Shown here in pieces: positions 1-64,000 of a DNA stretch of 64,000 nt (within the stretch, counting starts at the first letter, position 1; each line of letters begins with the position of its first letter). The stretch covers positions 1,220 through 65,219 of the forward strand of contig JAUCBJ010006143.1 in the NCBI GenBank assembly GCA_032718475.1. The letters run 5' to 3'. The notes beneath the pieces are model-generated. The model was not told the origin of the DNA. It saw only the letters and a program-made list of their open reading frames with translations, and made no database searches. The position numbers and the translations under genes were made by a program. This stretch comes from Nemertoderma westbladi. Lineage: Eukaryota > Animalia > Xenacoelomorpha.

Positions 1-864
1 TTAGACAATTTAAATTTGTTACATCAGGATATTAAATTTACAGTTGAATACCAAAACGTTAAGGGACAGTTACCTTTTTTGGACGTACTAATTGGTTTAG
101 TTGATGGTAAATTCTCGACTGACGTTTATCAAAAACCTACCCACTCCAACAGGTACTTAAACTTTTCATCCAACCACCACCCACGGGTGAAACAAAGCGT
201 ATGCAGTGCATTATTTTTTAGATCCAATCGTATTTGTTCTACTGTAGATGCACGAAATCGCACTCAAACCAAACTGGCTAACACATTAGCTAATAATGGT
301 TATCCTACCAGAATTATTTATAGTACAAAGAGACGTATCAATAGACAATTCGACCAACCTAAACCTGTACCACCCAAGGACAAAATTGACATAAGACTTG
401 GCTTACCATATGAGGAAGGCCTCACTGAAAGTTTGGAAAAACTCTGCGCTCTCTATGGGGTGGCAACTTACTTTGTACCGGGGCGAAAGTTGGCATCCTT
501 TCTGCTAAAAGGTCACAAACCGGTGACTGATCATAGGGGCGTAATATATAGGATCCCTTGCGAATGTGGGCTAACATATATAGGTGAAACTAAATACAGT
601 ATGGATGTCCGTTTAATGCAACATGACAGTGATGTAAGACACGGTAGATTCAAAGCATCGGATCTAGCAGCTCACCATGTGGATACTGGTCATGTGCCAA
701 GTTTTGAGTTAGCAGAAGTCATAGGTAGACAAACCCAGTTACGTAGGAGAAAAATCTTAGAAAGTCTTAATATCCGATCATTGGGGGACAAAGCTATTAA
801 TAAAAGGACATCGGTGGACGTTGACCATTTAAGTGTAGGGGCATTACAAAAATATATGAACTAA
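1..864 (+). CDS. Penelope-like retroelement ORF, C-terminal part (RT thumb region plus GIY-YIG endonuclease); 5' end lies outside the window
   Basis: Frame is open from base 1 (LDNLNLLHQDIKFTVE). Motifs LPFLDVLI, VYQKPTHSNRYLNFSSNHHP, L..NGYP and GVIYRIPCECGLTYIGET (GIY-YIG with CxC) are typical of Penelope/Poseidon elements. Confidence 0.93.
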   Translation, partial: LDNLNLLHQDIKFTVEYQNVKGQLPFLDVLIGLVDGKFSTDVYQKPTHSNRYLNFSSNHHPRVKQSVCSALFFRSNRICSTVDARNRTQTKLANTLANNGYPTRIIYSTKRRINRQFDQPKPVPPKDKIDIRLGLPYEEGLTESLEKLCALYGVATYFVPGRKLASFLLKGHKPVTDHRGVIYRIPCECGLTYIGETKYSMDVRLMQHDSDVRHGRFKASDLAAHHVDTGHVPSFELAEVIGRQTQLRRRKILESLNIRSLGDKAINKRTSVDVDHLSVGALQKYMN

Positions 865-1352
865 TATTTTGTAGTACATTGTGTGTATGTGTGGGTGAAT
901 GTGTATTTTTTCTTTCTGTGATTGTGCCAATTGTTTGTAATATATTGTATGTTTAGTACTGTAGTTGTGGTCTCATGTAGTGTTTTTTATATTATACTGC
1001 TTTTGTGCTATAATATCCGTTAAGTTACTGTATGGTGGTTATTTGTCTTGTCAGTCAGTGCATTGGTTATTTTCAGTATTTTGCAGTATTACAACTTAGG
1101 TTAGTACTGGGTTAGGTATTATTATACAGTTTTGATTTTAGGTACCTTACTGTGACTATAGTTAGGCCAGTTTGCAGGACTGTGTTATTATTCCATTATT
1201 ATTATTATGCGATTAGGATTACATACATATCTCACTTTCAATATATCTATCTTCTATTAGTTAGTTCTGTTTTGTTATTGACAATGAATTATAATATTAA
1301 TTGGAAATATATTTACGATATCGCTGTATTGCTCCGTTTTCTTTAATATTAT

Positions 1353-2907
1353 TAATGGAACCTATAGAATTATCTAGATTTGTCTAGATTATTGGCAGCA
1401 CTAATTCACTATGTAAAGGTGCGTTTGTGCGATTAGTTACACATTACATCAATATATTTCACATTATTTGTATTTATTTCGTAATTTGTTCATTATTTGT
1501 AATAAAGTTAGAATTATTGTTACATCTGTTTTAACATGATTCACCACGGTGAACCCAACTGAGGGACAGATGGCAGGCTAAGCAGCGGGCCGCAGCAGTG
1601 AACGGGAACATCGGCGGAATGTAGAAAGGAGTCCACCCACAATATAGATTAATAGTTCTTCGCCCATCGCCTGAAAGGTTAGACAGCGTTTGATGCCTTG
1701 CTACCTAAGTGTAAGACCTGAGATCAAAGGTAGACGTAGTGACACGCTGTGCGCCAAAATTTAAAATTAGTAACTGTACTGTTTTGATTCTGACAGAACC
1801 CGCGGTACCCCTTCACATTCTTACAGGAGGAGAGTAGAGAGTGAGAGAGAGAATAGATACAAGTACACAAATAGGACGCAGGCACACCAATACGGGGCAT
1901 GTACATTGGTAGGGTACACCAAAACTGTACGCCTAACTTATTTGCCGTGTATAGGTGCGCTTGTGGCTTGTTTTGTAGTACAACAGTGTCCATTGCTTGT
2001 ATTGGAGTCTGTAGGCCAAGATAAGGTTACTGTGTCTTGTCTGAATCAAGATTGTACCATTCAGGCGGTCGGGCAGTTTATTGTGCTAGGCGCATTACAA
2101 ATAGGGCTATTTGGGATACTAACACCTACCGTGTCCTCGCCGACATCCTGATAAGAAGTTGCCACGCCCACCTAGGCAACCAAAATTCTAGATAGGAGAC
2201 CAGGCTAGCTATCGTAACTGTACGCCTACTGTAGTAAACTAACACATTTCTTCTTCGTATCAGGGACCTGGTAGATTTAAATTGCCGAATTCCGGGCGTA
2301 GTTACCAACTTTATGCCTGAATTTGAGTCCTGGAAATACACAAAAGGGGAAGGAGCCTTATCATCTGTGAGTATTAGACCTACAGACCGCAAAATTAGAA
2401 TATTTGTAAAATGCACACCGGACCCAGTAAATTATATAATATGAAGGGATACAAAACTAAAATTCGATTATAAAATTCAACACACACACGCGTTTAGGAA
2501 TTATTTACACCTCGAAATATATAAAATAATTTGTCCACGCCGCAGTTCGTCCGCTAGTTAGATATTTAGCTAGCAACCCCCACCCCATATAAATCACACC
2601 GCGGCAAAGTATACGAACACCTTTAGTCCGTCAGCAAGTCAGCACGATTGTTAGGATTCGCTGCGCAGGATTTTGTATTATCGAAGTTTGTCCGTTTGTA
2701 GACTGTTTTCTGCCTCACCAGTTAACGAGGCCGATACTGCAATAGATTTGCTTACTTAGAGTTTACTGTTTTGGTGAGAAGGTTGGATTTATGTTTTGTG
2801 ATTCACAGACTTTACAGTAGGATATTGCAGGATTCACACATAGTAGAGATGTGATTTCGGAATCAATGAACAGTAGGAATATGTTTCTAGATCTGGTCGA
2901 TCAAACA
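1353..2907 (+). repeat. 5' LTR of the BEL element (~1.55 kb; lacks the first TG)
   Basis: Near-identical to the 3' copy from TAATGGAACCTATAG (1353 vs 17878) to GATCTGGTCGATCAAACA (2907 vs 43611). The 3' copy lacks about 2292-2477. Confidence 0.85.
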
Positions 2908-4714
2908 GTAGGAATGTGATTATTTTTAACATATTCCAGAATGTGTTATTTTTAACACAGAATGTGTTCTACTGAATTATAAGTTCAGTAGGACTAAAAT
3001 TATTTGAAAATTTTGTATTTTGAGGTAAAAATTTGTATTTGATTAGCTAAGTGCTAATTTTTGAATAAAATTCATATTTGAACCGTGTGTAAAATATTTT
3101 GGAATTAAATACCGGTGTTTAAAAGGGTTTAAATACCATATTGTACCGGTACAAAATTTTCGTAAAGTAAAACCAAACTCTTGTTTTTCAGCTCATTTCT
3201 AGACTGTAATGAGAGCAAGACCGTGTTTAGCAAGTTTGGGAGATTGATAACTCAACAATTTTTGTTGGGGAAAATCGCACTTCGTCCGCAACGCTGGAAA
3301 CAGAAAGGTTCACGTCCGGTTTGTATCTGGGAATCTGTTTTTCTGGAGAATTTTGGAGGTGGTAATTTCGAAAAGTTGCATTAGTCAGTTAGGCATTACC
3401 GTATTAGTTAAAATTATTGTGGGTTCCACTTTCTCAAGTATTTGCTTTCTGTACGATTTCTTCGTTTATTGCTGAATTAGTCCGTGTTATTTGTGTTTGA
3501 TTTACAATTTGATAACATATATCGTTATCCGATTTATTTGTTATAAAGTTGGCCGATAGGCTAATTTTATTATATACTTATACCGTGACATTTATTTGCT
3601 GTAAAATTGGCTGGTAGGCTAATTTTATCCATTTGCTATAAAATCGGCCGGTAGGCTAATTTTATATGTTTGAATTATAATTAGTACCGTTTTATATATA
3701 AATACTGTAAGTTTGATACTTGACACTCACATACAACTACCGAACTTAGCGACAAACAGGACTATACGAAAAATACACCTACCGACTATGACTCATGTGA
3801 CTCGGATAAGTCAGTAGCGGAAGAACCACAAGGGAAGACTCGCGAGCCTACCGAACCAACACCGTGTGCGTCACCAGTACATCCAACGGGAGTACCGGAT
3901 GCCTTAGTACGAGGCGACGGCAGGACCGGGGATTTTCTAACTGTTCCGCAGCCTAGATACAGGGAAACAGATATGCTTAGTTCAGTAGGAAGCCAAGAGA
4001 GCATTGTTAGAAGCGTCGGAGGATACATGGCGCATATTACCAGGAGTATTGGAGAAGGCCAACGCATATTAAACGAGTTGACCGCTCCGATGTCCCAGTT
4101 CGAGTTTTACACCTTACAGGTTAGAGTACAAAGGTACATAAGGTACATAAGGTACATTAGGTACATAAGTCCGTAAGTAACCTTATCAGTCTACAAGATC
4201 TAGCTAGACAAAGACAGGACGCGGACACTCAGTTTAAGATCCTTGAGAAATTAATGATCGCTAGGGAGAAACTAATTTAGTTTAAGACGGCCGTTAGACT
4301 GATACAACAGGAACAAGCGGACCAGTTGCTAGGTGAGTCAGTTTCCGACGAATTATTGCAGCTCGAGGAAGAACAAGAACTGTATAGACTGGATGGACAA
4401 CTGAAATATCTGACGGATCAGTTACATATGTGCGGCGAAGATGTTGGAGATTTGGAAACCGTGCCGGAGGCTACGAGGGAAGCTTCACCCGTACAGACAG
4501 AATGGCACCGGGAATACTGGATCAATCACTGGTAAGTATTCGCAACGAAATTGGCAAGGTGAGTATAATAACGTCAGAAATTTCTCGACAGCAGCAACAG
4601 TTTTACAGAAAATGACAAGAGATTGAGGAACAAACTCAATTGCTGACAGTACAAGCAGCTGTAGAGGAGGAGAAACTAAGGGTAGCAAATGTTGCGAGAA
4701 TCTCTCATCTACAA

Positions 4715-4935
4715 GAAGCAGCCGAATTAGAAGCAGCTGAGATGGAAAGGTTAGAGTTGGAAATAGCACAACAAACAGCGACAGCTGAGTTAGCGCAACG
4801 AACGACAGCAGCCGAATTGGAGTGACAAGCAGCAGAAGCTGAATTGGAGCGACAAGCGGCAGCAGCCGAATTGGAGTGGCAAGCAGCAGCAGCTGAGTTG
4901 AAGCGACAAGTGGCAGCAGCTGAGTTGGAAGAACA
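4715..4935 (+). repeat. 27-bp coding tandem repeat, (AAAAELERQ)n coiled coil in gag
   Basis: Successive GCAGCAGC(C/T)GA(A/G)TTGGAGCGACAA-like units. Confidence 0.85.
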
Positions 4936-5608
4936 AAGGTTAGTTTCAGAAGCAAGGGCTGAAATGAAAAAACGACAAATAAAGGCCCAATCAGCTATAC
5001 GACTAGTGGAGTTCGAGGCGCAACAACAACAAACGGAACAACGTGAAAAGGAAGTTAAGCTTCATTTCGAACTCGAAAGGAAGGCGAGAGAGTTAGCCAA
5101 CACCAAGGAGGATCTGGATCTTAAAGCCCGCAATCGATCGATCTCGAGATGGACACGATCTAGACAGGATAGAGGTAAGGCATCGCCAAATTCAGGAACG
5201 AATAAAGGAAGGAAGTGTGGGAGCACCTGAGCGAGGACGGGAATTGGTTAAGGAATTATGCCAACGATTTCCTCAAGTAACTCCTATGTTTGCACCAATT
5301 ACGTCTAAAAAACCTGTTTCGATTGCGGCTAGTAGCAATATATCTCCTATCCACGATGCGACGGAACACAGGTTTGTTATACCGGACAAGTTTATACCGC
5401 CGAGAGCAACGTCATTGCCTATCACGAAAGTCAAGGTAAGTAATCCGCCAATTACGGACCGTAGTAGTTATTAGCCGGACCTACATTACTGACGACTAAA
5501 CAGGTGAGTCAACCTTTGACACCCAAACCTGTCACACACTATGCCAACCCAACTGTGTTTAGACCTACGAGGCCTTTAGATTCAAACGCCATTCTGCGAC
5601 CACACATT

Positions 5609-5845
5609 CAGTTTACATCGCAATCTACGACTTCGAGGAAGACTTGTGAGCCTACCGAACAGCAGAGACCAGTAGACACGCGACCACTCAACCAGTTTAC
5701 ATAGCAATCTACGACTTTGAGGAAGACTTGTGAGCCTACCGAACAGCGGGGACCAGTAGACACGCAACCACTCAACCAGTTTACATCGCAATCTACAACT
5801 TTGAGGAAGACTTGCGAGCCTACTGAACAGCGGAGACCAGTAGAC
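5609..5845 (+). repeat. 84-bp tandem repeat (~3 copies) in gag, each carrying the GGAAGACT(C/T)G(C/T)GAGCCT motif
   Basis: The unit CAGTTTACATCGCAATCTACGACTTTGAGGAAGACTTGTGAGCCTACCGAACAGC...CCAGTAGAC repeats with period 84 (motifs at 5637, 5721, 5805). Confidence 0.92.
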
Positions 5846-7300
5846 GATGTTTCAAAACGAAGTGTTAGAATTCGGACAACACAACGGACGCAAGCACGTC
5901 GGCCACCGTATCCAGGTGATAGTAGCACTTCCAGCGAATCGGATTACCCGGAACGCGAGGTGTTTAGAACAGGAGCGGCCGATGAATGCAAATGTGAGCA
6001 TTCAACAAATTCCTTTATAAATGGTCCTCCACAAAATACACCAACACAGAAAGCGTTACAACCAACAGACACGATCAGTACTCAACAATTCGCCGATCTA
6101 ATGCGACCAGTTGTTAACAAGTTGGCCCAGATTGAGGAATGTTTGGAGGAAGCTCAAACCAATAGTTCGAGAGTAAGTATGGAATTCGAACACACCAGAC
6201 ACCCGAAGAATCCGCAAAGGACGGTACCCTCAGGAAATACTTCGTATCTTCGGAGAATATTAATAATAATATTAATACTTCGGAGAATATTAATTCGATT
6301 ACCACACAAGGACGCGAAACTTTGAATGTAGCTGAAGAGATAGCTAAATTCGCAGCCAGAAAAGGGCTACCAGAGCAGCAACCACCAAAGTTCTCCGGTA
6401 ATTCTCAACATTGGCACACATTTGTGGACTATATTGAATCTCAAATTGCAGCCTGCGCTTTTACATCGAGAGAGAAGTTTAATTATCTGCTTCAAAAACT
6501 GACGGGAGAACCAAAATGTCTAGCAGAGACCTTTGTTGGTGTACCAGACGCCTTTGAGTTGGCTTATGATCGCTTAACTTTGATTTACAGTGGCACAGTA
6601 AGCATGGCCAAGTCGGTAATGGAAGAACTCTGTAAAGGGGGAGCCATTACAAAACCTGTGGACTTACTGAAGTTAGCCGACGAAATCAAGAACGCCATTT
6701 CTTCTTTACGATCAATCGGACAACTAGATTACGCAAACACTCCTACAGTCCTATTGAAAATAATTAGAAGATTACACCATCGACTTCGTAGGGAGTGGAG
6801 AAAGATCGAATACCAGCGAGAAGAGACTGGTGGGTTTTTAAAGTTAGAAGACGTTTACCTATTAATATCCAGGGAAGCAGTGGTCGAAACTCGGTCAAAC
6901 TATACCGACCAACATATAGTAGCCGAGGGGATAACATTGCCATCTTCTAACCAACAGAAACCACAGACGACATCCACAAGGACGGTCACTTACGCCACAC
7001 TGACAGACACTCAACAATTTTCCGACGGTTATAAAGTGTCCGCACCAATATCGGATCAAACAGAGCAGACAGCAACTAACTGCCGACTTCAGCGGTTGTC
7101 AATACTGCGAAAGAATAGGTAAGCGGCATACTAGTCATAAATTGAGAGGATGTAGACTATTTTGTGAGTTAAACTCTGAAGAACGACGGCTACAAATACG
7201 GCCATTAGATTCTTGATGGAGGTGTACACAACATGGACATGTCCGTAAAGATTGTCCAAATATACACACCTGTCCTTCTTGTGGACGCAACCATGACGCT

Positions 7301-10300
7301 TTGCTCCACACAGATAGTCATACACCGACGAAACGCTTCACCAGGGAACACCCAGAAGCAGCCGCAAAATGTAATGCTGCATACAAAACACGAGAATCAA
7401 AATCAACACCAACATTTGTGACACATATTTGGGATTGTTTTCCAGAACAATCCGGGTCTTCGGATAAAGAGTCGGAAGACAACCACGCATATACTGGAGA
7501 CGAACAACCATCGATTGCACTTCTGACGCCTGATCAACTGAAAGGATTCAGTGTAATTCCTGTTAAGATTACAGGCACCAAGGGAAGCAAACGTATTTAC
7601 GCCATTCTAGACTCAGCCTCATCTCACAGCTACGTGGATGAGAAGGTAGCTGATGTGGTAACGGACTTTCGACAAGGTAAGAATGTCAGATATACTGTAA
7701 GTAGTATGCATGGACAACATGCGATTCCAGTGACAAGAGTTAAGTTGAACTTAGACACCCTTCTCTCAAAATCGCAACATAGCGAAAAGGAGAGGTCTTT
7801 GCTTTCTTTTAGGGATTTAACCTTTGCGGCCACAAAGGACTTTAGTAACCTACTGGGTCCAGTGCCAGAACAATCCTTGGAGGACCGTAAGCATTTTAGA
7901 CACCTTGGTGTACCAGAATGTCCTGTTAATTACAGATCAGTAGCGATGTTGATCGGGACAGACCAATTCAACTTGTATCAAGTGTGGGAAACCAGACCAT
8001 TGGTAGTAGTAGCAGGAAACGCTTATGCCTGTAGAACTCCGATAGGTTGGTATACTCGAGCGCCTGTGCGCACACTAGATATAAGTGACGAGGAAGATGA
8101 TGTACAAAGTACATGTAGTTTATTAACTACAACTTTGTCTCATTCTTTTTCAAATGGAAGAGACTATACTACGCGACAGTCAATGAGACACGACAATGTT
8201 ACAGGTACGACTTGCGTTACGAATACACTAAGTCATGAAGAGCAAAAACAAATCCACAAGGTTAGTTTGGAAATTGGAAAAGAGACGCGTCAGGCAGAGT
8301 TTCCATCAACGACAGATGATAACACCAGAAGGCTTGCGAGTCTACCTGATCCAATAATGTTACAAACACCCGTTGATGTCGACGCACTAAGAAATTATTG
8401 AGTGGAACAAGCTGATTTGGACAAAGAATTAACAGAGAAGACTATCAGATGGTTGGAACAAGATACCGCCGAACCTGGTAGTTACGAACCATGTATGTCG
8501 GAACAAGAAAAACAATCTTTAAAGATCATGGAGGATACTATCCGCCAGACGAAAGATGGACATTATGATGGATGATGGAAGATGGATGTTATGGTGTAAC
8601 CAACGACCGAAACTTATAAATAACTATCCACTAGCCTTAAAGCGTTTAAACTCAATACGCCAACGTTTATTAAAGGACGAGAAAGCCCATTTACATTATA
8701 ATACTCAAATGGAGACGTATTTGACAAAAGGGTACGCTATCAGAATGACAAACCCGGAGATTGTGACAGATCAGACATACTACTTGCCACATCACTATGT
8801 GACAACCCAGAAAAGGTACGTGTAGTTAATGACTGCGCGGCTCTTTTTGAGGAAATGTCTCTCAATAGTGAGTTGATGGATGGACCAAACATGAATAATT
8901 ATCTCATAATGAATAATTATGCGCTTTCGCCAACGTCAAGTAGCATTTACTTGCGACGTGGAAGCAATGTTTCACCAGGTGCGAGCGTTAGAGCGAGACA
9001 GAGACAGTTTGAGGTTCCTCTGGTACCCGGATGGAGATTTAAGTCAACCACCGTCAATTTACCAAATGCAAGTTCGCGTATTCGGTGCCAGAGATAGCCC
9101 AAATTGTACCATGTACGCCCTAAAACAAACCGCTAGGGATCAGAAACACAAATATGACCCAGAGATAATTCAAATTGTAGAAAGAGACTTTTATGTTGAT
9201 GATGGATTACAGAGTTGTGACACAGTAGAACGTGCTATAACAGTAGCATATCAATTACGGGACTGTCTAGCAGCTGGAGGTTTTAACCTAACCAAGTTCG
9301 CTTCAAACAGCACCGATTTGGTGAATTTGTTCGAAACGACTGAGCGTGGGGGTGGTGACATAGATCTAGAATTTGAACCATTACCGACGACCAAGGTGTT
9401 GGGATTATTTTGGGACCCCAACACAGACAACTTTAAAGTAAAACTGACATTGGATGATCAAGGAGGTTCTCTGACCAAGAGATCCTGCGTATCAAAGTTG
9501 AGTCGATTGTTTGATTCATTAGGTTTTATCAGCCCAATAATACTGCAAGCCAGAATATATATGCGCAGTATATGGAATGATGGGACGAACCAATCTCATC
9601 TGAACAAGTACACTTATGGAAAACTTGGGAGGCGCAATTGTCTTCACTAGAAGATTATTCCATACCCCGGGTATATTTTCCATTACAATCGACATTTCCT
9701 GACAATTTAGAATTACATTGTTTCTCTGACGCCAGTGACAACGGCTTTGGAGTGACAGCGTATCTGCGTAGACAAGTAGATTCAGACGAGTTTGATGTAT
9801 CGCTCATTACTTCTAAGGCTAAAACCATGCCTACTAAGTATATGACGACACCACACGCTGAGCTACAAGCAGCAACCTTGTCAACTACCATTGTAAACCT
9901 TATCCAGACTGAACTATAATCAAGTTTACAGATATTTTATTGGACTGACGCGACGTTAGTTTTGTTTTATATAAACAACAACACACTTGAATTTAAGACA
10001 TTTTTAGCTAACCCTCTTGCGGAAATTTTAGACTGTTCAATAAAGGAAGATTGGCGACATTGTCCCGGACCACAAAATCCAGCTGATATTGCGTCACGAG
10101 GAATGATGCCCGAGGAGTTCTGTAAACCGGCGAACAAGAAATTTTGCCAACATGGACCACAATTCTTGCAAAGATCATCACAACATTGGCCGCCATTATA
10201 CGTTAATAAGTCTAACACTATCCCTAAGGATGCTGAAATTAAAAAACCAAAGAAAGGGAAAGCAAAGAAAAGGACGACGGCAAAACTTAAGAAGAAACCA

Positions 10301-12430
10301 AAGGCAAAAAGGAAAAATATAACTTATAAAGTTAAAAATGGAAGACTTGCGAGCCTTTCTTCACCAGACGTATCGCCAGACGGTCAACCAGACACGTTAC
10401 TAGACGGTCAACCAGACACGTTACTAGACGGTCAACCTGACACGTTACCAGATGATCAACCAGACATGTTACCAAATGATCAACCAGACATTTCGCCAGA
10501 TATGTGACCAGACATTCATAACACATTGATACATAGTAAAACCGCAGTTTCTTTTTTGGAGCGGCCTTCTATTGACAAACTACCAAATTTGACACTCTTG
10601 AGTAACCATAAGTACAGTGAAACCTCATGTATTACAGATGTGGGTAGTACCTATACAAATGTAAATACAGGTGTTACTTTGCGCTCAAGAGACATACCAA
10701 CCTTACAACCTACGGTGGGACCTGGGATAAATATCGGCAGAAAAATAAATTTACCAAAACCCAGTGATCCTATAGAATTTAAACTACCATTAAGGATCGA
10801 CTTACAAAGTATCGACAATCAAGGTAAGAAGACGAAGAAGGACAAAATACTTATAGACCCGGACGGATCAACAGTCAATAAGGGAATACCTACCGGCGGA
10901 CCCGTGGGCCCATCTAATAAAACGAGACCTTCTAGACTAATCACTGACTTACCTGATGACGTCATAAATACTTATGTCGACCGTATTGTAAACCTAACAG
11001 ATTCTTGGACAAAAGCGAATTAGCGTGGATTGTACGTTTTGTACAATACGTTAAGGGCAAACGCGACTTTACACGTTGACTTACATTGACCGAGATTGAC
11101 AGATGTGAAATTAAATTAATTTGCCATTACCAATTACGATATTTTGCACGCGAATTCACATCTATAAGTCAAGGTCAACCAATCAAGTCATTACCAATAT
11201 TGAGTTGGAGTCCAATAATTTATAATGGCTTAATTTGTCATAAATCTCGGCTTCAAAACATTGACTTTAATACTGAGTTTAGATACCCAATAATAATACC
11301 ACAACATCACGAATTACAATGTGCAATGATACTGGACGCACATTTACAACTAAAACACGCTGGAAGACACCACTATCTTTCACATCTACGTACAAGATTT
11401 GTATTAATTAGACCCAGTAAAGCATAAGTTCAGTGACGCGTATATGTATTATTTGTAAAAAGGTACATTCTAGATTAAGTACCCAAGAAATGAGTGAACT
11501 TCCACAAGCACGACTACAAGCATTCAGACCATTTTTTACAGAGACTGGAATTGACTGCTTTGGTCCCATAAATACAAAACGTGGACGTATACTAGTAAAA
11601 CATTGGGGACTGATATATATATGTCCAGTAGGGCAGTTCATATTGAATGTGTGATGGATCTTTCCACTAACGCTTTTATACTAGCATTATGGCAATTTAT
11701 CGCTAGATGCGGACTAGTAGAATGCTTGTACTCAGACCAAGTTACAAACTTTGTTGGTGCTCAAAATGAAATTGCAAGGGCCTTTAAGAAATTAGATCAT
11801 GACCAGATCTCCAATGAACTACGTCCTTACAAGATTGTTTGGAGATTTAACCCTCCAGATATTCCATGGAGAGGCGGAGTCTGGGAGAGACTGGTAAGAT
11901 CCATTAAAACAGCCATGGCAAAAGTCATTCCAGTACATCACATATTGACAGACGTCCAATTGACCACATTGTTTGTTGAAATCGAGGCAATACTAAATAC
12001 TAGACCCATAGTATTAGTACCCGATGACAAACAATCCCAGTTTGCTTTAACACCAGCACACCTGCTAATGCAAGCACCGACTACATTGATGCCTATTTCG
12101 GTTTCAATGGAAAGCGATAGCTATGGTAGAAAGGCGTGGAAAATCACGCAACTACTAGCTAAGAAATTCTGGGAAATATGGCAAAACCATTATTTGCCCT
12201 CTATTTCTGCCAGAACCACTTGGTACAATAACACCCGAGCTTTTAAACCGGGCGATCACGTACTGTTAGCAGAAGTGAATTTAAAAAGACGCCTCTGGTT
12301 AACTGGTGTTATTTTAGATACACACCCATCTATGGACGGAGTGACATGAACTGTGACGGTACGGACAATTGACGGTCATACTGTAGACAGACCGACTCAA
12401 CGTCCTTTACTTCTTGAAGAGACTCGGAAT
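7301..12430 (+). pseudogene. pol: BEL pol: aspartic protease, reverse transcriptase, RNase H, integrase (fragmented)
   Basis: PR: AILDSASSHSYV. RT: YYLPHH, CDVEAMFHQV, FYVDDGL. RH: ELHCFSDASDNGFG, WRHCPGPQNPADIASRG. IN: H..H/CIICKK zinc motif, TGIDCFGP, YSDQVTNF, GGVWERLVRSIK; C-terminal FWEIWQNHYL. Confidence 0.95.
10363..10515 (+). repeat. 24-bp coding tandem repeat, (PDTLLDGQ)n, in the RH-IN linker
   Basis: About six CCAGACACGTTACTAGACGGTCAA-like units. Confidence 0.9.
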
Positions 12431-13131
12431 AAGTCTGGAGATTATAAGTCTCCAACTAATCTTAGTAAATAATATGTGTTTACCAAATAGATTTCCACGT
12501 ACCTGTACACTGTAGTAAATACAGCGGTAGAATTCCATTGTCTTTATATGTGAACATTAAAGGGTAGTCCTTATGTGTCACATAGGAGCGGGATTTGTAG
12601 GTATAAGAAATGGATTTCTACTTGGAACTCACAATATGAGACATTTTCGAAATTTTAGACAATCCATTTGGATTTGAAAAATTTTAAAAATTGATTCTCC
12701 AGTGAATGGATTTCAGGGTACAGTCGGGTGGGACTTGAAATTAGAGAAACAAGAGAACGGAAGACTCGCGAGCCTTTCTTAAAATTAATTAAATTTTACA
12801 CGGTCTTGTTTCAATAAGTTACGTCAACCAATAGACTTCCCTATATTACTAATTCTTGATTGCTTATTTTCTGATAATAGTTTGGGATCAAAAGGTGAGT
12901 ATTTTAAACTCACAGCCAGTTTAGCCCAAATCGTTTTTATTTCGGCAACAAATTTTAAATAAGAAACAGTGTGTCATTAAAGAAACCTTAGATCTTAGGC
13001 TATGGGTATGAGGTTAGAGCGTTGTCAAGCCAAAAGGGCAGACGAAAAACTCCCAAATCTCCTCACAACTAACATAAAACTCTGTTGTATTCCCTCTAGT
13101 AGTAATCATTATGTAACAAATACGTCTAATA

Positions 13132-16100
13132 ATGGCAAAGGGGATATCTGGAGAGCCGAGATGGGGATATGATATCCAAGAGGAAGCAGCAGCTCCATTC
13201 GAACGATTTGGAGCAACAGACTACACTATATTTGGAATAAAAGATTTATCGGAGAGTACAGCAAAACTTGCTAAAACTAAATATGACTCAACGGTATTAA
13301 AGAGGAGGCAGAACGCTTTAAACGAGAGAATTGAAAGTTTGCGTCAAACCTTCAACGAACTTTATCCGTACGATGCTTTATGCGATACGGGAGATATTAG
13401 TGAAGACCCAGATACAGAAATAAGTAGTTTGTATCATACCATGCAATACCTGAAGGCGCATGAACCTATGCCTGCGGTACGTCATGAATTCAATGGAATG
13501 CATCTTTACAGACCAACTCGAGGAGACAATAGAGAAACGAAGGAAGCCTTTTCAGTTTATAAACTTTATTATCAATGTGGTGCTTGTATGCGCGAACAAC
13601 AAAAGGCGATTCTGATGCGTTTGAATAAGGAAAATCCCGAGCCGATATTGGCGAGGTGTTCGAACCATCAACAACTACGTTACCAGGAAGGAGGGTATCC
13701 TTTATCTAATCCGTATCACTCATTCGCTATGTGTGGACCAAAGGCGGAAGAAATTGTCGTTTGTCCACCTAAGATTGTTGAACCCGATGAATTTGAACTT
13801 ACGCTGGAAGAGGTGACTCAGTCAACCCGTGAAAGGAAAGAAGCTCTTAGCCTATACAGAGCATATAAGGCTTTTGAGAAAGGTGAGATGGAAGAATGAG
13901 GCGGAAGACTTGCGAGCCTACCTTACCATTGGACATCACACGATCAGACTTCAGCTAAGGAGATGACGCTGGAAATTTTCGAAAGTATAAACTTTGCCCA
14001 AAATGTCATTCAGAGACTACAGATTGCATCCCCGGAAAGGACAAGAGAAATGCAACTGCATAGTGCTCCGACTACGAAACCATTGAGTAAGACACTCAAT
14101 TTCCCTATTAGTATACCAGTTCGGAAAGATTAGACTTATGAAATACTTATTGTGGATCATCCGAGAATTATGTCAAACTTAGAGTTCCTTTCTGCTGTTG
14201 TTCTGAGCGATATGGTTAAGATATATGATTTACATAGACACATTACGCAAAAGGTCGTGCATAACGTTCCGCTACATATTCAAGACTTTAGAGAACTGGA
14301 TAGAGCTGGCACCGATATAGCTCCGAGTAACTTGAAAGGATATCTAACCAGAACAATTCGCTTATGGATCGGGACAGGAACCTTTCAATCGGATACAGAC
14401 ATCGCCACGAATTGGCAAGGTAAAGTTATTCGTTTCGAGGACGAGAAAGACATGGAGAAGATTTGGCAACCTTCGGAAGAATTAATGGACGAATGGAACA
14501 GGACGCTTAGATCATTTCAAGAAAATGGTTCTATGTTTTATGATAATGAGGGCGGCAGCCATCAACAAAGTCTAACTTCTAAGACTATACAAATTAGAGC
14601 GGCAGACTGAGTCTTGCACGTTTTTAGTAGACAAAGGAGCGACAAGCGAATGCCGATACCTCAGGGAACTACTAAGCGGCACTATCTCATTACCAATATC
14701 ATAAGGAAGATGGACCAGGCCTGCAACATCGATGCTAGAATGTTACCGAAGATGGTAAGAAACATTATTTTAGTCAAAACTGTTGTAAAGATTGGATCAG
14801 GAGTGCGAGAGGATTTAATTAGCGACTTTGCCGGCATGTCGGATAGTGACGACAGATTACCGACACCTTACATCGATACTCGACCTCTTATATTATGGTC
14901 CATAGAACAAGGATTTTTCCGGGAGTATGATACGCAAAAGACCGGAATGGGATACATTTCCTACCTGATGTTTAATTGGGATTACAAGGAAAGTAAAAGA
15001 ACTAAGTATATTGAAACATATGGAGAAGGTGATACTCCAGATATGAATGAGTTTGAATCACAGCTAAAATGGAGAGGATGCGTGTATTGGGCTATTATGT
15101 CACTTCCAAGAGCAGTACTACAATATTATTTAGCGATAGAGTCATCAGTAAATGTTTGCTTAATCACCGACATTGTGTCTTGGGGACTCTTAAAAGACAT
15201 CCACTTTGTCTCGGAGAAGGACATACGTTCTACGAGGAAGGGAGAATTCATACTGACGTGTTTAGACGATTTCTCGAACCCTTCTACAATTCCGATGCTC
15301 AGTGCAATGCCTTTACTCGAGCAGGATTTAGTATATTTTGATACATGTATCTTCGCTGTGAGGGATCGCTTATCGAAAGACCATCTATGTTTACAATTTT
15401 ACCTTATGAAGGAGAACGTATTGTAGAGGTTACTGACGAATCACGGCAGACGCGCGCACCTATCGGTCACTTCGGTGATGATTCTGAAGCAACAACGATT
15501 GGTGATCCTCTGGAGGAACTTCTTGAGATTGAAAGAAACCTTCCGAAGAAATCCCAGACGGAGATTCTTCAACTTGAAGCAACAGATGCTGTAGTTTGTA
15601 TACAACCTTCTGAAACATACCAACCTGTAGATCCAGACAATTATGACTATAGTGTGGGAGGAAGCGCTCGACCAATTGGTGACCTTATATATGAGCGAGT
15701 ATGGTACCCTGCTAATACGATGTGTGGTAAATGTGGCGTCGCTGGACATCATTCGACAAAATGCAGCAGAAAACATATTACTACGACTCAACTGATTTGT
15801 GGATGGTGTGGAGACCAGGGATCCCATACGTTTTATACTTGCTGGAGATTTATGGCACAATGTTCATACTGCAATATAAAGGGACATTGAGCATCTGAAT
15901 GTCAGTTGAGAGACATACCATATGAACACAAGTCGGTGACACTCGTAAGAAAACTGTTTGATAATTGGGAAGATTTAGCTGACAAACATGTATCGGCACA
16001 AAGATAACAATTCCCGATGAGAGTACACCTCGGATTTTGGGCGGTAAATCCTCAAACTATGATGTCGGAAGGATATATATGCTACAATCCGCTATGCCAC

Positions 16101-16861
16101 AATATGATGAATTGATAGAGGTAGTTGACATTTTGCCTCACGATAGTGGATTCAGGGTCGTGCGAGAATATTTATTGCAGATTCATCCAGACAATAAGAA
16201 CATTTGGAATTTCCAGAAAGTCGTTAATCGTATCACGTATGGTGAATTCGACCGTTTTCGAACTGAAAAGCGAAACAAGGGAGCTTGGTTAACATTCGCA
16301 TGAGCGTACCGAGCCGCCTTCTACCATAAACGTGTACGGTCGAGCGTATTTGAGGAAGAGGAGATCCTAGAGGCGACCGACATACCAGCCACTCCGGTTG
16401 CGCTGTCTGCACGTCACCCTCGGGAGGACGAACAGAACAGGATCATAAGGGTTCAGAAAGTGAGCCAACAATTAAAGAAAACTCTTAACATTGAAGAACG
16501 AAAGGGATTTGAGCCGGCTATTCGAGTTACTCGAGATACGGTGTCGCTTCCCAGAGAGCCGCGAGGAGGATTGGGACATATACCAGCCAATCAAAAGGGG
16601 GCGCAAGCTTCTCTTGGGTCTGCGCCGTCCGCTTCCAGCGCGTTCCCAGACGTTTTGCCATCGGTAGAACCAACCAATCGGTCACGAGGAGTCGGACGAG
16701 GATTTGGGTTTACTAAAAGGCGAGCTTGTGAGGAAATGGTCGCACCATCTCCCAACGTCCAAGGTAAACTAGTGACTCGCCCCATAAGTCCTGTAGTACG
16801 AGCAAAGTCGCCTATACGCAGTTTTCAAGGACGCGGCCGAGCCCAATCTACAAAGAGATGA
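13132..16861 (+). pseudogene. Extra ~1,240-codon ORF of the BEL element in the env position; unknown protein with three CCHC zinc knuckles
   Basis: ORFs 13132, 14152 and 14614 share a frame, then 15345 and 16037/16460 follow after frameshifts. Knuckles: CGKCGVAGHHSTKC, CGWCGDQGSHTFYTC, CSYCNIKGH*ASEC. No signal peptide or TM segment seen. Homologous to 50456-54700. Confidence 0.8.
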
Positions 16862-16864
16862 AAT

Positions 16865-17460
16865 GGAAGGCAAAGGGTGGACGGAAGACTCGCGAGCCTT
16901 TCTTATGATTTCATTTATTAGCATTATATAAAGATGCATATTTTAGTTAGGTATGAAAGATTTATATTTAGAAAGTTATGCAATTTATATTTGAAAGATT
17001 TATATTTAGAAAGTTATGCAATTTATATTTGAAAGATTTATATTTAGAAAGATTTATATTTGTAATTATTCCGAACTTATGCAATTTATATTTAGGTACA
17101 AAGTGAAATTGTTTATATTTAGGTACGATAATATTTGTATTTGTAATTATTTGAATTTATGCAATATTTGAGAGGCAAAGGGTGGACGGAAGACTCGCGA
17201 GCCTTTCTTAAGATTTCATTTATTTGTATTTGTAATTATTTGAATATTATGCAATTTATATTTTATATAAGGAAGCAGTATTTGTAATTATTTTGACATT
17301 ATTGGTAATTTATGCAATATTTGAGATGCAATAGATTTATATTTGGTGAATTTAATTTAGATTTATATTTGGAAATTGTATCTACTTAATTAAAGCCTTA
17401 AATATGTATGCTTCAGGTATTTCATAATTTGATTTGTAATTATTGGTGAAAACCATATAT
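16865..17460 (+). repeat. AT-rich repetitive 3' UTR of the BEL element with a duplicated ~50-bp block
   Basis: Many TTTATATTT and TTATGCAAT units. AGGCAAAGGGTGGACGGAAGACTCGCGAGCCTTTCTTA occurs at ~16868 and ~17173. Confidence 0.8.
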
Positions 17461-17645
17461 TTTATACATGATAATATCCTGTTTTCATGGAGCGGTATAG
17501 AATTATATCCTCACAAAAGCCGTAAAATTTCCAAATTTTATTTTGTTGGAATTAATTTGTATTATTTGATAGGTTCATATGTTATAAGATTACATTAAGT
17601 TCTCATTTGCATTTGGTATAGCTATTTGTACAACATTATTCAAGT

Positions 17646-17729
17646 GGTTCAGTAGCTCAGTTGGTTATGCGTTAGAAATTCGTTTGATAGGTATCGAGTT
17701 CAAATCCTAGCAGGTGTAAATTGTTTTTT
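17646..17729 (+). ncRNA. tRNA-like / Pol III unit (A box, B box, oligo-T), not a canonical tRNA
   Basis: A box TAGCTCAGTTGG at 17653, B box GAGTTCAAATCC at 17696, TTTTTT at 17724-17729. Acceptor and anticodon stems do not pair. Confidence 0.55.
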
Positions 17730-17875
17730 GTGCCAATTTTCAACTTATTTGAATTGACCGCTACGATTGAATTGTATCTGCTCAAGGTAGATTAACCAAT
17801 GAAATTGCAGTTATTTGACAGTAACCAATGTTGTGCAAGTTATGCGTTTGCTGGACCAATGGTTATATTTAAAAA

Positions 17876-18561
17876 TGTAATGGAACCTATAGAATTATCT
17901 AGATTTGTCTAGATTATTGGCAGCACTAATTCACTATATAAAGGTGCGTTTGTGCGATTAGTTACACATTACATCAATGTATTTCACATTATTTGTATTT
18001 TATTTCGTGATTTGTTCATTATTTGTAATAAAGTTCGAATTATTGTTACATCTGTTTTAACATGATTCACCACGGTGAACCCAACTGAGGGACAGGTGGC
18101 AGGCTAAGCAGCGGGCTGCAGCAGTGAATGGGAACATCGGCGGAATGTAGAAAGCCACCCACAATATCGATTAATAGTTTTTCGCCCATCGCCTGAAAGG
18201 TTAGACAGCGTTTGATGCCTTGCTACCTAAGTGTAAGACCTGAGATCAAAGGTAGACGTAGTGACACGCTGTGCGCCAAAATTTAAAATTAGGAACTGTA
18301 CTGTTTTGATTCTGACAGAACCCGCGGTACCCCTTCACATTCCTACGGGAGGAGAGTAGAGAGAGAGAGAGAGAATAGATACAAGTACACAGATAGGACA
18401 CAGGCACACCATTACGGGGCATGTACATTGGTAGGGTACACCAAAACTGTACGCCTAACTTATTTGCCGTGTATAGGTGCGCTTGTGGCTTGTTTTGTAG
18501 TACAACGGTGTCCATTGCTTGTATTGGAGTCTGTAGGCCAAGAGAAGGTTACCGTGTCGTG
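17876..18561 (+). repeat. 3' LTR of the BEL element, left part (interrupted by the Polinton)
   Basis: Begins TGTAATGGAACC, matches 1353-2040, and stops at the Polinton TSD. Confidence 0.88.
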
Positions 18562-19030
18562 AGTAGTAGATAAAGCATAGTCCTCACAATAGTCCTCCCT
18601 AAGCCTGGGCTATGCACATTCCATTGAGAGGGGTATTAAAAATGTCAAATTCCGGTGCTAAATTGCGATGCGCGCGCCATATGTCACCATCGGCAGCTGC
18701 CATCAACCAATCGTAGCGTAGCCTCACCCCGCGATGTCCAATATTATATTATATCGATTGCCAACTCAACGATTTACCCTCCGCTAGCTAGTGCTACTCC
18801 TCGACGGCACCACCACCACCACCGCTGTATACTGTATATGAAGACGAGAACAACGATGTGGCCATCTACACGCATCGTGCATATACCCTCCCTCGATATT
18901 ATATATTATATTATATCGATTGCCAACTCCACGATTTACCCTCCGCTAGCTAGCGCTGCTACTCCTCGACGGCTGTCACCAAACCAATAAACCAACCAAC
19001 CAACCTACCAGTATGATACATGAAATTCCG
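18562..19030 (+). repeat. Polinton left terminal inverted repeat (~470 bp)
   Basis: Reverse complement of 42450-42897 apart from an internal segment of roughly 80 bp. Confidence 0.92.
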
Positions 19031-19734
19031 CCACGCGTCAACTACACGTTCTCGTATTTCCATAGTAGTTACTCAAGCTAACCATTCCCTCAGCATCTGT
19101 GACATATTGAAAGGCTACTACTACTAACATTATACTGTGCGTTTTTATTATAATTATTGATTATTATTACACACAACCCAATGATTCATATTCTTTCGCA
19201 TATTTCCTATCCACGCAACCAATCATCCACATTACCCATCTCTTTTCTTATTTGTTCATTATGCCACATCTCACTCTTCTACGTTGACTATGCTACATCC
19301 ACATCCCCACGTATTCAGAAATTTATATATAACTGTAGGTTTTTAATAAAATTCATCACTTGTAATCTTCATGGTAATATATTGATACCATATCTAATTT
19401 TTTTTGTTCTCACTCTGAAATTGTGTTATTTCCTTAATAATTTCTTCATTATCTTACTCGTTGTATATTCGTTGGTCAGAAACACTCGAATAAATGATAC
19501 TGATTCCCACATTGGGTTTCTAAATCATGAAATATATAAGTGGTCAGAATCTCACACAAGAGAGAAGATGATACTTAATGATGTAGATAAGTTAAGTATC
19601 ATCTTCTCTCTTGTGTAAGTTTCTGACCACTTATATATACACAATTTTAGAGTGAGAACTATGGTGTCAATTTATTACAGCGATACGGTTTAAAATTTAT
19701 CACTGTAATATTTTTCGTATTTATTATTATTATT

Positions 19735-20799
19735 ATGGCCTTAACGCAAAAAACCGGAGCAACAAATAGCTGGAAATTTACTTACAATAAATATTCTTGT
19801 ACCGTCGTTCACAGCAAGTATTTTATTGTGGAATCTCAGGAGGACAACGAATCAATTTGTTTTTCCAATCAAGATACCCGCTATTTGTTAGACATTCTAG
19901 AAACAACCAACAACAACCAACATTAATCCAGACCAGCAATTATACCAGGTAGGATATATCCCACTCTTCGTTTTGTGCGGGGAAATTTGAATATTTCCAT
20001 CAACCCCACATCGGGTGATGTTTACGTTCAGAAACAAGGCAAATGTAAAGTTCTCAACAAAGCTTTTACTGAAGTTCTAATTCAATACAGAGGGAAATTA
20101 TTGCAATTTCTCTCTCCACCTCTAGAGATTATTAGCAATCAATTCTACATTGAATTTTCAAATCCAGAGTTTATTGGATTTGTAACAGCTTTTAAAGGAA
20201 CCAACTATGTTGGCTTATGGAAAATCAGCCTCAGATACGCTGATATTGTTGGTTTTAACTATTATACAGGTTTCAATTTGTCAAAACAGGAACTAACCGT
20301 TTTGTTGCGAGAGTGGGACTACCAAGTCGATGAAACAGACAAGCATCTTTTTGATAAAAATATCATTCAGTTATCAGACCGTCTCAAAATGATTAAAACC
20401 AATAATAAAAAAATTATTATCACCAACACCGATAATTCTACTGAAGTAGGGGCCGGCGGAAATTCTATTGAGTTGCATTACTTGAAGGATAAATTCCATA
20501 TTAGTTTTCTCAAAGAAGCGATGAAGGGCGTCTCTCTTACTGATGCCAATGTAGATGGTTTTGTCCTTTTGGATAAACCTAAAGCATTCGTAGAGATCCG
20601 ATCACCTAATCCAGATGTTGAAGAGACTTGCTCTCAACCTCAACAGGTCTTTCCTGAAATATTACCTTGGAAGCCAAGATCATCGAGTAAATTTACCAAC
20701 ACTTCACCTGCAAAGAAACAGAAAGTTGTCGGTAACCCTGTTCTAGTAGATCCAGTTACTAATTCTCCATGGAAACCTGATTATTATCCTAACATGTAA
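19735..20799 (+). pseudogene. Polinton gene with PC4-like (ssDNA-binding/coactivator) domain(s); one in-frame stop
   Basis: ORFs 19735 and 19975 are in frame, and the TAA at 19924 is CAA in the second copy. FVTAFKGTNYVGLWK...TGFNLSKQELTVLL resembles PC4 V..FKG...IDIR...KGISL..EQW..L. Confidence 0.55.
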
Positions 20800-21002
20800 A
20801 CCTGATCATAAGTTAAACTCTTTGTGGTTTCCAATAGCCATATGCGATTGGTGACTGGTGATTGGTGATTGATTTAAAATTATTTCACTTGCTAGCATAT
20901 AAATGTTTAGATATAGTCAATAACATTTCATTTCATTTTATTTTAATCTTTGGAGATATTTTATTATTATTATTATTATTATTTATCTAAACAAACTTCA
21001 AC

Positions 21003-24000
21003 ATGGATAAAATAACAATATGTTGTTCATTCTGTCATATGAATGTAACTAGACATAATTACTTACGCCACCTACGGTCACATTTTGAAGGTTATTCTTG
21101 TTTTAAGTGTCATGTCATTACTTCATGCAGTAAAATTTGTAAACGACATGAATCAACTACTGGTTGTAAAGAAATGGAGTTCCGCACCTATCAATTGACT
21201 TGTTCTACCTGTAATAAAGAGTATACATATGACAATTATCTACGACACAATTGTCACTTGAAATGTTACTGCACAAGAAAGCGTAAATCTGGGTGGCTCT
21301 TGGTACATGCGCAACAATTTTTACACGGGAACAAGAAGCTCACGATAATCGTCTTGAAATTTATGTCCACGACCTCCCAACTTCTAGAGATTATCCCGAT
21401 GTAGAAACAGCATTAGCGCAAATTTGAGGTAATATTCTTCAGTTAATATTAGACAGATTGAAAGAAATGAATGTTCTTAGACTGTGGTTAGGTCTAAATG
21501 TATTAATGTACAGATCACATTTTTCAGAAGGTGAGCAATTGGAAACCTTTTATTTTAATTCTTCCGGTGGTGCTATTAATACTGTAGATTCATCACAAAG
21601 TTTTGACACATGGTTTGAGTATGTGGTGGGAAATATATTACAAAAAATAGCCATGTTTAACACACGTGGCTCCGGGTGGCGTATTAATTCTTTATTAAGG
21701 GTTGAAATTAAATTAGCTGAATCTAAGTGTAGGTCGTTACTATATAAGGGGCATGGATATATGGAATTACCTAAGGCTTTATCAGCTAAAAATGTACAAT
21801 AAATATACAAACAGCTGATAATGATTGTTTCAAATGGGCTATTATATCCGCAAAATTTGGTAGCAAAGTGAAAAATAATAAAAACCATACTTCATCGTAC
21901 AAAAATTATATGAGTCATTTCATTTTTTACAATGGGAACAAAGATTATCCAACAGAGTGGCAGTTAGCGATTAAACTTTTTGAAAAACAAAATTCAAAAT
22001 ATATAATTAATTTACTATGTTGGAATAACGACAACAAACGCACCCCTGTATCTATATTAAGACAACCTCCGTTTAGTAAAATTACACCTGATAAACAGTT
22101 ATTAAATATATTACTTGTAGTAAAAAATAACAATGTACCTAAACTGAATCATTATGTTTGCATAACTAACTTGAATCGATTGCTGAATACGAGAGCTCTT
22201 CATACCCAAGGTAGGCAATATTGTGAAAGGTGTTTGACACATTTTTTTCGAGCAGAAGTTCTTCTTCGACACCATCTCGTATGCTACCAAGGAAGAAGTC
22301 AGCGCGAGAAACTACCTAATAAAAAAAGAACACACATTAGTTTTACAAATTTAGATAGAACCTTATCCCCATTGTTTGTCACTTACTTTGATATAGAATG
22401 TATCTTACAACCATCAGTATTAATAATCAATTTATACAGGAGCATATACCGTGTGCGGTGAGTTATTTAATTGTTCCCAATAGTGAATTAATTGATGCTC
22501 CAAAATGTCATTTGAAAACATTTGTAAAGACAAATAATAATAATTGTATTCAAGATTTCTTAGATTCATTATATACTGATTTAACTGAATTATGTTGTTG
22601 GTCAGACATATACACTCATAAAACTATGTCATTTACTAATATTGATTTTGTAAATTTTGAACAAGCAAAATTTTGTTTCTATTGTAATGTTACTTTAAAT
22701 AATAATGTAGGGAAAAACAGACACCATTCACATATTACTGGTAAATTATTGCAGCAGCCTGTAATAGTTGTAACCGAAGTTTATCATTGAAACGAAACCT
22801 GTATGTACTTTGCGGGCACAATTCCAGTAATTACGATATACATTGTATATTACAAACCGGATTTAGAGATAAGAAATACACAGATTGGGATATAAAGGTT
22901 ATACCGAGAAATACAGAACGATATATTTCACTGAGTGCATTTATCCCAATTAAAAACACTTCTAAAAAAATTGAGTTACGTTTCTTAGACACATATCAAT
23001 TTTTAAGCTTTTCTTTAAGTAATTTAGTTGAGTGTTCAACAAAGGATGTAGCGAGTCATGATATGAGCTCAATTTTACCTATCACTCTACAAGAAATGAA
23101 ATATTTTTATACAAACTTGAATAACTCAACAATTAAACGGAAAGGAGTATTTCCATACAAGTACTTGACAGATATTAATAAATTTAATGATACTAGTTTG
23201 CCATCTATAAATAATTTTTTTAGTAACTTAAGTCAAAAAAACATGCACAATTGAAGATTATAGGTTTGCGGGATTATCATGGGTAGAATTCGACTGTATG
23301 AATCTCAAAGATTATCTTTTAGCCTATTTAAAACTTGATGTTTGTTTGCTTGCTGATATATTTGAGAATTTTAGGAATGTTTGTAAACAAAATTACGATT
23401 TAGAAGTGGTTTTTTACTGTAGTATCGCGTCATTTACCTATGATTGCGCGCTAAAATATAATAAATGTAAAATAGAATTAATAAAGGATTATCAGACATA
23501 TAGAGATTTTGAAAAATCAATTAGGGGTGGTGTTTCATTTTGTCGAAAGCATTATATAGAATCAAATATACCAGGAACAAGTACATATGATTCTACTAAG
23601 GAAGAATGCCATATTTTTAATATTGATTTCAACTCTTTATATTCTGGGAATTTAAGTAAAAAACTACCCACCTCGCAATTCAAAGAAGTAAGTATTAAAC
23701 ATTTAGAGAATGCAATTCCAGAAAAACTAATAGAGTACTTGGTAGATTTAGACATTGATGGATCTACTGGATAGTTTTTAATATGTGATTTAAATTATCC
23801 TAAAGCTATTCACGATCAAACATTACAATTACCGTTAGCACCAGAGCATTTAAGTATAAATGAATCAATGCTTTCACCTTATATGAGGGAACAATTTAAT
23901 AATTTATCGATACAAATATAATATAAATATAAAAATTAAATAATAAGTAAATATAAGATCCGTAAATATAAGCTGTCTACACCAAAACTCTTGCTGACTC

Positions 24001-24960
24001 AATTTGATAAAAGAATTTTATTCATTTACATTTGAAACTGTTAAAATTTTATATAAAACATGGATTAATTGTTACTAAACTACATAAATTATATTCTTTT
24101 CAACAAGAATTTGTATTTAAAAATTACATAGATTTTAATATTAATCAAAGGCATCTAGCACAAAGTTACATTAAACGGCTGTTGCGAAGCTGCTTAATAA
24201 CTCGTTATTTGGCAAGTCAATAGAGAGGATACGAGACCGATGTAACTTTCATATCGCAAATAGTAATGATAAATGCGACCAATTGGTAAATCGTATTAAT
24301 CATGAACAATTTATAATATACAATAATACATTATCAGGACATTTATTAGTGAAAGACTCTGTAACTCTCGATAAGCCTATATTTATTGGTAGCGCGGTGT
24401 TGGACTTGGCTAAATTGGATATGTATGAGCTGTTCTACAATAAATTGCTAAAAGCATTAATTAAAAATAATATTTTAGATACTTCCAATTACCCTAAGGA
24501 TCACCCTCTCTACAGCGATAAAAATAAATCCAGACTCTATTACTGTAAAGACGAACTAGCTTCACGTGAAATTAAACAAGCAGTATTTTTAAGACCAAAA
24601 TTATATTCAATTTTGGAATGGAATAACAAAAATATTCGTAGAGCAAAAGGTATTACAAGAGCTGTTGTGGAAACGAATATTACACATGAAGAATATTTAA
24701 AAGCATATAACTCAAATGAAGAAATAAAAAAAAACATACACGGATTTCAATCTAAATTACATCGTATTTATACCTTAAAGCAAAATAAATTTGCACTCAG
24801 TAGCTTTGATGATAAACTTTATTGGATTAATAAAAATCAATCACTTCCTTGGGGGCACTATAAAACAAACCTCAATAAACCTATAAAAATATCAAATATA
24901 CCAATTTATGAAGAACCAAAAGACAATGGTATTGATGATGAATTATCAAATAGTAAATAA
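21003..24960 (+). pseudogene. polB: Protein-primed family B DNA polymerase (pPolB) with N-terminal zinc fingers, protease-like domain and an HNH/EndoVII-like insert; fragmented
   Basis: C2H2-like CSFC..HLRSH; GSGWRI; DNDCFKWAI...NHYVCI; ExoI YFDIEC; CFYC...RHHSHITG..ACNSCN insert; ExoII GHNSSNYD; RFLDT; RKGVFPY; ExoIII YLKLDV.LLAD; IRGG; motif A DFNSLY; motif B KLLNNSLFGK; LRPKLY, RAKGI, FDDK. Confidence 0.95.
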
Positions 24961-25993
24961 AAATATAAGTTGTAAGCAGATCATTTATGGACTTAATTTA
25001 AAAGAATTAAAAAATCAATTAACTGGTAAAATTGTACTCAAACCTAATCAGTTTATATATAAGGTATTTGGTGCAACCATATTAATGTTTACACGAAGTG
25101 GGGACTTCGCGCAGCACGAAGTTGGCAGAGCCTTAGCGAATTGACACTGTTAGGGGGTAGGTCAATTTATGCAAATAGTCACGTTGGCCCTCTAGCGGCA
25201 GACTGGAGAACTGCAGATGGATTTGCCTCCTTTGAAAGTCACAGCTAATGGTCTAATACATGTCTGCCAAGTTTCAGCTTAAACGGATTAAAAGCAAAGA
25301 AATGGGAGGGCATTTAATGTTTAGACATGTGGCCCTCTAGCGGGAGACCATTGCACTGATGGTGTCTGAAAGTCTCTCAAAAATCTCAACTTTTGCTCAT
25401 ATTGATACCTACAAATTTTCAACTTGGCAGCTTTAAATCCGACAAAGTTATTAGCATGTCAAAATCGTAACGACGACGACAACGACGACGACAACGACGA
25501 CGACGACGACAACGACGACGACAACTATTTGCATAAATTGACCCACCCCCTAACAGTGTCAATTCGCTAAGGCTCCGCCAACTTCGTGGCTCGCCCCACA
25601 AATGGTCGAATAACAATTCTCAGTAGAAAATATAATTTTAATAAAGTGAAAAAGCATATATTCGAAAAAACAAACATTAATTTGATTTTTAAATCAATCA
25701 ATTTGTGTACTTATATTTTTAGTATAGATACCGTAATTTATAGGTTACTTATAAACAATATCGGGTTTTATGTTATATTTGATAATGTTAAACTAGAAAT
25801 TTCATACGACCCTGAAATATTCAATAACTGTAAAATCAGAATAAAAAATAATGTTGTTGTTTGCTGTTTCTACACTGGTAAATGTACATTAATGTGTTAC
25901 CCGTTTAAATTTCATATATATTATCCTATATTCAACAAACTGGTTAATAATTTATTATTGTTTGGTGCGAGGGTTTTTTGTTGTAAAATATAA
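24908..25993 (+). pseudogene. TATA-binding-protein (TBP)-like gene split by a 507-bp insertion
   Basis: Removing 25093-25599 fuses ORFs 24908 and 25586 in frame (ATILMFT|NGRITIL), giving ~183-192 aa. Two TBP-like repeats: ILMFTNGRITI and ISYDPEIF...VCCFYTGKCTL (compare TBP ALIFSSGKMVC and SYEPELF...LLIFVSGKVVL). Confidence 0.72.
25093..25599 (-). mobile_element. Non-autonomous Helentron-associated (HINE/DINE-1-like) element
   Basis: ~75-bp subterminal inverted repeats, (GTC/GTT)n microsatellite, no clear TSD. Near-identical copy at 46362-46895. Confidence 0.7.
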
Positions 25994-26698
25994 TTAGTGC
26001 GAGTGAAATTTATTGTTGTTGTTGCTGTTTGGTGGTGGAGATTTTTACTGTAAAATATATATATTAAATTGGCAGGAAAAAATTTTTTATGAATATTTTA
26101 TTTAAAATCAACAACTAGTTTGAGAGGAAATTAACTAACTAACTTTAGTAGAGTAATTTCTTGTAACACACAAGTAGGCATAGTATACTCAGGGGCCATA
26201 GCTAGCTAGCTAGCTAACTAAGCATTGTTGCTCACGAGTGAGCTACAATAGCGCATCTGTTACTTATGAGTGTGCGTGTGTGCAGCAGCCAACGCTAAGC
26301 TCAGCGAGAAAAGATTAGGGCTATGTGCTGGTATTCATAGTCAAAGACGAGGTCATCCTATCTGTTACTAGTCTGTATACCGGTACATATTATTAAAACA
26401 TCGGCTATGCATCTACCTACATTCAGAATAGAACAATGAACAGTGCATATATCGCTAATCCGCATGGGAAAGGTTTATGTTCTACATTTTGTTAACTATG
26501 TGAATTTTGTAATGTAAACATCTGCGACCCACTACAAAAATATATATAAACTCAATTTTCAAACAATGAACTATAATTTTGTTAACCAAAATAAGAAAAA
26601 AATAAAAATACCGGTATACTGTATCCACCCTGTCTGTTACCCTTAGACTATATATATATATAAACCTAAACTAACCTGAGACAGCAAGAAGATGACTT

Positions 26699-27031
26699 TT
26701 GCTTATTAACAACCGTTCGTTGAAAAGCAACATAAAGTTTGATTTCGAGAGCGAGGATACTTTTGTATCATCATCAAACGTATCTGATTTGGAAATCAGA
26801 TACAATAATAAAAAATTTGAAATCGGATTTACCAATATCATCAATCACAAACATGGAGTAACAAAGTTAGAGACTACGAAAAACTTTACTTTGAATATAA
26901 GAATAAATCCTGGATCAGAAGAAGAAGAAGAAGTTACCGGTAATCAAAACAAATTAATACCAGCAACTCTACAAGAGAATTGGAAAACAGAGACCGCCGC
27001 AACTATACCAGAACCGGCAGAGACTATTTAG
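26699..27031 (+). CDS. Hypothetical Polinton protein (110 aa)
   Basis: Open ORF co-oriented with the left gene arm; no recognisable motif. Confidence 0.3.
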   Translation: MLINNRSLKSNIKFDFESEDTFVSSSNVSDLEIRYNNKKFEIGFTNIINHKHGVTKLETTKNFTLNIRINPGSEEEEEVTGNQNKLIPATLQENWKTETAATIPEPAETI

Positions 27032-28200
27032 AAAGAAATTAAACTTGCAATGCCTACCTGTAATAATAATAGGCCTAATCATCAACATTTTTCATAGTTG
27101 GATACTGGTATCTAACTAGTACACCTGTACACCTGTACACTCATACTCATTTCTGCATTTATAAAGTAGGCCTAAATGTTACCAGTCTGTGTATGTCTAT
27201 ATTAATATGTAATTTAATTTAAAAAGCGGACACATAAATAAATAAATAAACTAACTAACTATGTTTTATATAGTCCCGTCAACATAGATTGAATGTTAGT
27301 AACAGAGAATGTGGTGGATTTTATATAGGCTTAGTTAGGTATACTGCGAGCCACACCTATTGTATCCGAGTGGAGCCTTTATATGACTGGTTGAATGAAG
27401 GGGTTCCTGACTGTGTGTTCTAAAGGTTAACGGTATAGCATACAACATACTGTCATAAAGTGAATGTTGAAAGTTAGTAACAGAGGGTGCGAGGGGATTT
27501 TATAGGCCCAATAGCGCTACCGGTACCTAACCATGCCTATTGTGTGTGTGAGCTAGTCATTAGGCCTATATGCCTAACCGAATGAAAGTGTACCTTACCT
27601 ATCCGCGAGTACTAAAGGTTAACCGTAAACCATATTGGGTCAACATTCGAAAAAGGGCCCCGCATAAAGTTAACTATAGCTGTATAGGCTTACCTATGCG
27701 ACAGTAGTAGCCCGCAGTAATGTAGATTAGACCAATTAAAGTTGTAAACAGAAAATTGGAAGCATTCAAGTGTAATTGTGTAATCCTTAAATCAAAGAAA
27801 CCGGTATGCCCTTGCTCTATCCTCAAGTACCGGTATACAGTTACAAAAGTGCTATAGGGCCGCCGGTACCAGTAGGCCTATTGTTAGGAGGGCCTCTCTA
27901 ATGCGGCATTCACGAACCCTCCATGTTGAGTTAATTTAATTTTATTATTTAGTAAGTAACGCTAAAGCGTTGTGGTTGCTGTCAGTCTAGAAGGGTGCCA
28001 TTCTGCCATTCTATATGTCTGTATGTGTAAAGTCAGCTAGCTACTGGTAGTTAAACTCTGATACAACAACGGGCTACCGGTAGGTGTGGTGTGTTTGTGA
28101 GTGTAAACAGCGATATAAAAAAAGATTTTAATGTTTTTATTATTTTTATTGACATTAAAACAAATATATTATCCCATCACATTACATGCTTAGAGTAAAC

Positions 28201-28804
28201 CTACTGTAAGAGTACATCTTCCACCGCAGTTATTTCTTTCTGTTTATCATCATCATCAGTCACAGTTAAACGCTTTCTCACGAAAAAGCGTTTCATCACA
28301 TACCCACCGACGCGTTTTGCTGAGCAGTACCGCAGACAGTTATCCCTTGTGTTTAAGTGGAACGCACATTTATTTTCTACTGTAGTAAATTGATCGTGGA
28401 AACGACAAGGGGTTAAATAATCGTGATATCGCTCATATATTCCCAATTTCTCCATCGAATTTGGTGCGAGAACATCAAGTTGGGTGTTTAATATTGCCTG
28501 CTTCATCAACCCAAATACATATATTTTTTTTATATTTTAAATGTCTCTTCATGTATTTTTTAAAGTCCTCTTGCGAAATGTCACCGTAGTCCCAGGGTAA
28601 ATGAGAAGTCATGTCCCGTAAATTGTTTACGTGGGCTACATCTAATGCTGATAATTTAATATTAGGGGGGCCTTTAATTAAAAACGTCTTTACATTAGTT
28701 TTGGTGTAATTAGAATCGAATATAGCAAATTCTTTAAATACTACTTGATACTCTTTATTGTCTATCGTATAGTATTGAAAATCAACAAAAATAATATTAT
28801 CCAT
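28201..28804 (-). pseudogene. DEDD-fold exonuclease-like protein with E..C-H-C motif; one frameshift
   Basis: IIFVDFQYY...VFKEFAIFD...LPWDYGDI in ORF 28804 continues into ORF 28509, which ends CAFHLNTRDNCLRYCSAKRV. Confidence 0.55.
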
Positions 28805-28835
28805 TTTATCTGATAAACAAAAGTTAAATGATTAA

Positions 28836-29288
28836 TTACAACGTTTGTTGGTTTAATTTATAATAATTAACAAGCCATTTATATAATATTATTTCATTTA
28901 TTTCCACATTATTTGTAAACGCACTCATTGGATAGATTGTGTGAATACGATTTACCAAATAATAAAGACAGTATAGACCGCATGTCGTTCGTCTAGGGTC
29001 TTGAAATTGTTTGCGTGTAGTACGCCACCTCGCTGAATTTTTCTCAAGCCATTTTTCGATACATCTGTTTGGATATTTTGGTCCAAACGAGTCAAATACT
29101 TCGGCTTCATTATCTCGTATATATATTGCGATCCAATGAATCCCAGGAAGATGCTCTTTATCGGTATTTCCTATTAACCCATAATCTCTCCGCTTATTAT
29201 TATCTAATTTAGGTAATTTGTTAGCTGGAAACGCTCCCAAATAGTGACCACCCACTGGAAACATATCAAGGTCCTCTGTAGATAACAT
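28836..29288 (-). CDS. Adenain-like cysteine protease (Polinton PRO)
   Basis: NTD..HLPGIHWIAI, FDSFG and QFQDPRRTTCGLYC give the H-D-Q-C catalytic set. ORF intact. Confidence 0.95.
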   Translation of the reverse strand: MLSTEDLDMFPVGGHYLGAFPANKLPKLDNNKRRDYGLIGNTDKEHLPGIHWIAIYIRDNEAEVFDSFGPKYPNRCIEKWLEKNSARWRTTRKQFQDPRRTTCGLYCLYYLVNRIHTIYPMSAFTNNVEINEIILYKWLVNYYKLNQQTL

Positions 29289-29756
29289 ACTTAATCGATA
29301 TGTATTTCTTTCCTGCTATTTGAACTTAATGATTGATCATAAATATTAAAAACGATTACATTTATGGTCTCAACCAACGGTTCGGCAAATCTTAATTTTA
29401 ATTGTCCGTTAGTATATATCGATGGCTGCGGATCTCTAACATAGCCGTCAGCTGTTAGGTCCCAGGATAGGAGGGGGCAATTACCTAAGTAGGTTTCATG
29501 GTCTATATTATTACCCCCATAACTGTTAATATATGTATAAATGTTTTTCATTAATTGAGTATACTCAAAAATATATGTTCCATCTGTAAAATTAGGCTCG
29601 TATATTACACCACCTACTGGAAGACCATCTACAATCAGTTCCGCGCGTCTAAGATTAAAATGTTCAAATTTCAAGGGGTTACTAATTAATTCTCCCGAAT
29701 AAGCGTTATTTGTTATAAAACCAATAATAACTAATTTGGGTTTTTTACCATTAAAT

Positions 29757-31092
29757 GTGGCTGGCCACGAGAAAAGGGACCTTATGTCACCGGAGGTCGA
29801 TTTTGAGTTATTAGGCCTATGAGATGCAGAATTTTCCAGAGATTCTAACAAATAAAACGGTGTGTCAATATCTATTTCCAATAAAAAGTTATAGCGATTT
29901 ATGTGAAGGTGAAACGGGTAGTTTTAATTTTATTAATAGCGGTTATAATAAGCGATTATAAAAAAAAATGGAAAATATTAATAATATCATAGCAATTCTT
30001 ACTATATAATTAGGCAGCTCAATGTTATTCGGCTTTTTATACAACTTTTAACACTTTGAAACTATTAATATTGTTCATGAACTATTTTAAAAAATTTTTT
30101 GCACAATTTTCAAAAAAAAACATGTCACCGAAAAAATTTTTTTTTTTTAATTTGATATTTTTTCAAAAAGATAAATATTTTTAACAAAATTTAAAATTAT
30201 TTGTATTTTGAATTCTTTATTGGGATTACAAAATTTAAGAACTAACAAAGATAAATTAAGAAAATGACAGCCATATTGCATTTAAAAAATAACTGTAAGC
30301 CTACAGTACCTACATACTACAGTAGTACAGTAACGCTTTCAAATAACGTCCTATTGGATCCTAATAGGATCCTAATAGGAAATAAATAACCTTTAGGAAA
30401 TCACTTGGAATTTGCCTAATGTAAGTCTACCTAGAGCGGCTAAATATCAAAGCTTAGAAGTATCTGTCAATCAACCTCCCGGGATAGCTGAAAGTAGTAG
30501 TAGCTTTGTCTAGTGGTTGAGTTGTATTTCCCTTCCCCTGACTTATCTTACAACAACGATACTCCCCATAGGCTAATGTTAAATATGCAAAGTACACACT
30601 ACTGGCTTTAACTCAACATCTGGACATATTAACTACCATACAGTAAAGGTATCGCCGCTTGTGTAAAATAGGCCCGCCAACACGTTGAGTGAGCCTCAAC
30701 AAGTAGTTGGGCTGCTAAAGCGTAATCTGATTGTATTCGGACGTCAAATTTTTAAAAATTTTATTTAAATTATTGTGTGAACTTTTTAGATCTGGCGATT
30801 TTACCATTTCCATGGTATAATAAATATAATTTATAATTAATATTTATATCAATATGCCAAGATGTTAAGTTTGTTACAAACCACTAAACTCCGTTAATTC
30901 CTGTAGGATGTTATGTCATTTACTTTTCGTAGCGGTTGCGATACGGATTGTGACATGTTGCGGAATCTGGTTGGAGAGTGTAATGTGCTCTGTGGGTGTT
31001 ATGTTTAAATACGGAACTTGTGTGTTTCAGTAAAATATAGCATTCAATATTACAGTTTATCTTCAATATTACAGTTTATCTATGTCGGGAAG

Positions 31093-31126
<34 letters not shown>

Positions 31127-32255
31127 CTATAGTCCCTAGCCCTCCTTGGGGACTAATCAATGACTTACTATTGGCCGAACGGATATTTAACTACACAATG
31201 AGATACAGAGAGTTAGGCAGTAAGTGGGCTGCTAATAATTAATAGCCCATATTTATTTTTAAGACTATAATAATAATTTAACACCCAATTATCTACCCCT
31301 GTACACCTCTTACAGCAAGCAGTGTTTGTCTAGTCAATGTAATGTCAATGTGTATAGGAAATAACAATTTCCCGTGGATAACATACATTTATTTAGTCGC
31401 CCAGTTTTAGCCCCTGTCTAATTATTAATTAAACTAATATATGAAAATAAACTAATATTTATTCTATTAATAATTACACAAACATTATTTTTTACTCTTT
31501 ATTACTTAAAATATGTTTAATAGTAATAAATACAGTGTGTGGTCCTACATTTATTTGTAAGTTCAATACAATTTTAAATTATTCCAAAGCCCACCAGCCC
31601 ACGGACATTAACTACGTGCGGATGTGTGTGGATTTCATCTATTAGAGTTTATATTTTAAATATTATTTACGTCAGAGGCTGGCAATACAAGGTACAGTAG
31701 GAGGAGTGTAATCTTCCATCCTTAATGATTGACAGGATAGAGAAGAAGTAGACCAGCACAAGCATAGTCTGATTCACTCCACCTTCCAGACATCAAAGTA
31801 AGCGCCGATTTCCAAGTAAATTCCTAATGAAATCCAAGTCAAATCCTAAGTGCCTCCAAGTCTGGAATTTGGGCTAAATTTCATTTCCAATTAAATCCTA
31901 ACTCCAATAGTAGTGAATCAGTGACTTGGATTCTATTAGGATCCTATTAGGAACCAATACGACGTTATTTGAAAGCGGTACTGTACAATTACAATTTATT
32001 ACAGTTCTAAATTCAGACATGAAAACCCTAAGACAGTGGGATATAGAATACTGCAACATCTTATATTGCTTCCTGTAATTAGTTATTTCCTAGGTATATT
32101 GAATATCAGAACCAATTTGAATTTCCCTCATCGTTTTATACATTTCTAAATTGATAATCCAATTAAATTTGTTCAAAAATAGAGGGAAACTTTAAACGCG
32201 ATTATCTCAGAACCAGGTTTTGCAACATAAGGTCCCTTTTCTCGTGGCCAGCCAC
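29757..32255. mobile_element. Non-autonomous DNA transposon, Sola1-like, inserted in MCP
   Basis: 31-bp TIR GTGGCTGGCCACGAGAAAAGGGACCTTATGT at both ends; 4-bp TSD AAAT (29753-56, 32256-59) fits the AWWT preference of Sola1. Confidence 0.8.
30328..31983. mobile_element. Non-autonomous Tc1/mariner (pogo-like) element nested in the Sola-like element
   Basis: ~50-bp TIR CAGTA(A/C)CGCTTTCAAATAACGTC.TATTGG.TCCTAATAGGATCCTAATAG, with TA on both sides. Confidence 0.8.
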
Positions 32256-33081
32256 AAATATGTTTGTTTGAGTGTAATTTGTGGTTTGTGCTGGAATAGT
32301 AAATGTTGTCACCTCCTTTTTTTGGAATTGATATTTAATATCGTAACTCTCTAAACCTTTTAGGTGACTGCTTTCTATTACTGGATTAACCTCCATTCTA
32401 GGGATTAGGATCTTTACTTCATCTAATTCTAGCCGAAGATTTGTCACAGCGTTTGCGTTTGGAGTGATTTTAAAAATAAACGAATTTGATACTTTTCTAA
32501 AATGCATTCTTAAATCATACCCAGGTTGTATTATTTTACTTTCAGTATCAAAATCAATCGTCAATCCGCTTACAAATTGCATTTGTTTACTAAAGGCATC
32601 GCCAATAGGATGCGCGCCGGGATTATTTTCATTTCCGTGTTCGGATAAAGGCTGACGAAAGCCGCCAGCCCCCAGTAACCCATTTTTATCCTCGTAATTG
32701 GTAAATAATAAATTGGATAAGTACGACTTGTAGAAATAATTGTTATTGCTATTTTCAACCTGCTTCTCATTAAGGTCTATTTTAATATCACTCCACATAG
32801 TCCCAGAATGGTAATTCAGCATATATATATGGGAGTTTTCAAGTCGTCTATCCCATCGTACAGTACATTTTGTAATTAATAACGCATCTTGCAGTTTTGT
32901 ATAGAATTCATTGGATCTTGGTACAAGGAACGTGACCTCCCTAGATTCACTTCGGAGATTAGATACGGGGTAAATTGTTTCATAATGCTTTGCTTTAAAT
33001 TCAGTCTGTATTGGCTGTGTAGAAAATAAATCTAATTCCTTAGTAATTGACATTATTAATAAATACTTTTTTCGCAGTGTT

Positions 33082-33621
33082 TCAGTTTGCATTTTTTATT
33101 TTTCTATTTTTACTACGACGATGAGGTATGTTCATAGACATTGGTCTAGTTGGTCGCTTTAAATCTCTATAAACTTTTTCTACAACCGACCTTGTTGATG
33201 GTTTCATTTTATTTAATGCTTTATTAATAACCGTATTAGCCTGCTGATGTAAGACCCGCTTACCTATTGGTATTACGTGTTGTCTCATAAATTTTGTGGT
33301 AAATGGTAAAGCTTTTTGTAAAACTTTTTTTGCTAATGGCTTACCAAATTTTTTCAATGTAGATAAAGCGTCTGTAAATATACCTTCCCCGTGTTGATTT
33401 GTCCTCATACCTCTACGATAACGTTGAAATCGACGTTGTTTTAAGTTTGGACCAAATGCACCAATTTGTTGACCGTAAGGGTCAATATATGAACCACCAC
33501 GAAAAACAGGGACTTGCGTCGAACCTCTGGTACTTCTTCCACCTTTAAAAACAGCAAGATTAGAGTCTGCACCACCCCCATATTGAGGTTTACTGTATCT
33601 TTGAATTAAATCGGAATCCAT
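33082..33621 (-). CDS. Basic Polinton protein with QxGxG motifs (putative protease-cleaved core protein)
   Basis: QYGGG and QHGEGIF followed by an amphipathic helix; Arg/Lys-rich; lies between mCP and MCP. Confidence 0.7.
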   Translation of the reverse strand: MDSDLIQRYSKPQYGGGADSNLAVFKGGRSTRGSTQVPVFRGGSYIDPYGQQIGAFGPNLKQRRFQRYRRGMRTNQHGEGIFTDALSTLKKFGKPLAKKVLQKALPFTTKFMRQHVIPIGKRVLHQQANTVINKALNKMKPSTRSVVEKVYRDLKRPTRPMSMNIPHRRSKNRKIKNAN

Positions 33622-33622
33622 T

Positions 33623-34456
33623 TTAATTTATTTTTTTAAAGTGTAATGTAATAGATGTTGTCCCGTATTCAAAATTTAAATCTTTTCCTTCTTTGTCTGT
33701 TATTTCAATATGAATGTATGTTATCTTATATGATTTTTTTACAGGGATATAATGAATTGTATCCTTGGCAAATTCTTTATTTATTACACTACCATATTTC
33801 ACGTCATCAGGTATCGCCACGCGACGAAGTAAAGCTAAGCCAAAATCATTAATATATTCATTTTCAATTATATTAGTAGTCACGTACATGTTCGATTTAG
33901 GTTCTGGAATAGAGTTGGGTGGTTGAGGACATAAAAATACCATCTGGTAAGTTTTTTCTTCATTTCCTATAATCTTTATTAAATAACCCTTTATGTTATT
34001 TTTCGTCTTCAAAATAATTTTAAAATTTGGATTTAAATTCGCACCGAGATTATTTTCAGTAATTCCAAAATAATAGGCTAATTGTTGACCTATAAATAAC
34101 TCTCGTACAGTTTTCCCTAAAATAAATTGCAATCTATTTTGCTGAGTATTTTCAACTATTTGTAATTTATCTTTCAGCGTGCCGGTGTTAAAATAATCTA
34201 TAATGTCATTGATACTGTAGAACAAGCCGGATGGAAGTGTATCCTCAAAAATTTTTTTCCCTTTTTTTAATAAAATAACATTCTCTACATTGTTATACAT
34301 GGACGGTAACGTGGCTAAGTAAAATATACTTTTTATACCTACCACCCAGTTTTTGTTTGGATTTTTAGGTAAGGCACCATGAAAATTTATCTGATAATTA
34401 CTGGCGGGGAAAATCAACTGGACAGGAGTTACTTGGTAGCCTAACATAGAATTCAT
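33623..34456 (-). CDS. Minor capsid protein (penton-like), copy A
   Basis: WVVGIKSIFY, MYVTTNIIE, LLRRV, HYIPV, IEITDKEGKDLNF and ITLHFKK follow the Polinton mCP pattern. Confidence 0.85.
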   Translation of the reverse strand: MNSMLGYQVTPVQLIFPASNYQINFHGALPKNPNKNWVVGIKSIFYLATLPSMYNNVENVILLKKGKKIFEDTLPSGLFYSINDIIDYFNTGTLKDKLQIVENTQQNRLQFILGKTVRELFIGQQLAYYFGITENNLGANLNPNFKIILKTKNNIKGYLIKIIGNEEKTYQMVFLCPQPPNSIPEPKSNMYVTTNIIENEYINDFGLALLRRVAIPDDVKYGSVINKEFAKDTIHYIPVKKSYKITYIHIEITDKEGKDLNFEYGTTSITLHFKKIN

Positions 34457-35338
34457 CCATTAGCACCACCGCGTATTAACTTAAGTGTTATAACAGTGCG
34501 ACCCCCGTTAAAATTAATTAATTCGCCTTGGTCGTCACGTAAAGTAATTAATATTGTTTTTAGTTTTTTATTCAACAACGGGTAATAGCAAATGCTCTCG
34601 TATTCGTGATTAATATATTTTCGATTTAATTGTGTTAAAGGACAGGTTCTTAAGAGCGGTGCTAAAGCGTCGCCAACAAATGAGCTCTCAATAATATCTG
34701 TGTATATGAATATTGTATCTTTATTACGAGTTATATTCGTGGGAGCTGGAAAATCTAAAATTCCAATTTCCGAAATTTTTGGTCCACTATAATTTAAAAT
34801 TAATATCGGCTGTTCTATATTGCTTAATTCATCCACTGTGGTGGTACTGTATATATCCCAATTCGGAATATCCGGATGATTCTGATCCAATAACAGTTTT
34901 AAGCCTAGAATTTGTATTAAATCACCACGTATACTTAATTGTATTTTTTTCAACTTTTTAGGAAATTTAAATCTTATTCTACAATTATTTGTATTAAAAA
35001 TGAATTCGAAATCTCTATATTTCGCTTCAGAATTAAACAGTTTATTTATATCATCAATAATGACTTGAATAGAGTTATGCATACCGGGAAATAAACTGTA
35101 TAATTTGGCATCTTTTGCATCTACCCCGATTGACAGCGAGATTTGAGTTTGCAGCGTAATATTACTGTATGTTGCTTGGTATTGTAGCTCGGCAAGCCCA
35201 ATTTTGGCGTTTGGACCAATATATAATTCTTCGGCTAAATCAACAGTAAACTCACTAGGATTATTGGGTCATTGGATCATTGGGATAAGTGTTCAATGAG
35301 CTATCTGAAAGTAGAGTGATATATGTATCTACAGCCAT
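34453..35338 (-). pseudogene. Minor capsid protein (penton-like), copy B; frameshift near the 5' end
   Basis: Starts MAVDTYITLLSDSSLNTYPN at 35338. A short CCAATGA duplication shifts the frame before NNPSEFTVDL..IGLAELQY. C-terminus IFIYTDIIESSFVGDALAPLLR...LRDDQGELINF. Confidence 0.85.
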
Positions 35339-36962
35339 TATTATTATTATTTAAGCTCTCTCTACTTGACTCCTTTGTACATACAGTATAATGTTAAATT
35401 ATAGACATCTGTGACCACGTTCATTGTCATCTTCTACAGTATATGCGAGGGATCAATATTTTACTGGCTTTATTTAAAGCGAATGAACTATAGATATATA
35501 GTATAGTAATAATATCATTCGAGTTAATATTGATTAATTACGGACATATGTGACCAAAATGAATTAATATACAGTATAAACCTAAGCTTATTGAATATGC
35601 TGTACCCACGACTGTTTCTTGGATCTGATGAATCGGACTAAATATTCTTTTTTCCCATTGCGCACACGTTCTTTAAGTTTGCCAATATTTTTGTCAATCG
35701 GAAGATAAATATTACTATTCGGGTGGACCTTTTGGAGTTCGTGAGAATAAAATGAGCCATTTATTATATCTCCGGCGCTGTCCTTAATATCGAACATTAC
35801 CGCTGGTACTCTATCCAATCTGACTCGATGAATAATAAATAATTCACGTGTCCATTGTTCTCGATAGCCTTTAGCAAAAGCAGTACGAGCGATAGATAAT
35901 CGTACTGTATCTCCAACTTTAAATTTTATTTTCTTGTGATTTATCTGTCTATATTTCCCATATAATCTATTCATTAATTCAGTTTCATTAAATTTATTAA
36001 CTTCAATGGGCGTCATTTGTATAGTCCTATGATAAGACCTATTATAAGCTGAGATAAGCTTAGGTAAAATTTTTATCCAAACATTATTTCCCCGTTGCGT
36101 AAAAATTTTGAACATCTTTGTTTTTAATGTTCTGTTGAATCTCTCGACAATAGCAGCCTTATTCACTAGGGGGGAGTGAAAAAAAATATTTTCTTTACTT
36201 TTAAGGGAAGCACTATTTTTCTGATGCCAAATCGGTCTAAACTAACTTTCCAAGAAATTTTTTTTGATTTTGAAAAATTCTAAGCGGGCCTCACGACACT
36301 TGAAAATTTCAAATTTTTGGGAATGGCAATGCCAGATTTGAAAATCCCAGATATTTTGTATTTTTGATAAAAGTTAAGGAAGATGCAAATATTTAATGTC
36401 AAATAGGTTGGAAACAAACACAAAATGTGAAATTGTGATTTTCATATAAATCTACCCCAGCCTCATGGCGTTTAAAATTTTGCAAAATTTGCCAAATATT
36501 TCACCCCAAAAATGCAGCAATCCTACTTCGTAGTCTCTATAGTTGAAATTGATTTACTGTGATTTGGAGTTCTACTTCCTGAGTGAAAACGAAGTCCCCT
36601 GATTTGATCACAACTATATTTCAATACTAGAAACCCAGCTAGCTGGCTGTGAATTTGCCATTGGATCAATTCCCAATAAGTATATTATAAACAACAGTAG
36701 GCCTAGGTCTAGGAAGAAGGATAATTCTAAATTAGGAAAACACTAGTAAAACAGTGAAACACTAGAAAAACATATGAAAAACACTGTAAAGCACACGGAA
36801 AACAGTAAAAATATTGATCAACAGGAAATTTATTACATGTATTACACTGCATTGGTAATCTTAAATGTACTCCTCGCATAGCACACATTAAGTAATCTCC
36901 GTAAAACATAGGGAAAACACTATAAACAAAAACGGTGAAATTTTTCCTATATTTCGCTAGAC

Positions 36963-37185
36963 GGCGGGGTAGCTCAATTGGCTGAGCGCCAGGCCTGCAA
37001 TCTATTGGTTGTAGGTTTAGCCCCACCAGGGTCCACTCAGCCGCCTTTCATCCACTGGGGTCGATAAATTGAGTACCAGTTAAATAACTGGGAGCAAATC
37101 TGGGGATAATAGTATAGCGCCCACCCCTACCCTCGGTAGCATCTATCGAAAGAGGAGCCTTCGGGTCGCCTCAACTGTTTGTTTG
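36963..37185 (+). mobile_element. tRNA-derived SINE with conserved central domain (MetaSINE-like)
   Basis: Head GGCGGGGTAGCTCAATTGG...CTGCAAT; core GGTCCACTCAGCC...TTTCATCC...GGGGTCGATAAATTGAGTACCAG resembles, from memory, the Meta domain; tail GAGCCTTCGGGTCGCC and (TGTT)n. Confidence 0.7.
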
Positions 37186-37628
37186 ATATGCTGCTAATAA
37201 TACTAGGTGAAATAAGAAATCAATCAGCATGCAGTTCAGCACTATCCTTGTTTTACTGGTCATCCAGTATTACCAGTGTTGCTGTATTCTGGTATTACAT
37301 AGTCTATTCCAGTATTGTTAGTGTTAGATCAATTCATCTGCTAAATGTTGGCAGTTGAGTGCAGAAGTTGCGGAATTTATTATTAAGGATACCATTAATA
37401 CCAGAAAACCGAACTGACTAGAAAATCATGTGTGGGGTTCTAGATCTTTCATCCGCGCTTCTAACCACTCTGGTATGCCACTTCACTACAGTATCTCTGT
37501 AGGCAGGACCTAATTGTGGCCCTCTTGCTGTCTTAATATTAAATACCGCAACATCTGCACTTTAACTGTTTAACATTTAGCAGATGACAAGATCCAACAC
37601 TAACAATACTTGAATACTGGAATACACT

Positions 37629-38129
37629 GGAAAAATCCTGGAAAAAAATGGATACCATCTGGAAATCAGATCACTCCAGGCACCTGAAGACCAAGTTCTT
37701 TCGAGCCACAGTGGAAAGTGTATTTTTATATGGGGGTGAGACCTGGACACTGACTAAATCACTTGAACAACGAATTGATGGTTGCTACACATGACTACTA
37801 AGGGCAGTCCTAAACATCAGCTGGAGACAACACATGACAAACGCCGAGCTTTATGGTACAATACCACCTGTATCAACCACCCTCCGTGAACGCAGATTAA
37901 GATTCAGTGGGCACTGCTGGCGAAGTAAAGACGAGGTCATACCAGATCTACTTCTCTGGCAACCAACTCATGGAAAGCGTAGTCGTGGACGACCTGCCAT
38001 AACATATATAGATCAACTTGAAAGGGATACTGAACTTGGGAGAAACAAAATTGCGACAACTATGGAGAATCGGGAAGCCTGGAAGGATCTCATTTCCACT
38101 GTCCGAGTTTGCTCGACCTAGTAGTAGTA
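37629..38129 (+). mobile_element. 5'-truncated RTE-clade LINE
   Basis: IWKS...KFFRATVESVFLYGGETWTLTK...RERRLRFSGHCWR...RSRGRPAITYIDQL; (TAG)n tail; 10-bp TSD GGAATACACT (37619-28, 38130-39). Confidence 0.9.
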
Positions 38130-39795
38130 GGAATACACTACCAGAACCCACCATTCAGGATGCTGCCGAAATGCATGCTGATTGGGGTTACTGTTCCTTG
38201 GTTGCCTGGCAACAATGGTTTCTGTGTAGTATTAGACACTTTCAACTTATTTTTTAGCAGCATATGAGGTAAAATTTAATGCTATCACTGCTGTCACTGT
38301 TTTCTGGACAGTTTATAGTGTTTCCCTATGTTTTATGAAGATTACTTAATGGTGTGCTATGCGAGGAGTACATTTAAGATTACCAATTCAGTTTAATACA
38401 TGTATTAAATTTCCTGTTGATCAATATTTTTACTTTTTCCGGGTGCATTACAGTTTTTTTCATATAATGTTTTTCTAGTGTTTTACTGTTTTACTAGTGT
38501 TTTTCGAATTTATAATTATCCTTCATTTTCCTATACCTACGTTTTATAAATATTGAGAATTTGATCCAGAGGCAAATTCACAGCCAGCTAGCTGGGTTTC
38601 TAGTATTGAAATATAGTTGTGATCAAATCAGGGGACTTGGTATTCACTCAGGAAGAACTCTAAACCACAGTAAATCGATTTCAACTATACAGACTACGAA
38701 GTAGGTTTGCTGTATTTTTAGGGCTAAATTTGGCAAATTTTGCAAAATTTTAAAGGCCATGAGGGTGGGGTAGATTTATATGAAAATCACAATTTCACAT
38801 TTTGTGTTTTTTTTCGAACCTATTTGACATTAAATATTTGCATCTTCCATAACTTTTATCAAAAATGCAAGATATCTGGGATTTCCAAAACTGGCATTGC
38901 CTTCCCAAAAATTTGAAATTTTCAAGTGTCATGAGGCCCGCTTAGAATTTTTCGAAATCAAAATTTTTTTTTTGCAAAGTTAGTTTAGACCGATTTGGCA
39001 TCAGAAAAATAGTGCTTCCCTTAAAAATAAAGAAAAAAAAATTTTTCACTCCACCCTATTATTCACAGAGTACATTACGTAATACTGTATACCGACGGTA
39101 TCTAAATATTTTCTTACAGATTTATTTAGAAACTCAGAACCTTGATCCGTGGCGATTCTGTTTAGTTTACCCTTTTGGAATATTTTTTGCAATATACTAA
39201 TAATTTCAATACCTGTTTTTGTTTTCATACCATAGGCAAAAGCAAGCTGGCTGAAGGCATCAATACATGTTAATATATAGTTATAATTATTATTTTGTGA
39301 TTTATATTGCTGCATATCCACCAGATCTATCATATATATATCTTTTAAGCCTCCCGTAAATATTTTAGATGTTGGATAATTATGTCTACGTGGTGTGTGA
39401 AGGGAGTATGTCTTTTGCCCGCTCAACCATTTCTGGGCTTGAACTGGTTTGATGTTTGTGGCTTTTGCTAATTTTGCGATACTTGCAAAACCCGCAGGGG
39501 ATGAAGGATCTAAATAAATTCTTAACAGTTTTTTGTCTAAGCTTCGGCTTAAAATCGGTTTCATCTTGCGTGGCATCTTTTCGACAACCGCAAGTAATAT
39601 GTATATTCAAATCTCTTATAAAGGGCATCACCGTAAGAACAACTGAAATTTTCTAATTTTCTTTAAAGTTGATGTTTTGAAGGGTTTTTGAAGTAGTATT
39701 TACTCTAGGTATATCTTGAGGTTTTAAATCAGTAGCTAACGGTTTACTCGATACTAAATATAATTTTCTAAATGTTACTCTTGTTTTAACCATTA

Positions 39796-40179
39796 TCACC
39801 ATCCGCGGTTAATTTTTTTCGCAATAGCCGCTCCAGCGGCAGCGGCACCAGCACTCGCGGCGAGTTTCGCACCAATGCCGAGTAAGGGTATTAGAAACGG
39901 TAGTATGCCTCCAGATTGATTGCTTAACTTTTTTCTGTAACTTGATATATTTTTTGTTTTACGGTTGAGGGATTTCAATACCTTTTTATAGCGCCGAATA
40001 TTTCTAAATGAATGAGGGGTCAATTGTACGTTACCTTTTAGAACATTTAATGCAGTATTTACAATGAGCCGTATTAATTCGTTACTAGCGGTATGGTTAA
40101 TAAAATAAGTTCTTTGTTGAGGGGTAGCGCTGCGTAGAAATTCCAGTTCGTTACGATATTTCTGCACAAGTCTATTCAT
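39796..40179 (-). CDS. Conserved small Polinton protein with QSGG plus hydrophobic/amphipathic tail (putative membrane-active virion protein)
   Basis: LIRLIVNTALNVLKGNVQLT...NQSGGILPFLIPLLG, the pattern and position expected downstream of the Polinton ATPase. Confidence 0.75.
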   Translation of the reverse strand: MNRLVQKYRNELEFLRSATPQQRTYFINHTASNELIRLIVNTALNVLKGNVQLTPHSFRNIRRYKKVLKSLNRKTKNISSYRKKLSNQSGGILPFLIPLLGIGAKLAASAGAAAAGAAIAKKINRGW

Positions 40180-40219
40180 TGTTGCAACATTATTGAAAAT
40201 TGTTACAAAATATTAATTA

Positions 40220-40897
40220 TTAATTATTATTGTTATTATTATTTTCGCTACGTTTATAGTCAATGTAATTTTTAATGTAACAATTATGATTACGAAATAT
40301 ATCCGATCTAAATCTTAAATGTTCGGGTGTTTCCTGTCGTAAATCAATTAAGAAATGTGAAAATGGTTCAATAGTTGCATCTTGATAGGAATCTACTAAA
40401 AATTTGGTCTGCCCTGGTAACATTTGCTTCGCAAAATTTAAAACCGATAAACTGTCTCTCGGATTTTTCATTAATACTAAAGTATGGCTATTAATTGATC
40501 TTGTGCGGTTATGCTTCCCGCCGTAAAACATGTTTTGCATTATAAAACAAATAAATATATTGGAATGATGAGCTACCTTAGTAAACAATACAGTTAATGC
40601 TATACTGGACTCAGTTTCTGTTAACAAATCATCTATAATTAATAAATCTCAACTATTCACTAAACTATCTATATTTTTGGGCAAGCCTTTGTAAAGGTGA
40701 GTAATACCGGGAATAGTCGGGGGATTGCTCCCGTAACAATACAATACTCGCAAGGGGGCTTTGTTGAAACAACCATTCTTGTGTTTAATTAAATTACTGA
40801 CAAATGTTGACTTTCCGGAACCAGATGGGCCAGAAATTATCATACTTGTTCCCATTTGAAAGTTTAAATTATATGGACCTGAATTAAAGTCAGCCAT
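40220..40897 (-). pseudogene. A32/FtsK-like packaging ATPase; one in-frame stop
   Basis: Walker A GPSGSGKST; read-through VNS*DLLIIDDLL gives Walker B; HHSNI...MQN, RSINS, MKNPRD, LIDL..ETP..LR.R. Confidence 0.93.
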
Positions 40898-41336
40898 TTA
40901 TTATTATTATTATTAAGATATATCAACAATACAATATAATATAAATATCAATATCAATAAACCAACACCATTACTATGTATATAACAATAATTGTTGCAA
41001 CTACAATATTAGAGTACTGTATATTTAATTAACATATGACGCAGCTACAGTATGTGACGCTCGCTGCAACAAAAGGTGCTATTTCCAATTATAGTATAGA
41101 CTGATGTAATTTCAAGCATGGTGAGCATCTTTATACGCGAAATAATGATAGGTAACATCGGCGGTTTGGTAATCACTTCCCGAAAATTTTGCGCTAATGA
41201 TTTTTTTATGTTCGCTGCTAAAAAAATTAGGAATATAGTAGCAACACCGTCGTACTACATTTCTATAAAAAATATTCTCCAATATTGTAAATAAATCTCC
41301 TGGATCATTACTTTCCGCAGAAATATAAGTTATATT

Positions 41337-41564
41337 TCAAAGCTCTTTCCAATAATAGGGTTGGTAACTTACCAACTTTATATTAAACTTAGATATGGGT
41401 GCGCGACAAATAGGACAAATTTTAGAACAATAATTATTCATTTCGGAATATTGTACAATACATTGTACGCAAGTTGCATGTTTATTTTCACATTTATAAT
41501 AATCTCGATGTTGTTGCAATAACTTAGAATAGCAAACTGGACATTTTTCATTTAAAATATCCAT
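41337..41564 (-). CDS. Small C3HC4 RING-finger protein
   Basis: CPVC...CENKHATCVQC...CPICR. Confidence 0.8.
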   Translation of the reverse strand: MDILNEKCPVCYSKLLQQHRDYYKCENKHATCVQCIVQYSEMNNYCSKICPICRAPISKFNIKLVSYQPYYWKEL

Positions 41565-41729
41565 TTTCCAAATTTTAAAGTAAGTTGAAAATAATTATCA
41601 CAATACACAACAACAACAACAAACAAAACTGTTATACTGTATATACAAATACTACTACAATTTTCGATTATTTAAAAACCTCAAAATTATATAAATAATC
41701 ATAAAATATTTATAATATAGAGGGAAAAG

Positions 41730-42173
41730 TCAAGAATCAATGATATTATCAACATATTCAACATTATCTGTTGATTCTTCAGTTTTGACAAAGGATTCTT
41801 TTAAAATCATTACAATAAAGAAATACATAATTTTGTAGGGATTATGGCGATTTAGCTGTATTTCAAACTTTTCACCAGCTTTGTTGTATTGTGTAATAAC
41901 AATAAACCCCTCTATCATGGATAATAGTAAGATGTTGATTAATTTTCCCTCATGCTCAACTTTCAGGTTGTAATCTAAGAGATGAATACTATTATCAGAA
42001 GCATCAATATCAATTGAGCTTAAAACTTTCCTGGCTTTTTCAGAAAACTCAATTTTATATTTATCATCTCCCTGACGGTAAATTGTATAATCAATAACAA
42101 TATAGGCTTCACCATCTTCTGCAAAAAATGAATGCCTTACTATTGGCATAACCATATCGGAATTAGAAGACAT
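41730..42173 (-). CDS. Hypothetical Polinton protein (147 aa)
   Basis: Intact ATG ORF co-oriented with the right gene arm; no motif recognised. Confidence 0.5.
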   Translation of the reverse strand: MSSNSDMVMPIVRHSFFAEDGEAYIVIDYTIYRQGDDKYKIEFSEKARKVLSSIDIDASDNSIHLLDYNLKVEHEGKLINILLLSMIEGFIVITQYNKAGEKFEIQLNRHNPYKIMYFFIVMILKESFVKTEESTDNVEYVDNIIDS

Positions 42174-42449
42174 TATTTAATATTTTATTGTAAATCAAAC
42201 CAACAAAGTAAAAACTTTTAAACTAAAACCATTACAAATGATTAATTGTGATTAAAGCAAGAGATTATATATAAGATATTTTCAAAAATAATACAGGTCT
42301 TAAACTGAAAAAATAGCCTAAATTCGGTTTATTGATTGGTTGATTAGCCGGTAGGGAAATGCAGTTTAATTAAAAATTATTTGGTTCAGCGTAATAATAA
42401 TAATAATAATAATCACTAATGTACGTATACGCGTAGCGGGAAACGGAGT

Positions 42450-42897
42450 GGAATTTCATGTATCATACTGAGTGGTTGGTTGGTTTGTTGGTTTGGTGAC
42501 AGCCGTTGAGGAGTAGCAGCGCTAGCTAGCGGAGGGTAAATCGTTGAGTTGGTAATCGATATAATATAATATATAATATTGAGGGAGGGTATATGCACGA
42601 TGCGTGTAGATGGCCACGTCGTCGTTGTTGTCATCATATACAGTATACAGCGGTGGTGGTGTTGGCAGTGGTGGTGATGTGGCGAAAAGGTGAATAACAT
42701 TAGGGTTAGTAGTTAGTTAGTCAGTAGTCGAGTTAGGCTACGCTACGATTGGTTGATGGCAACTGCCGATGGTGACATATGGCGCACGCATTGCAATTTA
42801 GCACCGGAATTTGACATTTTTAATACCCCTCTCAATGGAATGTGCATAGCCCAGGCTTAGGGAGGACTATCGTGAGGACTATGCTTTATCTACTACT
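42450..42897 (-). repeat. Polinton right terminal inverted repeat
   Basis: Reverse complement of 18562-19030. Confidence 0.92.
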
Positions 42898-42903
42898 GTC
42901 GTG

Positions 42904-43611
42904 TCTGAATCAAGATTGTACCATTCAGGCGGTTGGGCAGTTTATTCTGCTAGGCGCATTACAAATAGGGCTATTTGGGATACTAACACCTACCGTGTCC
43001 TCGCCAACATCCTGATAAGATCCTGATCTTGATAACATCCATAATTGCCACGCCCACCTAGACAACCAAAATTCTAGATAGGAGACCAGGCTAGCTATTG
43101 TAACTGTACGCCTACTGTAGTAAACTAACACTTTTCTTCTTAGTATCAGGGACTTAGTAGATTTAAATTGCCGAATTCAACACACACACGCGTTTAGGAA
43201 TTATTTACACCTTGAAATATATAAAATAATTTGTCCACACCGCAGTTCGTCCGCTAGTTAGATATTTAGCTAGCAACCCCCACCCCATATAAATCACACC
43301 GCGGCAAAGTATACGAACACCTTTAGTCCGTCAGCAAGTCAGCACGATTGTTAGGATTTGCTGCACGGGATTTTGTATTATCGAAGTTTGTCCGTTTGTA
43401 GACTGTTTTCTGCCTCACCGGTTAACGAGACCGATACTGCATGCAATAGATTTGCTTACTTAGAGTTTACTGTTTTGTTGAGAAGGTTGGATTTTTGTTT
43501 TGTGATTTACAGACTTTACAGTAGGATATTGCAGGATTCACACATAGTAGAGATGCTATTTCGGAATCAACGAACAGTAGGAATATGTTTCTAGATCTGG
43601 TCGATCAAACA
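42904..43611 (+). repeat. 3' LTR of the BEL element, right part
   Basis: Resumes exactly after the TSD (TCTGAATCAAGATTG = 2040 onward) and ends ...ATCAAACA. Confidence 0.88.
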
Positions 43612-46600
43612 CTGAATGTTTTTATTAAAATTCATCACTTGCAATCTTCATGGTAATAAATTGATACCATATCTAATTTTTTTGTTCTCACTCTGAAGTT
43701 GTGTTATTTCCTTAATAATTTCTTCATTATCTTACTTAGTATATTCGTTGGTTGGAAAATCATACACTCGAATAAATGATACTGATTCCGACATTGGAAT
43801 TGTAAAACCAGTAAAAAAAATAAATATACCTATTTATTTTTTTTCTGGTTTTATAACTCCAATGAGTGAGTCAGTATCATTTTATCAGGTGTTGTTTTCC
43901 GACCATCACAACTTTAGAGTGAGAACTATGGTGTCAATTTATTACAGCAATACAGTTTAAAATTTATCACTTGTAATATTTTTCGTATTTATTATTATTA
44001 TGGCCTTAAAGCAAAAAACCGGAGCAACAAATAGCTGGAAATTTACTTACAATAAATATACTTGCACCGTCGTTTACAGCAAGTATTTTATTGTGGAATC
44101 TCAGGAGGACAACGAATCAATTTGTTTTTCCCACCAAGATACCCGCTATTTGCTAGACATTCTAGAAACAACCAACAACCAAATTCAATCCAGACCAGCA
44201 ATTATACCAGGTAGGATATATCCCACTCTTCGTTTTGCATGAGGAAATTTGAATATTTCTATCAACCCTACGTCGGGTGATGTTTACGTTCAGAAACAAG
44301 GCAAAGTAAAGTTCTTAACAAAGCTTTTACCGAAGTTCTAATTCAATACAGAGGGAAATTATTGCAATTTCTCTCTCCACCGCTAGAGATTATTAGCAAT
44401 CAATTCTACATTGAATTATCAAATCCACAATTTATTGGATTTGTAACAGCTTTTAAAGGAACCAACTATGTTGGCTTATGGAAAATCAGCCTCAGATACG
44501 CTGATAGTGTTGGTTTTAACTATTATACGGGTTTCAATTTGTCAAATCAGGAACTAACCGTTTTGTTGCTAGAGTGGGACACCCAAATCGATGAAACAAA
44601 CAAGCATCTTTTTGATAAAAATATCATTCAACTATCAGATATGATCTATCATTTATGATTAAAACCAATAATAAAAAATTATTATTACCAACACCAATAA
44701 TTCTACTGAAGTCGACACAGGTGGAAATTTTATTGAGTTGCATTACTTGAATGATAGAGCTCATATTAGTTTTCTCAAAGAGGCAATGGATGGTGTTTCT
44801 CTTACTGAAGCTAATGTGGATGGTTTTGTCCTTTTGGATAAACCTAAAGCATTTGTAGAGATCCCATCACCTAAACCGGATGTTGAAGAGAGTTGCTCTC
44901 AACCGCAACAGGTCTTTCCTGAAATATTACTCGGAAGCCAAGATGATTGAGTAAATTAACCAACGCATCACCTGCAAAGAAACAGAAAGTTGCTTTTAAC
45001 CCAGTTCCAGTAGATCCAGTTACTAATTCTCCATGGAAACCTGATTATTATTCTTACATGGAAACCCTATCATAAGTTAATCCGTTTGAGGTTTCCAATA
45101 GCCATAAGCGATTGGTGATTGGTGATTGATTTAAAATTATTTCACTCGCTAGCATATAAATGTTTAGATATAGTCAATAACATTTCATTTCATTTTATTT
45201 TATTTTAATCTTTGGTGATATTTTATTATCATTATTATTTATTAATCTAAACAAACTTTAACATGGATAAAATAGCAATATGTTGTTCATTCTGTCATAT
45301 GAATGTAACTAGACATAATTATTTACGTTACCTAAAGTCACATTTTGAAGGTTATTCTTGTTTTAAGTGTCATGTCGTGACTTCATGCAGTGAAATTTGT
45401 AAATGACATGAATCAACTATGGGTTGTAAAGAAATGGAGTTCCGTACCATCAATTGACTTGTTCTACCTGTAATAAAGAGTATACATATGAGAATTATTT
45501 ACGACACGACTGTCACTTGAAATGTTATTACACAAGAAAGCGTAAATCTCCGCAACATAAAAATATAATATCTAGAAAAAACTTAAAGGTGACTCTTGGT
45601 TCATGCGCAACAATTTTTACGCGGGAACAAGAAGCTCACGAAAGTGCTCGTCTTGAAATTTATGTTCACAACCTCCCAACTTCTAGAGATTATCCAGATG
45701 TAGAAACAGCATTATCGCAAATTCGAGGTAATATTCTTCAGTTAATATTAGACAGATTGAAAGAAATGAATGTTCTTAGAATGTGGTTAGGTCTAAATGT
45801 ATTAATGTACAGATCACATTTTTCAGAAGGCGAGCAATTGGAAACCTTTTATTTTAATTCTTCCGGTGGTGCTATTAATACTTTAGATTCATCACAAAGT
45901 TTTGACACATGGTTTGAGTATGTGGTGGAAAATATATTACAAAAAATAGCCATCTTTAACACACGTGGTTCAGGCTGGCGTATTAAATCTTTATTAAGAG
46001 TTGAAATTAAATTAGCTGAATCTAAGTGTAGGTCGTTACTATATAAGGGGCATGGATATATGGAATTACCTAAAGCTTTATCAGGAAAAAATTGTACAAT
46101 AAATATACAAACGGCTGATAATGACTGTTTCAAATGGGCTATTATAACCGAAAAATTTGGTAGCAAAGTGAAATACAACAAAAACCGTACTTTGTCGTAC
46201 AAAAATTATATGAGTCATTTAATTTTTGACAACAGAAAAATGATTATCCAACAGAGTGGCAGCTAGCAATTAAACTTTTTGAAAAACAAAATTCTAAATA
46301 TATAATAATTTATTATGCTGGAATAACGACAACAAACGCACCCCCGTATCTATATTAAGACAAGAAGTGGGGACTTCGCGCAGCACAAAGTTGGCAGAGC
46401 CTTAGCGAATTGACACTGTTAGGGGGTAGGTCAATTTATGCAAATAGTCACGTTGGCCCTCTAGCGGCAGACTGGAGAACTGCAGATGGATTCGCCTCCT
46501 TTGAAAGTCACAGCTAATGGTCTAATACATATCTGCCAAGTTTCAGCTTAAACGGATTAAAAGCAAAGAAATGGGAGGGCATTTAATGTTTAGACATGTG

Positions 46601-47110
46601 GCCCTCTAGCGGGAGACCATTGCACTGATGGTGTCTGAAAGTCTCTCAAAAATCTCAACTTTTGCTCATATTGATACCTACAAATTTTCAACTTGGCAGC
46701 TTTAAATCCGACAAAGTTATTAGCATGTCAAAATCGTAACGACGACGACGAAGACGACGACGACGACAACGACGACGACGACGACAACGACGACGACAAC
46801 AACGACGACGACGACGACAACTATTTGCATAAATTGACCCACCCCCTAACAGTGTCAATTCGCTAAGGCTCCGCCAACTTCGTGGCTCGCCCCACAACCT
46901 CCGTTTAGTAAAATTACACCGGATAAAGAGTTATTAAATATATTACTTTTAGTAAAAAATAACAATGTACCTAAACTGAATCATTATGTTTGCATAACTA
47001 ACTTGAATCGATTGCTGAATATGAAAGTTCTTCATATCCACAATAGGAAATATTGTGAAAGGTGTTTGACTCATTGTTATCGAAAGGAAGTTCTTCATCG
47101 ACACCGTCTC
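43612..47110 (+). mobile_element. Fragment of a second, diverged copy of the same Polinton family (PC4-like gene and pPolB N-terminus)
   Basis: Colinear with ~19332-22290; ORFs 44000, 44362, 44738 and 45454 match ORFs 19735, 19975, 21003 and 21458. No TIR present. Confidence 0.93.
46362..46895 (-). mobile_element. HINE/DINE-1-like element, second copy
   Basis: Near-identical to 25093-25599 with a longer microsatellite. Excision restores TTAAGAC|AACCTCC as at 22057-22070. Confidence 0.72.
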
Positions 47111-47677
47111 TCCCCGTACTCTTCCCACGACCACCTCCCTAATCCAACAAACATCTAGGGACTCCCCAACGTAACAGCGTCTGGAGTGGGTGTGTGACTA
47201 CATTATTTTATATATTTTTATTATTTTTATATTTATGTATGTATTATTACGTAATTTTATTATTATAATCGTTTTCTTTAATTTTATCTAGTAGAATGTT
47301 ATTTTAGCGATTATTTAGTAGATTAGTGCAATATATATTCGTGTTTATTATTTAATTACTTAACATTATATTTTGTGCAACGGCGAGAAATAATTATTTT
47401 TCTCTTTCCTTACTGACCGTATCATATTATAAATACGTGACTACAGTAAGATGAAATGTCCGTACTTATTAAAGTACAATAAAGCTCCTACTATACTCAA
47501 GTCTTATTGGTAAGTAGAGTATTAGGAATGCAAAGTTCAGATCCTCGTGTCTCGACTAAACCAAGCTCCGGGTAGACCTTGGAAACGACTTGCCTCTTCT
47601 CACTGACATTGATCCTTGCAATATTGCTCTCATACCGTATATTAAATAATACATATAGTAGCGTGATGTCCCTTTAA

Positions 47678-49241
47678 CCCTATTAGTACCGGGCTATAAA
47701 ATGCTGTACAAATACCGGGGGGGGGGGGGGTCATATTGACCCTTCCCTCTAAAATCTACAAATATTAACGAAAACGTCTGATTTTTTGTTTGTACGTAGG
47801 TATCACTAGTCTGGATCCGACCGAAAAAAAAAATTTTCAAAAAAATGGACTGGAGTGGTAATATTGCAGCACCAAAATTACAAGTAGTGCAAAATTTTCA
47901 CAAAATTTGAAAGTTACATTTTTCGGCTAATTGTTTTTCAATACAGGTTTTCTGGGGCGCAAAATACATTGGAAAATATTTAAAAATGATATGATTACCA
48001 TAAATGGCTGTTTAGTCTTCTATGCGTAGGAAAAAAATAAAAAAAAACAAGTAACCAGCACTTTTCAGTTAGAACACAAAATTTTTAATTCACTTATACG
48101 ATGCTATAAATTCACCTTTTTAGGTTTTCTAGGGCGCTGTTTCTAATGGAATACATTTCAAATATGCCAGATCATTGCTACTTGTATTTTTTGGCGTAAT
48201 TTGGCAAATTTTGGTGCTAGCACCAAATTTCGTACCCATCACCAAAAAGTACAAGTTTGCGATGTCCAGTGCTGTTTTTATTGTTTCCTTCGGATCAGGA
48301 CCCTCATAAACCCGTATAACGCAAGAAACAAGATGATACTATCTACTGATCAATTTACTCATTTTCCAAAATTTGGTGCAAAAAACAATTTTCACCCACC
48401 AGAGAAAAATACAAGTTTGAAAACTTTTATGAAATTTTTACTGATTCCATTGAATTCAGAACCCTAACAAACCCGTATAACGCAAGAAACAAGATGACAC
48501 AATCAATTGATATATTTGATGGTTTTCAAAATTTGGTGCTAGCACCACATTTTGCACCCACTTCCGAAAAATACAAGTTTGAGATGTCTAGTTCGATAAT
48601 TATATATTCCATTGAATTCAGAACAGCCATAAACCTCTAAAATGCAAGAAATAAATTGTCACAAGCAATTTTATCTATTGAATGGATTTTCAAAATTTCG
48701 TGCTAGCACCAAAATTTGCACACAGCACCGAAAAATACAAGTTTGATACGCTTGGTGCAACTCGTATATATTTCATCGAAACCAGAACCCCAAAAAACCC
48801 AAATTGCGTAAAAAACAAGTTTCAAACAACCAATTTACAAAATTGACATATTTCAAAATTTGGTGCTGGCACCAAAATTTGGCACTCGCCGAAAAAAAAA
48901 GTTTGAAATTTCTAAATCAATTTATATGAATTCCATCCAATTGCTAACACCAAAAAACCGGTGTAAATAAAAAATAGAGATGTTACAATTAATATTTAAT
49001 GAAATGTAATTTTCAAAAAACGTCTCAAAAAAAGTGCCAAAAGTAGGGTTAAAAAATGGTGCTATAACTCGAAAACTACCCAATATTTTTGAAAACGGTT
49101 TTCACTACTAGGAAGACAATAGATTTTTAGGAAAAGTCATAAAATTTCAGAATTCCAACTGCGTTTGTTTCAGAATTAAAATAAAAAAACCACGGGAGGG
49201 GTCATATTGACCCCCCCCCCCCCCCCACGGGTTTAATAGGG
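47678..49241. mobile_element. Non-autonomous piggyBac-like element
   Basis: TTAA|CCCTATTA ... TAATAGGG|TTAA; subterminal GGGTCATATTGACC palindromes at both ends; internal repeats containing TTTGGTGCTAGCACCAAA. Confidence 0.8.
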
Positions 49242-49268
49242 TTAACAGTAGCGTAAAACGCAAAATAT

Positions 49269-49652
49269 ATCTGTTAAACCCTTTAACCATCTGTAATTCT
49301 AGTCGATTAAGATATTGCGGCACCCACCGATATACTTGAAAGACAAAATTCAAGAATCAGTGGTTAACGTCCCCAGACATGTTCTGTAATAAATCGGTGC
49401 CCATCTTAAGTATTACATAGTTAATATCTATTAAAGCAAATGTTATAATAGAGTAAATGCATAAAAATAAACTCTAAGGAGTTTGTAAACCAAGAAAATA
49501 TATAAATCAAAATCTGTTAAATTTTAGATCCTTTAAAATTCTAGTCGATTAAGATATCGTAGCACTTACCGATACTCTTAAAAGGACAAATTTCCTAGAA
49601 TCAAGGATCCCAGTCCCCAGACATGCTCTGGAATAAAATTGTGCCTATTTAA
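49269..49652 (+). repeat. Diverged direct duplication, period ~243 bp
   Basis: ATCTGTTAAA...AATTCTAGTCGATTAAGATAT...GTCCCCAGACATG occurs twice. Confidence 0.7.
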
Positions 49653-50455
49653 TATTAAATAATAAAATTTACGGGAATAATTTAAATTCATATCCTCTCA
49701 TGAATTTGATAAATTGTTATTTTATACAATTTATAACATTCCAAAAATTCCATTAAATAATAGATCACGGGAGCGGAGATTTATCCTATTAAGTATATTA
49801 GTGTGTGAGAATCTCCAATATATTATAGTCAATAGCCGATAAAATTCATAAAATCATGTATAAGGGGGAATATTGACAATTAAAGAATTACTATTAAATA
49901 GCATCCCAGATCTGTATGCATGAGAATTACCCTAATTCTACTGCTAGCTTTTCATAATGTCACCATAGCAACAACCACGCTAGAATTAGAAGCGAGTTAA
50001 AAGAACAATAGAAAGCTTGCCCCATTGAATAGCATACGGAATAAATAGCGCACTGCTAGTATCCAAGGATACATAATAATAACGTGGCATCCTGGAAGGC
50101 ACTTGACTAACGGACAAACGAATGTGTACAATTTGTGACAATTGTGTGGAATTTGTGCGTTTATAGGTGAATGTTGCTACTAAAGTGTGTTTACAGTAGC
50201 TAGTCACAGTTGTGAAAGTAGCACTACCTCTGCAGTAAGAACCTGAAGTAAATCTAAGCCCATGGGACGGACAGTGGAGTGACTCGCGCTGGTTATTGTT
50301 GTCGTTGTGTAGCTACTACGTTGGCGATAAGCACCGCAACAACTGTACATCGGCGCTGAGGATCTTGCGCTGTCCGGGGGCAGTGAGAGGTAGGCAGCGA
50401 CGCCCACTAGCCTAATTATAATTAATTATAATATTGATAAACTCATATAGCAGCT

Positions 50456-53400
50456 ATGACTGAGTTGATAGAAGATGATCTTGGTATCAGGGAGCGATAT
50501 ACCCTACCGTTGCAAGCGTTTGTTGATAGCCTAATACATGGAGACGCTAGTCCCACTACTATGGAGGACAATGGCCGAATATCAAACCGCCAATGTCCAA
50601 GGAACAACTCACGCGTGAATTGGACTATAGAAAATTCACCGCTTGCTACATGCATCATAATGGTACGTAAATGGACTTCTTAACTACTGGCCATATTATC
50701 GATTTACACGATACGGACGATGTAGACACCGAAAGGGAAATGGTTCTATTTAAATATCATACCCAGCGGAGTCGGAACGATAAACCGAGAATCGAACATG
50801 AGAATTCTATTCGAAACCGACTCGAAAGAGACGACGTTGAAGAGCCGGATGAACGCAGCGACTTCAATGAATATCTGGAATTCTTGAGAGAAACATATCT
50901 CAATATTGCCAGTCAACAAAATCTAGAAACTCGATATCCTCAAGGTATACATCATGACCCTATGATGGAACTCAAACGACTCTATTTGACTATGATGTAT
51001 CTTACTGCCGATCGAACTCTACCTGTTGTACTGGATAGCTTCAAACAGATGGAAGAATATTGTAAAACTGGAGAAAGATCACCCACGTTTCCTCTACAAG
51101 ACATGCGTCTTTGGTATTATTGCTATGAATGCCCTAGACCCAACCAACAAACAGAAAGACATAAACATCTGCGGAGACGTTGTGCTAAACCCAGTTTTAC
51201 TCGCTATACTTATGGAAGTTTCGAGCAAAACTTGTTTGACGTATCACCTACGATCGCTTGACTCAAACGATCCTTAAATAAACCCATGATCAGAGTTCCG
51301 GAATACTCGGTCAGACCTCCTCATTCCCTAGTGAGACCTCAAACTCTTCATCCTAATAGTATAATGGATCCTCCTGAACTGTATTCACTGTTCAAAGATC
51401 TTGTGTTACCCGAACAATTAATCGGTGGCACTCTGGTAGTGGGCTCGCTAGATATTCGCCCATCCTACCTAGCCGGATTGGGACGCGGACGTCTAATATC
51501 GCCGTTCAACCCATACAATTGTCCTGGGTTAACCCCGATACAACCTGTCACCAAAGTCGAGGAGAGCGTTGTACGAAACGCGTTAGACGCTATTCGGCAG
51601 AAGATCGGAAAAGGAACTTACGATTGTTTGGAGAAACGCAAATTGCAGCAACAAGTCCAAGCGGTAAAGGAGTTGGCCTTACCCCAGTTCGATTGAGAAA
51701 TCCAGAACCTCGAGGAAGACATCGAACTTGGACAAACCTATTCTCTATAAGAGTTTTTAGACAAACGCTTACAACAACAAGTGGAGGAAAATCAGCTCGA
51801 GGAGAAACACATTGAAATGGATGAAAGAGAAGAAGCAGCTTTAGCCCAACCAGAAGCTCAAATCCTTATGACTGATCTCTACTCCAAAACCATCATTCAT
51901 CCATCAATGGTTCCCCATTTCAGAGACAAACTCTTCGCAACGGTACAACCCCAACCGGTTGATATCAACCTAAGATCTCGAGATCTTATTGCTGACGCTC
52001 CTATGTTACAGCTTCCGCCAATCGAGGCCGCTCGTGTCGAAGGTATACTCGTTAAACCTCCGGACAATCGAGCGGATCTTGTCCGTTGTATGGTACATAA
52101 GGTCAACATATGCGCTAGACCTTTACCAAACTCGTTTTATGGGATCAAAGATCACCCTTATTATGTCAATCTAACTCAATATTATATGATAAAACCGGAA
52201 GATCCTACACATATTCTAAGGTTTCTACCACTAATAAATCCTCTCGATCTCGTCGAACTCGAACAACTGCAGAAACATCTGGATCAGTTAGTGAAAGTAA
52301 ACTTATTCAGAAAACCCTACAATGTTTCCAGAATAGAGTAAGATAAACTGCCTCCATATAATCTTGATGGATTTATCAAAACTCGATTAGTCTACTGGAA
52401 TCTCGACGTATTATTCGAGGAAGAGAGAATACAACGATATGGAGATGTAGAGACGTATACTACACAATATCTGAAGTATGGAGATCTACCCAACGCTAGC
52501 AAATGCGCCACCTTATGGCATCCGGTGGGGATGACCCTAGAAAATGCCACTAAAGAGTGAAACGAAACTCTTAACGTTATTGAAATGTATGGAGTTGTCA
52601 CTTACGACAATGAAGGTAGCGTTCCGGTTGGAGAACTGAGAACTACGCGCATGATACATATACGAGGACTAGCTGGTTCTACCCACGTATTTACTCGAGC
52701 GTGTTCCGACGTGATTGATTATTCTTTCGAGACCCTCACCGAGATACAAAAGAAACTCCGTCATGGACAATTCGAACTCGTGCAGCGTTACGTCACCGAC
52801 ACCGAGCGCAAACCGGCTATGGGTATCGATGGATCGATGTTACCCCAGCCTGTGCTCAAGATGTTGTTTAACGAATCCTTAAAATCGGCTCAGCTGTTTA
52901 TGGAGATCTCCAAAACGACTTTAGGAACATGGAGAATATCCCGTATCCCTTCGTAGATACTCAGCTGATTGCTCCCTGGGCAGAAGGCCAAATGTTTCTT
53001 CCAAACTATGTATGCCAATACACCCAGTAGCATCAATAAAGTACAACAAACTTCCATCGGACATCTTGCCTTTCAAGAATACGGATGGAATTTCAAAGTC
53101 GGAAACCCTATCAACTATCAACAAGTATATGGAGATCATTATTCTTGATTATACTTTGGCGGACCATTGACCGCACCTGGCGTCGTGTATAGCTTCATGA
53201 GTGTTCCACTTCGTCCCTCATTAGCTATATACACTATCTTCAAAAGCACCGCACTTGCCAGTTGGCTAGCCGATGTGTGCAGTCATACTATACACGCCCA
53301 TCCCTTAATACTTGGAACCAAACTCGCCAAGCTAGATGAACACAATAAATTCATCCGCTTCAAATGCTTCAGGCGCTTTCTGACTCCGTTCCGTAACGTT

Positions 53401-54700
53401 GATTGTCAGTTCAAGGACCGCGCTCTGACCAAGCTCAGCCTAAGAGACTCAGCTGCTGAGAAGTTAGACAGTGCTGGATTTGCCATGTTCAAGGACGTTT
53501 GTATACAGAACATACATTCCTCTGTTATACAAAGACCTTGAATCCCCACGGGTTACTCTATCGTGGAAGTTCAGACACTGGGTTTGCTTGAGGAGACAGC
53601 CACACCTACCTCAGCTATGCAATTGAAAGACAAACCAATATGCTTAGAATCCGAGGAGATTCAGCCCACCGCACCTCGGAGCAGTGACAACAACTACGTC
53701 CTGGAATGGTATCAGGGTCCACAATGTCTCACCGCGTACAATTATCGGCATGCCAATTATATCTCTAGGAAATGTTGCCGATTATGTGCATCTGGAGACA
53801 ATTTCACCCCTGTGGACTCCCACGTACCCTGCTCCTACTTCCATGAACAGCCTACGATGGAGATCTATTGTGCGTATTGTAGACTCAATAACTTGCACAT
53901 TTTTGCAGTCTGCCCCCAATTTATGACTCAATGCCATCATTGTCAGTTTAAAGGACATGCAAGTTTTGAATGCCCTTTCAACCGCGATCTGGAAAGCGTA
54001 GATGAAATGATTACCCTACGCTATATTCGAGCCTGGGAAGCGAACGCGGATTTACATTGTGAGTCACGTCATCGCTATTACCCTGGATGTGCCTACGAAG
54101 GAGTTTATGCGTTCCACCCGTATGAACAAAAATCTCGCACACCGAGTTACGAATTAATGAAGCGTGTTGGCGAGAATATTTCGACCAAATTTGTTTGTAA
54201 ATATCTCAGGAACATTAATCCCAACGATCTTAATTCCTATAACTTGATAAACTTCATTTGTCAAGATCCGGAATATGGTGACTTGTTCATCAACTCGCAT
54301 CCAGAACTACAGGAAGTTCATAGATGACCCTATGAATATAGAGCCCGAGAACGCGAGTTAGAAAGAACCATCAAACTGAGGAAATTTCTCACTACTCACG
54401 GTCCACCTACCGCTCTCGTGCAGACGACTCGTCAGGGACCAGTAAGAGCTGCTGTCCTGAAACGCGCTCTGAAGGTTGTTCGACCTCGTTCCACTGATGT
54501 TGATATCGATCAACCGGGTACCTCAACCGGCGGATACACCGACCGTAATCCTAAACCTTCCGATGCAATTGTATTGCACCCCTCACCCAGGAGTTATAGC
54601 CCTCCTAGTAAAGTGGCTCTCCCCAAAGAGAAAAGGACTCTTGCTAGCTTCAAAAAACTGTGTAAACGCCGTTTGACTAACTCTTTAGAGTATTTTTATA
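50456..54700 (+). pseudogene. ~1,400-codon decayed ORF homologous to the BEL extra ORF (CCHC knuckle protein of unknown function)
   Basis: ORFs 50671, 51286, 51781, 52585, 53167, 53563 and 54418 are all in one frame. Blocks shared with 13132-16861 include IHIRGLAGSTHVFTRACSD, IDGSMLP, CAYC..H..VCPQFMTQCHHCQFKGHASFEC and WEANADLH. Confidence 0.8.
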
Positions 54701-54757
54701 TTTTAGAAACTGTGATTTTTATATTTTATAGAATTAAATCCCATTTTCTGGGAGCGG

Positions 54758-55423
54758 TGTAAAAGCTTTTGCGGATATAACAAGTCATTTTTCTCCGCAA
54801 TGAACTGTGTAGTAGTTGTTTTAGCGGACATAACATGCCATTTTCTCCACAATGTACCCTGTAGGTGTTTTAGCGGACATAACAAGCCATTTTCTGCCGC
54901 AATACGCCTAATACTCTAAAAGAATGGAACTCCGATGACGAAATCTGTCAGCTGATTTACTGTACACGTGGAGCCTCTCTTTGTTCAGGCTCGGCCAATC
55001 AGAGAGATTTTCATTTTATCTTGTACAGAGGCCTACGGAAAACCGCGCAATGCATTACGGTCTTTGTTTACCTTTCTGAGCGAGAACAACTGCTTGGAAA
55101 TTATTCTGTACTTCTGTGTTGGAAGTTTCAGACTTTAGCCAACATTAGACAGCTTTGATTATAGGAACGTAAATCTATTACCTGGCCCTACTGCACTGTG
55201 CAACTGTGCAACAAACCATAACAACTGCACCTTGCTGCAACTGCGGTACCGACATACTGACTTTCACCGCATTATTTTACTTCTCTTTACTGTCTGTTAT
55301 TAATTGTTATATGTTGATGGATATGTTGTTATATTTGGAGAATACCAATAAATAATCATAAAACCCCCTTCTTGATTACTGAAGGTAAGAGGGACCGGTT
55401 ACTGGTAGCAATTGCGACTTACA
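54758..55423 (+). repeat. Putative 3' LTR of the element carrying the second extra ORF
   Basis: Purine-rich GGGAGCGG precedes TGTAA; ends TTACA; contains three GCGGA(C/T)ATAACA repeats, a CCAAT box near 54995 and AATAAA near 55348. No second copy seen. Confidence 0.45.
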
Positions 55424-56313
55424 TTATAGTGGTTTTAGTGTGAATTAAATGCTATTTCATAATCCCTACATGTGTCAGTTGCTATCCTCCTTATATATGG
55501 TCAAATTCAGTGACGGTTGGCAGATCAGTGTGCAGCAGTGGGAAGTCGTATGCAGTAGTGTGACAGATAATAAAGCATCTCCTAAACAATGCGCTATTTA
55601 CGAAAATCAGTAGCCATCTCGTTGTGTGTAGTATAAGTCATAACTCTGTTTATATACTTAAAGCGCCACGTCCTAAAGGAACTGTTAATATTTCCCCGAA
55701 AGTGAATAATATTGTCGGAGATTATATAGTAACGATCAATCGAATAATACAGTAGGTCTGCAACGCAATAACTTCAAAGCACCCGAATCCAGTCTCCCTT
55801 AACTGTGGGGGAATGGTCGCGCATAGACTGGCTTCGGCAAATGTTATGTTACTTCATGTGCACTAAATAATTGTTATAGGCTAAAGTCGATTTATAAACA
55901 AGAGGACACCTAAAATTGGCAGGTTAAACTGCTAAAGGTCTGAAAGCGCAAACATAATTAGAATTTAATTGCTCTAAATTTTGGGTCGAAATGCCGGCGT
56001 TTATTGATATCCCTAGAGAACTCCAACCCAACCACTACTGATCAGATGTGTGCAGAGGATTTACAGAATTTAAAACCCTTTCGGTACCATGGCACATACG
56101 TCTGTTCAATGACATTTATTCGATTTCTAAGAAGGGAAAATGTTGCTGGACTCTTTAAGTACATGCTTCTATATGTTAGCGGCGCATTTCAGCTTGTATC
56201 TACTGTAATTTAACTACGGTAGGCCCCGTAGGCCTACTGCAGACCTGCTTACAGACTGCCAGACTGCAGCAATAAGGTAAACCCTGTTGTTAGTTTTCAA
56301 ATTGTTTCAAATT

Positions 56314-56632
56314 GGACAGACTGACCGACAGACAGACCAGACCGACAGACTGTCTGGATAGGGTAAAAAGTGAAAACTGACGGCGGGAATGAAATCCTTG
56401 ACCAGGAAAACCCCCATAGCAAGAATTTTAATTAACTAATGTGATTCTTTATATTTTTGACAGACAGACTGACCGACAAATAGACCGACAGACAGTCTGG
56501 ATAAGGTCAAAAGTGAAAACTGACAGCGGAAATGGAATCCTTGACCAGGAAAACCCCTATAGTGAGAACGTTAGTAGATTTTATTATTTCTAAAGTCCTG
56601 ACAGACAAATTGACAGAAAGACAGACAGACTT
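56314..56632. repeat. GACA-microsatellite-containing tandem duplication (probable non-autonomous element remnant)
   Basis: Two ~145-bp units GACAGAC...TCTGGATA.GGT.AAAAGTGAAAACTGAC.GCGG.AATG.AATCCTTGACCAGGAAAACCCC.ATAG. Confidence 0.6.
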
Positions 56633-56736
56633 TAGAAATTCATGAATTAGACTTGGGCATTTGGGGATTTGGATAATTTCAAGTTAGGTACCGAAAGGGT
56701 TAATAAACAATTTCAATTAATAATATTTCCTAACAG

Positions 56737-57414
56737 GTTAAAGAGTTGGAACAACAGAATAAAGAGTTGGAACAACAGAATGCAGAGTTGAAAGACCAGT
56801 TCACAGGGTTAAAACTGTATAAGCTAATAGCGCCTATCCTAAATGATGGGGTAAAGATTCAACAAAGATCAGTTTGGAAACTGATTCAACAAAGAGTTGA
56901 TGGATTTGTTGACTTCTATCGAAACTGGGATGAATATGTTGAAGGATTTGGCGACCCGAATACCAATTTTTGGTTGGGGTTGGAGACGATCCACAAACTG
57001 AGTGAAGGCGGGGTGAAGTTGAGAGTCGATTTGTGGTTCACTGGAAGGGGGTGGGATGATAAAACCCAGCGGGTGATGCATTACACCAACGAACACAAAT
57101 ACGCGGAATACGACAACTTCTCTATCGGATCAGCTGCAACTAATTACACCCTAAATGTATCCGGTTACCATGGTACTGCTGGTGACTCATTGGAGTTTCA
57201 CAACGGTCTCCCATTCACTACCAAGGACCGCGATAATGACAGGTGGGACAACGTCAACTGCGCCGTATATCATACTGGGTCGTGGTGGTACAACAATTGC
57301 GCAAACAGTAACTTGAACGGAGAATATGGTGGGGGGGAAGATACAGGACCTTATTGGTATCGTTTTACTATCTACAATCCGGCCTCTCGAGTTGAAATGA
57401 AGATTTGGATTTAG
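56737..57414 (+). CDS. Terminal exon of a fibrinogen-related domain (FReD; ficolin/tenascin/angiopoietin-like) gene
   Basis: Acceptor TTTCCTAACAG|GTT at 56736/37 is in frame. WKLIQQRVDGFVDFYRNWDEYVEGFGD, FWLGLETIHKL, FTTKDRDND, NCA..GSWWYNNCANSNLNG, EMKI; AATAAA downstream. Confidence 0.9.
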   Translation, partial: VKELEQQNKELEQQNAELKDQFTGLKLYKLIAPILNDGVKIQQRSVWKLIQQRVDGFVDFYRNWDEYVEGFGDPNTNFWLGLETIHKLSEGGVKLRVDLWFTGRGWDDKTQRVMHYTNEHKYAEYDNFSIGSAATNYTLNVSGYHGTAGDSLEFHNGLPFTTKDRDNDRWDNVNCAVYHTGSWWYNNCANSNLNGEYGGGEDTGPYWYRFTIYNPASRVEMKIWI

Positions 57415-57569
57415 TAAAACTGTAAGTTTTATATAAAATTACTAAAAAATTCCAATAGAGTTGCGTTGGAAACTAACTTTTACATTTAATTATAAATAAT
57501 ATTAATATAATGTAAAAAATTTATTATAAAAAATATTAAAATATAATATAAATAAAATACCATAATTTA

Positions 57570-59332
57570 TTACCAGGTTATTTAGTTACTGTATTTTACG
57601 AGTTATAGACCCGAGGCGAAGCCGAGGGTTTATAACTGGCCCGAGGGTAAATAACTCATAAAATAACTAAATAACCTGGTAATAAGTGAGTTATTAACCA
57701 ATTTTACCAGGTTTCCCACATTTCTAAAAGGGCTTTAGTTTGGGGGCAGAAGTATTAAAATGGGGCTTGGATATTTTGGGAGTACAAATATAATATATTT
57801 TCAATTTTGTAATTCTTTATGTGTATTATATTTTATTTCAAGACGGTTATTATTCCCTGGGGAGAAATAACTGAATTGGTGATGAATATCACCGACATTC
57901 ATGTACTACATTTCCTGTCCAGTTCGACAACTAAAGTACTGTACATGCATACCGGTAATAAGCAATAAAGAGTATTGATAACATAAGTGGTGTACACATC
58001 CAATTAGCCCCTTCTAATCGTCCACATCTAAGGCATCACTTGTAGAATCTCATTATCAGCTTCATCCATCAGTGTCAACTGATCCCTATCCAATTGAATC
58101 TCTAATACATCTAAACATCCCGCCACCATATATCCACCCCCACCCAGTCCATACCGCCACCGCCACCATCTTGTCAAGAAAGAATTCGCTTGCGGGGCGA
58201 GCCACGAAGTGAGCGAAGCCTTAGCATATGGGTGTCATTAACGAGTTGCCTGTCGTCGTCGTCTGTCGTCGTCGTAAATTTCTGATCGCTAATAACTCGG
58301 TCATGTCTTGATTAAATTAAACTAAACTTGGTACGTACAGTATATAGTCCGGCAAAAGTTTAGAAAGAATCTGAATTTTTGTAGAAAACGAACGAACGCA
58401 ACGGGGCAAATTACCGACAGACAACTCGTTAATGGGTCCCCTATAAGAGTTTAACTAAGTTAAACTATATCTACGGTAGGCACTAGTATAGCCTGTGGAC
58501 CATATTTGAACTTTAAAAAATACTGTATTTTTTTTGTTTTTTGTTATTGGTTTCTAAAACATTAGTATGTATGTTTTTTATGGTAGCTCTGTAATGTTTT
58601 TTACTAGCTAGTATTTTTAAATTATAAAAAAATGTGATAACATTGATATTTCAGGTTTAAACATTTGTTGCAGAATTTGTATTAATGACCAAAAATATTA
58701 ATGATATTTATTGTAATAGGTTACAGTTTTTTTATTTTCAAAAAATACTAGCTAGAAAAAAAAACAGTAGCTATATAGGCCTACTAATGAAAATATATAC
58801 TAAGGTTCTAGAATATTCACCAATATTAAAAAACACTCAAAAAAACAATATTATTTTTTTTTTCAAGAATAAGATATACTAGCTAGTAAAAAAAATACAC
58901 TAGCTAACATAAAAAATATCGGCACTAATGAACTTTAGGGCCCAAAAATTGATTGGAACTAAACAAGTATTATTGTATTATTACCATGGAGATTCAGATG
59001 ATGGCACATTTTTTTAGCTTCAATTAGGTTTTTTAATACTCACCTGCATTTTATTAAATAATTGATTTCTAGAATATACTTTAATTAAATAACATTTGAA
59101 GAATAATTGTAACAATATATATTCTAGAATGTCTATTTTACTATAATTAAACTAAACAAATTAGTACCGCTAGTAAGCTTACTGCATGTACTGATCTGAC
59201 GGTGATACAGAATGATTACTCAGCAGTTATTATTCCCCGGGAAAGAATAACTCAGCAATAGAACTCTATGTTAATTTAGTTATTTTTAATAAGTAATAAT
59301 ATCGGAAAAAACCGATTAATTGGTTAATAACT
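57570..59332. mobile_element. Probable non-autonomous element(s) with hairpin ends; family uncertain
   Basis: Palindrome at 57570-57685 around CCCGAGGCGAAGCCGAGGG; TTATTAACCAATT (57691) is inverted at ~59318-59330; GTTATTATTCCC.GGG...AATAACT at ~57846 and ~59226. Confidence 0.4.
58190..58435 (+). mobile_element. Fragment of a HINE-like element related to 25093-25599
   Basis: TTGCGGGGCGAGCCACGAAGT..GC.AAGCCTTAGC matches the HINE end; (GTC)n; CATTAACGAGTTG is inverted at ~58420-58434. Confidence 0.6.
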
Positions 59333-59335
59333 ATC

Positions 59336-59478
59336 TTTATTGAAGTGTTATTTGTTATTTTGTACGGATATTTTGTACGAGTAACTATTATTTCGTCCAA
59401 GGACTGTTATAACGATGACGAAATAATAGTTACTCGTACAAAATATCCGTACAAAATAACAAATAACAGTTCAATAAA
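59336..59478. repeat. Near-perfect hairpin, ~62-bp arms, ~19-nt loop
   Basis: TTTATTGAAGTGTTATTTGTTATTTTGTACGGATATTTTGTACGAGTAACTATTATTTCGTC and its reverse complement, with one mismatch. Confidence 0.9.
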
Positions 59479-61405
59479 TGTGTTGTCTCCCTGAGAAGGT
59501 TAACAATTCTAAAGAAAGAGTAAGAAAATGGGGCATGGAATTTTTGGGGGATAATATAAATAACGGTATTTATTACGGACTCTATTTAAAAAACACAATA
59601 TTTTAGCGGGAAATAATCACAAGTAATAAAGGTAATTTAAGCGTTTTTATTTAATTTCTATATGTAAATAGACTGACCATTGATAATATTACAGTAGAAA
59701 ATTCCCTTCCTCAATATTTCGACTGCGGGCAGGTGGCAGACTAATAAGTTTAATTGAATATTACTAATTGTTGCTCTTTCTTCATTGGCGGAAGACATAT
59801 TTCACGGCTCGGTTCTCTCTGCGAAGTCAGGCTGTGAAGCTGATCCTCTCATGGGGGTTTTTGTTTAATATGGTGGTACAGGAGAACATTATAGATACAT
59901 TGTGACACAGCTGTAGTTAATTTGGCAGAATGGTTGGTCAGCGTTTCTAAGAGATGGATCCACCGTTTTGTGAAACTCACTCCAAGGCACTCAGGACTTA
60001 CGCGACGCCCATTCCCACCACTTTCATTCTCATACCTCTACCATCGGACTATTTAACATACAAACCATTCTAGAACATATTATGTATTTTGTTACATTAT
60101 TATGACAACTTATCAGCGTTCTGGTGATATCTCCGCAACGACCAAAGTACCATTTACAGCGTTGCGGCCTATAGGACGGAACCCTGTAAAGTATTCATAA
60201 CTTAATAGCAATAAATAAACTCATAAACGTCTTGACTGTTCTCAGTCTATCCATGAGAGCCATATTGTACTGTAAGTGTAACATTATTTACGTTACATTT
60301 GTTACAATAACTGCAAGCAATTTCTTAAAAAGGATATCAATTCACTTATATCACTAGAGAGTGAACATTTCAATATTAAATATAATAATTTTAAGCGTTG
60401 AAAACGGCGACAAGTTTACATAATGTAACAAAATTACGCACCATTCAGCACATACATCATTCAGCCATTGTGTGAAAAGGGCACTGTTCGGTTAACAGCG
60501 TTTATATTTATATAAACCTCACTCGGTCCACTCGCTCGTTACATAAATACACTCGGGTCATAACTCTGAGAAGTGCTAGTTTTCACACAATCATGTAAAT
60601 AGTTTTGTATTTCAAGAATATTAGTTAAATAAATGGTTTGGCGCGTCTTCACCCGCGTCCAATCTTCGTCTGATCGGGGGAAATGAGCAAATTACAGAAA
60701 CGGCAGATTACATATGACTTTTTCTAACCAAACCAACAAACAATGTTGCTAATAATCATTTTGAGGGCGAAGCTTTCTCCGGCCGAAGTTTGCTGCGTAC
60801 CAAATAAATGGCCACATAAAACATCAGAGCAAATGCAATTAATGCCATGACAATATGCCAGTCAAGTCAGCCTGCGCTTTACATACATTACTCTTGTATT
60901 CTTGTATGCCGTCTTTCCAGCGGCAACAACAAAGCAGCAAAAAGATACCAATATTTCTTGATGTACAAAGGGTGCAATATTGAGGAGACACATGAGGCAT
61001 TAGCTGTGTAGCTAATATTCTAGAAAATTAATACAACTGGACGATTTCAAAAATGTTAGAAATTTCCGTACAATATAACACAATTAGCGTAAAAAATAAG
61101 TAACACTTTTAGTACGGTAATTTTGATATAATATAGGAATTATTACGGGATTTAGGGGAGACAAAATAATATATTTGGCTGAAAAGTTAGTAATAATAAT
61201 TAATAATAATGAGTTCCTGAATAAATATCGTTTTTTACTATAAAATTATTTACTTTAACGTCTTTATTATTTATTTTGCAGTTTGAATTCCCAATAAGTT
61301 TTAGAAGAGACTGAATCTTGGCTATTCTGCTATATGTTACCAGTTTATATGTGTGATGGTTATGGGTTATTGGTTTATGTTTGGTTAATATTTACAATAT
61401 ATTAA

Positions 61406-62119
61406 GGGGGGGGGGGTACACCATTTTCGGACAACTCTTCGATTTATCACTCTCAGCGTTTCAAAATTGTTTGGTTTTGGGTATAATTTGGAATATAAGT
61501 ACCTAAGATGCTATTCTACATGACAGGTTAGAAAATTTATATTTTTCGCTATTCAATATTAGTTAATACTAGTTAACAACAAAAAAAACTTGGTTGCGCT
61601 TAAAACCCTAAGGCTTTTACAGTTTTTAACTTAATCACATGAAAGTTTTTTTATATGATAGATTAAAGATGGGGCAACATAACTATCAGGCGAAATGTTG
61701 TGAAAATAATTCTGCACCGCTAGGTGGCGCTGCAAATTTATGCTAATTTTTAGGTTTGTTATAAATAGTATTAAATTTTATTAACAAATAATTTCGAAAA
61801 GTTGTCTGATACTTTTATGCAGGGTGGCTATCTAGACACCCACAGGAAGTTTCAGACTAATTGCTCAAAAATTGTAGAAATAGTAGGGTTTTGAAGTTGA
61901 CAATTTCATAAAAAAAAATATTTGGAGATAATCGACCTTTCATTATACATAGTAATAGTAATTTCAACAGGATTCCCTAAATGGAAATTGTTATAACTTA
62001 AAAACTAAAAGAGCTATTAAATAGCGGTTATCAGATTTGGAAACACCATTCAATGGTGCATTATAATAGACCATAAAAAAATTTCGACATATTTTTGACC
62101 AAAATGGTGTACCCCCCCC
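61406..62119. mobile_element. Non-autonomous Kolobok-like element
   Basis: TTAA|GGGGGGGG.TACACCATTTT.GG ... CCAAAATGGTGTACCCCCCCC|TTAA: TTAA target with purine termini. Confidence 0.7.
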
Positions 62120-62479
62120 TTAACCCAGCAAAACCCAGACATCTAAAACTTCAAGGTAATTTATTCATATTTTCAGAACTAAGTCCAAATAGTCTAACTT
62201 AAACATAGTTTCAAAAACAGTATCAAAACTTTAACCAATCTCAATTTATTAGGTAGGGTACAAATGTAGTACTTGGGCGCTATGGAGGTATTTATATATT
62301 CATAAAAATTACACCAATTTGTTTATAAAGGATAATATAAAGGATGTTATTAACTACTTTGGTGGGTGTAGAATGGAGTATACACAAAAGCATATGTTTA
62401 AAACAGTTTTTAATTTAAAATTGAGTTAAAAATTTCAAGATAATGTAGTATTTGTAGTGTCCCCACCCCCCCCCCCCCC

Positions 62480-63770
62480 GGGTCCAGTACTTCAAACAGT
62501 AATTGTAAGGATAGTAAGGATCCAGGGGGAAGCCGGGAACTCTCGGTGTCGGCCTGGCTGGGGACGCTAAACAGGGGCAGTTTCTCAAGGAGTGGCGATT
62601 GGCCAATTGGAAGCAGCAGTTATCGATGTGAAGCCCGATCGCTGAAGTCGAAAAGAACACCGGCGAGTTCACGTTGCTGAGAGAGCGCGGAATGGACAGT
62701 TAGGTGAGAGGAAATAGAGTCCCGATGGAGGATGGCAACAGGTTCACTGGAGCCAAGGTCACCCAACTGGAAGGGGGTAGGAATAACGGGTTTCCAGTTG
62801 TCGATGAGACTGCGAGCGGGGCAGCCGGGGGAACCCGCAGGGGGCCAACTGATACCATGGAGGGGGCAGCTGGGGCCGCAGGGAGGCTGGCTTGTGTAGG
62901 CTCAGGAACATCGGGATTCACTCCAATGTTGGACGTGCTGTCATCGTTCTCCTGATCGGAAGTAGAGCGAGAAGTGAGACTGGAACGCTCCACTCTCAGT
63001 TCAAGTTCTTTGAAAGTTTCATAGTGTCAGCTTGCGGCACTCAGACTGGAGTTTTAGGTTTTGGGCAGCTTGGTCAGCAGCCTGCTGAGCAGCAAATGTG
63101 GCCAGTTCGCCTTCACGATCGTGTGATGACTGAGTTTTGTCGAAATGTTCGAGTTCGAGGTTGGCTTTGAGTTCTTGACAGGCCAATCGGGCAGCCATTC
63201 GAGAACTCGCACCCGAGACAATGGACTGTGTACCGGAACGGGTGTATAGGTAGGTTTACGCAGCAGTGCTGCAGCGGCATGCATTAGCTGCATTGCACAC
63301 TGAGGAGATCCACGTCGCCATGTTCTCGGAGTGGCCGACCAACCGACTGTTTGGAGAGTTTTCATGTGCATCGATGGCGGCGAACTCCAGGACGTCGGTT
63401 AGGTCTTCCAGTAGCAGCTTTAGCGTAGGTACTGCAGCTGCCCTGTCCTTCAATGTTGAGTCGTGTTACATGGGATTTTGCTGTCGTCCGGTTTTGTTTG
63501 AGAAAGTCTACTGGTATCGGTTACTTCTGGTTCTGCTGATACTAGCAGCACTGCCGCTGAGACTGTCAGACTGTAGGCTTCAAGTTCAACTTGATCGAGT
63601 TGCGGGCTGGCAGGGGCTCTTCTTCCACAACGTCAACTGCTGAACTGGGGGTGGGTTGATGTTTGGTTTGCATTTCGTTGACATCCACCAGTCAGCCAGT
63701 GACCTGGGAAAGCGGTCGAAAGGAATGTAGCGATCAGTCATCAGTGACAGAGTCGGCATCGGAATCCATA
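62480..63770 (-). pseudogene. Degenerate GC-richer coding relic, possibly the N-terminus of a BEL/Pao gag
   Basis: Minus strand near 63460-63510 reads FLKQNRTTAKSHVTRL, like BEL gag N-terminal helices, followed by helical and Pro/Ala-rich segments. Many stops. Confidence 0.35.
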
Positions 63771-64000
63771 GTCCTAGCTCAGCTGAACTGCAAGTTTATT
63801 GGAGGACAGGGCAATGGTTCAGTGGTATTTAAAATAGAGTTCAGACTGTTCTGCTGTTAGAAGCAGCAATTATATTTTATTTACAAAAATTCCTGCATTG
63901 AGAAATTTACAGACTTTGAGACAGGCACAGTCAATCAATCTAATGTCTTGGAATGCTAGCGGGCTAGTGTAGCCTATTGCTGTATTGTTACTGCTATACT

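Follow-up and report, generated by a model that had tools for sequence, protein, structure and literature searches.

It is established that plant DNA transposons counter silencing in a sequence-specific way through a protein that they encode themselves, as described in the accessible parts of two reports (PMC5735166, PMC10398659). The VANC motifs of the VANDAL transposons treated there are 8-9 nt long and form tandem arrays in non-coding regions. For Spm/CACTA, the available part of a preprint describes the family-specific, CpG-bearing motif CCVTCGCAAA, which is read by the element-encoded accessory factor TnpA and is required in dense terminal clusters (bioRxiv 10.64898/2026.08.24.746577). 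Among LTR retrotransposons, Ty1 RNA has the self-complementary stretches PAL1 and PAL2, which are 6-7 nt long, unlike each other and located at the 5' end; the palindrome in gag is dispensable in vitro (PMC6844567, accessible part). Cer1 of C. elegans is a Gypsy/Ty3 element with the accessory gene CERV, and the accessible part of its description contains no repeated cis-element (PMC10309623). Belpaoviridae, the family of BEL/Pao elements, measure 4.2-10 kb with LTRs of 0.2-1.2 kb, and their replication is 'poorly understood' according to the ICTV profile (PMC8742986). The word 'motif' is absent from the accessible part of PMC3118150 on BEL/Pao. The open literature that we searched (subscription papers and supplements lie outside this coverage) contained no BEL/Pao element with an additional ORF, no LTR element combining internal binding sites with escape from silencing, nothing on dispersed internal motifs in LTR elements by title or abstract start, no copy of the literal motif reported here and, apparently, no animal LTR element comparable to the plant cases.

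Here we analyse a window of 64,000 nt from Nemertoderma westbladi (GCA_032718475.1, contig JAUCBJ010006143.1, 1,220-65,219, forward strand), in which an LTR retrotransposon carries a dispersed motif. As far as the accessible texts on the known systems allow comparison, this motif resembles VANC in being short, apparently family-specific and found at multiple positions inside a transposon equipped with its own extra gene, in the multiplication of some copies by local repeats and in an effect proposed to spread across the element. It differs from VANC in being a 20-bp dyad, mostly single, coding at 5/7 loci and carried by an animal LTR retrotransposon, and it is known here from sequence alone; one tandem array and one duplication were found instead of arrays in non-coding DNA. 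Within the 64-kb window the motif is confined to one family, as for VANC, and is absent from the sister element. With the TnpA target the motif shares apparent family specificity and a CpG, whereas its sites are single and interior, with none in the LTRs. As in Cer1 with CERV and in the HIV Rev/RRE system (PMC10309623, accessible part), an accessory gene follows pol and precedes the 3' LTR, but the RRE is one structured region and the motif is seven copies of 20 nt. Like PAL1 and PAL2, one of which also lies in gag, it is self-complementary in RNA.

Results

The host element

Judged by its sequence, the motif-bearing stretch is one ~18-kb BEL/Pao element (Belpaoviridae), an oversized member of the family (Table 1). 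It has the gag and pol domains in the family's order, LTRs and a third gene in the usual position, and differs from described members in size (~18 kb vs 4.2-10 kb), in LTR length (at least 1.9 kb vs 0.2-1.2 kb) and in a third ORF with CCHC knuckles in place of the env-like gene (PMC8742986). The LTR pair is 96% identical; the first ~380 bp of the 5' LTR appear to be missing, with the start placed from the site resembling a polypurine tract (PPT). Pfam matches in gag-pol are DUF1759 (5e-11), Peptidase_A17 (8e-25) and DUF5641 (9e-15). All 68 homologs of gag-pol are BEL/Pao by Pfam content, at no more than 38% identity over long alignments, and protease, RT, RNase H and integrase are colinear by tblastn in the BEL-type order. 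The context of GGAGCGG at 12585 recurs upstream of the sister ORF at 49770, and that of GGAGCGG at 17489 recurs at 54751 in the sister element, there followed by TGTA. No tRNA primer-binding site was recognised by eye in 2900-3700, the LTR end being undefined.

Table 1. Features of the BEL/Pao element, in window coordinates
Feature	Position	Strand	Remarks
5' LTR	1353..2907	+	extent is the match to the 3' LTR; true 3' end undefined
gag-pol, BEL/Pao type	3724..12420	+	many stops and frameshifts; long lineage-specific inserts
Motif locus 1	3833..3852	+	ACC-type right arm; gag start, KTREP frame; no BEL homolog aligned
Motif locus 2	5637..5824	+	copies 5637, 5721, 5805; 84-bp tandem repeat in gag, KTCEP; CpGs decayed
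Motif locus 3	8327..8346	+	protease-RT linker; inverted 14-bp core
Motif locus 4	10340..10359	+	TTC-type; lineage-specific RNase H-integrase insert, GRLASL
GGAGCGG, internal copy of presumed polypurine tract	12585..12591	+	just past pol; putative role
Motif locus 5	12759..12778	+	TTC-type; non-coding, interval between pol and extra ORF
Extra ORF region	13132..16861	+	broken; N-terminal Cys cluster, three CCHC knuckles
Motif locus 6	13903..13922	+	ACC-type; extra ORF, flanked by two conserved blocks
Possible degenerate eighth site	15445..15464	+	fills widest gap; unconfirmed candidate
Motif locus 7	16883..17207	+	copies 16883, 17188; 58-bp local duplication, 3' untranslated region
GGAGCGG, presumed polypurine tract	17489..17495	+	precedes 3' LTR; putative role
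3' LTR, first part	17496..18561	+	presumed start; rest at 42897-43611 past 24.3-kb insertion

A 20-bp dyad at seven loci

Scanning the window with GGAAGACTYGYGAGCCT gave nine exact matches on the + strand and the copy at 8327 with three mismatches, whereas the mean over 100 shuffles was 0.18 matches at ≤3 mismatches. All ten copies reported in the first-pass annotation were thus recovered. They amount to seven independent loci, as claimed there, because the 84-bp tandem repeat and the 58-bp duplication multiply two of them. The unit, described earlier as a near-palindrome of 17 nt, is indeed near-palindromic but spans 20 nt: two half-sites GRWAGRCTCG without a spacer, in both of which AGRCTCG is invariant and the outer letters are looser. 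CpG decay aside, 17/17 letters are common to 6/7 loci. The claimed reading frames (KTREP/KTCEP in gag, RLASL in pol and the extra ORF) and non-coding copies (12759 and 16883/17188) were found as described, and identical letters in two frames and in non-coding DNA indicate constraint at the nucleotide level. At 8327, the core has one mismatch to the reverse complement of the canonical 14-bp core and three to the forward core.

A profile scan agreed with the earlier statement that the motif is confined to the element interior: the two LTRs, the 24-kb Polinton-like insertion and the remainder of the 64-kb window, of which ~46 kb is other sequence, were all free of copies. Once the ten sites and their reverse strands are set aside, the highest score was 16.8 bits, at 15445, followed by 8.6; at 15445 both half-sites are altered at one symmetric position, and its score was matched in 10/1000 simulations. 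In repeat searches of the interior, the motif was the sole non-trivial dispersed repeat. All seven loci lie on the sense strand, in protein linkers and non-coding gaps, and the gag-pol copies occur only in stretches where 0/68 BEL homologs align. Inner gaps are 1.1-3.0 kb (~2 kb apart) and less variable than expected at random (CV 0.26, p 0.0035; p 0.016-0.071 with the end gaps included). Even spacing may partly reflect the positions of linkers. Extra flanking letters are shared within two groups, over 24 nt at 3833 and 5637 and over 22 nt at 10340, 12759 and 16883.

GRLASL, KTREP and EDSRA are present in 0/68 BEL homologs, the closest of which are too distant for testing position. Among contigs from viruses (2 loci) and metagenomes (23 loci), every match to the motif stood singly and BEL similarity was seen in 0/25; we read these matches as due to chance. 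Inspection against consensus patterns led us to reject a heat-shock element, which needs no fixed spacer letters, a p53 site, a tRNA primer-binding site, a DNA transposon footprint and a polypurine tract as identities of the motif.

Family contigs and CpG decay

Multi-copy family contigs were read letter by letter at one of the seven loci, the site at 13903; in this comparison differences near contig ends are unlisted and the aligner selects the best stretch. The contigs have C at motif position 9, the sole variant at ≥2% listed within the motif. Their CGCG core is intact, and the T of the window copy at this site is therefore decay, which excludes a selected G.U-compatible variant at 13903 and supports the ancestral CGCG core that had been proposed. 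In a diverged lineage (two contigs over 13876-13922), 8/47 letters differ, compared with 18/50 in the flanks (Fisher p 0.04); the site appears to be kept, the positions of the eight differences not being visible. At 8327, one diverged contig picks up alignment again at 8330, and near 16883 diverged contigs restart alignment at 16872 in 3/4 runs.

Between the two LTRs, 6/13 transitions fall at CpG, which occupies 55/675 columns, indicating that the host mutates CpG here and making silencing by methylation plausible. The motif CpGs have decayed at 5/14 independent sites vs 6/56 in the LTRs (p 0.012). Decay at least as fast as in the LTRs gives no sign of protection, and this indirect measure weakens the earlier suggestion of an anti-silencing site as regards methylation protection in this dead copy. 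The interior nevertheless retains a CpG o/e of 0.8-1.2, with no significant excess near motifs (29/500 rotations). At the motif CpGs, C-to-T changes outnumber G-to-A changes 5:0 without reaching significance (p 0.06).

The extra ORF and the sister element

Three database searches returned no homolog of the extra ORF protein, and Pfam gave a sub-threshold zinc-finger match only. Within the window, a homolog 23-26% identical lies at 50671-54678 in the sister element, which is present as a 3' fragment only. We read the extra ORF as what is probably an orphan accessory protein family, found in two distant families of the N. westbladi genome. Single-sequence fold prediction for the middle part of the sister ORF was unusable (pLDDT 31). 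Over 49.7-55.3 kb (~5.6 kb) the sister element contains neither the motif nor any 16-20 nt repeat family, whereas the matching region of the BEL element has four motif copies; ATGGAGAT occurs five times in the sister ORF region (10/300 simulations, uncorrected for six word lengths). Because the surroundings of the sister ORF lack a comparable motif, the proposal that the extra ORF encodes the reader has lost ground.

Discussion

The first-pass annotation proposed a distributed cis-signal, and this is still the likeliest kind of thing for the motif to be; its versions with an RNA hairpin and with the extra ORF as reader have been weakened. Our tentative preference, held at somewhat less than even confidence, is for distributed double-stranded DNA sites, VANC-like and bound by a dimeric protein, which would keep the long interior transcribable. 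A dimeric sequence-specific protein would dock on the 20-bp dyad as double-stranded DNA, and the bound sites would hold the unusually long interior open. Template switching during reverse transcription may have carried patches of 20-25 nt to new positions, which would account for their shared orientation; the patches would survive only where the encoded proteins tolerate them and be retained if each bound site acts over ~1 kb. As reader, either a host factor or the product of the extra ORF is conceivable, and the sites might confer silencing resistance or support elongation; these are the most conjectural steps. The inverted core at 8327 favours a DNA reader, being the same site to a protein that binds double strands, and the dyad symmetry favours DNA over a hairpin because it extends across the central CGCG, letters that would stay unpaired in a hairpin. 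Also in its favour are the letters shared by six loci across frames and non-coding DNA, the marginal stability of the hairpin, the even inner gaps, the apparent retention of the site at 13903 in a diverged lineage, and the CpG content that the interior retains in an element whose CpGs are mutated by the host. Against DNA reading count the sense-strand position of all seven loci, as expected of an RNA signal, and the extra ORF's CCHC knuckles, since such knuckles bind single strands. The motif-free sister element, the unprotected motif CpGs of this copy and the lack of a significant CpG excess near motifs count against this explanation too.

That the motif acts in genomic RNA, through dimer contacts aligning two packaged copies along 18 kb or through small stem-loops that would serve export or packaging when bound and stabilised by Gag or by the extra CCHC protein, seems to us somewhat unlikely. 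The 7/7 sense orientation speaks for it, as do the predicted self-duplexes of intact sites (-20.5 to -23.7 kcal/mol, top 0.07-0.7% of interior 20-mers), the G.U pairs that preserve pairing in outer-arm variants and in the 8327 change, and the possible site at 15445, where both partners of one pair are altered; four unrelated interior 20-mers, however, self-duplex more strongly. The hairpin drawn earlier can be formed on paper but is barely stable (predicted 0 to -3.3 kcal/mol, and 0 to -0.9 kcal/mol as single-stranded DNA), with a formation probability >0.5 at 2/10 sites with 40-nt flanks, and differs in this from a structured RNA of the Rev/RRE type. The replacement of A.C by G.U at 8327, pointed out earlier for the hairpin, is no proof of RNA pairing, because an inversion of exactly the 14-bp core explains it equally. 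Pairing alone would permit each locus to drift independently, and the letters nonetheless stay fixed; at 13903, the position-9 T reflects decay, not a tolerated G.U variant. Rfam gave no match up to E 5, and the functional Ty1 palindromes sit in the 5' leader, whereas the motif is absent from the LTR and the 5' untranslated region.

We regard it as improbable that the sites act on unintegrated cDNA or in reverse transcription (as strand-transfer anchors, plus-strand pause or termination sites, or loading sites of the pre-integration complex), allowing full copying of an oversized genome. The element is indeed about twice the 4.2-10 kb of Belpaoviridae (PMC8742986), and four interior GGAGCGG copies each lie 167-301 bp from a motif copy, but these PPT-like copies fall on either side of the motif and are missing at three loci, upstream purine content ranges from 0.40 to 0.84, and both PPT-like sites occur in the sister element, which lacks the motif. 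Just as improbable is neutral or nearly neutral copying, in which reverse transcriptase pasted a recombinogenic quasi-palindrome that survived in tolerant linkers and whose copies stayed similar through recent copying or conversion. The shared flanks of grouped copies, the failure of any homolog to align at a gag-pol copy and the ordinary local duplications at two loci would fit; yet no other sequence of the element has spread likewise, the loci occur singly, one to a gap, instead of in clusters, and the site seems kept in a lineage with ~1/3 of the flanking letters changed. Least probable, in our view, is recruitment of a host repressor or of a methylation-sensitive factor of the BANP/CGCG kind that would not shield the element but, as self-restraint, confine it to a permissive cell type. 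The core CTCGCGAG has 8/10 letters of the 10-bp BANP motif, TCTCGCGAGA, fast decay of the motif CpGs fits methylated sites, and the motif-free sister ORF fits a host reader. Against this, both letters adjoining the core differ from that BANP motif at every locus, the 17-20 fixed letters exceed its length, and ~46 kb of other window sequence contains zero copies.

For the question of how large retrotransposons re-invade methylated animal genomes, a long, exact and evenly spaced site such as this one is a ready probe for identifying its reader and separating a DNA role from an RNA role, and either outcome would be new for BEL/Pao elements. More doubtful is a broader reading, that the lineage evolved its own licensing system, in which a 20-bp operator about every 2 kb and an orphan zinc-binding reader would form a cognate pair like VANC or Rev, the first with distributed sites in BEL/Pao, and would have enabled growth to 18 kb. 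In itself, the third ORF, an orphan found in two distant families of this genome, would be a new family of accessory proteins.

Occurrence and anatomy of the motif

A pattern scan found GGAAGACTYGYGAGCCT exactly at 3833, 5637, 5721, 5805, 10340, 12759, 13903, 16883 and 17188 and with three mismatches at 8327, confirming the ten positions of the first-pass annotation; 0.18 matches are expected in shuffled sequence. All copies lie on the plus strand, and five minus-strand matches are the same sites read backwards. Because 5637, 5721 and 5805 are units of one 84-bp tandem repeat and 16883 and 17188 sit in a 58-bp duplication, the independent loci number seven, as had been proposed, and their flanks are unrelated to each other. 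A profile built from these loci found no motif in the LTRs or the other ~46 kb of the window, in agreement with the earlier reading. The next-best scores were 16.8 bits at 15445, then 8.6; since 10 of 1000 Markov simulations attained the former, 15445 is only a possible, unconfirmed eighth site. The motif is essentially the only dispersed word of the element interior (minimum nine letters with at least four distant occurrences, or 12–14 letters with three), and the same search, run on the Polinton-like insertion and all remaining window sequence, returned only AT-rich or simple words.

The motif is a 20-bp dyad without a spacer, with the left half-site GGAAGACTCG and the right half-site GAAAGGCTCG or GGTAGGCTCG, in which AGRCTCG is invariant, CpG decay aside. 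The 14-bp core at 8327 is three letters off the forward core and one off its reverse complement, the single mismatch being a CpG decay; 8327 is an inverted core within forward outer arms. Template switching at quasi-palindromes produces such inversions in one step. The A.C to G.U change noted earlier at 8327 is present, but it is the core inversion viewed as RNA and therefore does not decide between the DNA and RNA models. The hairpin proposed with it can be drawn but is weak: the predicted fold of the 20-mer has 0 to -3.3 kcal/mol, and with 40-nt flanks its probability exceeds 0.5 at two of ten sites. Intermolecular RNA duplexes of intact sites (predicted -20.5 to -23.7 kcal/mol) rank among the strongest 1% of the interior's 20-mers; four unrelated loci exceed them.

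Host element and placement of the loci

Gag and pol were assigned to BEL/Pao by Pfam and by 68 homologs, whose identity is at most ~38% over long alignments. The LTR pair is 96% identical, the 3' LTR is interrupted by a 24.3-kb Polinton-like insertion, and the copy in the window is dead, carrying numerous stop codons and frameshifts. The GGAGCGG context common to a sister element (an LTR-family fragment in the same window) places the probable 3' LTR start near 17496, which would give an LTR of at least 1.9 kb in an element of ~18 kb, oversized against the 0.2–1.2 kb and 4.2–10 kb of the ICTV Belpaoviridae profile (PMC8742986). This PPT-like 7-mer occurs on the plus strand of the interior at 5972, 10558, 12585 and 17489, each interior copy 167–301 bp away from a motif copy; they may serve as internal primers for the plus strand or be due to chance.

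None of the 68 homologs aligned at any of the six gag-pol motif copies (four loci); at least five cover half of gag-pol, and p is 0.06 for all four loci falling in homolog-free stretches. Two of the four positions are large inserts special to the element's lineage. Protease to RT (insert in window 8100–8450) spans 528 codons vs 386–423 in 19 homologs, among 40 examined; RNase H to integrase (insert in window 10200–11000) spans ~414 hand-counted codons vs 116–228 in 56 of 68 homologs, and this second insert has a run rich in lysine along with a 24-bp repeat. Inner gaps between loci (1144–2980 bp; CV 0.26) were more even than random (p 0.0035); with end gaps p was 0.016–0.071, varying with the boundaries and duplicate chosen, and 0.007 with an alternative element boundary. 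Since the null, uniform placement, ignores exclusion by conserved domains, part of this evenness may be forced.

Six of 13 LTR-LTR transitions fell within the 55 CpG-context columns of 675, which indicates that the element is subject to CpG methylation. Decay had reached 5 of 14 independent motif CpGs (8 of 20 when every copy is counted) vs 6 of 56 in the LTRs, which we read as a lack of protection rather than targeting, because the interior as a whole may show more decay than the LTRs. CpG o/e close to motifs exceeded that at a distance by 0.10, a difference that 29 of 500 rotations reached as well.

Neighbouring features of the window
Feature	Position	Evidence
Polinton/Maverick-like element, 24.3 kb, within 3' LTR	18562–42897	PolB, adenoviral-type protease, integrase matches
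Second, partial Polinton-like copy (left part), 88% identical, truncates 3' LTR	43611–47110	
Nested elements inside Polinton-like copies	25091–25601, 46360–46897, 36167–39058	65-bp and ~770-bp terminal inverted repeats
162–164 bp tandem repeat with internal palindrome	48205–49018	lies between long inverted ends at about 47680 and 49240
Sister LTR family, 3' fragment	49770–54760	broken ORF of ~1336 codons, no gag-pol alongside
Fibrinogen C-terminal domain ORF	56734–57414	Pfam 1e-37

The Polinton-like element has ~470-bp terminal inverted repeats beginning AGTAGTAG and a 6-bp target duplication, GTCGTG. The fibrinogen-domain ORF is probably an exon or a retrocopy of a host gene, and the tandem repeat with its inverted ends possibly a non-autonomous DNA transposon. 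The ORF 3' end at 1–864 we take, by eye, to resemble a Penelope-type RT with a GIY-YIG nuclease.

Family members and the extra ORF

In four runs, from at most three samples, sequencing contigs gave thousands of pieces over all 30 bins of the element, mostly <95% identical, indicating a multi-copy, diverse family with the extra ORF (located after pol and before the 3' LTR) as a normal part. Letter-by-letter comparison was confined to the 13903 site, where three runs support C at position 9 by 8418 of 8418, 33649 of 34081 and 290 of 290 depth units; the T of the window copy is thus decay, and the postulated ancestral CGCG core holds here. Position 9 is the sole listed difference inside this motif; the listing gives five over 114 bases and leaves out those close to contig ends (one contig has nine, five of them listed). 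As the lineage of that contig differs at 244 of 1887 letters, the chance probability of its clean motif is 0.07. Two contigs of a more diverged lineage, from different samples, align over 13876–13922, ending on the motif's last base, with 8 of 47 letters different vs 18 of 50 in the flanks (p 0.04); persistence of the site there is suggestive only, because this is the aligner's best stretch and the places of the eight differences are not displayed. At two further loci, diverged contigs leave out upstream sequence and re-align, from 8330 in one run and from 16872 in three.

The main part of the extra ORF (X at stops) had no homolog among 1.84 billion representatives or by word-based search, nor its knuckle part among longer proteins. 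A homolog lies in the sister element (50671–54678), with three blocks of 23–26% identity (N-terminal Cys cluster, middle, three CCHC knuckles), and, like the extra ORF, has a GGAGCGG site on either side. Since the sister fragment has neither copy nor half-site of the motif, and its 5.6 kb no 16–20 nt repeat family (a positive control yields four copies), the motif appears to be no fixed companion of the extra-ORF type. The fragment's best word is ATGGAGAT, with five copies in two frames of the sister ORF (52439–53864; marginal, 10 of 300 simulations), and an 18-bp perfect palindrome lies at 51971. As CERV (PMC10309623) and bdelloid third ORFs (PMC5408684) illustrate, non-env accessory genes have been captured by invertebrate LTR elements.

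Possible function of the motif

The motif is very probably a selected, distributed cis-signal; that neutral copying produced it is improbable. Our tentative preference, held at somewhat below an even chance, is a putative double-stranded DNA site whose dyad a dimeric protein would bind, because the symmetry spans letters unpairable in a hairpin, the core at 8327 is inverted, letters stay fixed from locus to locus and the hairpin has little stability. Action at the RNA level is a serious rival, if a rather unlikely one: the strand bias of all loci and the CCHC protein encoded by the extra ORF speak for it, and Ty1 palindromes are the RNA precedent (PMC6844567). On the DNA-site reading, the common orientation would result from spread by reverse-transcriptase copying. 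A role at the cDNA stage is as improbable as neutral copying, and a site of a restraining host factor, for instance of the BANP/CGCG kind, slightly more so.

The DNA site would work like the VANC motifs, which are 8–9 nt, non-coding and tandem (PMC5735166, PMC10398659), or the TnpA motifs, which cluster at termini (bioRxiv 10.64898/2026.08.24.746577), but its layout differs from both and we assign it to neither. Among openly accessible papers, searches found neither the literal motif nor an internal motif dispersed through an animal LTR element. The motif is real, unusual and easy to test. Its putative function, put forward by analogy and with one indirect result against it, would be to keep the 18-kb interior open to transcription in a host that methylates its DNA.
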